53,546 bases of DNA from Candidatus Kuenenbacteria bacterium RIFCSPHIGHO2_02_FULL_39_13 (GTDB lineage Bacteria; Patescibacteriota; Patescibacteriia; UBA2196; GWA2-42-15). The notes under the pieces were generated by a model. The model was not told the DNA's origin. It saw only the letters and a list, made by a program, of their open reading frames with translations, and did no database searches. The position numbers and the translations under genes are program-made. Positions 1 to 53,546 of the stretch are shown here, piece after piece (the stretch's first letter is position 1; the number at the start of each line of letters is the position of its first letter). The DNA lies in assembly GCA_001783595.1 (NCBI GenBank), contig MFMW01000029.1, positions 1 through 53,546 on the forward strand. The letters are read 5' to 3'.

Positions 1-105
1 TAAAAAATTTAAGACTTCATCCTTCTTTTCCATACTCTTGCTCAATTGCTTAGTTAATATAGCAGAAAATCGCAGGAAAGGCAAGGGCTTGCTGATAAAA
101 ATATT

Positions 106-2952
106 TCATAGTTGTAGTTGCTTCAATTTTATTATTGCCAAGCCAACTTCTTTATCATTTACTTTTATTTCATTCTGTACGTTAAAATTCTCCGCAATTG
201 CCTCGGCTAATGTTTGCCGCCTTAATTCATTCTTATATTGTTCAAAAATATTTTTCAATTCTTCATCTTGGCAATTATATTGAATTTCAATTTTATCCTT
301 GATGGTCAAGCCCATTTTTTTTCTCATTTGGTTTATGGTTCTCACCAATTCCCTAAAATATCCCTCCTGTTTTAACACTGGAGTAACTTTAATATCCAGT
401 TCCACGGATAAATCTCCCGCGCCTTGGGCGCATTTTATATTTTTAACATTAACTTCGTCTTTAATTAAATCTAAATAATCTTGAGCTAATTCTTGATTCT
501 TAATTCTTAATTCTGCCAGGGGTTGGCGAACCTTAATGCCCGCTTCGGCCCGCTTGGCTAATCCCAATTCAACTACTTTTCGGGTTAAGGCCATATAGTC
601 CAAAACTTTCTGATCAATCTGCTTAACCATTCCGCCATTGCTAAGCGGCCAAAATTCTAAATGAACAGATTCTTCCTGGCCATTCATTTCTTTATAAATA
701 TATTCGCTGATAAAAGGAGTGAACGGGGCCATTAATTTAATCAGCTTAAGAATAACGCGCTTTAAAGTTTTTAAGGCCGCCAATTTTTCCTTGCTGTTAT
801 CAGATTTAAACCTATCTCTGGAACGGCGAATATGCCAGACTGATAAATCCGTGATAAATTCTTCAATTTTTCTGGCGCTGCTGGTAATGTGATATTTTTC
901 CAATTCTTCGCTTGCTTGTTTAATCAGTAAATTTAATTTTGAATTAATCCACTTATCTAAAATGTTTGCCAGATCTTGATCTGTTAAATCTTCAACCTCA
1001 ACATCTTGGGCAAACATTTTATAAAATGCCAAAACATTTAACAGGGTAATGAAAATCCTAGCGCTGTCTTTGAGTTCTTGTTCCTTAAACCTTTTTGGCT
1101 CTCCCGGCTGGTTGAGCGTGTATAAATGCCAACGCAAGCTATCAGCCCCGTAGCGATCAATCATTAGCCAGGGATCAATCACATTGCCTTTTGATTTTGA
1201 CATTTTTTGCCCGTTTTTATCTAAAATATGGCCTAAGCAGATGACATTTTTATAAGGCGATTTTTTGCCCAATAACGTGGCCACCGCCAGCAAAGTGTAA
1301 AACCAACCTCTTGTTTGATCAATCGCTTCTGAAATAAAATCGGCCGGATATTTTTTGCCTTGATCAATCAGTTCTTTATTGGCAAAGGGATAATGCCATT
1401 GCGCCCAGGGCATTGCACCAGAATCAAACCAACAATCCATTACTTCTGGAATTCTTGTCATTTCATTGCCGCACTGGCATTTTAATTTAATCTGATCAAT
1501 ATACGGCCGATGCAAATCAAAATCATGGGCAACATTTAACTCTTGTCTGGAGCCGATTACCTTAATCTCCCCGCATTGATCACACTCCCAAACTGGAAGC
1601 GGCGTTCCCCAATATCTTTCTCTGGAAACCGCCCAATCTTTTACTTCGTTCAGCCATTCGCCAAAACGGCCGTGTTTAATGTGCGGCGGTATCCAATTAA
1701 TCTGCTCGTTGTTTTTAATTAATTCGTCTTTCAGCTTGCTTATTTTAAAGAACCAGGAGTCCTTGGCATAGTAAATTAATGGTGTTTCGCAACGCCAACA
1801 AAACGGATAATCATGCCGGTAATTTTCTATTTTAAAAAGCAAATTCCTTTTTCGTAAATCTTCAATAATTTCCTGTTCAACATCTTTGACAAATCTTCCC
1901 TGCCATTGGGGCGCTAAGTCATTAAATGTGCCGTCTAAATTCACGCAATGAACTTTTGGCAAACCCACTTTCTCGCCTAACTCATAATCTTCAGCGCCAT
2001 ACATTACGGCAATATGAACAATGCCGCTGCCGTCTTCAGTGGCAACAAAACTGGCCGGATATATTTTAAACGCATTTTTAAAATCTTTGTCACTTTCTTT
2101 AATCACTCCCGGAAACAACGGCTCATACGCCCAGCCGATTAATTTTTTACCTTTTAATTCCTGAACGATTATATAATCCCCTTCAATTTTATTTAACTGG
2201 TTTTTAGCCAAATAAAGATATTCCTGATTTTGTTTAATTTTTACATAATCAATCTGCTCGCCGATTGCCAAAGCAACGTTAGCCGGCAATGTCCAGGGAG
2301 TTGTCGTCCAACTTAATATGCATGCCTGGTCGCCTTTTATTTTAAATTTTACATAAATTGATTCTTCCTCAATATTTTTATAGCCTTGCGCCACTTCGTG
2401 GGAGGATAAACCAGTGCCGCAACGAGGGCATTGGGGCACAACTTTATGGCCTTTATAGAGCAGTCCTCTTTTATAAATTTGTTTTATAATCCACCATAAA
2501 GATTCAATGTAGTTACTGTCATAAGTAATATAAGGATCATTCATATCAATCCAAAAACCAATTCGTTCCGTCAACTTCTCCCATTCCTCTTTATAAATCC
2601 AGACGCTCTGCTGGCATTTTTTATTAAATTCTTCTATGCCATACTCTTCAACGTCTTTTTTATTTTTTAACCCCAGTTGCTTTTCAACCTCCAGTTCAAC
2701 TGGCAAGCCATGGGTGTCCCAGCCTGCTTTTCTTTCTACTCTATAGCCCTGCATTGTCTTGAATCTCGGAATTACGTCTTTAAAAACTCTGGCCAAAACA
2801 TGATGAATGCCCGGCTTGCCATTGGCCGTTGGCGGACCTTCGTAAAACACAAAGTCGCCTCTGGGTGATTCCTTGGCCAGAGTTTTTTTAAAAATACTCC
2901 TGTCTTGCCAGAATTTTAATATTTCTTTTTCTTTTTCCGGAAGATTAACCAT
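106..2952 (-). CDS. ileS: isoleucine--tRNA ligase (type-2-like IleRS)
   Basis: 948-aa ORF. HIGH-type motif PPTANGKPGIHHV, KMSKS motif (GQKMSKSKGN), editing-domain WTTTPWTLPAN. Ends at TGA. Confidence 0.95.
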   Translation of the reverse strand: MVNLPEKEKEILKFWQDRSIFKKTLAKESPRGDFVFYEGPPTANGKPGIHHVLARVFKDVIPRFKTMQGYRVERKAGWDTHGLPVELEVEKQLGLKNKKDVEEYGIEEFNKKCQQSVWIYKEEWEKLTERIGFWIDMNDPYITYDSNYIESLWWIIKQIYKRGLLYKGHKVVPQCPRCGTGLSSHEVAQGYKNIEEESIYVKFKIKGDQACILSWTTTPWTLPANVALAIGEQIDYVKIKQNQEYLYLAKNQLNKIEGDYIIVQELKGKKLIGWAYEPLFPGVIKESDKDFKNAFKIYPASFVATEDGSGIVHIAVMYGAEDYELGEKVGLPKVHCVNLDGTFNDLAPQWQGRFVKDVEQEIIEDLRKRNLLFKIENYRHDYPFCWRCETPLIYYAKDSWFFKISKLKDELIKNNEQINWIPPHIKHGRFGEWLNEVKDWAVSRERYWGTPLPVWECDQCGEIKVIGSRQELNVAHDFDLHRPYIDQIKLKCQCGNEMTRIPEVMDCWFDSGAMPWAQWHYPFANKELIDQGKKYPADFISEAIDQTRGWFYTLLAVATLLGKKSPYKNVICLGHILDKNGQKMSKSKGNVIDPWLMIDRYGADSLRWHLYTLNQPGEPKRFKEQELKDSARIFITLLNVLAFYKMFAQDVEVEDLTDQDLANILDKWINSKLNLLIKQASEELEKYHITSSARKIEEFITDLSVWHIRRSRDRFKSDNSKEKLAALKTLKRVILKLIKLMAPFTPFISEYIYKEMNGQEESVHLEFWPLSNGGMVKQIDQKVLDYMALTRKVVELGLAKRAEAGIKVRQPLAELRIKNQELAQDYLDLIKDEVNVKNIKCAQGAGDLSVELDIKVTPVLKQEGYFRELVRTINQMRKKMGLTIKDKIEIQYNCQDEELKNIFEQYKNELRRQTLAEAIAENFNVQNEIKVNDKEVGLAIIKLKQLQL

Positions 2953-3075
2953 ATATATTCATATTCTATATAAAAATTAAAATTTTGGCAAATTTAGCGA
3001 ATTAAGCCTATCTATTTTGGCTTTGGCTAAAAAAATGTTATAATTCAACTATGATTAAAAATTAAAAGCAAAAGT

Positions 3076-3627
3076 ATGGATAATGCCAATATAACTAATA
3101 ATACGGCTGGGCAAAAGACAGCTAAAAAAAGTCTGGGGCCCTGGCTTTATATTTTCATCAGCCTGGTAGTAGTAATTGCTTTGGCTAGCGCATATTTTCT
3201 GATAAACAACTCGCAGCAAGGAGAAAAACAGTCACCGGTGGGAAGCCAGGACAAAAATGCTTTTGAAAAAACAGACAACCAGGGCGATGGTCTGCCGCAT
3301 GAAATTTATTCTTACATGGGAACGGTGGCGGCCGTGGGAGAAAACCAAATAACAGTCACAGCGCCGGCTAATAACAATTATCTCCTGGCAGACACAGAAC
3401 TTAAAGTAATGGTGGACAATGAAACCGAATTGGTTAATCTGATTATTCCTAAAACCTTAGAGGGTGTTAAGCCTGGCGTGTCTGGAGAGTGGTTTAAAAA
3501 GCAACAGATTAAATTTGATCAGATAAAAGTAGGTGATGAAGTAACGGTGATTGCCGGAGAAAATGTTAAAGGTAAAACTGAATTTAAGGCGATTAAGGTG
3601 GAAGTGAATGTCATAAGTAATAAGTAA
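3076..3627 (+). CDS. hypothetical membrane-anchored protein
   Basis: 183-aa ORF with one N-terminal TM helix (WLYIFISLVVVIALASAYFLI) followed by a soluble domain. No family recognised. The last codons and the stop lie inside the heptamer array. Confidence 0.55.
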   Translation: MDNANITNNTAGQKTAKKSLGPWLYIFISLVVVIALASAYFLINNSQQGEKQSPVGSQDKNAFEKTDNQGDGLPHEIYSYMGTVAAVGENQITVTAPANNNYLLADTELKVMVDNETELVNLIIPKTLEGVKPGVSGEWFKKQQIKFDQIKVGDEVTVIAGENVKGKTEFKAIKVEVNVISNK

Positions 3628-3668
3628 TAAGTAATTAGTAATTAGTAATTAGAAATTAGAAATTAGAA
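3613..3668. repeat. 8-unit heptanucleotide tandem array (ATAAGTA x3, ATTAGTA x2, ATTAGAA x3)
   Basis: Counted directly. Sits between convergent genes 3076..3627 (+) and 3677..4498 (-). Confidence 0.9.
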
Positions 3669-3676
3669 ATTTTAAT

Positions 3677-4498
3677 TTAATATATCTCCCAATTTTTTCT
3701 TTCCACAATAATAATTCTTTCCTTTTTATTAACGTCATAATAACCTTGGCTGGTAATGGTGATGCCAATGGGCAAACTAACATTGGCTGTTTGCGGGGCA
3801 ATGGTATAGATAACATCAGCCGCGCTGTTATTGGTCAAACGGATGCGGTAGTTAGGGGAATTCCCCAACTGGCCGGAATCTGGAATTTTGCCACTACCCG
3901 TTGTCGTGCTGGTATCAATAACCTCCTGTCTGTCACTGGATAAAATAATAACCTTGCCAGAATGCGCTGGCCAGTCAATAGTGACAGCGCCGGGATAAAA
4001 AGCAAGACTGGCTGGGGTGCTGATATTTAAACTTAATTCAAATGATTTACCTGGTTTAAGGCGCACTTTGAGCGGATTAGTATTTTTCTTAATGACCTCT
4101 TGGCTTGAATTTGCTGCGTAGACACAACTTTTATCTGTTTCCGTGGCTTGGTCAGCAGGGAAACTAATTTTTTGCTGGTCATCAAAGCAGGTAATAGGTG
4201 TGGTATAAATGCCGGCGACATATCTTGTCCAGCTGCCCAGAGTGTTACTTAGATTGCCATCAGCAGGTAAATTACTGGCGTTATGAAAATTTTCAATTTG
4301 ATAAATAGCTTTTTCAATGGCGGTTTCAGCGGCAAAATAAGCGATTTCAGATTGGCTAATGCCTTGACTTGATTTACCGATGCGCAAAATTACATCGGAA
4401 ACAACCAGAGCGATCATCATTAAATTGGCCAAGATTAAAACAGACAGTACTAAAGCAATGCCTGATTGGCGATTTAATTGTTTTTTAAAATAAAACAT
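3677..4498 (-). CDS. PilX-like pilus-associated protein (minor pilin cluster)
   Basis: Start trimmed from 4567 to the ATG at 4498 (MFYFKKQLNRQSGIALVLSVLILANLMMIAL), which removes the overlap with the upstream gene. The hydrophobic N-terminus resembles the PilX N-terminal domain. Last gene of the minor pilin row. Confidence 0.55.
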   Translation of the reverse strand: MFYFKKQLNRQSGIALVLSVLILANLMMIALVVSDVILRIGKSSQGISQSEIAYFAAETAIEKAIYQIENFHNASNLPADGNLSNTLGSWTRYVAGIYTTPITCFDDQQKISFPADQATETDKSCVYAANSSQEVIKKNTNPLKVRLKPGKSFELSLNISTPASLAFYPGAVTIDWPAHSGKVIILSSDRQEVIDTSTTTGSGKIPDSGQLGNSPNYRIRLTNNSAADVIYTIAPQTANVSLPIGITITSQGYYDVNKKERIIIVERKNWEIY

Positions 4499-4502
4499 AT
4501 TT

Positions 4503-5066
4503 TTATGGGCCGGCCAGCCTTTGGGGAATGGTTTGCTGCACAAACAAATTACGGGTATTAGTGCCACTTGTATTTTGTAAATTTATCACCATAGTCACTT
4601 TGGGAAATTCTTCAGGCGGGTTATCTAAGCTAAAAGGATTTTTATCTGGAGTGATAAAAAAAGTAAGACTGGTAATAGAAACATCGGCTGCAGGAATACT
4701 GGTAAAAACACCGCCAGTTTTGCAGTCTTCAATGCAAACTTCAATACTGCCTCCGGCAAAACGGAAAACCGTTTGATAGCCGCTTTTGTCCAAAAGAGCC
4801 AACTGGCTTTCACCATCGGACACATTAACAGTGCCGCCATCATAATAACTATAATCAATTTTAGAGCTTCTTATTTTTTTGGCAATGACTTCCATAATTA
4901 ACTGGGATTCTTTTTGCAGTTTGGACATTTGAATTGTGCGCTGTTCTGCTTTAAGCGATTGGGAATAAATGCCCAGAGTAAGAGTGAACAGAATGATAAA
5001 AATACCTAAAGCAACAGTCATTTCCAGTAAAGTAAAACCACAATTATTTTTTTTAAAATTTTTCAT
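4503..5066 (-). CDS. prepilin-type N-terminal cleavage/methylation protein (PilW-like minor pilin)
   Basis: N-terminus MKNFKKNNCGFTLLEMTVALGIFIILF, i.e. a G/FTLLE class III signal. Confidence 0.75.
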   Translation of the reverse strand: MKNFKKNNCGFTLLEMTVALGIFIILFTLTLGIYSQSLKAEQRTIQMSKLQKESQLIMEVIAKKIRSSKIDYSYYDGGTVNVSDGESQLALLDKSGYQTVFRFAGGSIEVCIEDCKTGGVFTSIPAADVSITSLTFFITPDKNPFSLDNPPEEFPKVTMVINLQNTSGTNTRNLFVQQTIPQRLAGP

Positions 5067-5070
5067 ATTT

Positions 5071-5613
5071 TTACTGCCAATCAGTCAAATACGTTTCTAA
5101 AGTATAGGAATGGGTCTGACCTTTAAATGTCCAGCTGACTTCGGAAATTATTTTTTTTTCCTTATTAGAATCGCCAGGTTCAACAGTAATCATTCTTTTA
5201 AAATTGGTGAGCTGGCCAGTATCATGGGTGTATTTGCCATTATTTAAATAAAGCTGGCATTGGCTGCAGTCACTGGCCGCGTTGGCGCCAGTAACGCTAT
5301 TGGCAGATAGCGTGGCAGCGGTATTAGGGTCATCGCTGTCTAGATGAAATTTTTGGTTATCATAACTGTTGTCAAAGATGTCAACATCACTCGCCTTATT
5401 CGGATCTTCGCTATTGCGCATAGCGCGCGCAATTTCAATGCCCTCTCTGGCTAAATTAACGACCACGATTTCCTGTTCACTCTGCTGGACATAATTAAAA
5501 GTGGCCAGCAATAAGGTAACAGTGGCTAAAACGCCAATCATTAAAATGCCCAGAGCAATGGTAGTTTCCATCAGGGTCAAGCCTTGGCTATTGTTTTTTA
5601 GATTATTGAACAT
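5071..5613 (-). CDS. prepilin-type minor pilin (PilV-like)
   Basis: N-terminus ...NSQGLTLMETTIALGILMIGVLA, a prepilin cleavage motif with Glu at +5. Confidence 0.75.
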   Translation of the reverse strand: MFNNLKNNSQGLTLMETTIALGILMIGVLATVTLLLATFNYVQQSEQEIVVVNLAREGIEIARAMRNSEDPNKASDVDIFDNSYDNQKFHLDSDDPNTAATLSANSVTGANAASDCSQCQLYLNNGKYTHDTGQLTNFKRMITVEPGDSNKEKKIISEVSWTFKGQTHSYTLETYLTDWQ

Positions 5614-6214
5614 CTATCTTGCCGGTTAGACGACTGATAATAATATTTTTCTTGTATTGCGTTTGCTGATAACCAAGAGTAACAGTGACCTCATCAATAC
5701 TATCGCTGCCATTAAAATAGATAGTGCCATAAGGAGGGATAAAAATAATATTTAAGGCATTGCCAGGAACAACATTGTCAATATAGACATGGCTGTCTAA
5801 CATGCCTATTTGTTGGACTAATGCGTCATTAACGGCATGATCATATTCGTAATCGTAATTTCCGTCCTGATCGGCCTGGTTGGCAAAAAGCGCGTAAGAA
5901 CAGTTGGCAGTACATTTGCTAAGATAAACGCCAAAACCGCCGGCTGGCCTGACGCCATTAACAGTCAAGCCGATTAAGGCATCAATATGAGCCTCGCGAA
6001 TAATAGTGGCCAGCCTTTCCGTCTCATTATTCAGTGCGCCTCTCTGCGTAGAACCTTTAAAATTAGCTATCACCAAAACTGACATAATGGCAATAATACT
6101 GGCGCAAACAATCAACTCAATGATGCTGAAGCCCCGCCCACAACGTTTCGCCAGCCCGCATTGCTGGCGAACATAGTGAGGCGGGCAAACAATTTTATTC
6201 TTTTTAAAATCCAT
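5603..6214 (-). CDS. prepilin-type minor pilin (GspH/FimT-like) with unusually long leader
   Basis: Has a ...CGRGFSIIELIVCASIIAIMSV cleavage motif. A 28-aa leader precedes the Gly and is encoded partly by a GC-rich palindrome. Confidence 0.7.
   Translation of the reverse strand: MDFKKNKIVCPPHYVRQQCGLAKRCGRGFSIIELIVCASIIAIMSVLVIANFKGSTQRGALNNETERLATIIREAHIDALIGLTVNGVRPAGGFGVYLSKCTANCSYALFANQADQDGNYDYEYDHAVNDALVQQIGMLDSHVYIDNVVPGNALNIIFIPPYGTIYFNGSDSIDEVTVTLGYQQTQYKKNIIISRLTGKIDVQ
6131..6186. repeat. GC-rich palindromic element inside the prepilin leader coding sequence
   Basis: Perfect 9-bp stem TTCGCCAGC (6147..6155) / GCTGGCGAA (6163..6171), with imperfect outer arms GCCCCGCCC / GAGGCGGGC. 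Confidence 0.7.
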
Positions 6215-6983
6215 ACAAATTAATATTTAAATACCATTCAATTATTTTATCAACCCAAAGTAAAGAAATGAACGTGCCAATGGAGAGAAATGCGCCCAAC
6301 GGCACTGTGGATTTCATAGTGGCCCGTTTAGTGATAATCAAGCCAAGGCCAATTATTGAGCCAAGAACATAGCTAATTACCAGAGCAACCAGAATGTTTG
6401 GCCAGCCAAGCATCAAACCAATTAAAATGCCTAAACGAATATCCCCTCCCCCGATCCATTGACCGCGAGAAACAATGAACTGCAAAAAGAAAAATCCTCC
6501 GGCAATTAAGGCGGCGAGCAATAAATTAAGCAGATTATAAAAAAACAAATTAAAAATAAAAGCGATAATTATAGCCGGGATGATAATTTTATCAAGAATT
6601 AAATAATATTTAAAATCATAGATAAAAATGATGATTAGAAATGCAGTAAACGTCCAATTGCGTAAAATTAATAATAGGTTGTAAGTTGTAAGTTGTAAGT
6701 TGTAAGTTGCGATAAAAACAATTAAAAAAAGCATGGCGGTAATTAATTCAACTAACGGATATTGAAGCGATATTTTTTTCCGGCACCAGCGGCATTTGGC
6801 GCGCAACAGAAAATAGCTTAGAAGCGGAATGTTGTCATACCAGTTTATCTGTTTTTTACACTGGGGGCAAAAAGAACGGCCGGTAATAGCTTGCTTATTT
6901 TTCAAACGATAAATTAAGCAATTAATAAAACTGCCAATAATTAATCCCAAAAGAATCACAATAAAATAAAAGAAATAAATCAT
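6204..6983 (-). CDS. pilD: prepilin peptidase / N-methyltransferase (A24 family)
   Basis: Cys motifs CPQCKKQ...CRWCRKK, LQYPLVELITA, catalytic Asp contexts IYDFKYY and GGGDIRLG. Start trimmed to the ATG at 6983 (MIYFFYFIVILLG). Confidence 0.9.
   Translation of the reverse strand: MIYFFYFIVILLGLIIGSFINCLIYRLKNKQAITGRSFCPQCKKQINWYDNIPLLSYFLLRAKCRWCRKKISLQYPLVELITAMLFLIVFIATYNLQLTTYNLLLILRNWTFTAFLIIIFIYDFKYYLILDKIIIPAIIIAFIFNLFFYNLLNLLLAALIAGGFFFLQFIVSRGQWIGGGDIRLGILIGLMLGWPNILVALVISYVLGSIIGLGLIITKRATMKSTVPLGAFLSIGTFISLLWVDKIIEWYLNINLYGF
6678..6709. repeat. GTTGTAA heptamer tandem repeat (4.5 units) inside pilD coding sequence
   Basis: Counted directly. Encodes ATYNLQLTTYNLL on the coding strand. 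Confidence 0.9.
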
Positions 6984-6998
6984 ACTGATATTATAGCA
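6984..6998 (-). promoter_or_regulatory. candidate extended -10 promoter (TGCTATAAT) 6 nt upstream of the pilD ATG; possible leaderless mRNA
   Basis: The minus strand reads TGCTATAAT-ATCAGT-ATG. No SD sequence, and the -35 is weak. Confidence 0.3.
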
Positions 6999-7002
6999 TA
7001 AA

Positions 7003-7031
7003 ACCTGCCCTGACAAAATGCCAGGGCAGGT
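7003..7031 (-). terminator. stem-loop terminator after the PIN gene
   Basis: CCTGCCCTG (7004..7012) pairs with CAGGGCAGG (7022..7030). Followed by TTTTAT on the minus strand. Confidence 0.45.
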
Positions 7032-7050
7032 GAATGAATATAGGTATATT

Positions 7051-7431
7051 TTAGTCCAGCGGATCAATAATTTGCAAACCCATCACTTTGTCAAAATCTT
7101 TCTTGTTGTGAGTGATTAAAATTAAATTATTGGCTAAAGCCGTAGCGGCAATAACAGCATCGGGCAATTTTAATTTATATTTTTTTCTAATCTCAATTGT
7201 TTTGTCCACAATCTCATCATCCAATTCATTGATTTTAAAATCTTCAATAAATTCTTTGATCTTACGATCTTCTTCGAGTTCTAAACCAGGGTAACTGAAA
7301 AGTTCTATCTTTGTTATAACTGATAAACTAATAAACTCCAACCCTTCAACAATAGCTGCAAAATAGCTACTTAAATTTTTCTGGCTTCTTAGATAATACA
7401 AAATTGAATTGGTATCCAAAGCGTATTGCAT
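7051..7431 (-). CDS. vapC: PIN-domain ribonuclease, VapC-like toxin
   Basis: 126 aa. N-terminal ALDTNSILYYL (acidic Asp), then a later Glu (ITKIELFSY), LPDAVIAATA and ITHNKKDF, matching the PIN acidic-residue pattern. Confidence 0.8.
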   Translation of the reverse strand: MQYALDTNSILYYLRSQKNLSSYFAAIVEGLEFISLSVITKIELFSYPGLELEEDRKIKEFIEDFKINELDDEIVDKTIEIRKKYKLKLPDAVIAATALANNLILITHNKKDFDKVMGLQIIDPLD

Positions 7432-7441
7432 AGCTTTAAAA

Positions 7442-7672
7442 TTATAAATCTAAATCTCTATCCCACTCGGCTCTAATTTTCCTCTCATATTTCAGGGGAT
7501 CAATAATAATTCTGTTTTTTAATAATCCTTTATATTGTTTCAGATAAGTCCTGGCAGTTGTTTGTTTTTTTTGCCTAGATAATGCTAAAAGCCCTTCCAG
7601 AATTTTTCTCGGAATTTCAATAGTTACGTTATCGCCTTGAATTTTAGGCTGAACCAAAATAGAATTATTCAT
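7442..7672 (-). CDS. putative antitoxin partner of the PIN toxin
   Basis: 76-aa ORF ending 10 nt upstream of vapC, the usual TA gene order. Family not recognised. Confidence 0.5.
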   Translation of the reverse strand: MNNSILVQPKIQGDNVTIEIPRKILEGLLALSRQKKQTTARTYLKQYKGLLKNRIIIDPLKYERKIRAEWDRDLDL

Positions 7673-7734
7673 ATATTTAAAACTCGCTTAACTAATGTAA
7701 TTTTATCTTAACAAATTTTAACCAGTAAGTCAAC

Positions 7735-7767
7735 GACAAAACCCCTCCGAATAACATCGGAGGGGTT
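7735..7767 (-). terminator. rho-independent terminator after the major pilin gene
   Basis: AACCCCTCCGA (7740..7750) pairs with TCGGAGGGGTT (7757..7767), followed by a T-run on the minus strand. Confidence 0.65.
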
Positions 7768-7790
7768 GTAAAATACATTCTGTATAATTC

Positions 7791-8282
7791 TTAGGTACAA
7801 GTAATACCATTCGGAGTGGCAGTACAACAGGTGAGACCATAAGTAGTACATGTCAAACCACCAGTCGCGCCCTCAAGCCCAAAAACCAGAGAATAAGTTG
7901 CGCCAGCACCGGCAGTCAGACTGGTATAAGTATAAGCACCGTTGGTTGGCGGAGTTGGCGCGGCAGGAACTTGGCCCATATATGTTGTAAGACAACCAGT
8001 AGCATCAGCTCGGAAACCAACACCGGCAGTGGCTGTACTGCATAGTACTTTTCCGTTGGCTCCCCCCAAAACAACAGCCGCGGCAGAATAAGGATAGGCA
8101 TTAGCATCCACAAAGTAAAGTTCCAAAGCGGTTTGGATTTGTTTAATATCGGAAACTCGTTTGGCGTCACGGGATTTCAGCCTGGCGTTATTTAAGGCAA
8201 CAACAGACAAAGTGGCTAACAGGCCGATAATAGCAATAACCACTAACAACTCAATTAAAGTAAAACCTTTTTTATTTTTCAT
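7791..8282 (-). CDS. pilA: type IV major pilin
   Basis: MKNKKGFTLIELLVVIAIIGLLATLSVVALNNARLKSRDAKR: short leader, G/FTLIE cleavage site, Cys pairs in the C-terminal half. Has its own terminator. Confidence 0.85.
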   Translation of the reverse strand: MKNKKGFTLIELLVVIAIIGLLATLSVVALNNARLKSRDAKRVSDIKQIQTALELYFVDANAYPYSAAAVVLGGANGKVLCSTATAGVGFRADATGCLTTYMGQVPAAPTPPTNGAYTYTSLTAGAGATYSLVFGLEGATGGLTCTTYGLTCCTATPNGITCT

Positions 8283-8403
8283 AATTTTAGTAAAATTATA
8301 TTTTAATATATCTAGCTAGATTTAATAAACCATTTTAATTAATCGACCTTTATTTATTATTAATAATTATTTATCCACAGTTTAATTATAACATATTTTT
8401 AGC

Positions 8404-9609
8404 CTAAAAGCTAGATGACATATTATACATAGGCATAATCACAGCAGCGACCATAACGCCTACGCCCAGACCCATAATAACCATAATCATTGGCTCAATC
8501 AGACTAATCAGATTAGCGACGGAAGATTCAACTTCACGGGCATAAAAATCCGTCATTCTGGAAAGCACTTCGCCCACGCGGCCTGTTTTTTCACCCACGG
8601 AAAGCATGTGGGCGATCATCGGCGGCACTTGTTTGCTTTCTAAAAAAAGAGCGGCCACGGAATTGCCATCTTCCACATTGCGGGCGGTGCGCAGAATTAA
8701 ATCTTTATAATAAGCATTGCCCACCACATCACTGACAATTTCCAATGAGGTGGTAATGAGCACGCCGCCTTCAACTAAAGTGGACATACTGCGGGTAAAT
8801 CTGACCAAATATATTTTCTGGAAAAGCCCGCCAAAAACAGGCAATTTAAGCTTGGCAAAATCCCAATATTTTTTAACCATTGGTTTTTTAAGGGCAAATT
8901 TAATAGAGACAAAAACAATAATCGCGACAATGATGATTGCCCACCAGAAGTTGACCATAAAATCACTGGTGCCGACAAGCAGCCTGGTAGCCAGAGGCAG
9001 TTCACCGCCAGTTTCGGCCAGAATGGCCGTAATTTTTGGCACGACAAAAACCATCATAATAATACCGACGCCAAAGAGGGCGCTCAAAATAAAAGCAGGG
9101 TAAATCATGGCGCCTTTGATTTTACTCATCAAGGCGTAGTCTTTCTCCTGCTCGTCAGCTAAATAATTTAAAACCTTATCCAAAGAACCGGAAGTTTCGC
9201 CGGAACGAATCATTGCCACAAAAAAGGGGCTGAATGCCTTGCCGTGACGTTCCATGGCATTAGACAGTTTTTCACCGCCGTCAACATCGTCGCCGATTTC
9301 AGAAATAATTTGCCTGAAACGGGGATTGTCTATCTGCTCGCTCAAAATGCGCAAAGACTGAACAATCGGCAGAGTGGCGGAAAACATCACGGCCAACTGG
9401 CGGGAAAACATAACTATATCTTTGGTTTTGATGCGATTTAAAAAAGGGATGTTGATGTTCAGTAAATTCTTTTTGCCTTCGCGCTCTAAAGATAAAATAA
9501 TTAAGCCTTGCTCGCTTAATGTTTTATTGGCCTCCCCTTTGTCTTGGGCTTCAATTACGCCTTCAACGACTTGGCCGTCTTTGTCTCTGGTGCGATAACG
9601 AAAAAACAT
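8404..9609 (-). CDS. pilC: type IV pilus platform protein PilC (T2SS F family)
   Basis: 401 aa with two T2SSF-like repeats and 3 TM segments. Lies next to pilB and pilT. Confidence 0.9.
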   Translation of the reverse strand: MFFRYRTRDKDGQVVEGVIEAQDKGEANKTLSEQGLIILSLEREGKKNLLNINIPFLNRIKTKDIVMFSRQLAVMFSATLPIVQSLRILSEQIDNPRFRQIISEIGDDVDGGEKLSNAMERHGKAFSPFFVAMIRSGETSGSLDKVLNYLADEQEKDYALMSKIKGAMIYPAFILSALFGVGIIMMVFVVPKITAILAETGGELPLATRLLVGTSDFMVNFWWAIIIVAIIVFVSIKFALKKPMVKKYWDFAKLKLPVFGGLFQKIYLVRFTRSMSTLVEGGVLITTSLEIVSDVVGNAYYKDLILRTARNVEDGNSVAALFLESKQVPPMIAHMLSVGEKTGRVGEVLSRMTDFYAREVESSVANLISLIEPMIMVIMGLGVGVMVAAVIMPMYNMSSSF

Positions 9610-9625
9610 AAAATAAGGTGTAGGT

Positions 9626-9707
9626 CATTGCGGTGCCTTTGGCACAACGCAATGCCCGTTAGGGCTGCTCGGAGTGAAACTATTCACTCCTCGCTTAACG
9701 CCCTAAC
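9626..9707 (-). other. two strong GC-rich stem-loops in the pilT-pilC spacer
   Basis: Hairpin 1, 9626..9654: CATTGCG-GTGCC / GGCAC-CGCAATG. Hairpin 2, 9658..9707: GTTAGGGC / GCCCTAAC enclosing GGAGTGAA / TTCACTCC. The outer stem of hairpin 2 covers the pilT stop codon. Confidence 0.6.
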
Positions 9708-10788
9708 TGGTTCTAAATTTTTGCGCCGCTGATTGAAAATTGCTTTTATTAACAGCCAATTCCAACGCGTCTTTATATTCTATCTCATTTGTTTTGACCA
9801 GTTCTAAAAGCGCCTGGTCAAGACTGCGCATGCCTTCTTCGCGTGAAGTTTGGATAACACTGGTGATTTGGCCGTAACGGCCTTCTTTAATAAGCGCGCT
9901 GCTGGCAGAATTGGCAATCAAAATTTCAGTCACGGTAATTTGCCCGCCGCCGCGACGGGGAGCCAGCTGCTGAATAACAACGGCTAGCAGAAACTCGGCC
10001 AGTAGCGCGCGAACCTTATCAGCTTCGGCATCAGGCGCTAAGGCCACTAATTTAGCTATGGCATCAGCGGCTGAATCCGCTTCAGTAATAGAAATAACTA
10101 AACGGCCGCTGGAAATTAAGTCAAAAACTGAAACCAAGACGGTATAATCTTTAATAGTTGATAAATAGACCACGTCAACATCGCTGTCTTTGCTAAAAGC
10201 AAGAGCGGCCTTAAAAGTTTCCGTGTCTCGGCCGACTTCGCGCTGGTCAACAATGCTTTTAGCTGGAGTAAGAATGAATTCAATCGGGTCTTCAATGGTC
10301 AGAATATATTTTGACTGGCGATTGTTAATATAGTTTAAGAGCGACAAAACTGTGGTGGTGCGGCCGGAACTATGATAACCGGCAACTACTAACAGCCCGC
10401 TTTTTTTAGTTAAAAGCTCAATAACTTCCTTGGTCAAACCAATGCTTTCCGGGTCGGAAATGACGTTTGGAATATAAGTGAAAATTAAAGCCAAATTATT
10501 TTTCTGGTAAAAAACATGGACTTTGAAGCGCGTGCCGCCCTGAAAAGTATAAATGGTGATAATTGATTTTTGGGCGGCGAATTTCCGCTGTTCTTCTTTG
10601 CTAAGGATTATATTCAGCGCATCGCTTAAAAAATCTTTTTGAACCACGGTTTCGCTTTCCAGGGGAATTAATTTTTGATCAAGGCGCACAATCGGCTGCG
10701 AACCAGTTTCAAGATGCAGGCGCGAAGCGCCTAATTTCACTGTTTGGCTAATGAGTTTATTTAAGATGATGTTTGATTGACTAGACAT
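9703..10788 (-). CDS. pilT: PilT-family ATPase paralogue with degenerate catalytic motifs
   Basis: 361 aa. Asp box ILTIEDPIEF is conserved. Walker A reads AGYHSSGRTT, the Walker B / catalytic Glu region reads DVVYLSTIKD, and the His box reads SGRLVISITEA. Confidence 0.8.
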   Translation of the reverse strand: MSSQSNIILNKLISQTVKLGASRLHLETGSQPIVRLDQKLIPLESETVVQKDFLSDALNIILSKEEQRKFAAQKSIITIYTFQGGTRFKVHVFYQKNNLALIFTYIPNVISDPESIGLTKEVIELLTKKSGLLVVAGYHSSGRTTTVLSLLNYINNRQSKYILTIEDPIEFILTPAKSIVDQREVGRDTETFKAALAFSKDSDVDVVYLSTIKDYTVLVSVFDLISSGRLVISITEADSAADAIAKLVALAPDAEADKVRALLAEFLLAVVIQQLAPRRGGGQITVTEILIANSASSALIKEGRYGQITSVIQTSREEGMRSLDQALLELVKTNEIEYKDALELAVNKSNFQSAAQKFRTS

Positions 10789-10794
10789 AGAAAA

Positions 10795-12534
10795 TTAATC
10801 TTTAGTGACGGTGAGCACTTCTTCCACGCTGGTTTTGCCTTCCAAGGCTTTAATTAAGCCGTCTTGCTTTAAAGTGAGCATGCCTTGTTTGATAAAAATT
10901 TCACGGATTTTGCCTAAGTCGCCGCCTGAATAAATAACGTTTTTTATCTGGTCGCTGACATCTAAAACTTCAACAATGGCCATGCGGCCTTTATAACCGG
11001 TGTGGTCGCAGTGCGGACAGCCTGCGCCTTTATAAATTTTCACAGCGCTCAAATCTTTAAGCTCGGCTGGCAGACTGATTTCGGGAATGCTTTTATAGGT
11101 TTCTTCCACTTGCGGTTTTAATGTTTTGGGCATTTCTATTTCACTTTTACAGGCAGTGCAAATGGTGCGCACCAGCCTTTGGGCAATGACAACATTTAAA
11201 GTAGAAGCCAGTAGAAAAGGCTCTATTTTCATATCAATCAAGCGGGGAATGGCGCCAAAGGCGTCATTGGTGTGCAAAGTGGAAAGGACACAATGGCCGG
11301 TAAGAGAGGCATGGATGGCCAGCTCGGCCGTTTCATTATCGCGGATTTCACCCACCATAATAATGTCTGGATCTTGACGCAAAATTGAGCGCAGACCAGA
11401 GGCAAAAGTAAATTTCACTTCCGGTCTGACTTGCGATTGATTAACGCCTTGCAAATAATATTCCACCGGGTCTTCCAGAGTAATAATATTAACGTTTTCC
11501 TGATTTAAGATTTGCAGGGCGGCGTAAAGAGTGGTTGATTTGCCAGAACCAGTCGGGCCAGTAACCAAAAACATCCCGTGCGGCTTTTTAATGTTAGCCC
11601 GCATCAAGGCTAAATTTTTTCCTTGGAAACCAAGCTCTTCCCAAGTGGAAACGCCGCTAGAAGTGTCTAAAATTCTCATCACGACTTTTTCTTGGCTGTA
11701 AAGAGGCAGGGTGGAAACGCGAAAATCAATATTTTTATTGTTAATATTTAAACGAATGCGGCCGTCTTGAGGCAGGCGCGTTTCATCAATCTTTAAATTG
11801 GACATAACCTTGATGCGGGAGATGATGGCGGCATGAATATATTTGGGTAAAACCAATGAGATCTGCAATTGGCCGTCAATCCTGTATCTGACCCTTGACT
11901 CGCCTTGGGTGGGTTCAATATGAACATCGGAAGCGCGTAATTCCACGGCGTGTTTTAAAATAACGGCCACCATTTTGGAAATGGGCGCTGACTTAATAAT
12001 GCGCTCCATTTTTCCTTCAGCGGCTTCTGCCTCCCCCTCTTCAGTAAATTTGCCATGGGCAATTCTCAAGGCTTCGCCCACCTCTGATTTTAAGCTGCCG
12101 TATTGCTGGAGAGCTTGCTGAAAACCAGCAGGAGAAGCAATATAATATTTTATTTTCAAATTTCTCCCGCGGGCAATAAAGTCTGCGGCTTCACGGGCTT
12201 TGAGATTAAGCGGATCAACCAGCGCAACATGGATGACATCGCTTTCAGCCTTGAAAACAACCATTTGATAATTTTCAGCCAGATCCTGGGGGAAGATTTG
12301 CAAAGTTTCCAAAGAAATTTTTTGATCGCCTAAAACGATATTAGACAATCCAAAAATATCGGCTTTAGCCGCGGCGATATCCTCATCAGAAATCTTTTTG
12401 CTCTTAATTAACTCTTTTTCAAACTGGGCAAGTACTGGTTCTATTTTTAATTTTTTAACTTCAACTGGCGTGATTTTGCCTTGAGCCAAAAAATATTCCA
12501 ATATTTTCTGTTTTAATTCTTCAGGCTTCTTCAT
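10795..12534 (-). CDS. pilB: type IV pilus assembly ATPase PilB
   Basis: 579 aa. Walker A GPTGSGKSTT, Asp box IITLEDPVEY, Walker B IMVGEIRD, His box TGHCVLSTLHTN, tetracysteine CTACK...CPHCDHTGY. Confidence 0.93.
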   Translation of the reverse strand: MKKPEELKQKILEYFLAQGKITPVEVKKLKIEPVLAQFEKELIKSKKISDEDIAAAKADIFGLSNIVLGDQKISLETLQIFPQDLAENYQMVVFKAESDVIHVALVDPLNLKAREAADFIARGRNLKIKYYIASPAGFQQALQQYGSLKSEVGEALRIAHGKFTEEGEAEAAEGKMERIIKSAPISKMVAVILKHAVELRASDVHIEPTQGESRVRYRIDGQLQISLVLPKYIHAAIISRIKVMSNLKIDETRLPQDGRIRLNINNKNIDFRVSTLPLYSQEKVVMRILDTSSGVSTWEELGFQGKNLALMRANIKKPHGMFLVTGPTGSGKSTTLYAALQILNQENVNIITLEDPVEYYLQGVNQSQVRPEVKFTFASGLRSILRQDPDIIMVGEIRDNETAELAIHASLTGHCVLSTLHTNDAFGAIPRLIDMKIEPFLLASTLNVVIAQRLVRTICTACKSEIEMPKTLKPQVEETYKSIPEISLPAELKDLSAVKIYKGAGCPHCDHTGYKGRMAIVEVLDVSDQIKNVIYSGGDLGKIREIFIKQGMLTLKQDGLIKALEGKTSVEEVLTVTKD

Positions 12535-12559
12535 TTATATATAAATAAGTTAATATATT

Positions 12560-12925
12560 TTATTCTCCCTCTTCTTTAACTAGCTCTGCTAATGGCGCAA
12601 AGGGGTCGGCTTTGCCCACGTTTTTGGGAATAATCGGCCAATCGCCTATCTTTTTAAGATTAGTGAATAAATCGTGTTCCACCGGCGAGCTGATTTCTTT
12701 TTCGCTCGGCTGGCTAGCCTCTTCGCCAGCGACAGGCAGTAAATAGTCAACAATGCCTTCTCCATTAAGCGGCATATTCATCATAGCAGAATCCATCTCG
12801 TTAATATTACTCCCGGAATTCTTTTGAAAAATATAAATATTACCCACAACCATGAGGATAATAATCAAAATATAGATAATTAATCTTTTTTGGGAAATTT
12901 TCGCTTTAGCCAACATATTATTCAT
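12560..12925 (-). CDS. hypothetical single-pass membrane protein (possible PilP analogue, by position only)
   Basis: 121 aa with an N-terminal TM helix. Overlaps the end of pilO by 8 nt. Confidence 0.5.
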   Translation of the reverse strand: MNNMLAKAKISQKRLIIYILIIILMVVGNIYIFQKNSGSNINEMDSAMMNMPLNGEGIVDYLLPVAGEEASQPSEKEISSPVEHDLFTNLKKIGDWPIIPKNVGKADPFAPLAELVKEEGE

Positions 12926-13541
12926 TATAGTAAGCTTTTAAAGAAAGGGTAAGACTCCCGTCAGCCGGGTCAAAAGAATAGCTGGTGATATCAAGCAGCC
13001 TTAAATTATATTCTAGGGCGCTAAAAAGCTCTTTGAGTTTGGGATAGCTTACTTCAGAAAGTTCCAGTTTAATGTCGGCATAGTTGATATTTTCTTTGGG
13101 GTCTGGCGCCGGCCCAGCTGTGGCAGAAGATGAATCAGCGCTTGCCGCGCTCACTGGCTTTTTGGTTTTTTCTAATTCAACAGTCTCAATGGAAATATTA
13201 TCAAGCGCTATGCCCAGGCTTTGAACCAAACTCTCCAAATTGACATAAAGAGAAGCTTCTTCAATCTGGTCAGGTAAAATGACGTTTATTTTATCCTTAT
13301 TAAGCGCGCTAATGTCTTGGTAATTATTAAAAATTTTTTGGTCGCTGGCAAGCAGGTCCAGATTTTGCTCCAGCTGGCTGTCCAATGAATCAAAAAAAAT
13401 TTTATCCTGCCGGTAACTGTTGTAAGCTGGCTTGATAAAAAATAAATAACCTGGTATAAGGATAAACAAAAATAAGATAAAGATTAAAATGTTAAACTTG
13501 GCCAGATAAAACGGTTTTTTATTTTTTTTAGTTGCCAACAT
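12918..13541 (-). CDS. pilO: PilO-like pilus biogenesis protein
   Basis: 207 aa with an N-terminal TM helix and a coiled-coil region. Sits downstream of pilM-pilN. Confidence 0.6.
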   Translation of the reverse strand: MLATKKNKKPFYLAKFNILIFILFLFILIPGYLFFIKPAYNSYRQDKIFFDSLDSQLEQNLDLLASDQKIFNNYQDISALNKDKINVILPDQIEEASLYVNLESLVQSLGIALDNISIETVELEKTKKPVSAASADSSSATAGPAPDPKENINYADIKLELSEVSYPKLKELFSALEYNLRLLDITSYSFDPADGSLTLSLKAYYNE

Positions 13542-13547
13542 ATAAAA

Positions 13548-14495
13548 TTAGTCTTGGTAAATAACTTTTTTATTGAGCTCAAAAGCAAAAGCAGCCTCAA
13601 CAGAGGAAACTTCATTGGTCGCCTCGTCTTTATTAATATTAATGCTCTGAACCGTCACCTTGCCGTAATCAACGTTATTTTTAAAAACAACGAGCTGCTC
13701 GGCAATATCGCGCAAGGTAAGCGCTCTTGCCTGCAAATCAATGTGATACTCATCGTCAACGTCAAGTGAGGTAAAATAAAGATTGGCCACGGTGTGTTTT
13801 TCCAAGGTGGGGAAAAATCTGCTCCAGTAAATATGGCCGTTAAAAAGAACAAAAAGCTTATTCATCTTAACTAATAACTCCCCATAATTTTTTATTTTAT
13901 CCTGCACATCATTTTTTTGCTCTTCAATTTGCCTGTTTTGCTCTGCCAGCAGGACAATGTCTTTTTCATATTGGCTAACTTTGGTGCGATAGAAAACATA
14001 AGGGCTAATAACCGTTAAAAAACCTATGATGATAATAAAAAGATAGCTGTAAAGCATCTGCTTGTCAGTTAAGAAGTGCTCTCTTTTGGGCAATAAATTG
14101 ACGTTTAGTTCATCTTCATTTTTTTGGCTGCCGGCTTTTTGCTCTTTCAATTTTGTTGCTTCAAGCGCCTGATTTTTATCTTGAATAATATGGCTAATAT
14201 GTTTTTGGGCAGCGCCAGGGTGAACGTTTTTTTTAAGAGACATAATAAACGGCGCTTGCGGCGGACGCGCAAACTTTGATTTAACGGCATTAATTAATTT
14301 ATTCAATAACGACTGCATCCGTTTTCCGTCTTGGGAATAATTGAAATGAGTATCTTTTTTAAGCTGCTTAATTTTTAATTTGTCATTTTTGTCAAGACGC
14401 AAATCTTCAGGCAAAAGATTAATCTTCTTTTCCTTTGATTCGTCTGGCAAAGAAGCCTTGGTTGATTTTGGCAAATGGTCAATGGATTCAAACAT
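13548..14495 (-). CDS. pilN: PilN-like pilus biogenesis protein with long N-terminal extension
   Basis: 315 aa. INLLPEDLR and VNLLPKREHF motifs, then a TM helix (LFIIIIGFLTVISPYVF). Directly follows pilM. Confidence 0.6.
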   Translation of the reverse strand: MFESIDHLPKSTKASLPDESKEKKINLLPEDLRLDKNDKLKIKQLKKDTHFNYSQDGKRMQSLLNKLINAVKSKFARPPQAPFIMSLKKNVHPGAAQKHISHIIQDKNQALEATKLKEQKAGSQKNEDELNVNLLPKREHFLTDKQMLYSYLFIIIIGFLTVISPYVFYRTKVSQYEKDIVLLAEQNRQIEEQKNDVQDKIKNYGELLVKMNKLFVLFNGHIYWSRFFPTLEKHTVANLYFTSLDVDDEYHIDLQARALTLRDIAEQLVVFKNNVDYGKVTVQSININKDEATNEVSSVEAAFAFELNKKVIYQD

Positions 14496-14499
14496 ATTT

Positions 14500-15711
14500 T
14501 TAGATTTCCCTCATCGCTAGACCGACTGCTACGGCAAAACGGGGGCCGAGTTCAGAGAGAACAGGTTTAAGCTCCAGGGGGTAAACAATTTTATCCCAAG
14601 GGTCGCCAATAATAACTTTAACATCAAGCAATTTTGACAGATAGCTGACTAATTCGGGCAGCCAAGCGCTGCCGCCGGTAAGAATAATTTTTTCTAAGGA
14701 CATATTATGCTTGCTTTGGGAGAGATAAATGTCAAGTGAATATTTAACCTCATTAATAATGGGGTTTAAGGTGTTTTTGATAATCTCCGGCAGATCGCTC
14801 GGACCAAGAGCGGAAAAGCCGATATCGCGTTTAAATTGCTCGGCGCGGGAAAGGTCAACGTTCAAGCTGGTCATCACCGACTTGGTAATGGCTGAACCGC
14901 CCACATCAATGCTTCTGGTAAGAATAGGGATGCTGTTGTCAATAATCGTCACGTCAGAAGAAACGGCGCCGATATCAATGATCATCACTGGAGCAGGATC
15001 GCCGGCCAGCAGCGAACGTTCAAGGGCAAAAGCTTCTGTTTCCAAACTCAAGAGATTAAGGTCGGCAGCTTTAAAAATCCTGATGTATCTTTCAACTATT
15101 TTTTTAGGGGCGGCAGTCAAAAGAACTTTAAGACTATCCCCCTTTTTTTTGTTCAGTTCCGCGGCGTCTTTTTTTTTATTTTTTTTAAACAGCTTGACAA
15201 AAGAAATTGTTTTTTTGTCGTCTCCTTCAGCGCTAGAATTATTTTTTTGGTTACTGTCTTCCTGGGCGATTTTTTCTTTTTTAAGCGCCGGCGGCTCAAG
15301 CTGTTCAAGTTTATTTTTAAGCTCAAACCGGGCAGGCACGATTTTCCAATCAAGCGTCATTTTGTCAATGGGCAAAGGGACAAATTTTTTGGCCTCCCAT
15401 TGAATAGCTTGGGCTAAATCTTTTTTATTCATCCGCGGCAAACTGATAATAGAGCTGAAAACAGAAAAGCTGGGCAGGGCGGCGATGACTCGCTTGGAAA
15501 CCATATGGCTCTTATGATAGATTGTTTTGATAATGGCCACGATTTTATCTTCCATTTCCACTGACGAAGCGCGGACAATATCAGTTGACTGCTCAACATA
15601 ACCATAGGTAATAAGAACCGCTCGACCGCCTCTGTTCTGCACTTCAACCATTTTAATGGCTGAAGTGCCAAGGTCAACACCGAGATAGCTTTTTTTATTA
15701 AATAAATCCAT
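14500..15711 (-). CDS. pilM: PilM, actin-like pilus assembly ATPase
   Basis: 403 aa. ASKHA-fold motifs GVDLGTSAIKMVEV, IDIGAVSSDVTI and ILTGGSAWLP. Carries a Lys-rich insertion. Confidence 0.85.
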   Translation of the reverse strand: MDLFNKKSYLGVDLGTSAIKMVEVQNRGGRAVLITYGYVEQSTDIVRASSVEMEDKIVAIIKTIYHKSHMVSKRVIAALPSFSVFSSIISLPRMNKKDLAQAIQWEAKKFVPLPIDKMTLDWKIVPARFELKNKLEQLEPPALKKEKIAQEDSNQKNNSSAEGDDKKTISFVKLFKKNKKKDAAELNKKKGDSLKVLLTAAPKKIVERYIRIFKAADLNLLSLETEAFALERSLLAGDPAPVMIIDIGAVSSDVTIIDNSIPILTRSIDVGGSAITKSVMTSLNVDLSRAEQFKRDIGFSALGPSDLPEIIKNTLNPIINEVKYSLDIYLSQSKHNMSLEKIILTGGSAWLPELVSYLSKLLDVKVIIGDPWDKIVYPLELKPVLSELGPRFAVAVGLAMREI

Positions 15712-15781
15712 AGTTCAATGGTTAAACAAAACCTATGTGTATATTATAACATAATAAAAGCAAAGTATAAAATACAATAAA

Positions 15782-15810
15782 TTGACTTGCCAGCGCAAAA
15801 AAGATATATT
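15782..15810 (+). promoter_or_regulatory. candidate sigma-70-type promoter for lemA-htpX
   Basis: TTGACT (15782..15787), a 17-nt spacer, TATATT (15805..15810). Confidence 0.45.
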
Positions 15811-15852
15811 TAAATTATTAGTAATTAAATTAGCAATTAAAAAAGAAAAAAT

Positions 15853-16404
15853 ATGGAAATTCTATACATTATCTTGGCCTTGGCGGCAATAATTGTATTT
15901 TGGCTGATGGCCGTATATAATGGGCTAATTCGCCTGAAAAATCGGACTGATGAGGCTTGGTCTGATATTGATGTGCAATTAAAAAGAAGGTATGATTTGA
16001 TACCAAATCTGGTGGAAACTGTTAAGGGCTACGGTAAACATGAACGAGAACTCTTTGAAAATGTAACTAAAGCAAGAACAACTGCCATGACAGCCAAGAA
16101 TATGGAAGAAAAAGGCAAGGCTGAAAATATGCTTAGCCAAACTTTGAAAAGTTTGTTTGCCGTGGCTGAAAATTATCCACAGCTAAAAGCATCGGAAAAT
16201 TTTGCCAAACTGCAAGATGAGCTGTCTGACACCGAGAACAAAATTCAAGCGGCCAGAAGATTCTATAATGGCCAAGTCAGAGATTCCAACATTAAAATCC
16301 AGGTATTCCCAAATAATATGGTTGCCGGCATGCTGAAATTCACCAAGTATGAATTTTTTGAAGCGGATGAGGATGAAAAAGAAAATGTGAAGGTAAAATT
16401 CTAA
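15853..16404 (+). CDS. lemA: LemA family protein
   Basis: 183 aa. N-terminal TM helix then YNGLIRLKNRTDEAWSDIDVQLKRRYDLIPNLVETVKGY, typical of LemA. Confidence 0.85.
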   Translation: MEILYIILALAAIIVFWLMAVYNGLIRLKNRTDEAWSDIDVQLKRRYDLIPNLVETVKGYGKHERELFENVTKARTTAMTAKNMEEKGKAENMLSQTLKSLFAVAENYPQLKASENFAKLQDELSDTENKIQAARRFYNGQVRDSNIKIQVFPNNMVAGMLKFTKYEFFEADEDEKENVKVKF

Positions 16405-16405
16405 A

Positions 16406-17305
16406 ATGTATTCCCAAATAGATTCTAACAAAAGGAAAACGGTGCTATTGATGATAATCTTCATCGCTTTTATAATTGGACTGGCTTGGCTATTTACAAG
16501 AATTTATCCGGAATACGGATACGGGCCGATTGTAATTGCCATCGTGCTAGCGATATTAATGTCAAGTGTGAGTTATTTTTCCGGAGACAAAGTGGCGCTG
16601 GCAACGGCCGGAGCCAAAGGGCCGCTTGAAAAAAATGACAATCCTTATGTTTATCGCTTGGTGGAAAATCTTTGCATTACCGCCGGCATGCCAATGCCTA
16701 AGGTCTATATTATCCAGGATGACGCTCTGAACGGTTTTGCCACTGGCCGAGATCCAAAACATGCTTCCATCGCCTTGACTCAAGGCATAATTAATCGGCT
16801 GGAAAACGAAGAACTGGAAGGAGTGATAGCCCATGAGCTGTCCCATATTAAAAATTATGACATAAGATTGATGATGATAGTTATAGTTTTGGTGGGGATT
16901 ATCGCCCTACTGGCTGATTGGCTGATGCGCATTCAATGGTATGGCGGAGGAAGAAAAAAATCATCTGGCTCCGGGGGAAATTTAGGAGCTATATTAATGA
17001 TAGTGGGAATAATCTTGGCCATCCTCTCTCCGCTGATTGCCGAGCTTATAAAACTAGCAATATCTAGAAAAAGAGAATTTTTAGCTGACGCCAACGGTGC
17101 GCTTTTAACCAGATACCCAGAAGGGCTGGCCAGGGCCTTAGAAAAAATAGCGCGAAGTGAACCGCTTAAACGGGCAAGCAATGCCACGGCTCATCTATAT
17201 ATTACCAATCCATTCGGAGCAAAGGCCAGGTCAGGCATAAAAAAATTATTCTCAACTCATCCAGCGCTGGCAGAACGGATTGTTGCCTTAAGGCAAATGG
17301 CTTAA
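16406..17305 (+). CDS. htpX: M48 family zinc metalloprotease HtpX
   Basis: 299 aa. HELSHIKNYD (HExxH) and 4 TM segments. Adjacent to lemA. Confidence 0.9.
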   Translation: MYSQIDSNKRKTVLLMIIFIAFIIGLAWLFTRIYPEYGYGPIVIAIVLAILMSSVSYFSGDKVALATAGAKGPLEKNDNPYVYRLVENLCITAGMPMPKVYIIQDDALNGFATGRDPKHASIALTQGIINRLENEELEGVIAHELSHIKNYDIRLMMIVIVLVGIIALLADWLMRIQWYGGGRKKSSGSGGNLGAILMIVGIILAILSPLIAELIKLAISRKREFLADANGALLTRYPEGLARALEKIARSEPLKRASNATAHLYITNPFGAKARSGIKKLFSTHPALAERIVALRQMA

Positions 17306-17311
17306 AAACTT

Positions 17312-17355
17312 ATTAACCCCTTATTAATAATTGGGGTTAACTTGATAATTTTAGC
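17312..17355. repeat. copy 1 of a ~45-nt hairpin element (ATTAACCCCTTATTAATAATTGGGGTTAACTT...TTTTAGC)
   Basis: 32 nt are identical to 26371..26402. Stem TTAACCCC / GGGGTTAA with an AT-palindromic loop. Confidence 0.85.
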
Positions 17356-17410
17356 CAATGATGTAAAATCACATTAGAAAAGGTATTTATTAATAATTAA
17401 TAATACAACT

Positions 17411-17551
17411 ATGGGTTTTTGGAATAAGTTATTTGGAAAAAAAAGAACTGATCAAGCAAAAACAGAGGAAACAGTGGCCAAGCCAGCAGCTCCGGCAGAT
17501 GAAGACAAAGAAGAATCTGCTGATGTTAGCCAAGATGAAAGTGATGAATAA
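17411..17551 (+). CDS. possible 46-aa acidic small protein (MGFWNKLFGKKRTDQAKTEETVAKPAAPADEDKEESADVSQDESDE)
   Basis: ATG..TAA ORF below the ORF-track size cutoff, followed 12 nt later by a strong terminator. No SD, as for most genes here. Confidence 0.3.
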   Translation: MGFWNKLFGKKRTDQAKTEETVAKPAAPADEDKEESADVSQDESDE

Positions 17552-17562
17552 CTCATTTTGGT

Positions 17563-17597
17563 AAAAAATATCCCGATGTAAAGTCGGGATATTTTTT
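17563..17597 (+). terminator. rho-independent terminator
   Basis: ATATCCCGA (17568..17576) pairs with TCGGGATAT (17584..17592), followed by T5. Confidence 0.65.
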
Positions 17598-17690
17598 GTG
17601 CTAAACAAAACGATTGACATACTTTATTAAATATACTAACATATTGCCATAATTCACTGATACCTTTAAACGAAAAGGGAGAAAAAGAAC

Positions 17691-17990
17691 ATGAATAAAC
17701 AAAATTCAGTCTGGAAGAGGATGCTGGAGGAGGGGAAACAAAATTTAAAAACGTTGGGGGGGTTGATAAACCTGATTGATATTATTTTTCTGATAGGGGT
17801 GGTAATCTTTGAGGGATTAACAGAAAAAAGGGGAGAGGGGAGGAAAAGTCATTCTTTCCCAAAAGGGAAAATAAAAGAAGACTGGCTAAGATCTTCACCA
17901 ATTCTTTTGGTACCTTTTCTTCCGCTCATAATCGTCATTCTGTGGCTCGCAAAAAGTAAATGGGGTGAATATGAAGAAGAACTTTGGTAG
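17691..17990 (+). CDS. hypothetical 2-TM membrane protein
   Basis: 99 aa with two hydrophobic helices. Strong SD (AAGGGAG) upstream and a TTGACA box at 17614..17619. Confidence 0.55.
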   Translation: MNKQNSVWKRMLEEGKQNLKTLGGLINLIDIIFLIGVVIFEGLTEKRGEGRKSHSFPKGKIKEDWLRSSPILLVPFLPLIIVILWLAKSKWGEYEEELW

Positions 17991-18047
17991 TTAAAATAAT
18001 AATAAAAATAAACGAGGAGGTAAATCACCAAGGAGGAAAGAAAAAAA

Positions 18048-18251
18048 ATGAGAAACATTTTAAAGGTCAAACGGTGGGAGTCCGGTCTGAAACAGTACGA
18101 GCTGGCATTCTTGCTCGGCTGCAGCTCGACCTATCTCTCATTGGTTGAAAATAATCGTGTTGAAGCAACGATGGATTTCAAACGAAAAGCCGCGGAGATT
18201 TTTGGAATGACTCCTGATGAAATATGGCTGGTAAAAAAACGCCGCGGCTAA
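18048..18251 (+). CDS. XRE-family helix-turn-helix transcriptional regulator
   Basis: 67 aa. LKQYELAFLLGCSSTYLSLVENNRVEATMDFKRKAAEIFGMTPDEIW fits the HTH_3 pattern. Strong SD (AGGAGG). Confidence 0.8.
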   Translation: MRNILKVKRWESGLKQYELAFLLGCSSTYLSLVENNRVEATMDFKRKAAEIFGMTPDEIWLVKKRRG

Positions 18252-18256
18252 AACAT

Positions 18257-18295
18257 GTCCTGACAGATGGGATTTATCTGTCAGGACTTTTATTT
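18257..18295 (+). terminator. rho-independent terminator
   Basis: Perfect 12-bp stem GTCCTGACAGAT / ATCTGTCAGGAC, followed by TTTTATTT. Confidence 0.75.
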
Positions 18296-18371
18296 ATCTA
18301 AATTTTGTGATATTATAAGGCAAGACAGAAATTTAATTAAGGGTTAGGCAATTTAAAACCGAATAATATAC

Positions 18372-20840
18372 ATGAATAATATTTTCAACAAATTCACCAC
18401 CCATTACAAAAAATCCATCATTGGCGCTTATGGGTTGTCTTTGGCAGCCAAAAAAAAGGAAATCGGTCTGGAAGAACTTTTTTGGGCGCTCTTAAGTGAA
18501 AAGGGGTCTTTGGGCCAGGAAACTTTACGTCAGGCCGGCATTAAAGAACAGACAAGAAGCAATAACGAGCTGTTGCCAGAACAAATTTCTTGGCAGCAAA
18601 TTATGCAATCAAAAGAAACAATCCCTTTGTCCATGGGAGTAAAGAAAGCCATAATAGATTCAGCTAGAATCGCGGCCATTTATGAGCACAGCTACATCGG
18701 CACAGAACATCTGCTTTATAGTTTGCTGGCCTCACAAGATAAAAAAATAAATATTATTTTAAATGGCTATCAGCTGAACAGGGAGGAACTTTTAAAAAGA
18801 ATTAAAGTGGTTTTAAGTTCAACTTCAAAATTTTCTGAATTAAGCGATATGGTCAGTTCAGTCAAGGAACGTTTGGATAAAAAAAAGCAAGACGGGAAAA
18901 GGAGAGATTCAATCCTTGATTTTTTTGGCACTGATTTAACCAATGAAACAGTGCAAAAAAATATCAATCCGGTGATCGGCAGAGTTGATGAAATCAATCG
19001 GGTGATCCAGATTTTATCGCGCCGCGATAAAAACAATCCGATACTTTTGGGCGAGCCGGGAGTGGGCAAGACGGCTATTGTTGAAGGACTGGCTAAAAAA
19101 ATAATGCTGGGCGACGTGCCTGATATTCTGCTGAACAAAAAAATATACGCGCTTGATATGCCGTTACTCGTAGCTGGCACCAGTTACCGCGGTGAATTTG
19201 AAGCGCGCATAAAACAAATTGTTGACGAGGCAAAAAGAAATGAGGACATTATTTTATTTATAGACGAACTGCATAATATTATGGGAGCCGGTTCGGCTTC
19301 AGGCGCCATGGACGCTGCCAATATCTTAAAGCCGGCTATGGCGCGAGGCGAGATCCACTGTATCGGGGCAACGACTTATGATGATTTTAAAAAATATATT
19401 GAGCAGGACAAAGCGCTCGCGCGCCGCATGCAAAAAGTAATGATTAATGAGCCAAGCGCGCAAGACTCAATAAAAATTCTCAAGGGCATTAAACAATCCT
19501 ATGAAAAACATCATTTACTGGCAATTAGCGATGAGGCGGTTGAAGCGGCCGTTGCTTTATCCAGCCGCTATTTAACCGACCAATTTTTGCCTGACAAAGC
19601 AATTGATCTGATTGATGAAGCTGCCAGTAAAAAAAGGATTAATCGGCCGAAAAATAAAAATACGGTTAAGCTCTCGGAATTAGAAAAAGAACTGGTTAAA
19701 ATTACCAAGGAAAAAAATATGTTGACTGCCCAAGGCGAATACAACGAGGCTTTAAAATTTAAGGCAAAAGAAGTGGAAATAGTGAGCAAAATCTATAAAC
19801 TAGAGGAAGAGAATGCAAAAAACAAGCTGCCAATGGATGCGGAGCTGGCTGATAATGAGAAAATTACAGCCAGCGACATTCGCGAAATTATCAGCCAAAT
19901 GACTAAAATAAATATCCCTGACAGCCAAAAAGCAACGGATATTATCAAGGACCTGGAAAAAAATTTAAAAAATAAAATTGTCGGGCAAGACGAGGCAATC
20001 GCACAGCTGGTCAGCACCTTAAAAAGATCAACGGCCGGGCTGGCTGGAGAGCGTCGCCCCTTGGGCTCATTTATTTTAGCCGGGCCGTCTGGCGTGGGAA
20101 AAACTTACAGCGCAAAAATATTAGCTGAAATAATGTCGCCTGACAGAGAAGGTCTGATTAAACTTGATATGAGCGAGTTTGGCGAAAAATTCAATGCCAG
20201 CAAACTCATTGGCGCGCCAGCCGGCTATGTGGGCTATGAGGAAGGCGGGCTGTTAACGGAAAAGGTGAAAAGAAATCCTTACGCGGTCATACTTTTAGAT
20301 GAAATAGAAAAAGCTCATGCGGATATTTTTAATTTGTTTCTGCAGATTTTTGAGGACGGCTATTTGACTGACAGCAAAGGCCGGCTGGTAAATTTTCGCA
20401 ATACAATAATCATTATGACCACTAATATCGGCGTGTCTAAAGCCAGTGAAAAAGGAATGATCGGTTTTGGCGAAAAAGACTCTGCGGAAAATGACTTTAA
20501 AGAAAAACTGGCTGAATGGATGAGACCGGAGCTCTTAAATAGAATTGATCAGATCTTGGTGTTTAACATGCTGACTGACGGCGATCTGGCTAAAATTATT
20601 GAATTGGAATTAATTGATATTAATAATAATCTAGCCAGTCGTAATTTAGCGATAAAATGGAGCAAGGAAGTTGTTGATTATCTGCTCAAAAAATGCGCGG
20701 GCAAAGACCAGGGCGCAAGAATTATCAGAGCGGTGCTGCGCGAGAAAATTGAAAATCAGCTGGCGGACAGGATTTTATCAAAAGCTCCTGGTGGCGAGAT
20801 AAACATTAAAGTCAAAGATGATAAAATTATATTGGCGTAA
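18372..20840 (+). CDS. clpC: AAA+ chaperone ClpC-type (Clp protease ATP-binding subunit)
   Basis: 822 aa. Clp_N repeats, two Walker A motifs (GEPGVGKTAIVEGLA and GPSGVGKTYSAKILA), a short middle domain, and an IGF loop (KGMIGFGEK). Confidence 0.9.
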   Translation: MNNIFNKFTTHYKKSIIGAYGLSLAAKKKEIGLEELFWALLSEKGSLGQETLRQAGIKEQTRSNNELLPEQISWQQIMQSKETIPLSMGVKKAIIDSARIAAIYEHSYIGTEHLLYSLLASQDKKINIILNGYQLNREELLKRIKVVLSSTSKFSELSDMVSSVKERLDKKKQDGKRRDSILDFFGTDLTNETVQKNINPVIGRVDEINRVIQILSRRDKNNPILLGEPGVGKTAIVEGLAKKIMLGDVPDILLNKKIYALDMPLLVAGTSYRGEFEARIKQIVDEAKRNEDIILFIDELHNIMGAGSASGAMDAANILKPAMARGEIHCIGATTYDDFKKYIEQDKALARRMQKVMINEPSAQDSIKILKGIKQSYEKHHLLAISDEAVEAAVALSSRYLTDQFLPDKAIDLIDEAASKKRINRPKNKNTVKLSELEKELVKITKEKNMLTAQGEYNEALKFKAKEVEIVSKIYKLEEENAKNKLPMDAELADNEKITASDIREIISQMTKINIPDSQKATDIIKDLEKNLKNKIVGQDEAIAQLVSTLKRSTAGLAGERRPLGSFILAGPSGVGKTYSAKILAEIMSPDREGLIKLDMSEFGEKFNASKLIGAPAGYVGYEEGGLLTEKVKRNPYAVILLDEIEKAHADIFNLFLQIFEDGYLTDSKGRLVNFRNTIIIMTTNIGVSKASEKGMIGFGEKDSAENDFKEKLAEWMRPELLNRIDQILVFNMLTDGDLAKIIELELIDINNNLASRNLAIKWSKEVVDYLLKKCAGKDQGARIIRAVLREKIENQLADRILSKAPGGEINIKVKDDKIILA

Positions 20841-21564
20841 AATTTATAAATTTTTCTTAGATATTTTATTTCCCATAGAATGCGTTGGCTGCGGCCAAGA
20901 AGACCTCTGGCTGTGCGAGCAATGTTTAGCAACTATTAAATTAAAAGAAATTGACAGCTGCCCGGCATGCAAAAAAATTTCAAGTTTCGGCAAGACGCAC
21001 AGCTGGTGCCGCGAGCAGACAAGCTTGGATGGCATGATTGTGGCCGCTTCATTTGACAACAAATTATTGCGGAACACAATCCATAAATATAAATACAATT
21101 TTATCAAAGAACTGGCAACTCCCCTGTCAATGATTTTAATCAATAAAATTATGGAGCTTGATAAAAAAGAAGATAAGCCCAACTGGGTAAATCTTCTTTT
21201 TAGTTCAGACTTAATATTATTGCCAATACCTTTGCATAAAAGGCGGTTGCGCTGGCGGGATTTTAATCAGGCGGAAATGTTGTCAAAAAAATTAGCCGGC
21301 AATTTTTATCTCAATCATCGGCCGTATATTTTAAAAAGAAAAAGATATACCACGGCGCAAACTGAATTAAAGCGAGAGCAAAGATTTGATAACATTAAAA
21401 ATGCTTTTCAGGTGACAAAAGAATGGCAAGACAAATTAAAAAACGCCAAAATTCTTTTGGTGGATGATGTGGCTACTACCGGGGCAACTTTGAATGAATG
21501 CGGCCGGACATTAAAAGAACGCGGGGCAAGGGAAGTCTGGGGACTGGTCTTGGCCAGAGGATAA
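20818..21564 (+). CDS. comFC: ComF family protein (ComFC-type phosphoribosyltransferase)
   Basis: N-terminal Cys clusters (CVGCG..CEQC..CPAC) and a C-terminal PRTase motif LLVDDVATTGATL. Overlaps clpC by 23 nt. Confidence 0.8.
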   Translation: MIKLYWRKIYKFFLDILFPIECVGCGQEDLWLCEQCLATIKLKEIDSCPACKKISSFGKTHSWCREQTSLDGMIVAASFDNKLLRNTIHKYKYNFIKELATPLSMILINKIMELDKKEDKPNWVNLLFSSDLILLPIPLHKRRLRWRDFNQAEMLSKKLAGNFYLNHRPYILKRKRYTTAQTELKREQRFDNIKNAFQVTKEWQDKLKNAKILLVDDVATTGATLNECGRTLKERGAREVWGLVLARG

Positions 21565-21571
21565 TAACTGA

Positions 21572-21596
21572 AAATTTTAAATTTTAAATTTTAAAT
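21572..21596. repeat. AAATTTT heptamer tandem repeat (3.5 units)
   Basis: Counted directly. Lies between the convergent comFC and tsaE stops and overlaps the tsaE stop. Confidence 0.85.
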
Positions 21597-22061
21597 GCTA
21601 ATTTTTCTTTGATTGTCTTTTTTGCCAATACTAAATTTTATCCAGATAGTATTCTTGGGCATTATTTTTCTGATTTTATCCGCCCATTCAACAACAATGA
21701 TATTATTCTTATCGCTAACTAATTCCCGCCAGCCAATATCTGCTAATTCTTCAGGACTGGATAACCTATAACAATCAACATGGATAAGTTGTAAGTCGTT
21801 AGTTGTTAGTTGCCCGCCTGCCAGCGCCTGAGCGCAGCGATGGCGAGCAGGCAAGTTGTAAGTTTTTAAAAGCACAAATGTCGGGCTGGTGATATTGTTT
21901 TTGATTCCTAGTCCTTGAGCTAACCCCTTGACAAACTGCGTCTTGCCAGCGCCGAGTTTGCCAACTAAACCAATAATCGTGCCTGCTTTTAATTGAGCGA
22001 CAAATTTTTTACCAAAATTAATGGTTTCTTTTTCAGAATTGGTAATAATGATTTTGGACAT
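21591..22061 (-). CDS. tsaE: tRNA t6A biosynthesis ATPase TsaE
   Basis: 156 aa. P-loop GKLGAGKTQFVKGL, TSPTF, and HVDCYRL...PEEL. Carries about 17 extra codons between TSPTF and the H-x-D-x-YRL motif. Confidence 0.85.
   Translation of the reverse strand: MSKIIITNSEKETINFGKKFVAQLKAGTIIGLVGKLGAGKTQFVKGLAQGLGIKNNITSPTFVLLKTYNLPARHRCAQALAGGQLTTNDLQLIHVDCYRLSSPEELADIGWRELVSDKNNIIVVEWADKIRKIMPKNTIWIKFSIGKKDNQRKISI
21786..21863. repeat. in-frame composite insertion in tsaE: heptamer array, then a 40-nt GC-rich palindrome, then the 11-mer repeated
   Basis: AAGTTGTAAGT occurs at 21786..21796 and 21853..21863. Units are AAGTTGT/AAGTCGT/TAGTTGT/TAGTTGC. The palindrome arms GCCTGC (21816..21821) and GCAGGC (21847..21852) pair. 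Confidence 0.8.
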
Positions 22062-22090
22062 AACAGCTGATGATGAATTTCATCAGGCTT

Positions 22091-22705
22091 TTAAAATATA
22101 AACTTGCCTGTGATCAAATGAAATATCCGAGTGATGATGGGGACGATTAGGCCAAAAAAGTAAAAGATAAATAAAAGCAAGATAATGAAGCCAAAACGTT
22201 CAAGATTTATTTTCAGTCTTGCCATTGAATCTGGCAAGACTGCGAAAAGAATTTTGGAGCCGTCAAGCGGCGGGATAGGCACAAGATTAAAAACCATCAG
22301 CAGAATATTGGCATAAGCAATAATGGCTAAAAGCGAGGCGAATTCTGAATAGGGCAGAAAACGGACTAACAGGCCAAAAAAAATAGCGGCAATAAGATTG
22401 GCTGCCGGGCCGGCAAGACCAACCAAAGCCGGCCCCCACTTTTGGTTTTTTAAGTTATAGGGATTATAGGGAACTGGCTTGGCATAAGCGAACATAAATG
22501 AACCGTGAGAAAAGAGCAATAATAAAACGGGCATCAAAATTGTGCCCCAGATGTCAATATGAGCCATGGGGTTGAGAGTCAGCCGTCCGGCATTTCTGGC
22601 TGTCGGGTCGCCCATTTGATCCGCTGCCCAGCCATGAGCATATTCATGAATAATGGCTGAAGGAATGATGATGAGAAAAAAGAAAAGCAATTGCGCAAAC
22701 TGCAT
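22091..22705 (-). CDS. site-2 protease family (M50) membrane metalloprotease
   Basis: 204 aa, polytopic. HEYAHGWAA (HExxH) and a later LVPIPPLDGSK motif. Confidence 0.8.
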   Translation of the reverse strand: MQFAQLLFFFLIIIPSAIIHEYAHGWAADQMGDPTARNAGRLTLNPMAHIDIWGTILMPVLLLLFSHGSFMFAYAKPVPYNPYNLKNQKWGPALVGLAGPAANLIAAIFFGLLVRFLPYSEFASLLAIIAYANILLMVFNLVPIPPLDGSKILFAVLPDSMARLKINLERFGFIILLLFIFYFFGLIVPIITRIFHLITGKFIF

Positions 22706-22712
22706 AAATAAT

Positions 22713-22740
22713 TTGACATTTAATAGTTATATGGTATTAT
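22713..22740 (+). promoter_or_regulatory. candidate promoter for rpmB
   Basis: TTGACA (22713..22718), a 16-nt spacer, TATTAT (22735..22740) preceded by TGG (extended -10). Confidence 0.45.
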
Positions 22741-22768
22741 AATCTAAATAATTGATTTAATCAACCTT

Positions 22769-22945
22769 ATGTCAAGAATTTGCGATATGTGCGGCCGCGG
22801 TCCGCAAAAATCCATTCAAAGATCCCATGCGAATAATAAAACAATCATTCGCAAATTTATTAATTTGCAAGCCAGAACTATTAATGGCAAAAAAAAGAAA
22901 GTTTGTACAAGGTGTTTAAGGACAATGAAGAAAAAGATGGCTTAA
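22769..22945 (+). CDS. rpmB: 50S ribosomal protein L28
   Basis: 58-aa ORF absent from the ORF track: MSRICDMCGRGPQKSIQRSHANNKTIIRKFINLQARTINGKKKKVCTRCLRTMKKKMA, the L28 signature. Confidence 0.85.
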   Translation: MSRICDMCGRGPQKSIQRSHANNKTIIRKFINLQARTINGKKKKVCTRCLRTMKKKMA

Positions 22946-22970
22946 ATAACTTGATGATTTTTTAATCAGG

Positions 22971-22999
22971 CACCCCGACTTTACGTCAAGGGTGTTTTT
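22971..22999 (+). terminator. stem-loop terminator after rpmB
   Basis: CACCC...GGGTG stem followed by T5. Confidence 0.45.
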
Positions 23000-23025
23000 G
23001 CGTGATTTGTGGTAAAATATTAAAT

Positions 23026-23904
23026 ATGGCGAAAGAATGCTATTTATATAAAAAATTGAATAATAACTTGGTGCAATGCGAAACTTGCGCGCATCAGTGT
23101 AAAATCGCCCTTGGCCAAAGGGGCATTTGCGGCGTGCGGGAAAATCAAGCTGGCAAATTGCTGGCGCTAAATTATGGCCGGGCAGTGGCAGCGCATGTTG
23201 ATCCCATTGAAAAAAAGCCGCTTTATCATTTTTTGCCTGGCACGGACACTTATTCCATTGCTACCGCGGGATGTAATTTTCGCTGTCGGCATTGTCAAAA
23301 TTATGATATCTCTCAATATACAAAAAAATGGCCATGTGAAATTATTGGGCAAGAGCTTTTACCAAAGGCAGTAGTAAAAAATGCGCTTGAGCTGCGCTGT
23401 CCGTCAATTTCATATACTTATACTGAACCAACAATTTTTTTAGAATATGCCTTGGATACCATGAAGCTAGCGTGCGACAAGGGCTTAAAAAATATCTGGG
23501 TGTCAAACGGCTATATGAGTGATCAGACTCTTGAATTAATAATCCCCTATTTAGACGCGGCTAATATTGATTTAAAAAGTTTTTCAGATAAATTTTACCG
23601 GGAAATTTGCCAAGCAAAGCTTGAACCAGTCCTGAATAATTTGATTAAAATCAAAAAAAGTGGTGTTCATTTAGAAATTACCACTTTAATAATCCCGGCT
23701 TATAATGATTCAGAGAAAGAATTAAAACAAATTGCTGAATTCATATTTAATAAATTAGGGGCTGATGCGCCTTGGCATGTGAGCGCTTTCTATCCCACTT
23801 TTAAAATGACTGCCGTGCCGGCTACCCCAAGGGAAAAAGTATTGCAAGCTGTGGAGATTGGAAAAAAGGCTGGACTTAAGTTCGTCCATCCGGGCAATAT
23901 TTAA
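23026..23904 (+). CDS. amrS: AmmeMemoRadiSam system radical SAM enzyme
   Basis: CNFRCRHCQN (CxxxCxxC) plus an N-terminal Cys cluster VQCETCAHQCKI..GICGVREN. Start set at the ATG at 23026; the GTG at 23002 is less likely. Confidence 0.8.
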   Translation: MAKECYLYKKLNNNLVQCETCAHQCKIALGQRGICGVRENQAGKLLALNYGRAVAAHVDPIEKKPLYHFLPGTDTYSIATAGCNFRCRHCQNYDISQYTKKWPCEIIGQELLPKAVVKNALELRCPSISYTYTEPTIFLEYALDTMKLACDKGLKNIWVSNGYMSDQTLELIIPYLDAANIDLKSFSDKFYREICQAKLEPVLNNLIKIKKSGVHLEITTLIIPAYNDSEKELKQIAEFIFNKLGADAPWHVSAFYPTFKMTAVPATPREKVLQAVEIGKKAGLKFVHPGNI

Positions 23905-25436
23905 AGCGCGCTGGTTAAATATCTTTGATAATTTTCACTCCTTTGCCAGACATTGGCCGGAATAGTCGGGTGAACGGCGCGCGGTCCGTTTTTAATTGTG
24001 TCAACAATTTCAGGCAAAGAATAACCGCCATAAATATAACTGTCAGCAAGGGTCTGGAAACTTTGGCTATTCATTGAAAAAGAATCTTGAACCAGATATT
24101 CTTTTAATAATTTCTCAAAGTCAGCGATTTGCTCATTTTCTTGATTAAAATTATGCCTGAATTGGCCATAAACTTGAATTGAGACACTGGCGCCAAGAAC
24201 TATGCCTTTGTCTGGCAAATAACTGTAATCGCCTGATTTGTCTAAATTAAATTTCAAGTCGTTAAATTTAATTGAATCGCCTGTGTTAACTATTGTTATT
24301 TTGCCTTTTTGCGCAACCTCGGGAATATCCCGCATTTTTTTGACATATTGAAATTTCATTTTTTTAAAAGAGGGGTTAAGTAAAGCAAGTTCAGCTAGAT
24401 TGGAAAAAGAAATATCATCATGAAAATCAGGCGACATAGACTTGATGGTTGAATGATATTCAAGGCGATTGGGATATTCTGGATCAGAAAAAAATCTATC
24501 GCCATAAGCATAATTTAAATAAACGGCAAAATCATCATAGCCAAATTTGTAATTTAATAGAGCTGCGCCAAGATAAAATTGAGCGCCCAATCCTGCTGGC
24601 CGATTACCTATCCGCGCTTCAACCATGCCATTCTGAAAAGTAATCAGGCGCAGATTATCCGTCATCTCTTTGGCTTTGATTAAAAATTCAAGCTGGCCGG
24701 TTGCTTGACCATAGCAAGCAAAGGCCAAAGCGGTAATTAAATGATAATGGGGGTTAAATTTCATTGGCCGACCTTCATTATACCAATCGTATTGATCAAC
24801 ATCTTGTTCTAAAACCGTAGTGATTTTATCTTTAATTAAATTATCAAGCTCATTTTTTTTATCCTGATTAATTAATCCTTTTTGATAAAAATTATTAACG
24901 GTTTGCTGCCAATAAACTGCGGAGAGCGCCGCCCGGTTTGAAGTATCCGGAGCAAGAATACCTGCTGCCATACGATCTAAAATCTGCTGGTAAACTCTGT
25001 TAACTTCACTGGAAGTTAGAATAAGAGGGATCTGATCAAGCAAGCTAACCATAGTCATTTGAACCCAGGCATCTGAAAAAGATTGGGTATATAATGGGCG
25101 GGAATTTAGTTCCAGGCTAGCGGCTAAAATTGCCTGTCTGATTTTTTGTCTGGCATATCTCTCGCCTTTGAGGGCGCGGTATTTGTAATAAGTTGCCAGA
25201 CTTAATATTTCTCTGGCTGTTTGAGGAGCTCTAAACTCTGGCACATCGTAATCAGGGGCTTTAAAAATATAGCCATGCTCATCAAAATGCTTTGAATAGC
25301 GATTATAAAAATACGCGACATAACTTTCAAGGGTTTGGGGCTCTGTTTGAGCTTTGGCCGGAATAATAAAAAAACTACCAGAGACAAAAATGGCAATGAT
25401 AGTGAAAATTATTATCTTAATAGTAAATTTGCTCAT
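23901..25436 (-). CDS. hypothetical secreted protein (helical repeat or toroid-like N-terminal part plus a C-terminal domain)
   Basis: Start trimmed to MSKFTIKIIIFTIIAIFVSGSFFIIPAKA (signal peptide), which removes the overlap with trxB. No family recognised. Confidence 0.6.
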   Translation of the reverse strand: MSKFTIKIIIFTIIAIFVSGSFFIIPAKAQTEPQTLESYVAYFYNRYSKHFDEHGYIFKAPDYDVPEFRAPQTAREILSLATYYKYRALKGERYARQKIRQAILAASLELNSRPLYTQSFSDAWVQMTMVSLLDQIPLILTSSEVNRVYQQILDRMAAGILAPDTSNRAALSAVYWQQTVNNFYQKGLINQDKKNELDNLIKDKITTVLEQDVDQYDWYNEGRPMKFNPHYHLITALAFACYGQATGQLEFLIKAKEMTDNLRLITFQNGMVEARIGNRPAGLGAQFYLGAALLNYKFGYDDFAVYLNYAYGDRFFSDPEYPNRLEYHSTIKSMSPDFHDDISFSNLAELALLNPSFKKMKFQYVKKMRDIPEVAQKGKITIVNTGDSIKFNDLKFNLDKSGDYSYLPDKGIVLGASVSIQVYGQFRHNFNQENEQIADFEKLLKEYLVQDSFSMNSQSFQTLADSYIYGGYSLPEIVDTIKNGPRAVHPTIPANVWQRSENYQRYLTSAL

Positions 25437-25437
25437 C

Positions 25438-26361
25438 TTACTTCCGTTTGAGTAGATAATTATAGGCCGAGAGCGCTGTTTTGACGCCATCGCCTGCGGA
25501 AATGTTGTTTTGTTTGTACTTTTCATCAGTCACATCGCCGGCGGCAAATATGCCTGGGTGGGAAGTAGTTCCAGTTTTATGGTCAATAACTATTTCAGCG
25601 CGCTCATTTAAATCAACTAAATCTTTGACAATTTCAGAATTAGGAACCGCGCCAATTTCCACGAAAACACCCTGGACATCTATGATTTTTTCCTGGCTGG
25701 TTTTTTTATCTCTGTACTTGAGACCAGTGACAAATTGCTCACCGATAATTTCCACCGTTTCAGCATCAAGAATTATTTGTTTTAGTTTTTTTGATTTTTT
25801 TACAGCTTCAATGGTAATTGTATCGCCTCGTAATGCTTCACCATGAGTTAAAAGATAAATTCGAGCGGCGTAAGGAATTAAATCCTGAACTGCTTCAAGG
25901 CCGGCATTGCCGCCGCCCACCACCGCCACTGCTTTGCCGGAAAATAACGGGCCGTCGCAAGTGGAACAATAGACCACGCCCTTGCCGTCAAATTTTTTCT
26001 CGCCAGGGACTTCCAATTTTCTGCGGCGGGCGCCAAGGCAAACAATAATTGCCTTAGTCTGGTATTCATCTTTATTAGTGGTAACTAAAAATTCTTGCCC
26101 AACTTCTTTGACTGCTAAAACTTTTTCCGGCATTTTAATTGCCACGCGCTTTTGGGCGCGCAAATGCTCTTCCAAATTTTTAGCCAAATCCAAACCAGAG
26201 ATTGACTGTGTGCCAATCCAATTTTGAATATTATCAGAAACAAGGGACTGACCGCCAAATTCTTGGGTAATTAACAATGTCTTTAATTTTTTTCTGGCCG
26301 CATAAACTCCAGCAGCCACGCCAGCCGGCCCTCCGCCTAAAATTATTATGTCGTACATCAT
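25438..26361 (-). CDS. trxB: thioredoxin-disulfide reductase-like flavoprotein
   Basis: 307 aa. FAD motif GGGPAGVAAGVYAAR, redox motif CSTCDG, second dinucleotide motif GGGNAGLEAV, and FAAGDV. Confidence 0.85.
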   Translation of the reverse strand: MMYDIIILGGGPAGVAAGVYAARKKLKTLLITQEFGGQSLVSDNIQNWIGTQSISGLDLAKNLEEHLRAQKRVAIKMPEKVLAVKEVGQEFLVTTNKDEYQTKAIIVCLGARRRKLEVPGEKKFDGKGVVYCSTCDGPLFSGKAVAVVGGGNAGLEAVQDLIPYAARIYLLTHGEALRGDTITIEAVKKSKKLKQIILDAETVEIIGEQFVTGLKYRDKKTSQEKIIDVQGVFVEIGAVPNSEIVKDLVDLNERAEIVIDHKTGTTSHPGIFAAGDVTDEKYKQNNISAGDGVKTALSAYNYLLKRK

Positions 26362-26370
26362 ATTTTTAAT

Positions 26371-26415
26371 ATTAACCCCTTATTAATAATTGGGGTTAAC
26401 TTAATTTATTTTAGC
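26371..26415. repeat. copy 2 of the ~45-nt hairpin element
   Basis: 32 nt are identical to 17312..17343. Lies in the divergent trxB / rpsF spacer. Confidence 0.85.
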
Positions 26416-26536
26416 ATATATTTCCTTTTCCAGCAATAATAAATAAAAAGCGCGCAATTGGTCTATTGCCTTTTTGCACTTGCATTATTTTATCTCCTAT
26501 GCTAATTTAAACTAATATAAATTAAGTATCTTATCC

Positions 26537-27007
26537 ATGTCCCAAGAAACAGCCAAGGATTTAAAAGAATATGAAATTCTTTATTTTCTATCTATCAACT
26601 TAAGTCCTGATGAAATTCAGACGGTTAAAGGCAAGATCAATGAGCTAATCGCCAAAGCCGGCGGCGTCATAGTCAGAGAAGATGATCTTGGCAAACGCAA
26701 ATTAGCCTACATGATTAAACGTGCCAGGCATGGCCACTATCTACTTTCTGTTTTTAAAGCTCCAGCGGCTGAAGCAAACTCAATTAATCATGAGCTAGAA
26801 CTCATGCCCGAAATCTTAAGGCACAAGCTAGTGCGCAAAGAAGATATTAAAACTGTCAGCATCAAAGAAGCTGGTGAATACAAAAAAACAAGCGCCAAAC
26901 AGGCGGACCAAGAGGGGCTAAAATCCAAAAGCGACAAAAAAACCAAGGTTGACACTAAAGAGCTGGACAAAAAAATTGATGAGCTCTTGTCTGAAGATAA
27001 CATATAA
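26537..27007 (+). CDS. rpsF: 30S ribosomal protein S6 with Lys/Asp-rich C-terminal extension
   Basis: YEILYFLSINLSPDEIQTVKGKINELI...RKLAYMIKRARHGHYLL. In rpsF-ssb-rpsR synteny. Confidence 0.9.
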   Translation: MSQETAKDLKEYEILYFLSINLSPDEIQTVKGKINELIAKAGGVIVREDDLGKRKLAYMIKRARHGHYLLSVFKAPAAEANSINHELELMPEILRHKLVRKEDIKTVSIKEAGEYKKTSAKQADQEGLKSKSDKKTKVDTKELDKKIDELLSEDNI

Positions 27008-27039
27008 TTTTCTAAAGCTAAGACAACATTACCAATTAA

Positions 27040-27513
<474 letters not shown>

Positions 27514-27523
27514 ATAAATAACT

Positions 27524-27742
27524 ATGAATCAAACCACCACTGATAAACATTGCCACTTCTGCGTCAATCAGCTGGACAAAGTTGACTGGAAAGATATCCC
27601 CACTCTCCAGCGCTTTATGTCGCACTATAACCGCATTGTCCCTGGCAGGCGCACTGGGCTGTGCGCGAAACACCAAAGAAAAGTTACGCGCGCCATTAAA
27701 CGGGCAAGAGAAATGGGCCTAATGCCCTTTGTCAGAAAATAA
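27524..27742 (+). CDS. rpsR: 30S ribosomal protein S18
   Basis: 72 aa. RTGLCAKHQRKVTRAIKRAREMGLMPF. Confidence 0.93.
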   Translation: MNQTTTDKHCHFCVNQLDKVDWKDIPTLQRFMSHYNRIVPGRRTGLCAKHQRKVTRAIKRAREMGLMPFVRK

Positions 27743-27747
27743 CATTT

Positions 27748-28308
27748 ATGCTCAACTACACTGATCTTAAGGTTGGCACGGTATTTAAATTTGCAGGTGA
27801 TCCTTATCAGGTAATTAAATCCTCTCATCTTAAAATGGGCCGCGGCGCCGCTGTGCTGCAAACTAAAATCAAAAACTTAAAAAACGGCAGTGTGCTGGAA
27901 CGGAACTTCAAACAAGCTGACAAATTTGAAAAAGCTGATGTAGCCAAGAAAAAAGCCGAATTTCTCTACAGCCAAGGCGATAAATGCAATTTCATGGATG
28001 AAAATTACGAACAATTTTTTATTGAAAAATCAGTCATAGAAGCACAGTTGAAATTTCTTAAAGAATCAGCCAGTGTTAACGTATTATATTTTGACGGCTC
28101 GCCGCTTGGCATTGAATTGCCGCCTAAAATTGATTTGGCAGTAGTAGAAGCTCCGCCGGCAATCCGCGGCGACACTGCTCAAGGCTCCGTTACCAAATCA
28201 GTTAAACTGGAAACCGGCGCTGAAATCAATACTCCCATCTTTATTAAAGAGGGCGACATCATCCGTATTAACACCGAAACTGGAGAATATGTGGAAAGAG
28301 TCAAATAA
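27748..28308 (+). CDS. efp: elongation factor P (Arg32-type loop)
   Basis: 186 aa. KVGTVFKFAGDPYQVIKSSHLKMGRGAAVLQTKIKNL and three OB-like domains. Confidence 0.93.
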   Translation: MLNYTDLKVGTVFKFAGDPYQVIKSSHLKMGRGAAVLQTKIKNLKNGSVLERNFKQADKFEKADVAKKKAEFLYSQGDKCNFMDENYEQFFIEKSVIEAQLKFLKESASVNVLYFDGSPLGIELPPKIDLAVVEAPPAIRGDTAQGSVTKSVKLETGAEINTPIFIKEGDIIRINTETGEYVERVK

Positions 28309-28334
28309 AACCCGGCGTCAACCGGGTTTTAAAA
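28307..28334. terminator. bidirectional terminator between efp and recA
   Basis: AAAACCCGG / CCGGGTTTT stem flanked by A and T runs. Confidence 0.6.
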
Positions 28335-28338
28335 TACC

Positions 28339-28359
28339 TAGTTACTAATTACTAATTAC
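28339..28359. repeat. heptamer repeat TAGTTAC-TAATTAC-TAATTAC (reverse complement GTAATTA units)
   Basis: Counted directly. Overlaps the recA stop. Same unit family as 3634..3647. Confidence 0.8.
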
Positions 28360-29398
28360 CTTCTTCCTGCTTCACCTTGTCCCAAATCCTCTTGCCAATC
28401 TCTTTTAACAACTTACCATTCTGGCGCAAAAACATCTTAGCGTTTTCGCGTCCTACGCCTAATTTCTCATCACCGCCTGCTGTGTCAACAGGCGAGTAGG
28501 AATAAGAATTGCCAAGCTTATTAATTATCCCCTCGGCTACTCCCCGATCAAGTATGTCGCCGGCGATAGAAATCCCCTCATTATACATAATGTCAAATTC
28601 CGCAGTCTTAAACGGCGGCGCCACTTTGTTTTTGACTATTTTCATCTTAACCCGATTGCCAATAATTTTCTCGCCCATTTTAATCTGCGCCGCCCGCTTC
28701 AGCTCAATGCGCACTGACGCATAAAATTTCAAAGCCATACCACCAGTTGTTGTTTCTGGATTGCCAAAAACAATACCGATTTTTTGGCGCGTTTGATTTA
28801 AAAATATTACCGTGGTCTCTGTCTTTGATATAATGGCTGTCAATTTTCTAAGCGCCTGGCTCATCAGTCTTGCCTGAAGCCCCATATGAGATTGGCCCAT
28901 CTCTCCTTCAATTTCCGCTTTGGGCGTTAACGCCGCCACTGAATCAATCACAATCAAATCCACCCCGCCAGACCTGACCAAAGTCTCTACAATCTCCAAT
29001 GCCTGTTCGCCATTATCTGGCTGCGAAATTAAAAGCTCATCTACTTTAACTCCAGTCCTTTTAGCGTAATCAGGATCCAAAGCATGCTCGGCGTCAACAA
29101 ACGCCGCCACTCCGCCTACGCGCTGTACTGTGGCAATGGCGTGTTGCGACAATGTTGTTTTACCTGATGCCTCTGCCCCATAAATTTCAATCACTCTCCC
29201 TTTAGGCAAACCTCCCACACCCAGCGCCAAATCAATTGACAAACAACCAGTGGAAATCGCCGGCACTTTTAATTTTTTAATTTCGCCAAACCTCATAATT
29301 GCCCCTTCGCCAAACCTCTGTTTTATCTCCTCCATGGCTATTTCCGCCGCTTTCAATCTTTTTTGCCCCTCATCTTGATTTTCCTCATTTTTAACCAT
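28352..29398 (-). CDS. recA: recombinase RecA
   Basis: 348 aa. Walker [19 protein letters not shown], and the L2 loop region. Confidence 0.97.
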
Positions 29399-29424
29399 AT
29401 AAACTAAATTAATTGCTAATTATT

Positions 29425-30093
29425 TTATTCCCCTACTATTATTCTCCGATAGACCGTCCTTGTCCTGCCGTATGACTTTTTTGCCTCAATCTTAATTACA
29501 TTTAACCCCTTATTCAAATCTATGTCAACCTCAAACCAACCATAGCCATCAGCCGTAATTTCTTGGTCATTCAGCCCGAGCCATGCTCCGCTGTCAACCT
29601 TGCCCATTATTTTAACATGACTGTTTAATGACACGAAATTATCAGTGGGATAAAGCACGTTTAACTCTGGCGGCCTTAAAAGCGACCAGACCTGAAACCC
29701 CAAATAAGCAATAATCCCCGCCACCGCCAAACCCAGAAAAAAATTACGAATTATTTTGGGCAAAACAATCAATCTCTTCTTGGATACTCCGAAACGTTCT
29801 ATCTGCCCGGCCAGCCAAATTTTTTGCCTTTTTATTTCCTCATAAAATTTTTTTTCCGCCTCCTGCCAATCCAACCCTAAAAAACCGGCATATTTTTTCA
29901 GCCAGTTTTTAGCATAAACTTCTCCGGGAATAATTTCATAATCATTGCTTTCTAAAGCCTCTAAATAATGCCTGGCTACCCCAATCTTTTTTTCCACTGC
30001 CAAAACACTTAAATTTACCCTTTTCCTTGCCCGCTCCAAATCCTCGCCTAAAGACTTTACCGTAATAATATTTTTCTGCTTAAAACGAATCAT
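29425..30093 (-). CDS. RodZ-like HTH membrane protein
   Basis: Start trimmed to MIRFKQKN (ATG at 30093), which removes the overlap with ftsK. N-terminal HTH LSVLAVEKKIGVARHYLEALE, one TM helix, and a C-terminal beta domain. Confidence 0.6.
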   Translation of the reverse strand: MIRFKQKNIITVKSLGEDLERARKRVNLSVLAVEKKIGVARHYLEALESNDYEIIPGEVYAKNWLKKYAGFLGLDWQEAEKKFYEEIKRQKIWLAGQIERFGVSKKRLIVLPKIIRNFFLGLAVAGIIAYLGFQVWSLLRPPELNVLYPTDNFVSLNSHVKIMGKVDSGAWLGLNDQEITADGYGWFEVDIDLNKGLNVIKIEAKKSYGRTRTVYRRIIVGE

Positions 30094-30106
30094 AGGCCTT
30101 AAAACT

Positions 30107-32407
30107 TCAAAATTTATATTTATCTTCCTCGGATTCTTCTTCCAGTGCGTCATCATCTTCAACCGCCTCAATTTCTTCTTCCTCTTCTTTAGATTTTCCA
30201 TCTTCTTCCTGAATAAAATCATCTGTTCCCCGTTGACTATCTTCCGGTTCTTGCTCCAATATTTCATCCGCTTGTTCAATTAAACTCCTTTCTCCTTTAT
30301 TGACTAATACTTCTCTTGGTTTTGAGCCGTCTGCCCTGCCAATGACACCTGCTTGCTCAAGCAAATCCAAAATTCTGGCGGCTCTGGCATAACCGATTCT
30401 TAATCTCCGCTGCAAATATGAAGCAGAGGCTTTGCCAGCTTCAATTACTAAATCTCTAGCCTCGCTTAAAAACTCATCGCCATTTTCATCAGGATAGACG
30501 TTCATTACTATCCCGCCAAGACCCAAAGTCGGCGTTTTTTCTACCACGCTTTCCTCATAATTTGGTTCGCCTCTCTCCCGTAAATATTGAACAACTCGCT
30601 CAATATCTTCATCGCTGCAAAAAGCGCCCTGAATTCTTCTGGGCTTGGAAATTTCAGCTGAAGTAAAGAGCATATCCCCTTTACCCAATAATTTTTCAGC
30701 TCCGGATACATCTAAAATCGTTCTTGAATCTGTCAGCGACGCCACCGCAAAGGCGATGCGGCCGGGAATATTTGCCTTAATCAATCCAGTGATAATATCT
30801 ACTGACGGCCGCTGGGTGGATAAAATCAAATGAATCCCGACCGCTCTGGACATCTGCGCCAGCCGAATAACTGCCGCCTCAACTTCAGCTCCGGCCACGC
30901 TCATCAAATCCGCCAATTCATCAATTATAAAAACAAGGTAAGGCAGTCTGTCTCTGGGATGAGTAATATTATAGCCCTGGATATTTCTTTTGCCGGCATT
31001 AGATAAAACATGGAACCTTCTTTCCATTTCGCCAATCGTCCATTTGAGCGCATTAATAATTTTCTTAACATCAGTAATCACCGGCGTCATCAAATGCGGA
31101 ATACCGTTATAACCAGGCATCTCTACCCGCTTGGGATCAACTAAAATAAATTTAAGTTCATCCGGCTGGTTTTGGTAAAGGAGTGAAATAATAATTGAAT
31201 TCAAACAGACTGTTTTACCGGAATTTGTCGCTCCGGCCACTAACAGGTGCGGCAAGTTTTCCAAATCAGCCAGCCAAGGTTTGCCAGTCACATCCTGGCC
31301 CAGGGCAATCGTCAAATTTGATTTCCTTTGTTTAAACTCCGGTGATTCTAAAACATGCCTCAACGGCACAATGGCAATTTTTTTATTTGGCACCTCAACC
31401 CCGACCAATGACTTGCCTGGAATCGGCGCTTCAATTCTGATGGGATGAGCTGCCAAAGCCAAAGCCAGATTATTACCCAGGCCAATAACCCGCGACAGCT
31501 TGACCCCTTCAGCCGGCCGAAAAGTATATTGCGTTACTGTCGGACCAATTGATATCTCGCCCATCTCCACCTCAATGCCAAAATTAACCAGTGTTCTTTT
31601 AATTATCTCCTGATAAAATTTAGTATCACCGGCTGTCGGTTTGCCAGCTTTGTTACTCATCAAACTCAAGGGAATATCAATTTTTGGATATCTTTTGCGC
31701 ACTGGCTTCTCGCGCGCCTCTGTTTCACCATTTTCATCTTCACTCTCTGGAGCTCGGCTAGGAATATCAGCGGACTCTTTTTTGCCATTATCAATATCAT
31801 GCTCTTCAAATTCAACTTCCTCTTCTTCGTTCTGCCCGTAATCTTCATTTTTCTCTTCTCTAAATCTGGAAAATAATCCTCCTGTTCTTTCCCTTAAGCC
31901 CTTTAAAAAAACTATATCAACTAAGCCGTTTAACATAAACAACAACCCGACTACAAAAACTGCAAAACTAACTACCATACCAGCCCAGCGACCCATCAGC
32001 TCAAAAAGAAGCCAAGCTAATGGGAAACCAATATAACCGCCTCCTGAACCAACCTTAATTGCTTCAGTTAAATTATTTGGATCTAAAGTAAAATGAAAAA
32101 AAGTGGAATAACCTATAATCGCAAGCAGAGTACCTGCCCAATTCAAATTACTAAAAAAATATTTCTTATTCCTGATTAAAAAATAAAGGATAAACGACAT
32201 CACTACGGGAAATATCCAAAAACCCCAACCAAACATATATTTTAAAACACTATAAAAGAACCGACCAAAAACACCAGCTTTATCAAAAATCGAAAAAAAA
32301 CTCAAAGCCGTAATCAAAAAAACAAGCACAATTATAACGCCCCTTTTAGTGCCAGATTCCATATCCGGCATATCAGGCAAACTAAATCTACGTCTTTTCC
32401 GAGCCAT
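30107..32407 (-). CDS. ftsK: DNA translocase FtsK/SpoIIIE
   Basis: N-terminal TM helices, Walker A GATNSGKTVCLNS, DELADLM, a gamma winged-helix (SASYLQRRLRIGYARAARILDLLE), and an acidic C-terminal tail. Start taken at MARKRRRF. Confidence 0.9.
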   Translation of the reverse strand: MARKRRRFSLPDMPDMESGTKRGVIIVLVFLITALSFFSIFDKAGVFGRFFYSVLKYMFGWGFWIFPVVMSFILYFLIRNKKYFFSNLNWAGTLLAIIGYSTFFHFTLDPNNLTEAIKVGSGGGYIGFPLAWLLFELMGRWAGMVVSFAVFVVGLLFMLNGLVDIVFLKGLRERTGGLFSRFREEKNEDYGQNEEEEVEFEEHDIDNGKKESADIPSRAPESEDENGETEAREKPVRKRYPKIDIPLSLMSNKAGKPTAGDTKFYQEIIKRTLVNFGIEVEMGEISIGPTVTQYTFRPAEGVKLSRVIGLGNNLALALAAHPIRIEAPIPGKSLVGVEVPNKKIAIVPLRHVLESPEFKQRKSNLTIALGQDVTGKPWLADLENLPHLLVAGATNSGKTVCLNSIIISLLYQNQPDELKFILVDPKRVEMPGYNGIPHLMTPVITDVKKIINALKWTIGEMERRFHVLSNAGKRNIQGYNITHPRDRLPYLVFIIDELADLMSVAGAEVEAAVIRLAQMSRAVGIHLILSTQRPSVDIITGLIKANIPGRIAFAVASLTDSRTILDVSGAEKLLGKGDMLFTSAEISKPRRIQGAFCSDEDIERVVQYLRERGEPNYEESVVEKTPTLGLGGIVMNVYPDENGDEFLSEARDLVIEAGKASASYLQRRLRIGYARAARILDLLEQAGVIGRADGSKPREVLVNKGERSLIEQADEILEQEPEDSQRGTDDFIQEEDGKSKEEEEEIEAVEDDDALEEESEEDKYKF

Positions 32408-32558
32408 AAATATCAATAATTTAGTTATTATATCTTCTATTTTAACACTTTTAATGATTTTCCACAACCAAACCGTAACTGATCAACCCAAAAAATCAAA
32501 AAATATCATAATCAAAAATCCCCAAATTATTATTGGGGATTTTAACACCTCATTAAAA

Positions 32559-33119
32559 TTATTGCGTAGCGCTAGCGGTATTATCTATCTTATACTGCAA
32601 GATTGCCTGGACTACTTTACCGCTATCTTTAAGCTCTTCAACAAAGATAACCTGATTATTGTTGATTTTCATATAGTCTTGAGGGCCGTGGAGCTCATTG
32701 CCTAATTTAACTAGGATTAATCGCGGCTGTTGGTCTGTACTTGATGGCGGCACTTGTTGAAGCGGGTCAGAAGCTTGTAAATAGTAGATATCCTCAAGCA
32801 AGGTGCTTTTGTCGCTTTGGTCTGTAATTTTGCCAAAATAGACTTGGCCATTGCTTAAAAAGACTGCGTGATAAACGTCTTTATTGTATTTTAAGCTGGC
32901 TGAATAGCCTTTATCGCCGAATAAACTGATGGCAGTGTATTGGTTAACTAAAAAACCAATCACCACAAGAATAACAACCACCACGATGACAGTCACAAAA
33001 GTTTTGGCGCCTTTAGAAGCATTGCCTTTAACTGGCCGCTTGTCTGCATCTTTGGCATTATCTGGAAGCTCTAGGCCGAAATCAGCCTTTTTAGCTTCTG
33101 TTTTAATATCCATAGCCAT
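32559..33119 (-). CDS. hypothetical single-pass membrane protein
   Basis: 186 aa. Charged N-terminus, TM helix (FVTVIVVVVILVVIGFLV), then a soluble domain. Confidence 0.55.
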   Translation of the reverse strand: MAMDIKTEAKKADFGLELPDNAKDADKRPVKGNASKGAKTFVTVIVVVVILVVIGFLVNQYTAISLFGDKGYSASLKYNKDVYHAVFLSNGQVYFGKITDQSDKSTLLEDIYYLQASDPLQQVPPSSTDQQPRLILVKLGNELHGPQDYMKINNNQVIFVEELKDSGKVVQAILQYKIDNTASATQ

Positions 33120-33232
33120 ATGAATTGCCTTTTTTATAGATATTTCAAAATCTATAAATTATTAATAATTAAAATTGACCTGATGCTATTATAACACAAC
33201 AAATATAACTTGAAAATGTGTATAAAACTATT

Positions 33233-33709
33233 TTATTTAATACTTAGAATTTTATATTTAACAAGCCCTTTAGGCGCTTGGAATTCCACGGTATCGCCTT
33301 TTTTACGGCCAAGGAATGCGCGGCCAATCGGCGATTCATTGGAAATTTTGTTGTTCAAGGGATCTGATTCATGACAGCCAACAATAGTGTATTCTTTTTT
33401 ATTGCCAAGCTCATTTTTAAATTTAACAGTTGAACCAACGTCCACAACATCATTGCCAGCAGCGCTTTTTTCTTCAATCACAACGGCATTTTTTATCACA
33501 TTATCAAGTTCGGCTATTTTCATTTCTAAAAAGGCCTGCTCATCTTTGGCAGCGCTATATTCCGCGTTTTCAGACAGATCGCCCAATTCTTTGGCTTCTT
33601 GAATACGTTCAGCAATGTTTTTACGTTCAATATTAATCAAATAACCAAACTGATCTTTTAATTTCTGCAAACCATCTGAAGTAATATAGGTTTTATTGTT
33701 GTCCGGCAT
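33233..33709 (-). CDS. greA: transcription elongation factor GreA
   Basis: YITSDGLQKLKDQ...ELGDLSENAEYSAAKDEQ and a C-terminal FKBP-like domain. Start at MPDNNKTY. Confidence 0.9.
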   Translation of the reverse strand: MPDNNKTYITSDGLQKLKDQFGYLINIERKNIAERIQEAKELGDLSENAEYSAAKDEQAFLEMKIAELDNVIKNAVVIEEKSAAGNDVVDVGSTVKFKNELGNKKEYTIVGCHESDPLNNKISNESPIGRAFLGRKKGDTVEFQAPKGLVKYKILSIK

Positions 33710-33794
33710 AGTCGCCACATTAAATAACACTTTTTAAGTATATAGTTGAAATAATAATATATATTAATATTTGTGTCAAGCGCAAAATTGAGGT

Positions 33795-35723
33795 TTAATT
33801 TTCATTAAAATACCACGCAATTACATCTTTAAACACTGGTATGGCCACGGTTGACCCTTCACCCCCGTTTTCTAAAAGAATAGTGATGACAATGCGCGGC
33901 GAGTCATAAGGAGCAAAGCCAGTAAACCAGGCGTGCGATTCTTTGCCAGCGCCAACTTGAGCCGTGCCTGTTTTCCCGGCCACGGCAATAGGCAAGGATT
34001 GCAGCGCTTTGGCTGAACCACTGGTAATAGTAGCTCGGAGAGCTCGGCGAATGATGTCAATATTTTCAGCAGAGGCTAAATTTTTTGCCAGAATATAGTC
34101 TTGGCTGGCATCAGAGTTAGGCTCGCTCTTTAAACCATTGGCATTAATTATTTCTTTTAACAGGTGCGGCTGATAAAGAGTGCCGCCATTGGCGAAAAAG
34201 GCGGTGTAGCTGGCGATCTGAAGCGGCGTAACTAAAATATCACCTTGACCAATGGCCAAATGGTAGGTATCGCCAATATACCAAGATTCCCGCTTGGTTT
34301 CTTCTTTCCAAGACTTACTGGGCAAAAAACCGCTTGCTTCACCCGGCAAATCAATGCCTAGGGTTTTAGATAAATAAAATTTTCTGGCAAAATCAGTTAT
34401 TTTTTGAACGCCCAAACCAGTAAAGTCATTATAGCCGCCGCCAATGTAGTAAAAAAAAGTGTTGACTGAATTGGCAATGGCGCTGATAACATTGACCCGG
34501 CCGTGGCCGCCGTATTTCCAATCAGGGAAGAACCATTTGTCAAGCTGCAGGCCGCCAGTGCTTAGAAAAGTTTTTTGTTCATTGATAATGCCCTGTTCAA
34601 GCGCGGCCAGAGCAACTAATGGTTTAAAAGTTGAGCCCGGCGGATAAGTGCCGGCGATAGCGCGATTAAACAAGGGCTTGCGCTGATCAGTTAAATAATT
34701 TTGATAAGCATCTTCGGCTATGCCGGCGCTGAAAAAATTATTATCAAAATCGGGCAAGCTAACAATGCTTAATATTTCTCCGCTTTGCGGGTCAAGCGCA
34801 ATGGCCACGCCCGTCTGGCTGGTAGCTGAATTTTTAATTGCTGCGGCCAAGCTTTGGCTAAGCTTTTTTTGAAGCTCGGCATCAATCGTCAGGACAAGAC
34901 TGGCGCCAATCTGCGGATCAGTCCTGTTTAATATCTTTTTGGTTTTACCAAGAGCGTCAACTTCAATTTCTTGAACGCCGTTTTTGCCTTTGAGAATCGG
35001 TTCATAAAATAATTCAACGCCGTCTTTGCCCAAAGTGTCATTTATCTCGTAATTTTGAGCAACAGATTGAGCAAATTCAGCCGGGCTAATTTTGCCCACA
35101 TAACCCAGGATATGCGATAAACCGCCGCCTTCAAGATAGTCGCGCCGAGGTTCAATGGTCGTGTAGATGCCGGCTAAATTATCCTCAATGCTTTTAAGCC
35201 TGATTGCTTGCTCATGCGAGAGATTGCCGGCAATCAGGACTGGTTCATAAGAATGGGCTTTGGCCTGACTAAAAGTTTGCCAGAGCTCGTCTGGATTTTT
35301 ATCAATAATGGCAGCGAGGACTTGGCTTAAATTTCTTTTTGGCTGGTCGTCTGAAGGCAGGTCAGATGGAATAAAATAAAGCGAGACATTGGGCAGATTG
35401 GCAACCAAAGGAGTATGGTAGCGATCGTAAATAATGCCGCGCTCTGCTTTGATGGACGAAAGCCTAATGCGATTGCCTTCGGCGATCTGATTATAATTTC
35501 CACCCTTGATAGCTTGAAGATAAAAAGCGCGCGCCATAATAATAACCAATGAGAAAATCATCACAAAAAAAATGACCCTGAATTTTTCGCGGGTTAAGGT
35601 CAGAGTTATCTTTTCTTGGCTGGCAGCCAACCAAAAATCAGAGCCTATCTGCCTTAAACGGCTAAAGCCCTTAATTTTAGCAATACTTTCCCTGATAATA
35701 AATGGGTTGGAGTTGGTCTTCAT
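33795..35723 (-). CDS. mrdA: penicillin-binding protein 2 (elongasome transpeptidase)
   Basis: 642 aa. STFKP, SVN and KTGTA motifs. Follows mreC-mreD. Confidence 0.9.
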   Translation of the reverse strand: MKTNSNPFIIRESIAKIKGFSRLRQIGSDFWLAASQEKITLTLTREKFRVIFFVMIFSLVIIMARAFYLQAIKGGNYNQIAEGNRIRLSSIKAERGIIYDRYHTPLVANLPNVSLYFIPSDLPSDDQPKRNLSQVLAAIIDKNPDELWQTFSQAKAHSYEPVLIAGNLSHEQAIRLKSIEDNLAGIYTTIEPRRDYLEGGGLSHILGYVGKISPAEFAQSVAQNYEINDTLGKDGVELFYEPILKGKNGVQEIEVDALGKTKKILNRTDPQIGASLVLTIDAELQKKLSQSLAAAIKNSATSQTGVAIALDPQSGEILSIVSLPDFDNNFFSAGIAEDAYQNYLTDQRKPLFNRAIAGTYPPGSTFKPLVALAALEQGIINEQKTFLSTGGLQLDKWFFPDWKYGGHGRVNVISAIANSVNTFFYYIGGGYNDFTGLGVQKITDFARKFYLSKTLGIDLPGEASGFLPSKSWKEETKRESWYIGDTYHLAIGQGDILVTPLQIASYTAFFANGGTLYQPHLLKEIINANGLKSEPNSDASQDYILAKNLASAENIDIIRRALRATITSGSAKALQSLPIAVAGKTGTAQVGAGKESHAWFTGFAPYDSPRIVITILLENGGEGSTVAIPVFKDVIAWYFNEN

Positions 35724-35726
35724 AAA

Positions 35727-36251
35727 TCAACTGATAAACTGGCTGATTAAGCGCGATTTAAAGCGAGCTGAAATTTTGTAGAGCGCTAAAATAATAAAGG
35801 AATGAACTATTATTTGCGCTAAAGAAAAAACAAAATAGCTGGCTGTCAGGCTGTTGGCAGGACTAACACTGCTGAATTTGGCAGCGCTCAATAAAACTAC
35901 AAGGTAAATAATTTGATAAATAATAAGAGAAATTAAATTGACTAAAATGAAAACTGCCAAATTTTTATGCTGGAGAATGCTCTTGAGAATAGCTTTGATG
36001 GCAAAGACTTCAAGCAGAAAAAGGAGGATAAAAAAACCAAAAAATAATGGCGAATAGACATCTAAGATTAAGCCAGCAAATACGGCGGCCAATACGGCGG
36101 TGCCGTAATGATAAAAATAGCTGATAAAAACAAGCAGCAAAAGCGGCAGATTAATCAAAAGCGCTAGCTGGTAATCAATGCCCGGCAGAAAGCCAATTTG
36201 CAAGGCAATGACCAAAATAATGACTAATAGCAGCGAAAAAATTTTAAGCAT
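35727..36251 (-). CDS. mreD: rod shape-determining protein MreD
   Basis: 174-aa polytopic membrane protein between mreC and PBP2. Confidence 0.7.
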   Translation of the reverse strand: MLKIFSLLLVIILVIALQIGFLPGIDYQLALLINLPLLLLVFISYFYHYGTAVLAAVFAGLILDVYSPLFFGFFILLFLLEVFAIKAILKSILQHKNLAVFILVNLISLIIYQIIYLVVLLSAAKFSSVSPANSLTASYFVFSLAQIIVHSFIILALYKISARFKSRLISQFIS

Positions 36252-36255
36252 AGCC

Positions 36256-37068
36256 TTAATTTTTTTGAGGAATAATAACAGTCACCAAACGAACATTTTG
36301 GTAGTCAACGGCCGGCTCAACCAAAGCCTCTTGCCAGTATTTTTCAGGTGTAGCCTCAACTTTGCTAACCCGGCCAATAATCAGACCGGCTGGAATATTT
36401 TCCTCCAGGCCTGAAGTGGCCACTAGGTCATTTTCATTTATCTTGATATCTTTGGCTAGCAGATCAATTTTTAAATTAATATTGTGCAGACCTTGAGCAA
36501 TGCCCAGAGCACTTTTATCGCCCGCAACAGTTACAGCGATTTTGCTAACGTTATCGCTTAAAAGCCTGACATGAGAAATATTTTCTTCAACTGAACTGAT
36601 TTTACCAATGATAATTCCTTGATTAGTCGTAACAGCCAGACCAGGTTTCAAGCCGCGCGACAAGCCTTGATTGATAATAATTTGGCTGGCAGCATAATCT
36701 AGATTGCGGCCTAAAACACGAGCGAGTAAATAATTTTCTTTTTGCTCATCAAAAAATTTTAATTCTTTTTTTAACCACTCATTTTCCTGGCGCAGTGTTT
36801 CTAGCGCGACATTTTTTTTAGCCAGCTCAATCAATTTTTGATTTAAGTCATCATTTTTTTTACTTAAATCAGCACGAGCCAGATAAACAGCCAGAAAGTC
36901 GCTCAAGGCCGCGGCAGTATAGTTGGCAGTGGCGATAATGGGATTAGTAAAAATAGTAATGTATCTGGTTGTTAAACGACTTAAGCCTAAATAATAAGAC
37001 AAGATTATAATTAGACAAAAAACAAGGATAATCACCGTTATTTTGCGCTGGAATTTAAATTTCAACAT
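36256..37068 (-). CDS. mreC: rod shape-determining protein MreC
   Basis: 270 aa. N-terminal TM helix, coiled coil, and two beta-barrel motifs (GIIIGKISSVE and GLIIGRVSKVE). Confidence 0.85.
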   Translation of the reverse strand: MLKFKFQRKITVIILVFCLIIILSYYLGLSRLTTRYITIFTNPIIATANYTAAALSDFLAVYLARADLSKKNDDLNQKLIELAKKNVALETLRQENEWLKKELKFFDEQKENYLLARVLGRNLDYAASQIIINQGLSRGLKPGLAVTTNQGIIIGKISSVEENISHVRLLSDNVSKIAVTVAGDKSALGIAQGLHNINLKIDLLAKDIKINENDLVATSGLEENIPAGLIIGRVSKVEATPEKYWQEALVEPAVDYQNVRLVTVIIPQKN

Positions 37069-37169
37069 AAATAGATTACTGTTAATTTTAATAGTAGCAT
37101 TATTTTAACAGAAAAAACAGAAAAATACAAAAATCAACCGAAATCCCGACCAGATAGCCGGGATCCTTT

Positions 37170-37343
37170 TTATTTCTTCCAATCTTTTATTTGTATTGTT
37201 CTGCCTTTTAAATTTACGATAACTTTTTGCTTTTCCTTCCATTTTATTTTTTTTACAATTTCAATCGGTGAACTGACCACATAACTGTTGCCGCTTTTCA
37301 TAATTTTTCTGATGTTTTCTTGCGCTATTTTTCGTCTGGACAT
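37170..37343 (-). CDS. AbrB/SpoVT-type small DNA-binding protein (57 aa)
   Basis: ORF below the track cutoff: MSRRKIAQENIRKIMKSGNSYVVSSPIEIVKKIKWKEKQKVIVNLKGRTIQIKDWKK, a swapped-hairpin AbrB-like pattern. A hairpin (ATCCCG..CGGGAT, 37144..37166) follows it. Confidence 0.5.
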   Translation of the reverse strand: MSRRKIAQENIRKIMKSGNSYVVSSPIEIVKKIKWKEKQKVIVNLKGRTIQIKDWKK

Positions 37344-37423
37344 ATTTTGATTTTATATACTTATAATGATTATAATCATGACGGGATTAATTCTTACTGA
37401 ATTAATATACACCACATAAAAAC

Positions 37424-37546
37424 TTATCCAATAACCTTATAAAATTTATTTTCACTGCACATTTGCTTAATTTTGTTAGTTTTATTTATGCCAACCTCTT
37501 TAATCAGCACATTAAAATATAAAGCAAAAACTAAATCATCAATTAA
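37424..37546 (-). pseudogene. out-of-frame second copy of the RM enzyme C-terminal module
   Basis: LIDDLVFALYFNVLIKE..CSENKFYKVIG versus IDDLVFVLYFNVPVKK..CGENKFYKILLS in the 1088-aa protein. A 36-nt core is 34/36 identical. Confidence 0.55.
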
Positions 37547-37806
37547 AAACCAAGCTTGCCTTGCTTGGCTAAAAGTTTCGGATCTGGCTTTTCTCTTGGT
37601 CCCATTTTTCTTTTTTGTCGCGCTTCTTCTTTTAATTGCCATCTTCTGTCATATTCTTTTCTTCCCTGCCTTAAATAATCCCGAATTTCTTCTGGCATAA
37701 AACTTTCTTCCGGTTTTAGCATCACCTGATCTAACTGCTGCTCACTCAACAATCTCACATTAGGCAAAATAAACTTGCTTTTTTTAGAATTATTTTTTTT
37801 GCTCAT
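37543..37806 (-). CDS. hypothetical 87-aa highly charged protein (possibly the N-terminal part of a frameshifted ~126-aa ORF)
   Basis: ATG lies 15 nt after the RM gene stop. Ends in an A5 (+ strand) homopolymer exactly where the C-terminal-module copy begins. Confidence 0.45.
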   Translation of the reverse strand: MSKKNNSKKSKFILPNVRLLSEQQLDQVMLKPEESFMPEEIRDYLRQGRKEYDRRWQLKEEARQKRKMGPREKPDPKLLAKQGKLGF

Positions 37807-37821
37807 ATTTTTAAAAAATAT

Positions 37822-40800
37822 TTAAGATAACAAAATTTTATAGAATTTATTCTCTCCACAATTTTTTCTAATCTCTCCTGCTTTATCCATGCTAATTTTT
37901 TTAACAGGCACATTGAAATATAAAACAAAAACTAAATCATCAATATAATTTTTTAGTTTTTTCTGCTTTTCAAAGTCAATAACTGGCAATTCTTTTAATT
38001 CTGATAAAATAATTTGATCTTCTTTATATAACTTTAATTTGTTGTCTTGATACATATCTTTTATTGCCTGCCCAACAATTTTTTGGTCGCTTTTAATTTT
38101 TAATCTTATCTGCTTTTTATTTTTTTCTAAAATTAAATAACCATCTTTAACTGATACATCGTCAAATTTCTGCATCATTACTTTTGAAAAATCAGCTAAA
38201 TCACTTAATCTAATATCCTCTAACTTCAACATTTCCTCTGTTCTTTTTATAATTTCATCTTTAATAAACTGATTCCTTTCTGTAATTTTTGGCACACGAA
38301 CAAATTCTTTTATCGCTTTCACGGGTACTAAATATTCTTTTTCATTTTCATTTTTTAAATTTGTTTCTAAAAGTAAATTAGTAGCAGGAAAATTTAGTAG
38401 GGAAAACAAATATAAAATTTCTTTTTTATTGATTGAACAAATAATAGAGGCAGTTCCCATATTAAAAATAATTGGAGTATCAGTGAAATAAAACTTTTGA
38501 GGATTTTTAATACTCCAAACTATTTTATATTTTTGCTCTAATACTTCTAAACCTTGACTATTTTGAGTCAATTTAATTAACTTTTTATTTTTAGGATAAT
38601 ATTCGCTAGGAGTAAATTTTGAATAATTTTGAAAATTTTTAAAGTTCAACACGCCATAATGATCACCATCATTCTTCTTCAAAATATTTTTATTATTTAA
38701 AATAAAACCAATATCAAAATAAAATTTACTTTTAAAATTATATTCTGCGACGGCATGATTGTAATAAATTGAAATACAATCAGTGTTTTTCTTGTATGCC
38801 TCATAAAAATCTAAAAACTTTTTATCCTGTTTGATAAAATTCCAATTACTTACATTTTGTAATAATTTGTTTTGCAAGATTTTCTTTTTATTTATTTTTT
38901 TGTTCTCCAAAATATTTTTCAAGCAATCTTCAATATTATCATTAGCATCTTTATAGTGTATTATTTCTACTTGATCTCTATATAAATCAGGTGGTATTCT
39001 TCTAACCACAAAAACCAAACTTGATGTTGCAATCGGCTTATTTTGTTTAAGCCCACGCCCGACGAACATCTTGCCAGAAAAAGTAATAATTTTTTCAATG
39101 GTTGTAAATTTTGCCAAATGATAACGAAGAACATCCAAATCACCAGCAGTTAAAATCGTCTGTGGGATAATATAACACAATCTGCCGTTATCCTTTAATA
39201 AAGCCAGGCCAAGCGCAATAAAAAAAGCGTATAAATTTGGTTTGGGAGAATATTTTTTGCGATGATCTGGAATGCTGTGCAAATTTACTCCATAAATATC
39301 ATTTAATTTCATTTTGCTTTCCTTAATCCAATTAAATGACAACAAACCTTGTTTAGAACATTCATTATAAGAAACATAAGGCGGATTGCCGATTATAAAA
39401 TCAAATCTCATCCGCGGAAATTTTTGATTTCCCAAACTCTCTTTCATCTCTTTTAAATCATCTTCCTCACGCATATAACTCTCATAATCCATCTTTAATA
39501 ATTTGTCATAAAATAACTTCATCTGGCCATTGCTTTTAATATAAGCGGCTTCGATATCACTTAGTGTATATTTTAATTTTGTGTCCTGAAATTCAGCAAT
39601 ACTATCATGGGTTTGAAAAACTTTAATTTTTTTATCAATTGGATTATTGTATTTTTCATTGATAATTAAGGGCAACATTCTCATTAAGATATTCATTTCA
39701 GCCAAATATAACGGAAATTCCTCAATATCTAATCCATAGACATTATTATTTACCAATTCTTCAACTTTTTGAGATTGCTTTTCAGAACCATCTGGGACTG
39801 CTGTAATAATCTGATCAACAGCGCTGTATAAAAATGTGCCGCTACCACACGACGGATCGTTGATTGAAATATAATTGTCTTCTATTCTATTTTTTAATCT
39901 TTTTTTAATTTCTTCAGAAGTATAGCCAACCTGCTCTAACATAAAATTAACAACCGCCGGGTCAGTAAAATATTGTCCTTTTTTAGTATTTTCATACAAC
40001 GCTTTTAAATAATTTTCGTAAATATAACCAAAAATTTCATTTTTAACATTAGCAAAATTGTATTTTTTAATTAAAACAAAAATTTCTAACCAAGGCGCTA
40101 CATCATGCAACTCGTTTTCCGGTTGGTGCAGTAATTCTGATAATTTTTGGTTGATAAATTTTTGCTCTACGTTAAAAGGATGATAAATATTTTTTGAAAT
40201 ATTTTCTGAAATTCCATCAATCACGCTTAAAATACTTTTATACTGTTTTGCTTGCAAACTTTTGTAAATTGATTCCTGCCTTTGTTCAAAATCTTTCTTA
40301 AATTCGCCAAATTCATTATCAACCAATGTTTTGTAAAGAATAAATTGGATAATATAAGCATAAGAAAGTTCTACTATTTTCTTGGCTCTTTCTTTTTCTT
40401 GCATTTCCTTTAAATAACCTTCTAATTTGATTTTGTCTCTAAAAATTTCTATCTTTTCCGTAATGTCTTCAAAAAACATTGCTCTGTTATTTTCAACTCT
40501 AATAACTTCCTCAATTAATTTTTGTTGCCCTACTTTTTCAAAAAATTGCAAATAATAATGTTCTGGCAGAATATAATCTTTTTGCCAAAAGTTTGAAAAC
40601 AATTTTGGGTTGTCTAAAATTTGTTTTATTGTAAATTCTCGATAAACGGTTTCTATATAAAATCTCCATTCTTGACCATCAGTTAAAATTCCATATTTTT
40701 TATCTAAGTCTTTTTGATAAATAAACAATTGCTCTGCTCCGTTTTCAATCTTACCCAGTGCTTTTACCTCAACAGGAATAACAATTTCAGAATTAATATA

Positions 40801-41088
40801 AATTACAAAATCTGCGTGCCGTCCACCTTTAGTTTTACTCTCTTGGATAAATTCATTTTTCCGCTCTGCTGTCTTTTTTGATAAACTGCCTTCTTTTAAA
40901 TTAAAAAGTTCAGGACATTCCAAGACATCCCTAATAAATTTATGGACTCCACTGCCAACTTCCTGAGTTTGGTAATGCTTCTTTTCTTTATTCCATTTTG
41001 ATTTGAGACCTAAAATTGAGAGCATATTATTAAGTAATTCGTTTAATTTGTTTTTAATCCCCTCTTTCTTACACTTTAATCTTCCCAC
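37822..41088 (-). CDS. type IIG restriction-modification enzyme (fused PD-(D/E)xK nuclease, N6-adenine methyltransferase and target-recognition domain)
   Basis: 1088 aa. Nuclease motif HADFVIY..IPVEVKALG with QEWRFY. MTase motifs GQYFTDP, DPSCGSGTF and GNPPY (39376..39390). Long C-terminal specificity region. The start is uncertain: GTG at 41088 or ATG at 41025. Confidence 0.85.
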   Translation of the reverse strand: MGRLKCKKEGIKNKLNELLNNMLSILGLKSKWNKEKKHYQTQEVGSGVHKFIRDVLECPELFNLKEGSLSKKTAERKNEFIQESKTKGGRHADFVIYINSEIVIPVEVKALGKIENGAEQLFIYQKDLDKKYGILTDGQEWRFYIETVYREFTIKQILDNPKLFSNFWQKDYILPEHYYLQFFEKVGQQKLIEEVIRVENNRAMFFEDITEKIEIFRDKIKLEGYLKEMQEKERAKKIVELSYAYIIQFILYKTLVDNEFGEFKKDFEQRQESIYKSLQAKQYKSILSVIDGISENISKNIYHPFNVEQKFINQKLSELLHQPENELHDVAPWLEIFVLIKKYNFANVKNEIFGYIYENYLKALYENTKKGQYFTDPAVVNFMLEQVGYTSEEIKKRLKNRIEDNYISINDPSCGSGTFLYSAVDQIITAVPDGSEKQSQKVEELVNNNVYGLDIEEFPLYLAEMNILMRMLPLIINEKYNNPIDKKIKVFQTHDSIAEFQDTKLKYTLSDIEAAYIKSNGQMKLFYDKLLKMDYESYMREEDDLKEMKESLGNQKFPRMRFDFIIGNPPYVSYNECSKQGLLSFNWIKESKMKLNDIYGVNLHSIPDHRKKYSPKPNLYAFFIALGLALLKDNGRLCYIIPQTILTAGDLDVLRYHLAKFTTIEKIITFSGKMFVGRGLKQNKPIATSSLVFVVRRIPPDLYRDQVEIIHYKDANDNIEDCLKNILENKKINKKKILQNKLLQNVSNWNFIKQDKKFLDFYEAYKKNTDCISIYYNHAVAEYNFKSKFYFDIGFILNNKNILKKNDGDHYGVLNFKNFQNYSKFTPSEYYPKNKKLIKLTQNSQGLEVLEQKYKIVWSIKNPQKFYFTDTPIIFNMGTASIICSINKKEILYLFSLLNFPATNLLLETNLKNENEKEYLVPVKAIKEFVRVPKITERNQFIKDEIIKRTEEMLKLEDIRLSDLADFSKVMMQKFDDVSVKDGYLILEKNKKQIRLKIKSDQKIVGQAIKDMYQDNKLKLYKEDQIILSELKELPVIDFEKQKKLKNYIDDLVFVLYFNVPVKKISMDKAGEIRKNCGENKFYKILLS

Positions 41089-41204
41089 TTTTTAGCTTAA
41101 AAGTCAAAAAAACCTTGAATTGCGGGCGGGTGTGGTCTTCGAGGAGAAGAATAAAAAAAATTTGCCATGATTAAAATCATGACATAAAAAAATCCAAATG
41201 CGAT

Positions 41205-42242
41205 TTACCTTGCCGAGGGTATTAAAATGTCCTGCAATCCTTTAAGGTCTTCAAGAATCAGGCCTGTGCCGCGAACCACGGTGGTTAATGGCTCATCAAT
41301 AATAGTTACTGGCACTCTGGTTTCTTTTTTAACCAGTTCATCAAGGCCTTTTAAAAGCGCGCCGCCGCCGGAGAGAATAATGCCGCGGCGGTAAATGTCT
41401 GCCACCAACTCTGGCGGGGTTTGTTCAATCGTGCTTTTGATGTTAGTAACAATACTTCTGATTGAGCGCATAATAGCCTCTCTGACTTCACTGTCAGTGA
41501 TTGTTATTTCTTTAGGCAAGCCATTAAGCAGATCGCGGCCGGAAACGGCCAGTTCAACTGGCTTTTCAGCAGGATAGACGGCAGCCAGTTTGATTTTGAC
41601 GCGCTCGGCCGTAATATCACCGATAAGCAGGTTAAAATTTTCTCTGATGTATTGAATGATATTTTTTGTTAAAACATCGCCAGCAATATGAATTGATTTG
41701 CTGACCACCACGCCAGAAAGAGAAATCACGGCAATTTGGGTGGTGCCGCCGCCAATGTCAACGATTAAATTGCCTGTTGATTCCTGAATGGGCATCCTGG
41801 CGCCAATGGCTGCCGCCATCGGCTCTTCAACTAAAAAGACTTCGCGCGCGCCAGCGCCCAAAGCGGCGTCTTCAACTGCCTTGCGCTCCACTTCTGTCAC
41901 ATCCAATGGGATGCCAATGACAATCCGCGGTTTAGAGCCTAAAAGCCCTAATTTTTCATTTAATATCTTTTCAATAAAATACTTTAACATTTTTTCCGTG
42001 ACTTCAAAGTCGGAAATAATGCCTTCAACTAGAGGTTTGCTAATCATAATATGGCTGGGAGTTTTACCAATCATCCGTTTGGCGTCATCGCCAATGGCAA
42101 TAATTTGGTCTGTCCGAGTATTAATAGCCACGACTGACGGTTCATTGACCATAATGCCTTTGTCTTTAACATAAATCAGGGTACTTGATGTACCCAGATC
42201 TACTCCCAAGTCTTTTCTTAAATTGGGAAAAATTTTAAACAT
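41205..42242 (-). CDS. mreB: rod shape-determining protein MreB
   Basis: 345 aa. LGVDLGTSSTLIYV, NEPSVVA, DIGGGTTQIAVISL and ILSGGGALL. Confidence 0.95.
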   Translation of the reverse strand: MFKIFPNLRKDLGVDLGTSSTLIYVKDKGIMVNEPSVVAINTRTDQIIAIGDDAKRMIGKTPSHIMISKPLVEGIISDFEVTEKMLKYFIEKILNEKLGLLGSKPRIVIGIPLDVTEVERKAVEDAALGAGAREVFLVEEPMAAAIGARMPIQESTGNLIVDIGGGTTQIAVISLSGVVVSKSIHIAGDVLTKNIIQYIRENFNLLIGDITAERVKIKLAAVYPAEKPVELAVSGRDLLNGLPKEITITDSEVREAIMRSIRSIVTNIKSTIEQTPPELVADIYRRGIILSGGGALLKGLDELVKKETRVPVTIIDEPLTTVVRGTGLILEDLKGLQDILIPSAR

Positions 42243-42263
42243 AAAAAAATAAAATAAGTGATT

Positions 42264-43682
42264 CTAGTATGCCTTGGCTAAATAGACCATCGTGTTTGCC
42301 TCTTGGCCACAAATAATACATTTGCCTTTCTTCTTTTTGGAAGAATCAACTCTGATGGTGGCTTTTGTGTCGTTTTTAATTTTAATTTCGCATTTAGGAT
42401 CACCACACCAGTGGACTAGAGCAAAAAAATTCTTTTCGTTAATATCTTTTTTGTATTTGTCGTAATTATTGTAGTTTTTAGTATTGTTTTCTAAAAATTC
42501 GGAATTTATTTTAAGTAAGCTAGCCTGAATATCATCAAGTGTTTTTGCAATTTTATCTTTGATTCGATTAAATTGAACTTTTTCTTTTTCACCATTATCA
42601 CGACGCACTATAATAACTTGTTTTTCTTTTTCATCTTTAGGGCCAACTTCAACTCTAAGCGGAACACCTTTCATTTCCCATTGATAAAATTTCCATCCGG
42701 GTGATTTGGTGTCATCCCAATCTATTTTGAATTCAACATCAGTCAATTGTTTAGTTATTTGGTTAATATATTTTTCAATTTTGCTTTTTTCTGCCATATC
42801 TTTCCAAATGGGAATAATAACTATTTGGATGGGTGCAATTTTGGGCGGCAAGATTAATCCCCTATCATCTCCGTGAGCCATAATTAAACCGCCAATCATC
42901 CTGGTAGAAACGCCCCAGCTGGTTGGCCAAGGTGTTTGCTCTTTACCATCTTGGTCTAAAAATTTAACATCAAAAGTTTTAGCAAAAGCTTGGCCTAAAG
43001 AATGTGAGGTGCCCATTTGCAAGGCTTTGCCATCTTTCATTATGGCTTCTACGCCAGTGGTGTAAAGAGCGCCGGCAAATTTTTCTGCGGCTGACTTTTG
43101 ACCAGCTAAAACTTGAATGGCCAAATAATCATTAATAAAATCTTTATACATCATTAACGCGTCCAGCACCATTTGGTCGGCCTCGGCTTTGGTTGTGTGC
43201 AAGGTATGACCTTCTTGCCATAAAAATTCCGTGGTGCGCAAGAATAATCTGGTGCGCATTTCCCAGCGCACGACATTGGCCCATTGATTAACTTTCAATG
43301 GTAAATCGCGATAAGAAGAAATCCATTTAGCAAAAGTGTGGTACATAATCGTTTCGGAAGTAGGGCGAATAGCCAAACGTTCTTCTAATTTTTTGCCGCC
43401 AGCGTGCGTGACCCAGGCGACTTCCGGCGCAAATCCTTCAATGTGTTCTGCTTCTTTTTTGAAATAACTCTCTGGAATAAAAAGTGGCAAATAAACATTT
43501 TCAACACCAAGCTGTTTAATTTTTTCATCCAGCGCTTTCTGAATATTTTCCCATAACGCATAACCATAAGGTTTTATAATCATACAGCCTTTGACATCCG
43601 AGTAATCTGCTAAGTCAGCCATTAAAACTACTTCGTTATACCATTTGGAAAAATCTTTGGATTGTGGAGTTAATTTAGACAT
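42264..43682 (-). CDS. proS: proline--tRNA ligase (archaeal/eukaryote-like type)
   Basis: 472 aa, class II. No bacterial INS editing domain. Has a C-terminal Cys-containing domain and ends in Tyr (..LAKAY). Confidence 0.93.
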   Translation of the reverse strand: MSKLTPQSKDFSKWYNEVVLMADLADYSDVKGCMIIKPYGYALWENIQKALDEKIKQLGVENVYLPLFIPESYFKKEAEHIEGFAPEVAWVTHAGGKKLEERLAIRPTSETIMYHTFAKWISSYRDLPLKVNQWANVVRWEMRTRLFLRTTEFLWQEGHTLHTTKAEADQMVLDALMMYKDFINDYLAIQVLAGQKSAAEKFAGALYTTGVEAIMKDGKALQMGTSHSLGQAFAKTFDVKFLDQDGKEQTPWPTSWGVSTRMIGGLIMAHGDDRGLILPPKIAPIQIVIIPIWKDMAEKSKIEKYINQITKQLTDVEFKIDWDDTKSPGWKFYQWEMKGVPLRVEVGPKDEKEKQVIIVRRDNGEKEKVQFNRIKDKIAKTLDDIQASLLKINSEFLENNTKNYNNYDKYKKDINEKNFFALVHWCGDPKCEIKIKNDTKATIRVDSSKKKKGKCIICGQEANTMVYLAKAY

Positions 43683-43693
43683 ATTTTTAGATT

Positions 43694-44827
43694 TTAAAAT
43701 AAATGAATCTTAATATCTCTGAATATTATAAAGACCATCAAGATAATCAGGCAGACAAAACCAATTTGGTGGATTTTTGCTTCTAAAGATTGCTTAACCG
43801 GTCGGCCTTTGAATTTTTCAATAATAAGAAACAGCAGTCGTCCGCCATCAATAGCCGGGATAGGCAGGAGATTAATAATGCCCAAATTAATGGAAAGGAG
43901 AGCGGCAAATTGGAGAATATAGATAAAGCCCAATTTAACCACTTGGCCAGTTAACACGGCAATGCCCACCGGTCCAGCCACTTCAGTTTCTACTGGCTGA
44001 CCAACAATTAAATCTCCTATTATCTTAACAAAAGCTTTTAAAATAGCAAGGGTTAAAGCCAGTGTTGTTTCCGCGCCTTTATACATTGCCTGATACCATG
44101 GATAGCGGACAATAGCGGTTTTAACCAAGCCAATGCCGATTTGGGCAGGCTGGTCTGGAAAATTTGAAACTGGAATAATTTTTTTAGTGATTTCTTGCTT
44201 GGCTCTAGAAACTGTAATGGCCATTTCTTGGTTTGAGCTGGCAGAAATTTTATCTTTAACTTCTTGAATGCCGGCTATGGGCTGACCATTGATCTTTAAA
44301 ATTATATCTCCCACTTCAATTTGAGCACTGGCGGCAGGCGAATCTTTAACAACTGAAATTATCTGGACTTTTTCAAGACTGGCATTGAGGCTTGGATCAG
44401 GCTGGTCATCAACCAAACTGGGAATACCGGCCGTAAAAGCAATTGCAAGCAGAATAAAAGCTAAAACAAAATTCATGGCCACGCCGGCAAACATTATCAC
44501 AGCTCTTTGCCAAATTTTTCGCGAACCAAAACTGTCAATGTCTTTCTCGTGTTCGCCATTCTCGCCTTTAATAGAAACAAAACCGCCAAAGGGCAGCCAA
44601 TTAACAGACCAGATTGTTTTTTTATAGTCTTCTGCTTTTGTTTTCGGCCCAACATTTTTCCATTTACCATGGTCATCTTTGACAAAACCAAAAATTCTGG
44701 GCGGCAAACCAAAGCCAAACTCTTCAGCTTTAACTTTAAACGCGCGGGCAGTGATAAAATGGCCTAGCTCATGAACAAGGATTAAAGTACCGAGGATGAC
44801 GATGAATGTGATGATGGTTATAAACAT
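43694..44827 (-). CDS. rseP: RIP metalloprotease RseP (M50 with PDZ)
   Basis: HELGHFITA, a PDZ segment (VGDIILKINGQPI), and NLLPIPAIDGG. Confidence 0.9.
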   Translation of the reverse strand: MFITIITFIVILGTLILVHELGHFITARAFKVKAEEFGFGLPPRIFGFVKDDHGKWKNVGPKTKAEDYKKTIWSVNWLPFGGFVSIKGENGEHEKDIDSFGSRKIWQRAVIMFAGVAMNFVLAFILLAIAFTAGIPSLVDDQPDPSLNASLEKVQIISVVKDSPAASAQIEVGDIILKINGQPIAGIQEVKDKISASSNQEMAITVSRAKQEITKKIIPVSNFPDQPAQIGIGLVKTAIVRYPWYQAMYKGAETTLALTLAILKAFVKIIGDLIVGQPVETEVAGPVGIAVLTGQVVKLGFIYILQFAALLSINLGIINLLPIPAIDGGRLLFLIIEKFKGRPVKQSLEAKIHQIGFVCLIILMVFIIFRDIKIHLF

Positions 44828-44835
44828 ATGTTATT

Positions 44836-44893
44836 CCCCCCTCCCTCACCCTCCCCCACAGCGTCCCTTGCGGGGGAGGGCTGGGGAGAGGGC
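44836..44893 (-). other. C/G-tract hairpin in the frr-rseP spacer
   Basis: CCCTCCCCC (44849..44857) pairs perfectly with GGGGGAGGG (44872..44880), with imperfect outer arms. Confidence 0.7.
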
Positions 44894-44900
44894 TTATAGT

Positions 44901-45446
44901 TTAGAGTTTAATTTCCTCTTCTTTTTTCTCCCCCACTTTCTTGGCAGTTTCATTATACTGACGGGTCATTTCGTCCAAATCTTCAACCAATTTATATTTT
45001 TCATCCTCGCTTATTTCTTTATGCCTCTCCAGTTCAGTAATTTCTTCTTTAATTTTATCGCGAATGCCGCGGATGGCCATGCGGGCGTTTTCCAATTTGT
45101 CATGCAAAACCTTAACCAGTTTTTGGCGGCTTTCTTCAGTCATGGGTGAAATAATAAGGCGCAAAAAAGTGCCTTGATTGTTAACCGCAAACCCCAGACT
45201 GGCAGTTTGAATGGCGCGCTCAACATCTTTAATGATATTTCTGTCCCATGGCTCAACAGTGAGCATTTTGGGCTCTGGCGCCTGAATTGAGGCCAATTGC
45301 TTTAAGGGCATTTTTGAACCGTAAACTTCTACTATGATATTTTCCAGCAATGCCGGGGTGGCCCGATTGGTTCTGACGGAACTAATGTCAGTTTTTAAAT
45401 ATTCAATAGCGGCATCAAAATTTGTGCTGCGTTGTTTTAGGTCCAT
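44901..45446 (-). CDS. frr: ribosome recycling factor
   Basis: 181 aa. RTNRATPALLENI, VEPWD and IRGIRDK. Confidence 0.95.
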   Translation of the reverse strand: MDLKQRSTNFDAAIEYLKTDISSVRTNRATPALLENIIVEVYGSKMPLKQLASIQAPEPKMLTVEPWDRNIIKDVERAIQTASLGFAVNNQGTFLRLIISPMTEESRQKLVKVLHDKLENARMAIRGIRDKIKEEITELERHKEISEDEKYKLVEDLDEMTRQYNETAKKVGEKKEEEIKL

Positions 45447-45479
45447 AAATATTTTATTAATTTTTAATAATATCCTGGC

Positions 45480-46529
45480 TTATTGTGTCACGCCAAGATA
45501 CAAAAGATTGGTGTCTGCCGGATCAACTAAAATACTTTTAACCTTGGTGCCAGCTGGAATGGGTAAAGTTTTGGTTTTCCAATTACGGCCATTGTCTACG
45601 GTATGGTAGAGAATATTGCCGATTGTATAATAAAGCTCGTCCGTTTCCTGGGGGTTGAAGCCAAGAGCATTAATATCAACGGTATTGGGCTGGGTAATTA
45701 AAGTTACTGGCTGCCAGCTCTGGCCATTATCCTGACTTTTAAGAATACCGTAAGCAGCAAGATAGATTAAATTGTTTGGCTTTTGAGTAAAGAACAGCTG
45801 TTTGAATTTATTAATGCCCGGCATTTTTTTGGCCTGCTCAAAAACCGTTTCTTGCCAGGATGCGCCCTGATCGTTGGAAATATAAAATTTATCCTGGGTG
45901 GCTACAAAAATATTACGACTATTATGCGGATCAACAAAAACCTTTTTGGCCTGCGCTTTTCCAAAAGTGGCAACAGTCTGCCAACGCTCGCCCCAATCAT
46001 CGCTCAAAAGCAAGGTAGCGTCACTGGTCAGCAGATAAACATAGCTAGTGTCAAAATAGCTGATCCCTAAACTTACAGCAGTAACATTGGCTTTGGCTTC
46101 AGTGTAAATAACCGTCCAATTTTCTCCGTTGTCAGCGGTTTTAAAAACTTTATTGCCAGAGGCAAAATAGATTATGCCGCGAGTTTTTGGATTTAAGGCA
46201 AAATCATCAAGGGGCAAACTGTTAATTTTTTTCCATGAATCAGCGCCATTTTGACTGATAAAAAAACCGTCATTGGCCGCGCGATAGATAATGTTTGAAT
46301 CAAATATGTCAAAAACAAGCTGGCGAATGTTTTGACTGGCAATGGTTGCTTCGCTTGCTTCAAGCTTATTCTCTGCCAACCATGTTTCACCTTGATCGCC
46401 TGATTTGTAAACCCCTTTTAAACCAATTACTCTATTACCGCCGCCGGGGACAAAGACCAAACTGCAGGCTGAAAAAATAAGTGTGATCATTAAGGCGCCA
46501 GTGATAAAAAATATTTTTTTGGTTTTCAT
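45480..46529 (-). CDS. BNR/Asp-box beta-propeller lipoprotein (Ycf48- or sortilin-like)
   Basis: Lipobox LIFSAC. Seven Asp-box-like motifs: DQGETW, GADSW, DNGENW, DWGERW, DQGASW, DNGQSW, DNGRNW. Confidence 0.7.
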   Translation of the reverse strand: MKTKKIFFITGALMITLIFSACSLVFVPGGGNRVIGLKGVYKSGDQGETWLAENKLEASEATIASQNIRQLVFDIFDSNIIYRAANDGFFISQNGADSWKKINSLPLDDFALNPKTRGIIYFASGNKVFKTADNGENWTVIYTEAKANVTAVSLGISYFDTSYVYLLTSDATLLLSDDWGERWQTVATFGKAQAKKVFVDPHNSRNIFVATQDKFYISNDQGASWQETVFEQAKKMPGINKFKQLFFTQKPNNLIYLAAYGILKSQDNGQSWQPVTLITQPNTVDINALGFNPQETDELYYTIGNILYHTVDNGRNWKTKTLPIPAGTKVKSILVDPADTNLLYLGVTQ

Positions 46530-46541
46530 ATTCTTTATTGT

Positions 46542-47534
46542 TCAAAATTCTAAAACTAAATTTTCCAAAGCCAGCCGCAAATTTACATTCTGCCCAAGAT
46601 AACGTTGGGTCATTTTAATTCTATTTAATAATGCGGCTAAACGTAACGAGGAATACGGGGCAGAAAAATTGGCCAGCTCTGATTTTAAATTAACATGAGT
46701 GACTTTATCAAAACAGAGATTTTTGACAAGCAAGGCATCCCGCATCAGACAAGAAATTTGCGCTAAAAATTGAGCGGCATTTTGTTGGCTTTTCTCTGAT
46801 TTAGCTTGTCCGGCTAATTTCTCAACTAAGGCAAAACGGCTGTTCAAATCAGCTGATATTTGAGATAAAAGAATTTGCTGACCGTGCTGATATTCAGCCA
46901 GCAGCTTTGAATGTCCGAGCAAAGATAAAACGCGGCCGGGGCAGCCTTGGCTTAAATGAGCCAGCTGATAAGCTTGACTTTTATCTAAACCTTTTTTAAT
47001 TAGATAGCCCTCAAGTTCTTTGAGCGGAACTGGCAAAAATTTAATAACTTGCACGCGGGAGAGAATGGTTTCAGGAATGCCTTTTAAGGTCGGGGTCAAA
47101 AAGATAAAAATTGTTTTAGCGGTTGGTTCTTCTAAAATCTTCAACAGCCCGTTGGCGGCAGCCAAGGAAAGAGTTTGGGCGTCACGGATGAAAATAATTT
47201 TGTGGGAGTTTAAAAATGTGCCGCGATGAATTTTTGCCCGCGCCTCACGCACTTGTTCAATGGTGATATTTTTTTTGCCCGGTTGGCACTCAAGATAAAT
47301 AATGTCAGGGTGAATTTGGCGGACAATCTGTCTGCAATGAGCGCAGCTATCGCAAGGACTCTGGTTTGAGCAGCAATAAATACTTTTAATAAAATATTGG
47401 GCCAGAGTATTTTTGCCCAAGCCATTTAACCCATAAAACAAATAAGCATGGCCAAGGGTGTTATTACTAATCATGGCTTGCAGATAACTAATAATTGGCT
47501 TATGGCCAATAATCTGCCAGTTGAATTTAATCAT
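46542..47534 (-). CDS. holB: DNA polymerase III delta-prime subunit
   Basis: GHAYLFYGLNGLGKNTLAQYF, zinc module CDSCAHCRQ, and IIFIRDAQTLS. Confidence 0.85.
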   Translation of the reverse strand: MIKFNWQIIGHKPIISYLQAMISNNTLGHAYLFYGLNGLGKNTLAQYFIKSIYCCSNQSPCDSCAHCRQIVRQIHPDIIYLECQPGKKNITIEQVREARAKIHRGTFLNSHKIIFIRDAQTLSLAAANGLLKILEEPTAKTIFIFLTPTLKGIPETILSRVQVIKFLPVPLKELEGYLIKKGLDKSQAYQLAHLSQGCPGRVLSLLGHSKLLAEYQHGQQILLSQISADLNSRFALVEKLAGQAKSEKSQQNAAQFLAQISCLMRDALLVKNLCFDKVTHVNLKSELANFSAPYSSLRLAALLNRIKMTQRYLGQNVNLRLALENLVLEF

Positions 47535-47553
47535 ATATTGTATATATTATCAT

Positions 47554-48582
47554 TTAAAGGGCTGTTTGCCAAGTTTTTTCCACGCATTTTTGCCAATCAA
47601 AATTTTCAAGTCTGGTTTGGCCTTGGTGGATTAAATTTTGTCTTAAATTTTGGTCTTGAGTGATTTTTTCTAATTTTTGGGCAATGTCTTGGGGTGATTT
47701 GGGATTAGCATAAAGACAGCCGTCTTGTCCTATTTCGCGTAAAACTGGTATATCGGAAGCTAGAACAGGCAGATTATGGCTAAAAGCCTCTAGAACTGGG
47801 AAACCAAAGCCTTCGTGTTTGGAAATTAAAACAAGACAACTTGATTCTTGCAAGAGTTGATTTTTTTTATCATCACTTATATAGCCTATATTATATTTAT
47901 TTTCTTTAAAACCACGGCCTGGCTTACCGGCTAAAATTAATTTGTAGTCAGGATGTTTTTGATAAAAAATCTGAAAAGCTTTAATGAGATTATTAATGTT
48001 CTTTTTTTCTTCAAGCCTGCCTAAAAATAATATCTGTTTTTTTTTATTATTGGGCCGTGAGCTGCAAGCGGCGGGCGGCTGATTATGCCCAAAATATGTC
48101 ACCGCAATCTTATCTTCCGGACAATTAAAATATTTCATCAGGTCGTCTTTGGTGGCTTGGGTGGGCGTGATAATTTTCTGGGCATATTTGACAGCCTGCT
48201 TGGTAGTAATATTTAAAAACCATTTTTGAAAAACTGAATAGCTTTCCGGGATATAAATAAAACCAAGATCATGGATGGTGACTATCTTTTTGGTTTTTTT
48301 ATTTAAGAGAGCCAGAAAAGGAATAACGTAGCCGGGTGAAAAAAATACAGCTGGCGGATGAATTAACAATTCAAGCCCTAAGCTGACCTGCGACCAAAGC
48401 TTTTTAAATGGCCAACTTAATACCTGCTGATTTTTTTCAGGCAATCCAAGAATTAATTTAGGCGTATACAAAATTAGGTCAGTAGATTTTACTAATAAAC
48501 CCTTTATTATATTCCGGCAATAGACTTCCACGCCAGTGGGATTTTTACTTAAGAGCCGCGAGCCGTCAATGGCGATTGGCAT
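47554..48582 (-). CDS. glycosyltransferase, GT4/group 1
   Basis: 342 aa. C-terminal EGFGFPVLEAFSHNLPVLASDIPVLREI (E-x7-E). Confidence 0.8.
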   Translation of the reverse strand: MPIAIDGSRLLSKNPTGVEVYCRNIIKGLLVKSTDLILYTPKLILGLPEKNQQVLSWPFKKLWSQVSLGLELLIHPPAVFFSPGYVIPFLALLNKKTKKIVTIHDLGFIYIPESYSVFQKWFLNITTKQAVKYAQKIITPTQATKDDLMKYFNCPEDKIAVTYFGHNQPPAACSSRPNNKKKQILFLGRLEEKKNINNLIKAFQIFYQKHPDYKLILAGKPGRGFKENKYNIGYISDDKKNQLLQESSCLVLISKHEGFGFPVLEAFSHNLPVLASDIPVLREIGQDGCLYANPKSPQDIAQKLEKITQDQNLRQNLIHQGQTRLENFDWQKCVEKTWQTAL

Positions 48583-49669
48583 AAATTAATTCTTTAATAT
48601 TTTTTATAAATCTCTCCTGACTAAATTTTTTTGCCTGTGCCTGGCAATCTTCACGCATTAATAAGGCTCTTGCCTTCGTCAGCCAGTTAACCGCTTTAAT
48701 AATATCATCAATTGAATATTTGGCTGGAATAAATTTGCCAGTTTGCTCATCAATAATGCTTTCTTTCAACCCGCCTTCATCTACGGCAATACAGGGTTTG
48801 CCAGCTGACATTGATTCAATTTGAGTCATGCCAGAGTCTTCATCAATTGGGATATAGATTGAGGCAATGCAATTACCCACATAATCTGAAAGCTCTTGGT
48901 CATTGACCCAGCCCTTAATCTGGATATTATCATGGCCTTGGGCCATTTTCTTAATTTTTTTCAAATCAGGACCGCCGGAAACAACAATTAATTTTTTATC
49001 TGGCATTTTTTGAAAAGCCCTAATTATATCAGGAATTCTTTTTAAACGTTCCACGCGACCAAAGGATAAATAGTAGTCTTGCTGGGAAATATGTTTAAAT
49101 TTGTCAGTCTGGATTGGAGGATAAATAACAGCATCTGTCTTTTGATGCAAAAATTTTTGCAATCTATTTTTAACATTTTCAGAATTAGCAATAACCAGAT
49201 TCATATTTTGCAAACTTAGCCAATAGATGAATCTAATCAACCAGATGCCAATGTCGTAATAAAGAATCTTTTTCCATCGGGACGGTTGCTCGTCGCGACA
49301 TTTTTGGCGTAAATCAAAGGCGTGGCGGACTGGATGATGGCAGTAAAGAATCTTTTTTTTGCCGCGCCAAAAATGAAAACCGGCAGCCAGACAATTATTA
49401 CCAGAAAAAAATATGGTCTGATGGTTTTTGATAATTTTTCTGGTTTTAAAAAAAAATAGAAATTGGGCGCGAAAATAGCGCCAGACTATCCAAGGCGCTT
49501 CACCTGAACTTAAGGTAATTAATTTGCCCGGAACTTGCCGGCGGTCATAAGATTCAGTAGTCCAAAATTCAGTGACAATATCGGCGTTTAAAGCTTTGGC
49601 TAAAATTAAAACCAAACGCTCTGCCCCGCCTCGGAATTGGAATCTGTCGTGGATGATAAGGGTTTTCAT
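48566..49669 (-). CDS. glycosyltransferase, GT4/group 1
   Basis: 367 aa. DEDSGMTQIESMSAGKPCIAVDEGGLKE. Overlaps the next GT by 17 nt. Confidence 0.8.
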   Translation of the reverse strand: MKTLIIHDRFQFRGGAERLVLILAKALNADIVTEFWTTESYDRRQVPGKLITLSSGEAPWIVWRYFRAQFLFFFKTRKIIKNHQTIFFSGNNCLAAGFHFWRGKKKILYCHHPVRHAFDLRQKCRDEQPSRWKKILYYDIGIWLIRFIYWLSLQNMNLVIANSENVKNRLQKFLHQKTDAVIYPPIQTDKFKHISQQDYYLSFGRVERLKRIPDIIRAFQKMPDKKLIVVSGGPDLKKIKKMAQGHDNIQIKGWVNDQELSDYVGNCIASIYIPIDEDSGMTQIESMSAGKPCIAVDEGGLKESIIDEQTGKFIPAKYSIDDIIKAVNWLTKARALLMREDCQAQAKKFSQERFIKNIKELIYANRH

Positions 49670-49672
49670 AAA

Positions 49673-50680
49673 TTATTTCATCGCCAAAATACTTCTCTTG
49701 TAAGCCGCCAGGTTTTCCAGAGCAATACCGGTGCCTTTGACCACGCACAACAGAGGGTCATCGGCATTATAGGCTGGTACGCCAATAGCTTGAGAAAATA
49801 GCTCATCTATGTTTCGCAGCAGCGCGGTGCCGCCGGAAAGCACAATGCCTTTGTCCATAATGTCAGCGGAAAGCTCTGGCGGGGTGTTGTAAAACACTGA
49901 TTTAACGGCAGCAACCAGATTGGCCAGTTCATCTTGCAAGGCATCGGTGACATCATCGGAACTAACCGTAATAATGCGCGGCAAGCCGCTAACCATATCA
50001 CGTCCTTTAATTTCAGCGGTTAATTTTTTATCTAAATAAAGAGCGGAGCCGACTTTTATTTTTATCATTTCAGCGCTTCTTTCGCCAATGGCTAAATTGT
50101 ATTTTTTACGGATATGCTCTTGGATAGCGGCATCAAATTTATTGCCTCCAATTCTGACTGAACTGTTGGTAACAATGCCGCCCAGGGAGATAACGGCGAT
50201 TTCAGAGGTGCCGCCGCCCATATCAATAATCATATGACCGCTGGCTGAACCAATGGGAAGATTGGCGCCAATGGCGGCGGCAATCGGCTCTTTGATAATA
50301 TAGGCCGCTTTTGCTCCGGCGGCGAGCGTGGCATCAATGGCTGCGCGACGTTCAGTTGAAGTTACGCCGCCAGGCACAGCAATCATAACTTCAGGCCGAA
50401 ATAGCCGCAGCCCGCCAATGGCTTTATTAATAAAATAGCGCAACATGGCTTCAGTGGTTTTGTAATCAGCAATCACTCCGTCTTTCAACGGCCTAGCAGC
50501 CATAATAGTATCCGGAGTCCTGCCAATCATCTCTTTGGCCTCATCGCCCACAGCCAGCACTTTCTTGTCCAAAAGCGAATAAGCCACCACTGATGGCTCA
50601 TTAATAATAATGCCTTTATTTGGCAGATAAACCAGGGTAGTGGTTGTGCCAAGATCAATGCCGATTTTTTTGAGAAACAT
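49673..50680 (-). CDS. mreB: second MreB-family actin homologue
   Basis: 335 aa. IGIDLGTTTTLVYL, NEPSVVA, DMGGGTSEIAVISL and VLSGGTALL. Clearly a paralogue of 41205..42242. Confidence 0.9.
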   Translation of the reverse strand: MFLKKIGIDLGTTTTLVYLPNKGIIINEPSVVAYSLLDKKVLAVGDEAKEMIGRTPDTIMAARPLKDGVIADYKTTEAMLRYFINKAIGGLRLFRPEVMIAVPGGVTSTERRAAIDATLAAGAKAAYIIKEPIAAAIGANLPIGSASGHMIIDMGGGTSEIAVISLGGIVTNSSVRIGGNKFDAAIQEHIRKKYNLAIGERSAEMIKIKVGSALYLDKKLTAEIKGRDMVSGLPRIITVSSDDVTDALQDELANLVAAVKSVFYNTPPELSADIMDKGIVLSGGTALLRNIDELFSQAIGVPAYNADDPLLCVVKGTGIALENLAAYKRSILAMK

Positions 50681-50734
50681 AATTTATAATAAATTAAATC
50701 TACTCATAGATTAACTTAAACTGGGCTAAAAGTC

Positions 50735-50773
50735 AAAAAAACCGTCCAAGTTCATTCACTTGGACGGGTTTTT
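50735..50773. terminator. bidirectional-looking terminator after the large surface protein gene
   Basis: 10-bp stem CCGTCCAAGT / ACTTGGACGG flanked by A7 and T5. Confidence 0.65.
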
Positions 50774-50821
50774 AAATGTTAACTATCCGCAAAAACTTTG
50801 GGGTTCCATAAGCTCTCTTAA

Positions 50822-53546
50822 TTACTCCGCTTCCTCTATTTCCGCCAAATCCTCATTGTTAATACCTAAGGCCAATGAGGTGAATAAATTTATCACATTG
50901 CCCCAAGTAACTTCCCAGCGCTTAGCGCCTTGGTCAACATACCAGATTCTGCCCCGGTCTTCAGTTTGGAGCAGGAGTTTGCCAATCAGCCTATTTGATA
51001 ACTTGGTATTGACTTTGATTTTGTCATTGCCGCGATTAGCCGGGCTGGAAGCTATTTCCGGGTTGTAACCGTACATCACTTCACTTTTATCATTAAAGCC
51101 ATCCTTGTCAGTATCTTTGTCCTCGCTGACCGAGCTTGGATTAATTAATATCTGATTTAAATCAGCATTGCTGATACCGAGGGCTAAATTTTGGAAAAGA
51201 CTCATCACATTGCCAAAAGTAACTTCGTATCTTTTCTGGTCATCTGGATTAACATAATGAATTCTGCCTTTGTCTTCTACGGCTAAAAGCAAACGGCCAG
51301 CCAGACGAGCGGCTATTTTACCTGATGGAGCGGGTGTGGGTGACGGGGTGGGAGCAGGAGTAGGGGTTGGCGCGGGGACAGGCGTTGCGTTACCTAAAGT
51401 TATTTTCTTGAACAATGTATTATTGTCTTCATTGGATTCAGCAATGTTATTGTCGCTATCCACGGTAAACATAAAATTAACCTCGCCGCTAGCAATGTCT
51501 TTGGGCCAAAGCAGCTTACTGGTGTACTCATATGTCTCCCCGGCTTTTAGATCCAAGACATTGCTTCTTAGTCTGCCAAAACCTATGTCTTTTTCCACGG
51601 TATAGAAAAATTCTTGATGAATGTCGGCCGGGCCGTTATTTTTAAAACTGATTTTAACTTCAACAATATCGTTTTGTTTAAAAACTTTATTGCCCTGGCG
51701 AGTTAAATTATTAACTTCCAGCTGAATTGGAACAAGATCCGCTTTTAACTGACTTGATTCAGACAGGGTGGTGAAGTGTAAACCCAGCACGGAAGAACTA
51801 AGCGAAGTGGTGCCATAAACATTGCCCGGCTGGTCATAGTAAGTCAGAGCGTATTTATAAAGAGTTTCCGGCTTCAAATCCGCCAAAGTCACATTATGTT
51901 CAGTCACATAATTTGCGTCTTTTTTGCCTTTAATATCATAGATGCTACCGCCGGATTCAACATATTCAACCTGACTATTAGCTGGCTGTGAAGTTGTCCA
52001 TTTTATGGTCGCTGAATTTTTAGTAATGGAAGTTGCCACGATGTTATACAAAAAACCCGTGTCATCACTCCCGCCAATGGTAATTGTTTTGGTCAAAGTG
52101 TTATTATTCTCATTTAACTCATCCACTTTGTTATTGTAAGTGCTTGAAAAACTATCTTTATCTGCCTCCACTTTAACATTATAATTGCCCGCGCTTAAAT
52201 TATCAAAGTCAGAAAGTAAGACAAAAGGGTTTATACACCGTTCTACCTCAATAACACCGCTACTGCCGTTTCGAGATGACTGCCCGTTAACGGAAAACTC
52301 GGTGGATATTTGAATATTTGCCTGTTTGGGAGCAGTACCCCGATTACAGACTTCAGCCACAAGAACATTTTCCCAAGCGCTCCATTTTTTGAAAAGTTCA
52401 ATACTTTCTACAGTTAAATCTGGCTTGGAGAGCTGTGGTGCTTGCAAACACTTTTCATATTCGTGAATGTGGTCGTCAAAATACGACCAGACGCGGCGTT
52501 GGCTGCCGTCCAGATTAGTTTTCCAATCAATATCATTCTGACCCGGTATATACCAAGTGGACCAACTGCCGTTGAACCAGCGAATACGGTATTTCATAAT
52601 TTCCGGGTGGGAGGAAATATCCAAACCTAACGCCTGATACACATAACCGCCCAAGGGCTGTTCCTGGATAATCGTGGTTTTGCCGGTGGCACAAACTGGG
52701 GTGGCTGAAATAATACTGAAATGATTGTCGCTTTCACCATAAACTAATTTATAATTATCACTCTTTTGAATTAAAATCTTATACTTCCCTATATCAACAA
52801 TATCAGCCAATCCCCAACCCGGAATTAAAGATTTGGTATCCCAAACATATCTAGCGACGCCATCTTGGCTAAAAGAAGAAATTTTTTGAGCAATAAATGA
52901 TTTAGCGCAAGGAAACAAAGAACATTCTTCCAGTAAAATATCTACTAAATAATCTCCATAAAAAGATTCATTAATGCTCCATTTTATTGTATTCTTTTCT
53001 CCTTTTATCCACTTCTCCCCGCCGTTGGGAGAAAGCACGGTGATGGAAGGGGTGGTGGTTGCTAAACACGCCCCGTCTTGGCAACCGGCTGGACAATTAT
53101 TAATACCATTATTCACGTAACTATAATTATAAACAGAATCTGGTCCAGAACAATAAAATTCAACTACATGAGTACTGTCCGAACAATAATCTTCTTTGGA
53201 AATAATATTTTTGGTGCCAATTTCGTATCCTTTAGTAACACCTTTTTGACTAAGTTTAATTCCCCCATCAGAGTCAGTGCAGGTGGTGGTGGCTAAAACA
53301 ACCGTCATTGGATTACTCCAACCAATGGGCACCTCAGTGAAATTAAATTCTTTTTGGGTAGAAAAACTGAGATTAGACATACCCAGAGAAATTTGATGAC
53401 CGATTACCGCTAATTTGCTAATATCTGCTTTGATTTCCCAGACTTGAGAAGTGCCATTGGGTATAACAGTAGCCAGTGCAATAGAGGTTCTTCCACTGGA
53501 ATTAAATTTCCCTGTTCCAATCAAAACTCCTGCTTTGTAAACATGA
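50822..53546 (-). CDS. large mosaic secreted/surface protein, 5' end outside the window
   Basis: The frame is open to the window edge (..HVYKAGVLIGTGKF). Contains a Cys-rich CTDSDGG module, CARDB-like and FN3-like segments, a Pro/Thr linker, a DxDxDG Ca-binding-like motif, and two C-terminal ~57-aa repeats. Confidence 0.75.
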   Translation of the reverse strand, partial: HVYKAGVLIGTGKFNSSGRTSIALATVIPNGTSQVWEIKADISKLAVIGHQISLGMSNLSFSTQKEFNFTEVPIGWSNPMTVVLATTTCTDSDGGIKLSQKGVTKGYEIGTKNIISKEDYCSDSTHVVEFYCSGPDSVYNYSYVNNGINNCPAGCQDGACLATTTPSITVLSPNGGEKWIKGEKNTIKWSINESFYGDYLVDILLEECSLFPCAKSFIAQKISSFSQDGVARYVWDTKSLIPGWGLADIVDIGKYKILIQKSDNYKLVYGESDNHFSIISATPVCATGKTTIIQEQPLGGYVYQALGLDISSHPEIMKYRIRWFNGSWSTWYIPGQNDIDWKTNLDGSQRRVWSYFDDHIHEYEKCLQAPQLSKPDLTVESIELFKKWSAWENVLVAEVCNRGTAPKQANIQISTEFSVNGQSSRNGSSGVIEVERCINPFVLLSDFDNLSAGNYNVKVEADKDSFSSTYNNKVDELNENNNTLTKTITIGGSDDTGFLYNIVATSITKNSATIKWTTSQPANSQVEYVESGGSIYDIKGKKDANYVTEHNVTLADLKPETLYKYALTYYDQPGNVYGTTSLSSSVLGLHFTTLSESSQLKADLVPIQLEVNNLTRQGNKVFKQNDIVEVKISFKNNGPADIHQEFFYTVEKDIGFGRLRSNVLDLKAGETYEYTSKLLWPKDIASGEVNFMFTVDSDNNIAESNEDNNTLFKKITLGNATPVPAPTPTPAPTPSPTPAPSGKIAARLAGRLLLAVEDKGRIHYVNPDDQKRYEVTFGNVMSLFQNLALGISNADLNQILINPSSVSEDKDTDKDGFNDKSEVMYGYNPEIASSPANRGNDKIKVNTKLSNRLIGKLLLQTEDRGRIWYVDQGAKRWEVTWGNVINLFTSLALGINNEDLAEIEEAE

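Follow-up and report, generated by a model that had tools for sequence, protein, structure and literature searches.

Organization and composition of the mreB-mreC locus

In the window (the whole stretch of DNA analyzed, 53,546 nucleotides from Candidatus Kuenenbacteria bacterium RIFCSPHIGHO2_02_FULL_39_13), mreB and mreC are separated by 4136 bp, and mreC is followed by a 174-aa membrane ORF and the gene of PBP2 (mrdA). Every gene of the locus is on the minus strand (Table 1). The 174-aa ORF was named mreD from its position only, and a Pfam search with it gave no match. mreB and mreC are neighbors, 16-450 bp apart, in 71 of the 73 other Patescibacteria loci compared; in a Kuenenbacteria genome among these, the gap is just 28 bp. 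The statement in a preliminary description of this DNA that the two genes are normally adjacent is thus borne out.

Table 1. Coordinates of the genes and sequence elements at the mreB-mreC locus
Feature	Position	Strand	Basis
mreB, flank upstream of the insertion	41205..42242	-	Pfam MreB_Mbl, E 4.7e-132
Island proper, inserted low-GC DNA, 4066 bp	37135..41200	-	Composition and flank alignments
Box 1, 20-nt palindrome GTCATGATTTTAATCATGGC	41164..41183	.	Copy of AbrB-family operator
RM promoter-like element, TTGACT-17 nt-GAAGAT	41079..41107	-	Prediction only
Single-chain type IIG/IIL-like RM gene, 1067 aa from ATG 41025	37822..41025	-	Pfam, PADLOC, homologues, fold matches
N-terminal PD-(D/E)xK-fold domain, aa 1-165	40531..41025	-	Domain model, pLDDT 84
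Gamma-class N6-adenine MTase core, aa ~341-680	38986..40005	-	Motif X GQYFTDP, motif I DPSCGSGTF, motif IV NPPY
C-terminal target-recognition region with conserved helix YIDDLVFxLYFN, aa 681-1067	37825..38985	-	Model, alignment, fold
orf87, 87-aa Lys/Arg/Glu-rich protein	37543..37806	-	Homologues directly after RM genes
Non-coding relic of RM 3' end (LIDDLVFALYFNVLIKEVGINK...)	37437..37543	-	Direct repeat of 37838-37944
Box 2, palindrome GTCATGATTATAATCATTAT	37363..37382	.	Holds TATAAT hexamer
AbrB/MazE/SpoVT-fold DNA-binding protein gene, 57 aa	37170..37343	-	Pfam MazE_antitoxin, family matches
Terminator-like GC-rich hairpin closing the island, 11 pairs and U-rich tail	37141..37166	-	Terminator scan, RNA fold
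Native mreB-mreC spacer kept beside mreC	37069..37134	-	Conservation in sister species
Extended -10-like element TGTTAAAAT (TGnTAAAAT) in native spacer	37102-37110	-	Putative promoter role
Downstream flank (mreC, mreD-position ORF, PBP2)	33795..37068	-
mreC	36256-37068	-	Pfam MreC, E 5.7e-32
mreD-position membrane ORF, 174 aa	35727-36251	-	Position only
PBP2 (mrdA)	33795-35723	-	Pfam Transpeptidase and PBP_dimer

The ends of the insert were placed by alignment with the sister species (L081), whose MreB and MreC are 94% and 90% identical to those encoded here. On the mreB side, homology in the alignments with L081 and L005 extends through the stop codon and a following ATCG; it breaks at this TAAATCG and restarts at ATTTTTGTATTTTTCTG before mreC. 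The native spacer upstream of mreC differs from that of L081 by two substitutions in about 70 nt and is seen also in L092 and L095. The GC content of the island is 0.282, compared with 0.399 in the rest of the window. Since non-overlapping 4066-bp windows have a mean of 0.399 with an sd of 0.014 and a minimum of 0.371, the island is about 8.5 sd low. The GC3 of the large restriction-modification (RM) gene is 0.233, compared with 0.34-0.44 for the flanking genes. The AT-richness of the insert, earlier proposed from spot counts of G+C (15/60, 22/60, and 34/60, all exact), is therefore confirmed by windowed computation. As also described before, no integrase or transposase was found, in that none of the island ORFs matches such families in Pfam, NCBIfam, or PADLOC. 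These comparisons show that 37135-41200 is horizontally acquired, foreign DNA, which landed in the ~70-nt mreB-mreC spacer of a Candidatus Kuenenbacteria genome.

The large gene and its nuclease-fold domain

The longest form of the large ORF runs from GTG 41088 to 37822 and encodes 1088 aa, as first described. However, ATG 41025 is the start used by the gene callers and by all homologues, and the gene most likely begins there and encodes 1067 aa. The motifs reported for the 1088-aa form, D93, E107-V-K109, QEWRFY (139), GQYFTDP (371), DPSCGSGTF (411), and GNPPY (567), are all at their places. The product matched Pfam Eco57I with 77.3 bits (cut-off 25.3), Pfam MmeI_Mtase with 33.2 bits (cut-off 27), and PADLOC REase_MTase_IIG at 1e-14, and the whole-protein fold matches PglX, BpuSI, DrdV, and CamA had E values of 1e-13 to 1e-10. 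Those of CamA, PglX, and BpuSI span the methyltransferase (MTase) and recognition domains. MTase motifs X, I, and IV occur in gamma order and are invariant in 34 sequences. The C-terminal recognition region is the high-confidence part of the structure model and contains, in the family alignment, a variable block at aa ~775-860; model confidence is low for about 150 residues between motifs I and IV. At least 883 homologues are 57-73% identical over the full length, and most of this large family comes from the Candidate Phyla Radiation (CPR). Members also occur by themselves at mraY|murD and ssb|recA junctions; no partner methylase or BREX genes are needed. These results support the type IIG architecture suggested earlier, consisting of a nuclease-fold N-domain, a gamma N6-adenine MTase, and a C-terminal recognition region. 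By this architecture, the large gene is a single-chain type IIG/IIL-like RM enzyme with an Eco57I-family MTase. Its predicted activities follow the three parts: the recognition domain would read a DNA motif, the MTase core would place an N6-methyl group on adenine in the host copies of this motif, and the N-terminal domain would cut unmethylated incoming DNA.

In the PDB, the N-domain model was closest to three PD-(D/E)xK nucleases, namely the HsdR nuclease fragment 3h1t, Cas4 4r5q, and the nuclease domain of DrdV (7lvv_D). These are weak matches, with 8.6e-3 as the lowest E value and none at 1e-3 or below. The alignment with 7lvv_D covers the whole domain (TM 0.54/0.59). Sequence profiles gave only a sub-threshold match to HSDR_N_2, and a sequence-profile search for the N-domain found no PDB match. 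BREX PglX ranks among the best matches both in whole-protein fold and in NCBIfam, and the fold of the MTase and recognition domains gives its best Foldseek matches with it (8q56, 9ewz); the C-terminal helix is similar as well. Together with the weak N-domain matches, this could suggest a BREX-type PglX-like (BrxX) MTase, or an orphan methylase with a non-nuclease N-domain, and no restriction enzyme. Such an identity is, however, highly improbable: the NCBIfam PglX scores were 17-41 bits, far below cut-offs of 400-900 bits, BREX genes are absent beside the RM gene here and in five other loci, the modeled N-domain has the order alpha-beta-beta-beta-alpha-beta with invariant D and E, and the three best fold matches of this domain are nucleases. 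PglX is not known to have an N-terminal nuclease-fold domain.

In the family alignment (1067-aa numbering), D72 and E86 of the N-domain are invariant, whereas residue 88 is K in this protein and E (E-x-E) in 114 of 117 homologues. The E-V-K motif that had been taken as a nuclease signature is therefore exceptional within the RM family. This atypical E-to-K change suggests that the nuclease may be disarmed; the motif would then still be methylated, and the island would be an orphan (epigenetic or protective) methyltransferase and not a restriction system. K occurs at this position of D...E-x-E in only one other of the 117 homologues, and the change is fixed across three independent assemblies. 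BamHI also has E at this motif position, and its E113K substitution abolishes cleavage. Moreover, of the private substitutions at >=94% conserved columns, 14 fall in residues 1-340 and 4 in the remainder of the protein (341-1067; Fisher p 0.0008), a skew shown by none of 33 homologues; this excess, together with K88, suggests that cleavage may be lost. On the other hand, D...E-x-K is the canonical form in most PD-(D/E)xK nucleases, and K may thus be active. The reading frame is unbroken and retains D72, E86, and the QYQ and GILTDG..W.F blocks, and the p value of the skew is only ~0.03 once corrected for 34 tests. A disarmed enzyme is the less likely reading; if it holds, the RM island would be harmless inside an essential operon.

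Small elements, palindromes, and transcription signals

The 87-aa ORF noted in the preliminary description is present, and it starts 15 nt past the RM stop codon. At L085, L099, and L106, a homologue 46-60% identical to it comes directly after the RM gene, with an overlapping start at L085 and L106; the order of the RM gene followed directly by orf87 or orf88 was seen at four loci. The conserved motif of the protein is LPxVxxL..(E/Q)L....L.PEExFMPxEIxxYLR. Only 5 matches were found among 1.84 billion representative proteins. On this distribution, orf87 is a genuine gene of rare occurrence, found directly behind only the closest RM relatives, and it travels with this sub-branch of the family in tight linkage. 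The supposed frameshifted copy of the enzyme C-terminal module exists as a repeat of 107 nt with 74% identity but is a non-coding relic, and the same type of relic lies after orf88 in L085. A 72-aa ORF at 37424-37642 overlaps the relic and was rejected as a gene. Probably, orf87 entered the 3' end of the RM gene, leaving the relic of the old C-terminus.

The AbrB-type gene was also correctly recognized. Its 57-aa product matched Pfam MazE_antitoxin at E 6.6e-4, which is below the cut-off, and all 10 members of the AbrB-like family matched at E<=0.01 (best 1.8e-9). The gene is no general RM partner, and AbrB-like homologues are found in three other settings that lack RM genes. The three small elements thus do not form one gene set as had been assumed: orf87 neighbors only the closest RM relatives, the C-terminal copy is a relic, and the AbrB-like gene is found elsewhere without RM genes.

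Box 2 ends 19 nt before the start codon of the AbrB-like gene, and box 1 begins 21 nt past the mreB stop codon. They are the only two sites of this palindrome in the window, where 0.07 were expected, and no exact match was found in 80 unrelated Patescibacteria loci. The palindrome is present upstream of every AbrB-like homologue examined (10-25 nt before the start codon in L100-L105), and the flank of box 2, ATCCC/ATCCT-GTCATG, also recurs there. Box 2 likely serves the AbrB-like gene as both promoter and operator. Given a conserved family operator upstream of the gene and a second copy at the mreB-proximal edge, the small protein probably binds at each end; in this reading its own gene would be repressed, and either transcription running on from mreB would be blocked or RM expression modulated. 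Box 1 is ~55 nt upstream of the -35 hexamer in the RM promoter-like element. This is no classic repressor position and counts against the control reading. No requirement for a controller is known for single-chain RM enzymes.

The palindromes might instead be assembly scars, the AbrB-like gene and its operator having come first and the RM-orf87 module having then been inserted into its promoter region, splitting or duplicating a tandem operator, so that box 1 is now without a role or only the mreB terminator. Two overlapping operator copies 12 nt apart in the L102/L103 and L104/L105 homologues make a split conceivable, the orf87-bearing RM relatives L085 and L106 have neither the box nor the AbrB-like gene, and the distance from box 1 to the -35 hexamer and its terminator-like form with U8 fit as well. 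In contrast, box 1 is nearer to the 20-nt consensus (19/20) than box 2 (17/20), and nothing outside the palindrome itself is duplicated; on these grounds, box 1 may plausibly be under selection for binding. The scar origin is possible but doubtful, and binding at both boxes is preferred.

As RNA, box 1 forms a 9-bp hairpin followed by AAAU8, which is terminator-like in RNA folding and a terminator scan (-9.8 kcal/mol, z -3.1). The RM gene has its own promoter-like element, whose TTGACTTTTnnGCTAAAAA is common to the RM homologue locus L086 (there TTGACT-17-GATAAT). The terminator-like hairpin after the AbrB-like gene is strong, folding at -15.3 to -16 kcal/mol, and mreC keeps its native spacer with TGnTAAAAT. 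With promoter-like and terminator-like signals of its own, the island offers no support for the proposed joint transcription with the mre genes and would be insulated from them and not dependent on them. Obligate transcription of the island, mreB, and mreC as one operon, which would tie defence expression to cell-shape gene expression, seems unlikely. The single strand and the short gaps throughout agree with it, the AT-rich hairpin past mreB is a weak one, and CPR promoters are poorly known. Nevertheless, terminator-like hairpins stand at both island edges, the RM promoter-like element is common to a homologue, box 2 contains a -10-like hexamer, and the native spacer with TGnTAAAAT has been retained before mreC in both insertion-bearing lineages.

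The junction in relatives and comparison with known systems

At the same junction, the sister species carries AbiEi/AbiEii and a type II RM system (REase and N6/N4 MTase), observed in one genome and five metagenome contigs, and a Parcubacteria locus carries an MNT/HEPN pair. In the L081 insert, the mreB 3' end and native spacer are duplicated, with a spacer copy at both ends. At least three distinct insertion points lie inside the 70-nt spacer. In this clade, the spacer is tolerant of insertions and has received them repeatedly. An empty mreB|mreC site in the same species was searched for and not found. The placement is less unusual than had been thought, because the same RM family occupies mraY|murD and ssb|recA junctions and other defence genes occupy mreB|mreC in relatives. 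Taken together, the locus is probably an acquired island in the mreB-mreC spacer, in which a predicted self-contained type IIG/IIL RM enzyme and orf87 are accompanied by a separate AbrB-like gene, whose product would bind both edge palindromes, and which is putatively insulated from mre.

Like the type IIG/IIL enzymes (Eco57I family; BpuSI 3S1S, MmeI, DrdV 7LO5), the RM protein carries an N-terminal PD-(D/E)xK-fold domain, a helical connector, gamma MTase motifs X-I-IV, and a C-terminal recognition domain on one chain; it likewise stands alone in several genomes, exceeds the Eco57I and MmeI_Mtase cut-offs, and matches BpuSI and DrdV in fold. It differs in being only 11-14% identical to the solved enzymes, in the family motif D-x13-E-x-E in place of E-x-K (K being the exception here), and in the low-confidence segment between motifs I and IV. 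The AbrB-like gene resembles those of controller (C) proteins of type II RM systems, in that a small DNA-binding protein gene lies behind a palindromic operator overlapping its own -10, with a second operator copy upstream of the restriction gene. However, its fold is the AbrB/MazE swapped hairpin and not a helix-turn-helix, it is found in three other settings with no RM genes, and box 1, where binding is predicted, does not overlap the RM promoter-like element. Finally, as in defence-island integration hotspots, differing defence cargo is found at one conserved junction across related genomes: type IIG RM in this genome, AbiE with type II RM in its sister species, and an MNT/HEPN pair at the Parcubacteria locus. 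Unlike in such hotspots, the site here is internal to an essential morphogenesis operon in a reduced genome, the inserts measure only ~4 kb and have no integrase or tRNA, and there are several insertion points within one short spacer, with the mreB 3' end and spacer duplicated in the sister species.

Composition and position of the insert between mreB and mreC

Every gene in the region 33795-43682 is carried on the minus strand, and a low-GC segment (37135-41200) separates mreB from mreC. The GC content of this insert was 0.282 compared with 0.399 for the rest of the window, approximately 8.5 standard deviations below windows of the same size, and in a sliding window it dropped to 0.23-0.32 across 37000-41000 against approximately 0.40 around it. 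The GC3 value of the large gene was 0.233, compared with 0.34-0.44 in the neighboring genes. The G+C spot counts of the preliminary description, as well as the motif positions quoted for the large ORF, were exact on recount. The 1088-aa ORF described there does exist, but in three independent assemblies the gene callers, like all homologues, place the start at ATG 41025, giving a protein of 1067 aa, whose numbering is used below. Large-gene homologues in five other genomes were also AT-richer than their own flanks, a pattern that a low-GC gene family moving between hosts would show. The insert is foreign DNA.

Features of the mreB-mreC region of the window and of the sister-species locus L081
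Feature	Coordinates	Strand	Remark
proS		-	upstream of mreB
mreB	41205-42242	-	
mreB-mreC gap			4136 bp
box 1 (palindrome)	41164-41183		21 nt after mreB stop; better palindrome copy than box 2
1088-aa ORF	GTG 41088 to 37822	-	
orf87 (87-aa ORF)	37543-37806	-	
relic (copy of RM 3' end)	37437-37543		107 nt, 74% identical to 37838-37944
box 2 (palindrome)	37363-37382		before AbrB-like gene; contains TATAAT
57-aa AbrB-like ORF	37170-37343	-	
mreC	36256-37068	-	
174-aa membrane ORF	35727-36251	-	mreD position; without Pfam match
PBP2 gene	33795-35723	-	
L081, duplicated host sequence and helix-turn-helix remnant region of sister island	577-719, 2185-2279, 2280-2413, 4496-4545		

A scan with MreB, using one genome per species, gave 80 Patescibacteria loci, and both mreB and mreC were found in 73 of them. 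In 71 of these 73 loci, mreC was located 16-450 bp after mreB; one of them, with a gap of 28 bp, is from a genome of Kuenenbacteria (MreB 75% identical). The island is therefore not ancestral, because it is absent from 71 of the 73 loci.

The first exception is the sister species (L081; MreB and MreC 94% and 90% identical, respectively), which carries 3.9 kb with different genes at the same junction: AbiEi/AbiEii, a 305-aa ORF without a Pfam match, and a convergent N6/N4 methyltransferase gene. The 305-aa ORF is taken to be the restriction endonuclease (REase) gene because it adjoins the methyltransferase gene. Five metagenome contigs showed the same arrangement. In this lineage, the AbiE pair is followed, after AbiEii, by 95 nt that repeat the mreB 3' end at 91% identity, and approximately 50 nt of the native spacer occurs in two copies, one at each insert end; such duplications are consistent with the pattern expected of single-crossover integration of circular DNA. 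Just 5' of the REase gene, the sequence reads as the remaining C-terminal part of an Xre-like (helix-turn-helix) ORF, possibly a truncated controller gene. The second exception, L084 (Parcubacteria, 11281-16309), has an MNT/HEPN (nucleotidyltransferase/HEPN) pair and a 1423-aa ORF between mreB and mreC. Furthermore, two NYN-domain genes and low-GC DNA were found between mreC and mreD in three loci of the sister species (L081 5380-6560; L088 9173-9991; L091 6278-7096), and mreD directly follows mreC, with no NYN genes between, in another (L089 8810-9339). The content of a second mre-operon spacer is therefore variable between strains.

In the alignment of the window with L081, homology extends through the mreB stop codon plus ATCG, then breaks, and starts again at ATTTTTGTATTTTTCTG, 66 nt upstream of the mreC start; the ends of the insert were fixed on this basis. 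The three insertion points in two lineages, as read from the sequences, differ within the approximately 70-nt spacer, which is more suggestive of a stretch that tolerates insertion than of one fixed att site. The junction, closed in most loci, is a recurrent landing site. An exact-pattern scan of metagenome contigs (mreB 3' end, 50-80 nt, mreC 5' end) yielded no empty site for the species of the window, and a second scan, with MreC, retrieved short contigs and the sister species carrying its own cargo, but nothing else. We found no literature on insertions at this junction.

No recombinase family was matched among the island ORFs in Pfam, NCBIfam, and PADLOC, in agreement with the preliminary view that neither an integrase nor a transposase is visible. 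A search for tRNA found none, and the left edge of the island has a weak 18-nt similarity to the spacer start. An integrative mobile element with a recombinase and att sites or inverted repeats was rejected, as neither a recombinase nor a tRNA was found.

Two other observations were made in the window. A PIN-domain (VapC-like) gene (7051-7431, minus strand) with a 76-aa ORF upstream (7442-7672) lies between a pilin gene (7791-8282) and a prepilin peptidase gene (6204-7067), where the local GC content is 0.31; the region 7051-7672 is a second small toxin-antitoxin-like module wedged in a housekeeping operon of the same window. In addition, a second MreB/Mbl paralogue of 335 aa (49673-50680, minus strand) is located upstream of two glycosyltransferase genes, approximately 7.4 kb from the mreB at the island.

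The large protein and its N-terminal nuclease-fold domain

The large protein matched Eco57I (77.3 bits; cut-off 25.3) and MmeI_Mtase (33.2 bits; cut-off 27) in Pfam, and type IIG models in PADLOC. Together with the adjacency of mreB and mreC in most relatives and the composition of the insert, these matches uphold the core of the earlier interpretation, a type IIG-like restriction-modification (RM) island inserted between mreB and mreC. GQYFTDP (motif X) at 350, DPSCGSGTF (motif I) at 390, and NPPY (motif IV) at 547 were invariant and in gamma-class order in an alignment of 34 sequences, and TaqI aligns with the protein over motif IV. Within the otherwise conserved C-terminal region of the same alignment, a variable block at approximately residues 775-860 would fit a recognition domain with differing specificities. 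As in type IIG/IIL enzymes, the nuclease-fold N-domain and the methyltransferase are in a single ORF, and the motif order of a gamma-class N6-adenine methyltransferase is combined with a C-terminal recognition domain.

A protein search recovered at least 883 family proteins among 8000 candidates scored; the best 120 were 57-73% identical over the full length, and the sources named for a few of the matches were Daviesbacteria, Kuenenbacteria, Buchananbacteria, Zixibacteria, and Stahlbacteria. The AlphaFold model (mean pLDDT 69.8; poor at 427-600 and good in the N- and C-terminal parts) resembled BREX PglX, BpuSI (type IIG), CamA, DrdV (type IIL), and LlaBIII with E values from about 5e-13 to about 1e-8; the fold of the methyltransferase plus recognition domain matched CamA, BpuSI, and PglX. 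Identity as a BREX PglX was rejected: the NCBIfam PglX scores were 17-41 bits against cut-offs of 400-900 bits, and brxA/B/C/L/pglZ were absent from every examined locus.

Homologues of the RM gene stand alone between mraY and murD-ftsW-murG in a Buchananbacteria genome (L110/L111 4001-7240) and between rpsF-ssb and recA in another genome (L087 5001-8210); like type IIG/IIL enzymes, the gene is therefore self-sufficient. No adjacent methylase, specificity, or helicase gene was found at the island or the other examined RM loci. The family is repeatedly placed inside core gene clusters. No relatives were confirmed in viral contigs in a scan with the family alignment, and plasmid records matched in the methyltransferase core only (22-27% identity), with no close RM relative. 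The RM coding region contains no candidate phase-variation tract (A/T homopolymer of at least 8 nt, G/C homopolymer of at least 6 nt, or short repeat). Alignment of the RM upstream regions across loci revealed no common module boundary beyond a promoter-like element shared with the RM locus L086.

The N-terminal domain was less readily assigned. Pfam HSDR_N_2 scored 18.1 bits on residues 89-144 of the 1088-aa ORF, under the 25-bit cut-off, and a sequence profile of the domain gave no meaningful match in the PDB. When residues 1-165 were modelled separately (pLDDT 84; alpha-beta-beta-beta-alpha-beta order), the top three fold matches were all nucleases, namely an HsdR nuclease fragment, Cas4 proteins, and the DrdV nuclease domain, the last aligning over the full domain (TM 0.54/0.59). 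These matches were weak (best E value 8.6e-3, none reaching 1e-3).

D72 and E86 are invariant in the family alignment, and the arrangement D72-x13-E86-x-E88 is present in 114 of 117 relatives, whereas the window protein and one other have K88. The large protein is identical in three assemblies. At positions conserved in at least 31 of 33 relatives, it has 14 private departures in residues 1-340 versus 4 in residues 341-1067 (Fisher p 0.0008), and none of the 33 relatives has a comparable N-terminal excess. BamHI has E at the third motif position, and its E113K substitution kills cleavage; the window enzyme might similarly be disarmed, with the nuclease lost and methylation kept, a reading that we consider doubtful. 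K is the usual residue at this position in most PD-(D/E)xK enzymes, and the K88 protein may be a working variant with an active nuclease. The data fit either.

Small genes, palindromes, and candidate transcription signals

Homologues of orf87 (46-60% identical) directly follow the RM gene in three other loci (L085, L099, and L106). The RM proteins of L085 and L106 are 72-73% identical to that of the window, and the RM gene of L099 is cut by the contig end. The start of the orf87 homologue overlaps the RM stop codon in L085 (TGATG) and the RM end by 17 nt in L106; more distant RM relatives are without orf87. This tight coupling suggests that orf87 works with the enzyme. The product of orf87 was not matched by any family in Pfam, NCBIfam, PADLOC, or PHROGs; a word-indexed protein search returned identical copies only, and five matches were all that an exhaustive comparison with 1.84 billion representative proteins gave. 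One of the five, 168 aa long (45% identity over approximately 64 residues), is encoded at L107 331-837, on a phage-like contig with small overlapping genes matching PHROG families; no other longer protein has an orf87-like segment. Behind orf87, both the window and L085 carry a relic of the RM C-terminus, which L106 lacks. The simplest reading would be that an orf87 segment was inserted once, long ago, in the RM 3' end, bringing a replacement C-terminus. A 72-aa ORF was rejected as a gene because, apart from its last 41 codons, which resemble the RM C-terminus, it has no similarity to anything.

The 57-aa protein scored 20 bits against Pfam PF04014 (cut-off 24.7), and all ten members of its family matched PF04014 at E values of 0.01 or below (best 1.8e-9), which places it in the AbrB/MazE/SpoVT (swapped-hairpin) family, the NCBI label of one homologue. 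The family profile reached only "addiction module antidote" chains in the PDB, at an E value of approximately 0.4. Homologues without an RM gene occur in three contexts: before rpoB, between arginase and PPIase genes, and after a TspO gene. A toxin gene is absent in two of these contexts (L102-L105), and none is found next to the gene in the window. In the homologue locus L100 (5001-5816), a 208-aa gene without a Pfam family follows after 4 nt and may encode an as yet unrecognised partner, for example a toxin. A role as the antitoxin of a toxin-antitoxin pair (MazE/VapB/Phd-like) was rejected because no toxin adjoins the gene in the window or in L102-L105.

In each of the three contexts (six loci), the AbrB-like gene is preceded by a palindrome, (GTC)ATGATTnnAATCAT(GAC), whose end is 10-25 nt from the start codon; it is sometimes present as two overlapping copies, and no exact match was detected in 80 unrelated loci. 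In the 53.5 kb of the window, there are only two sites, boxes 1 and 2, compared with 0.07 expected. The AbrB-like protein probably binds both boxes. The RM gene is preceded by a TTGACT-17-GAAGAT element, shared with the RM homologue in L086, and box 1 is situated approximately 55 nt upstream of its -35 hexamer. Among the examined loci, an operator copy 5' of the RM gene is present only in the window. Three explanations are conceivable for box 1: it may stop mreB transcripts as a roadblock or terminator, act as a distal RM control site, or be a scar left where the two modules were joined. The AbrB-like protein does not fit the description of an RM controller (C) protein, since the linkage is not conserved and the three other contexts are without RM genes.

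Box 1 folds as a hairpin (-9.8 kcal/mol) followed by U8, and a strong terminator-like hairpin (37141-37166, approximately -15 kcal/mol) is present at the island end. In addition, the retained native spacer has TGTTAAAAT 33 nt before the mreC start, which is conserved in the sister species. The preliminary description held that the island is probably co-transcribed with the mre genes; the predicted terminator- and promoter-like signals argue against this. Because all of these signals are consensus matches, it is by inference that we regard the island as insulated from the mre genes rather than obligately co-transcribed.

Significance and comparison with known systems

The genomes of the Candidate Phyla Radiation (CPR, Patescibacteria) are very small and densely packed and, to our knowledge, the sites and mechanisms of their uptake of mobile defence genes are poorly understood. 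Short spacers in essential operons (mreB|mreC, mreC|mreD, mraY|murD, and ssb|recA) are landing sites for single-gene RM enzymes, toxin-antitoxin modules, or abortive-infection modules, with one junction holding different cargo in related species. The large type IIG-like family with its D...E-x-E nuclease motif is uncharacterised and could yield new specificities. The locus also offers the putative palindromic operator of an AbrB-fold regulator as a testable part, and the natural E-to-K variant is a candidate for separating methylation from cleavage. In the fullest reading, the mreB-mreC-mreD spacers of this Kuenenbacteria clade would be integrase-free sites of defence-cassette exchange, and the type IIG enzyme would have been tamed by E-to-K nuclease loss and by AbrB-fold operator bracketing; we regard this combination as improbable. 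If it were true, operator bracketing by an AbrB-fold protein would represent a class of controller as yet undescribed in RM systems, and a weapon would have become a regulated DNA methyltransferase embedded in a cell-shape operon.

The large enzyme fits an already-known type, and nothing at the locus is categorically new; the added interest lies in the repeated occupation of mre-operon spacers by different defence cassettes, in the two AbrB-fold operators, and in the unusual catalytic residue. The AbrB-like gene differs from those of RM C proteins in that it is not consistently linked to RM genes, the operator copy 5' of the RM gene is found only here, and its binding is predicted. The large protein shares a fold match with BREX PglX, but scores far under the PglX cut-offs and is without BREX neighbor genes. 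Like type IIG/IIL enzymes, on the other hand, it is one polypeptide encoded by a self-contained gene, with its methyltransferase motifs in the order X-I-IV.
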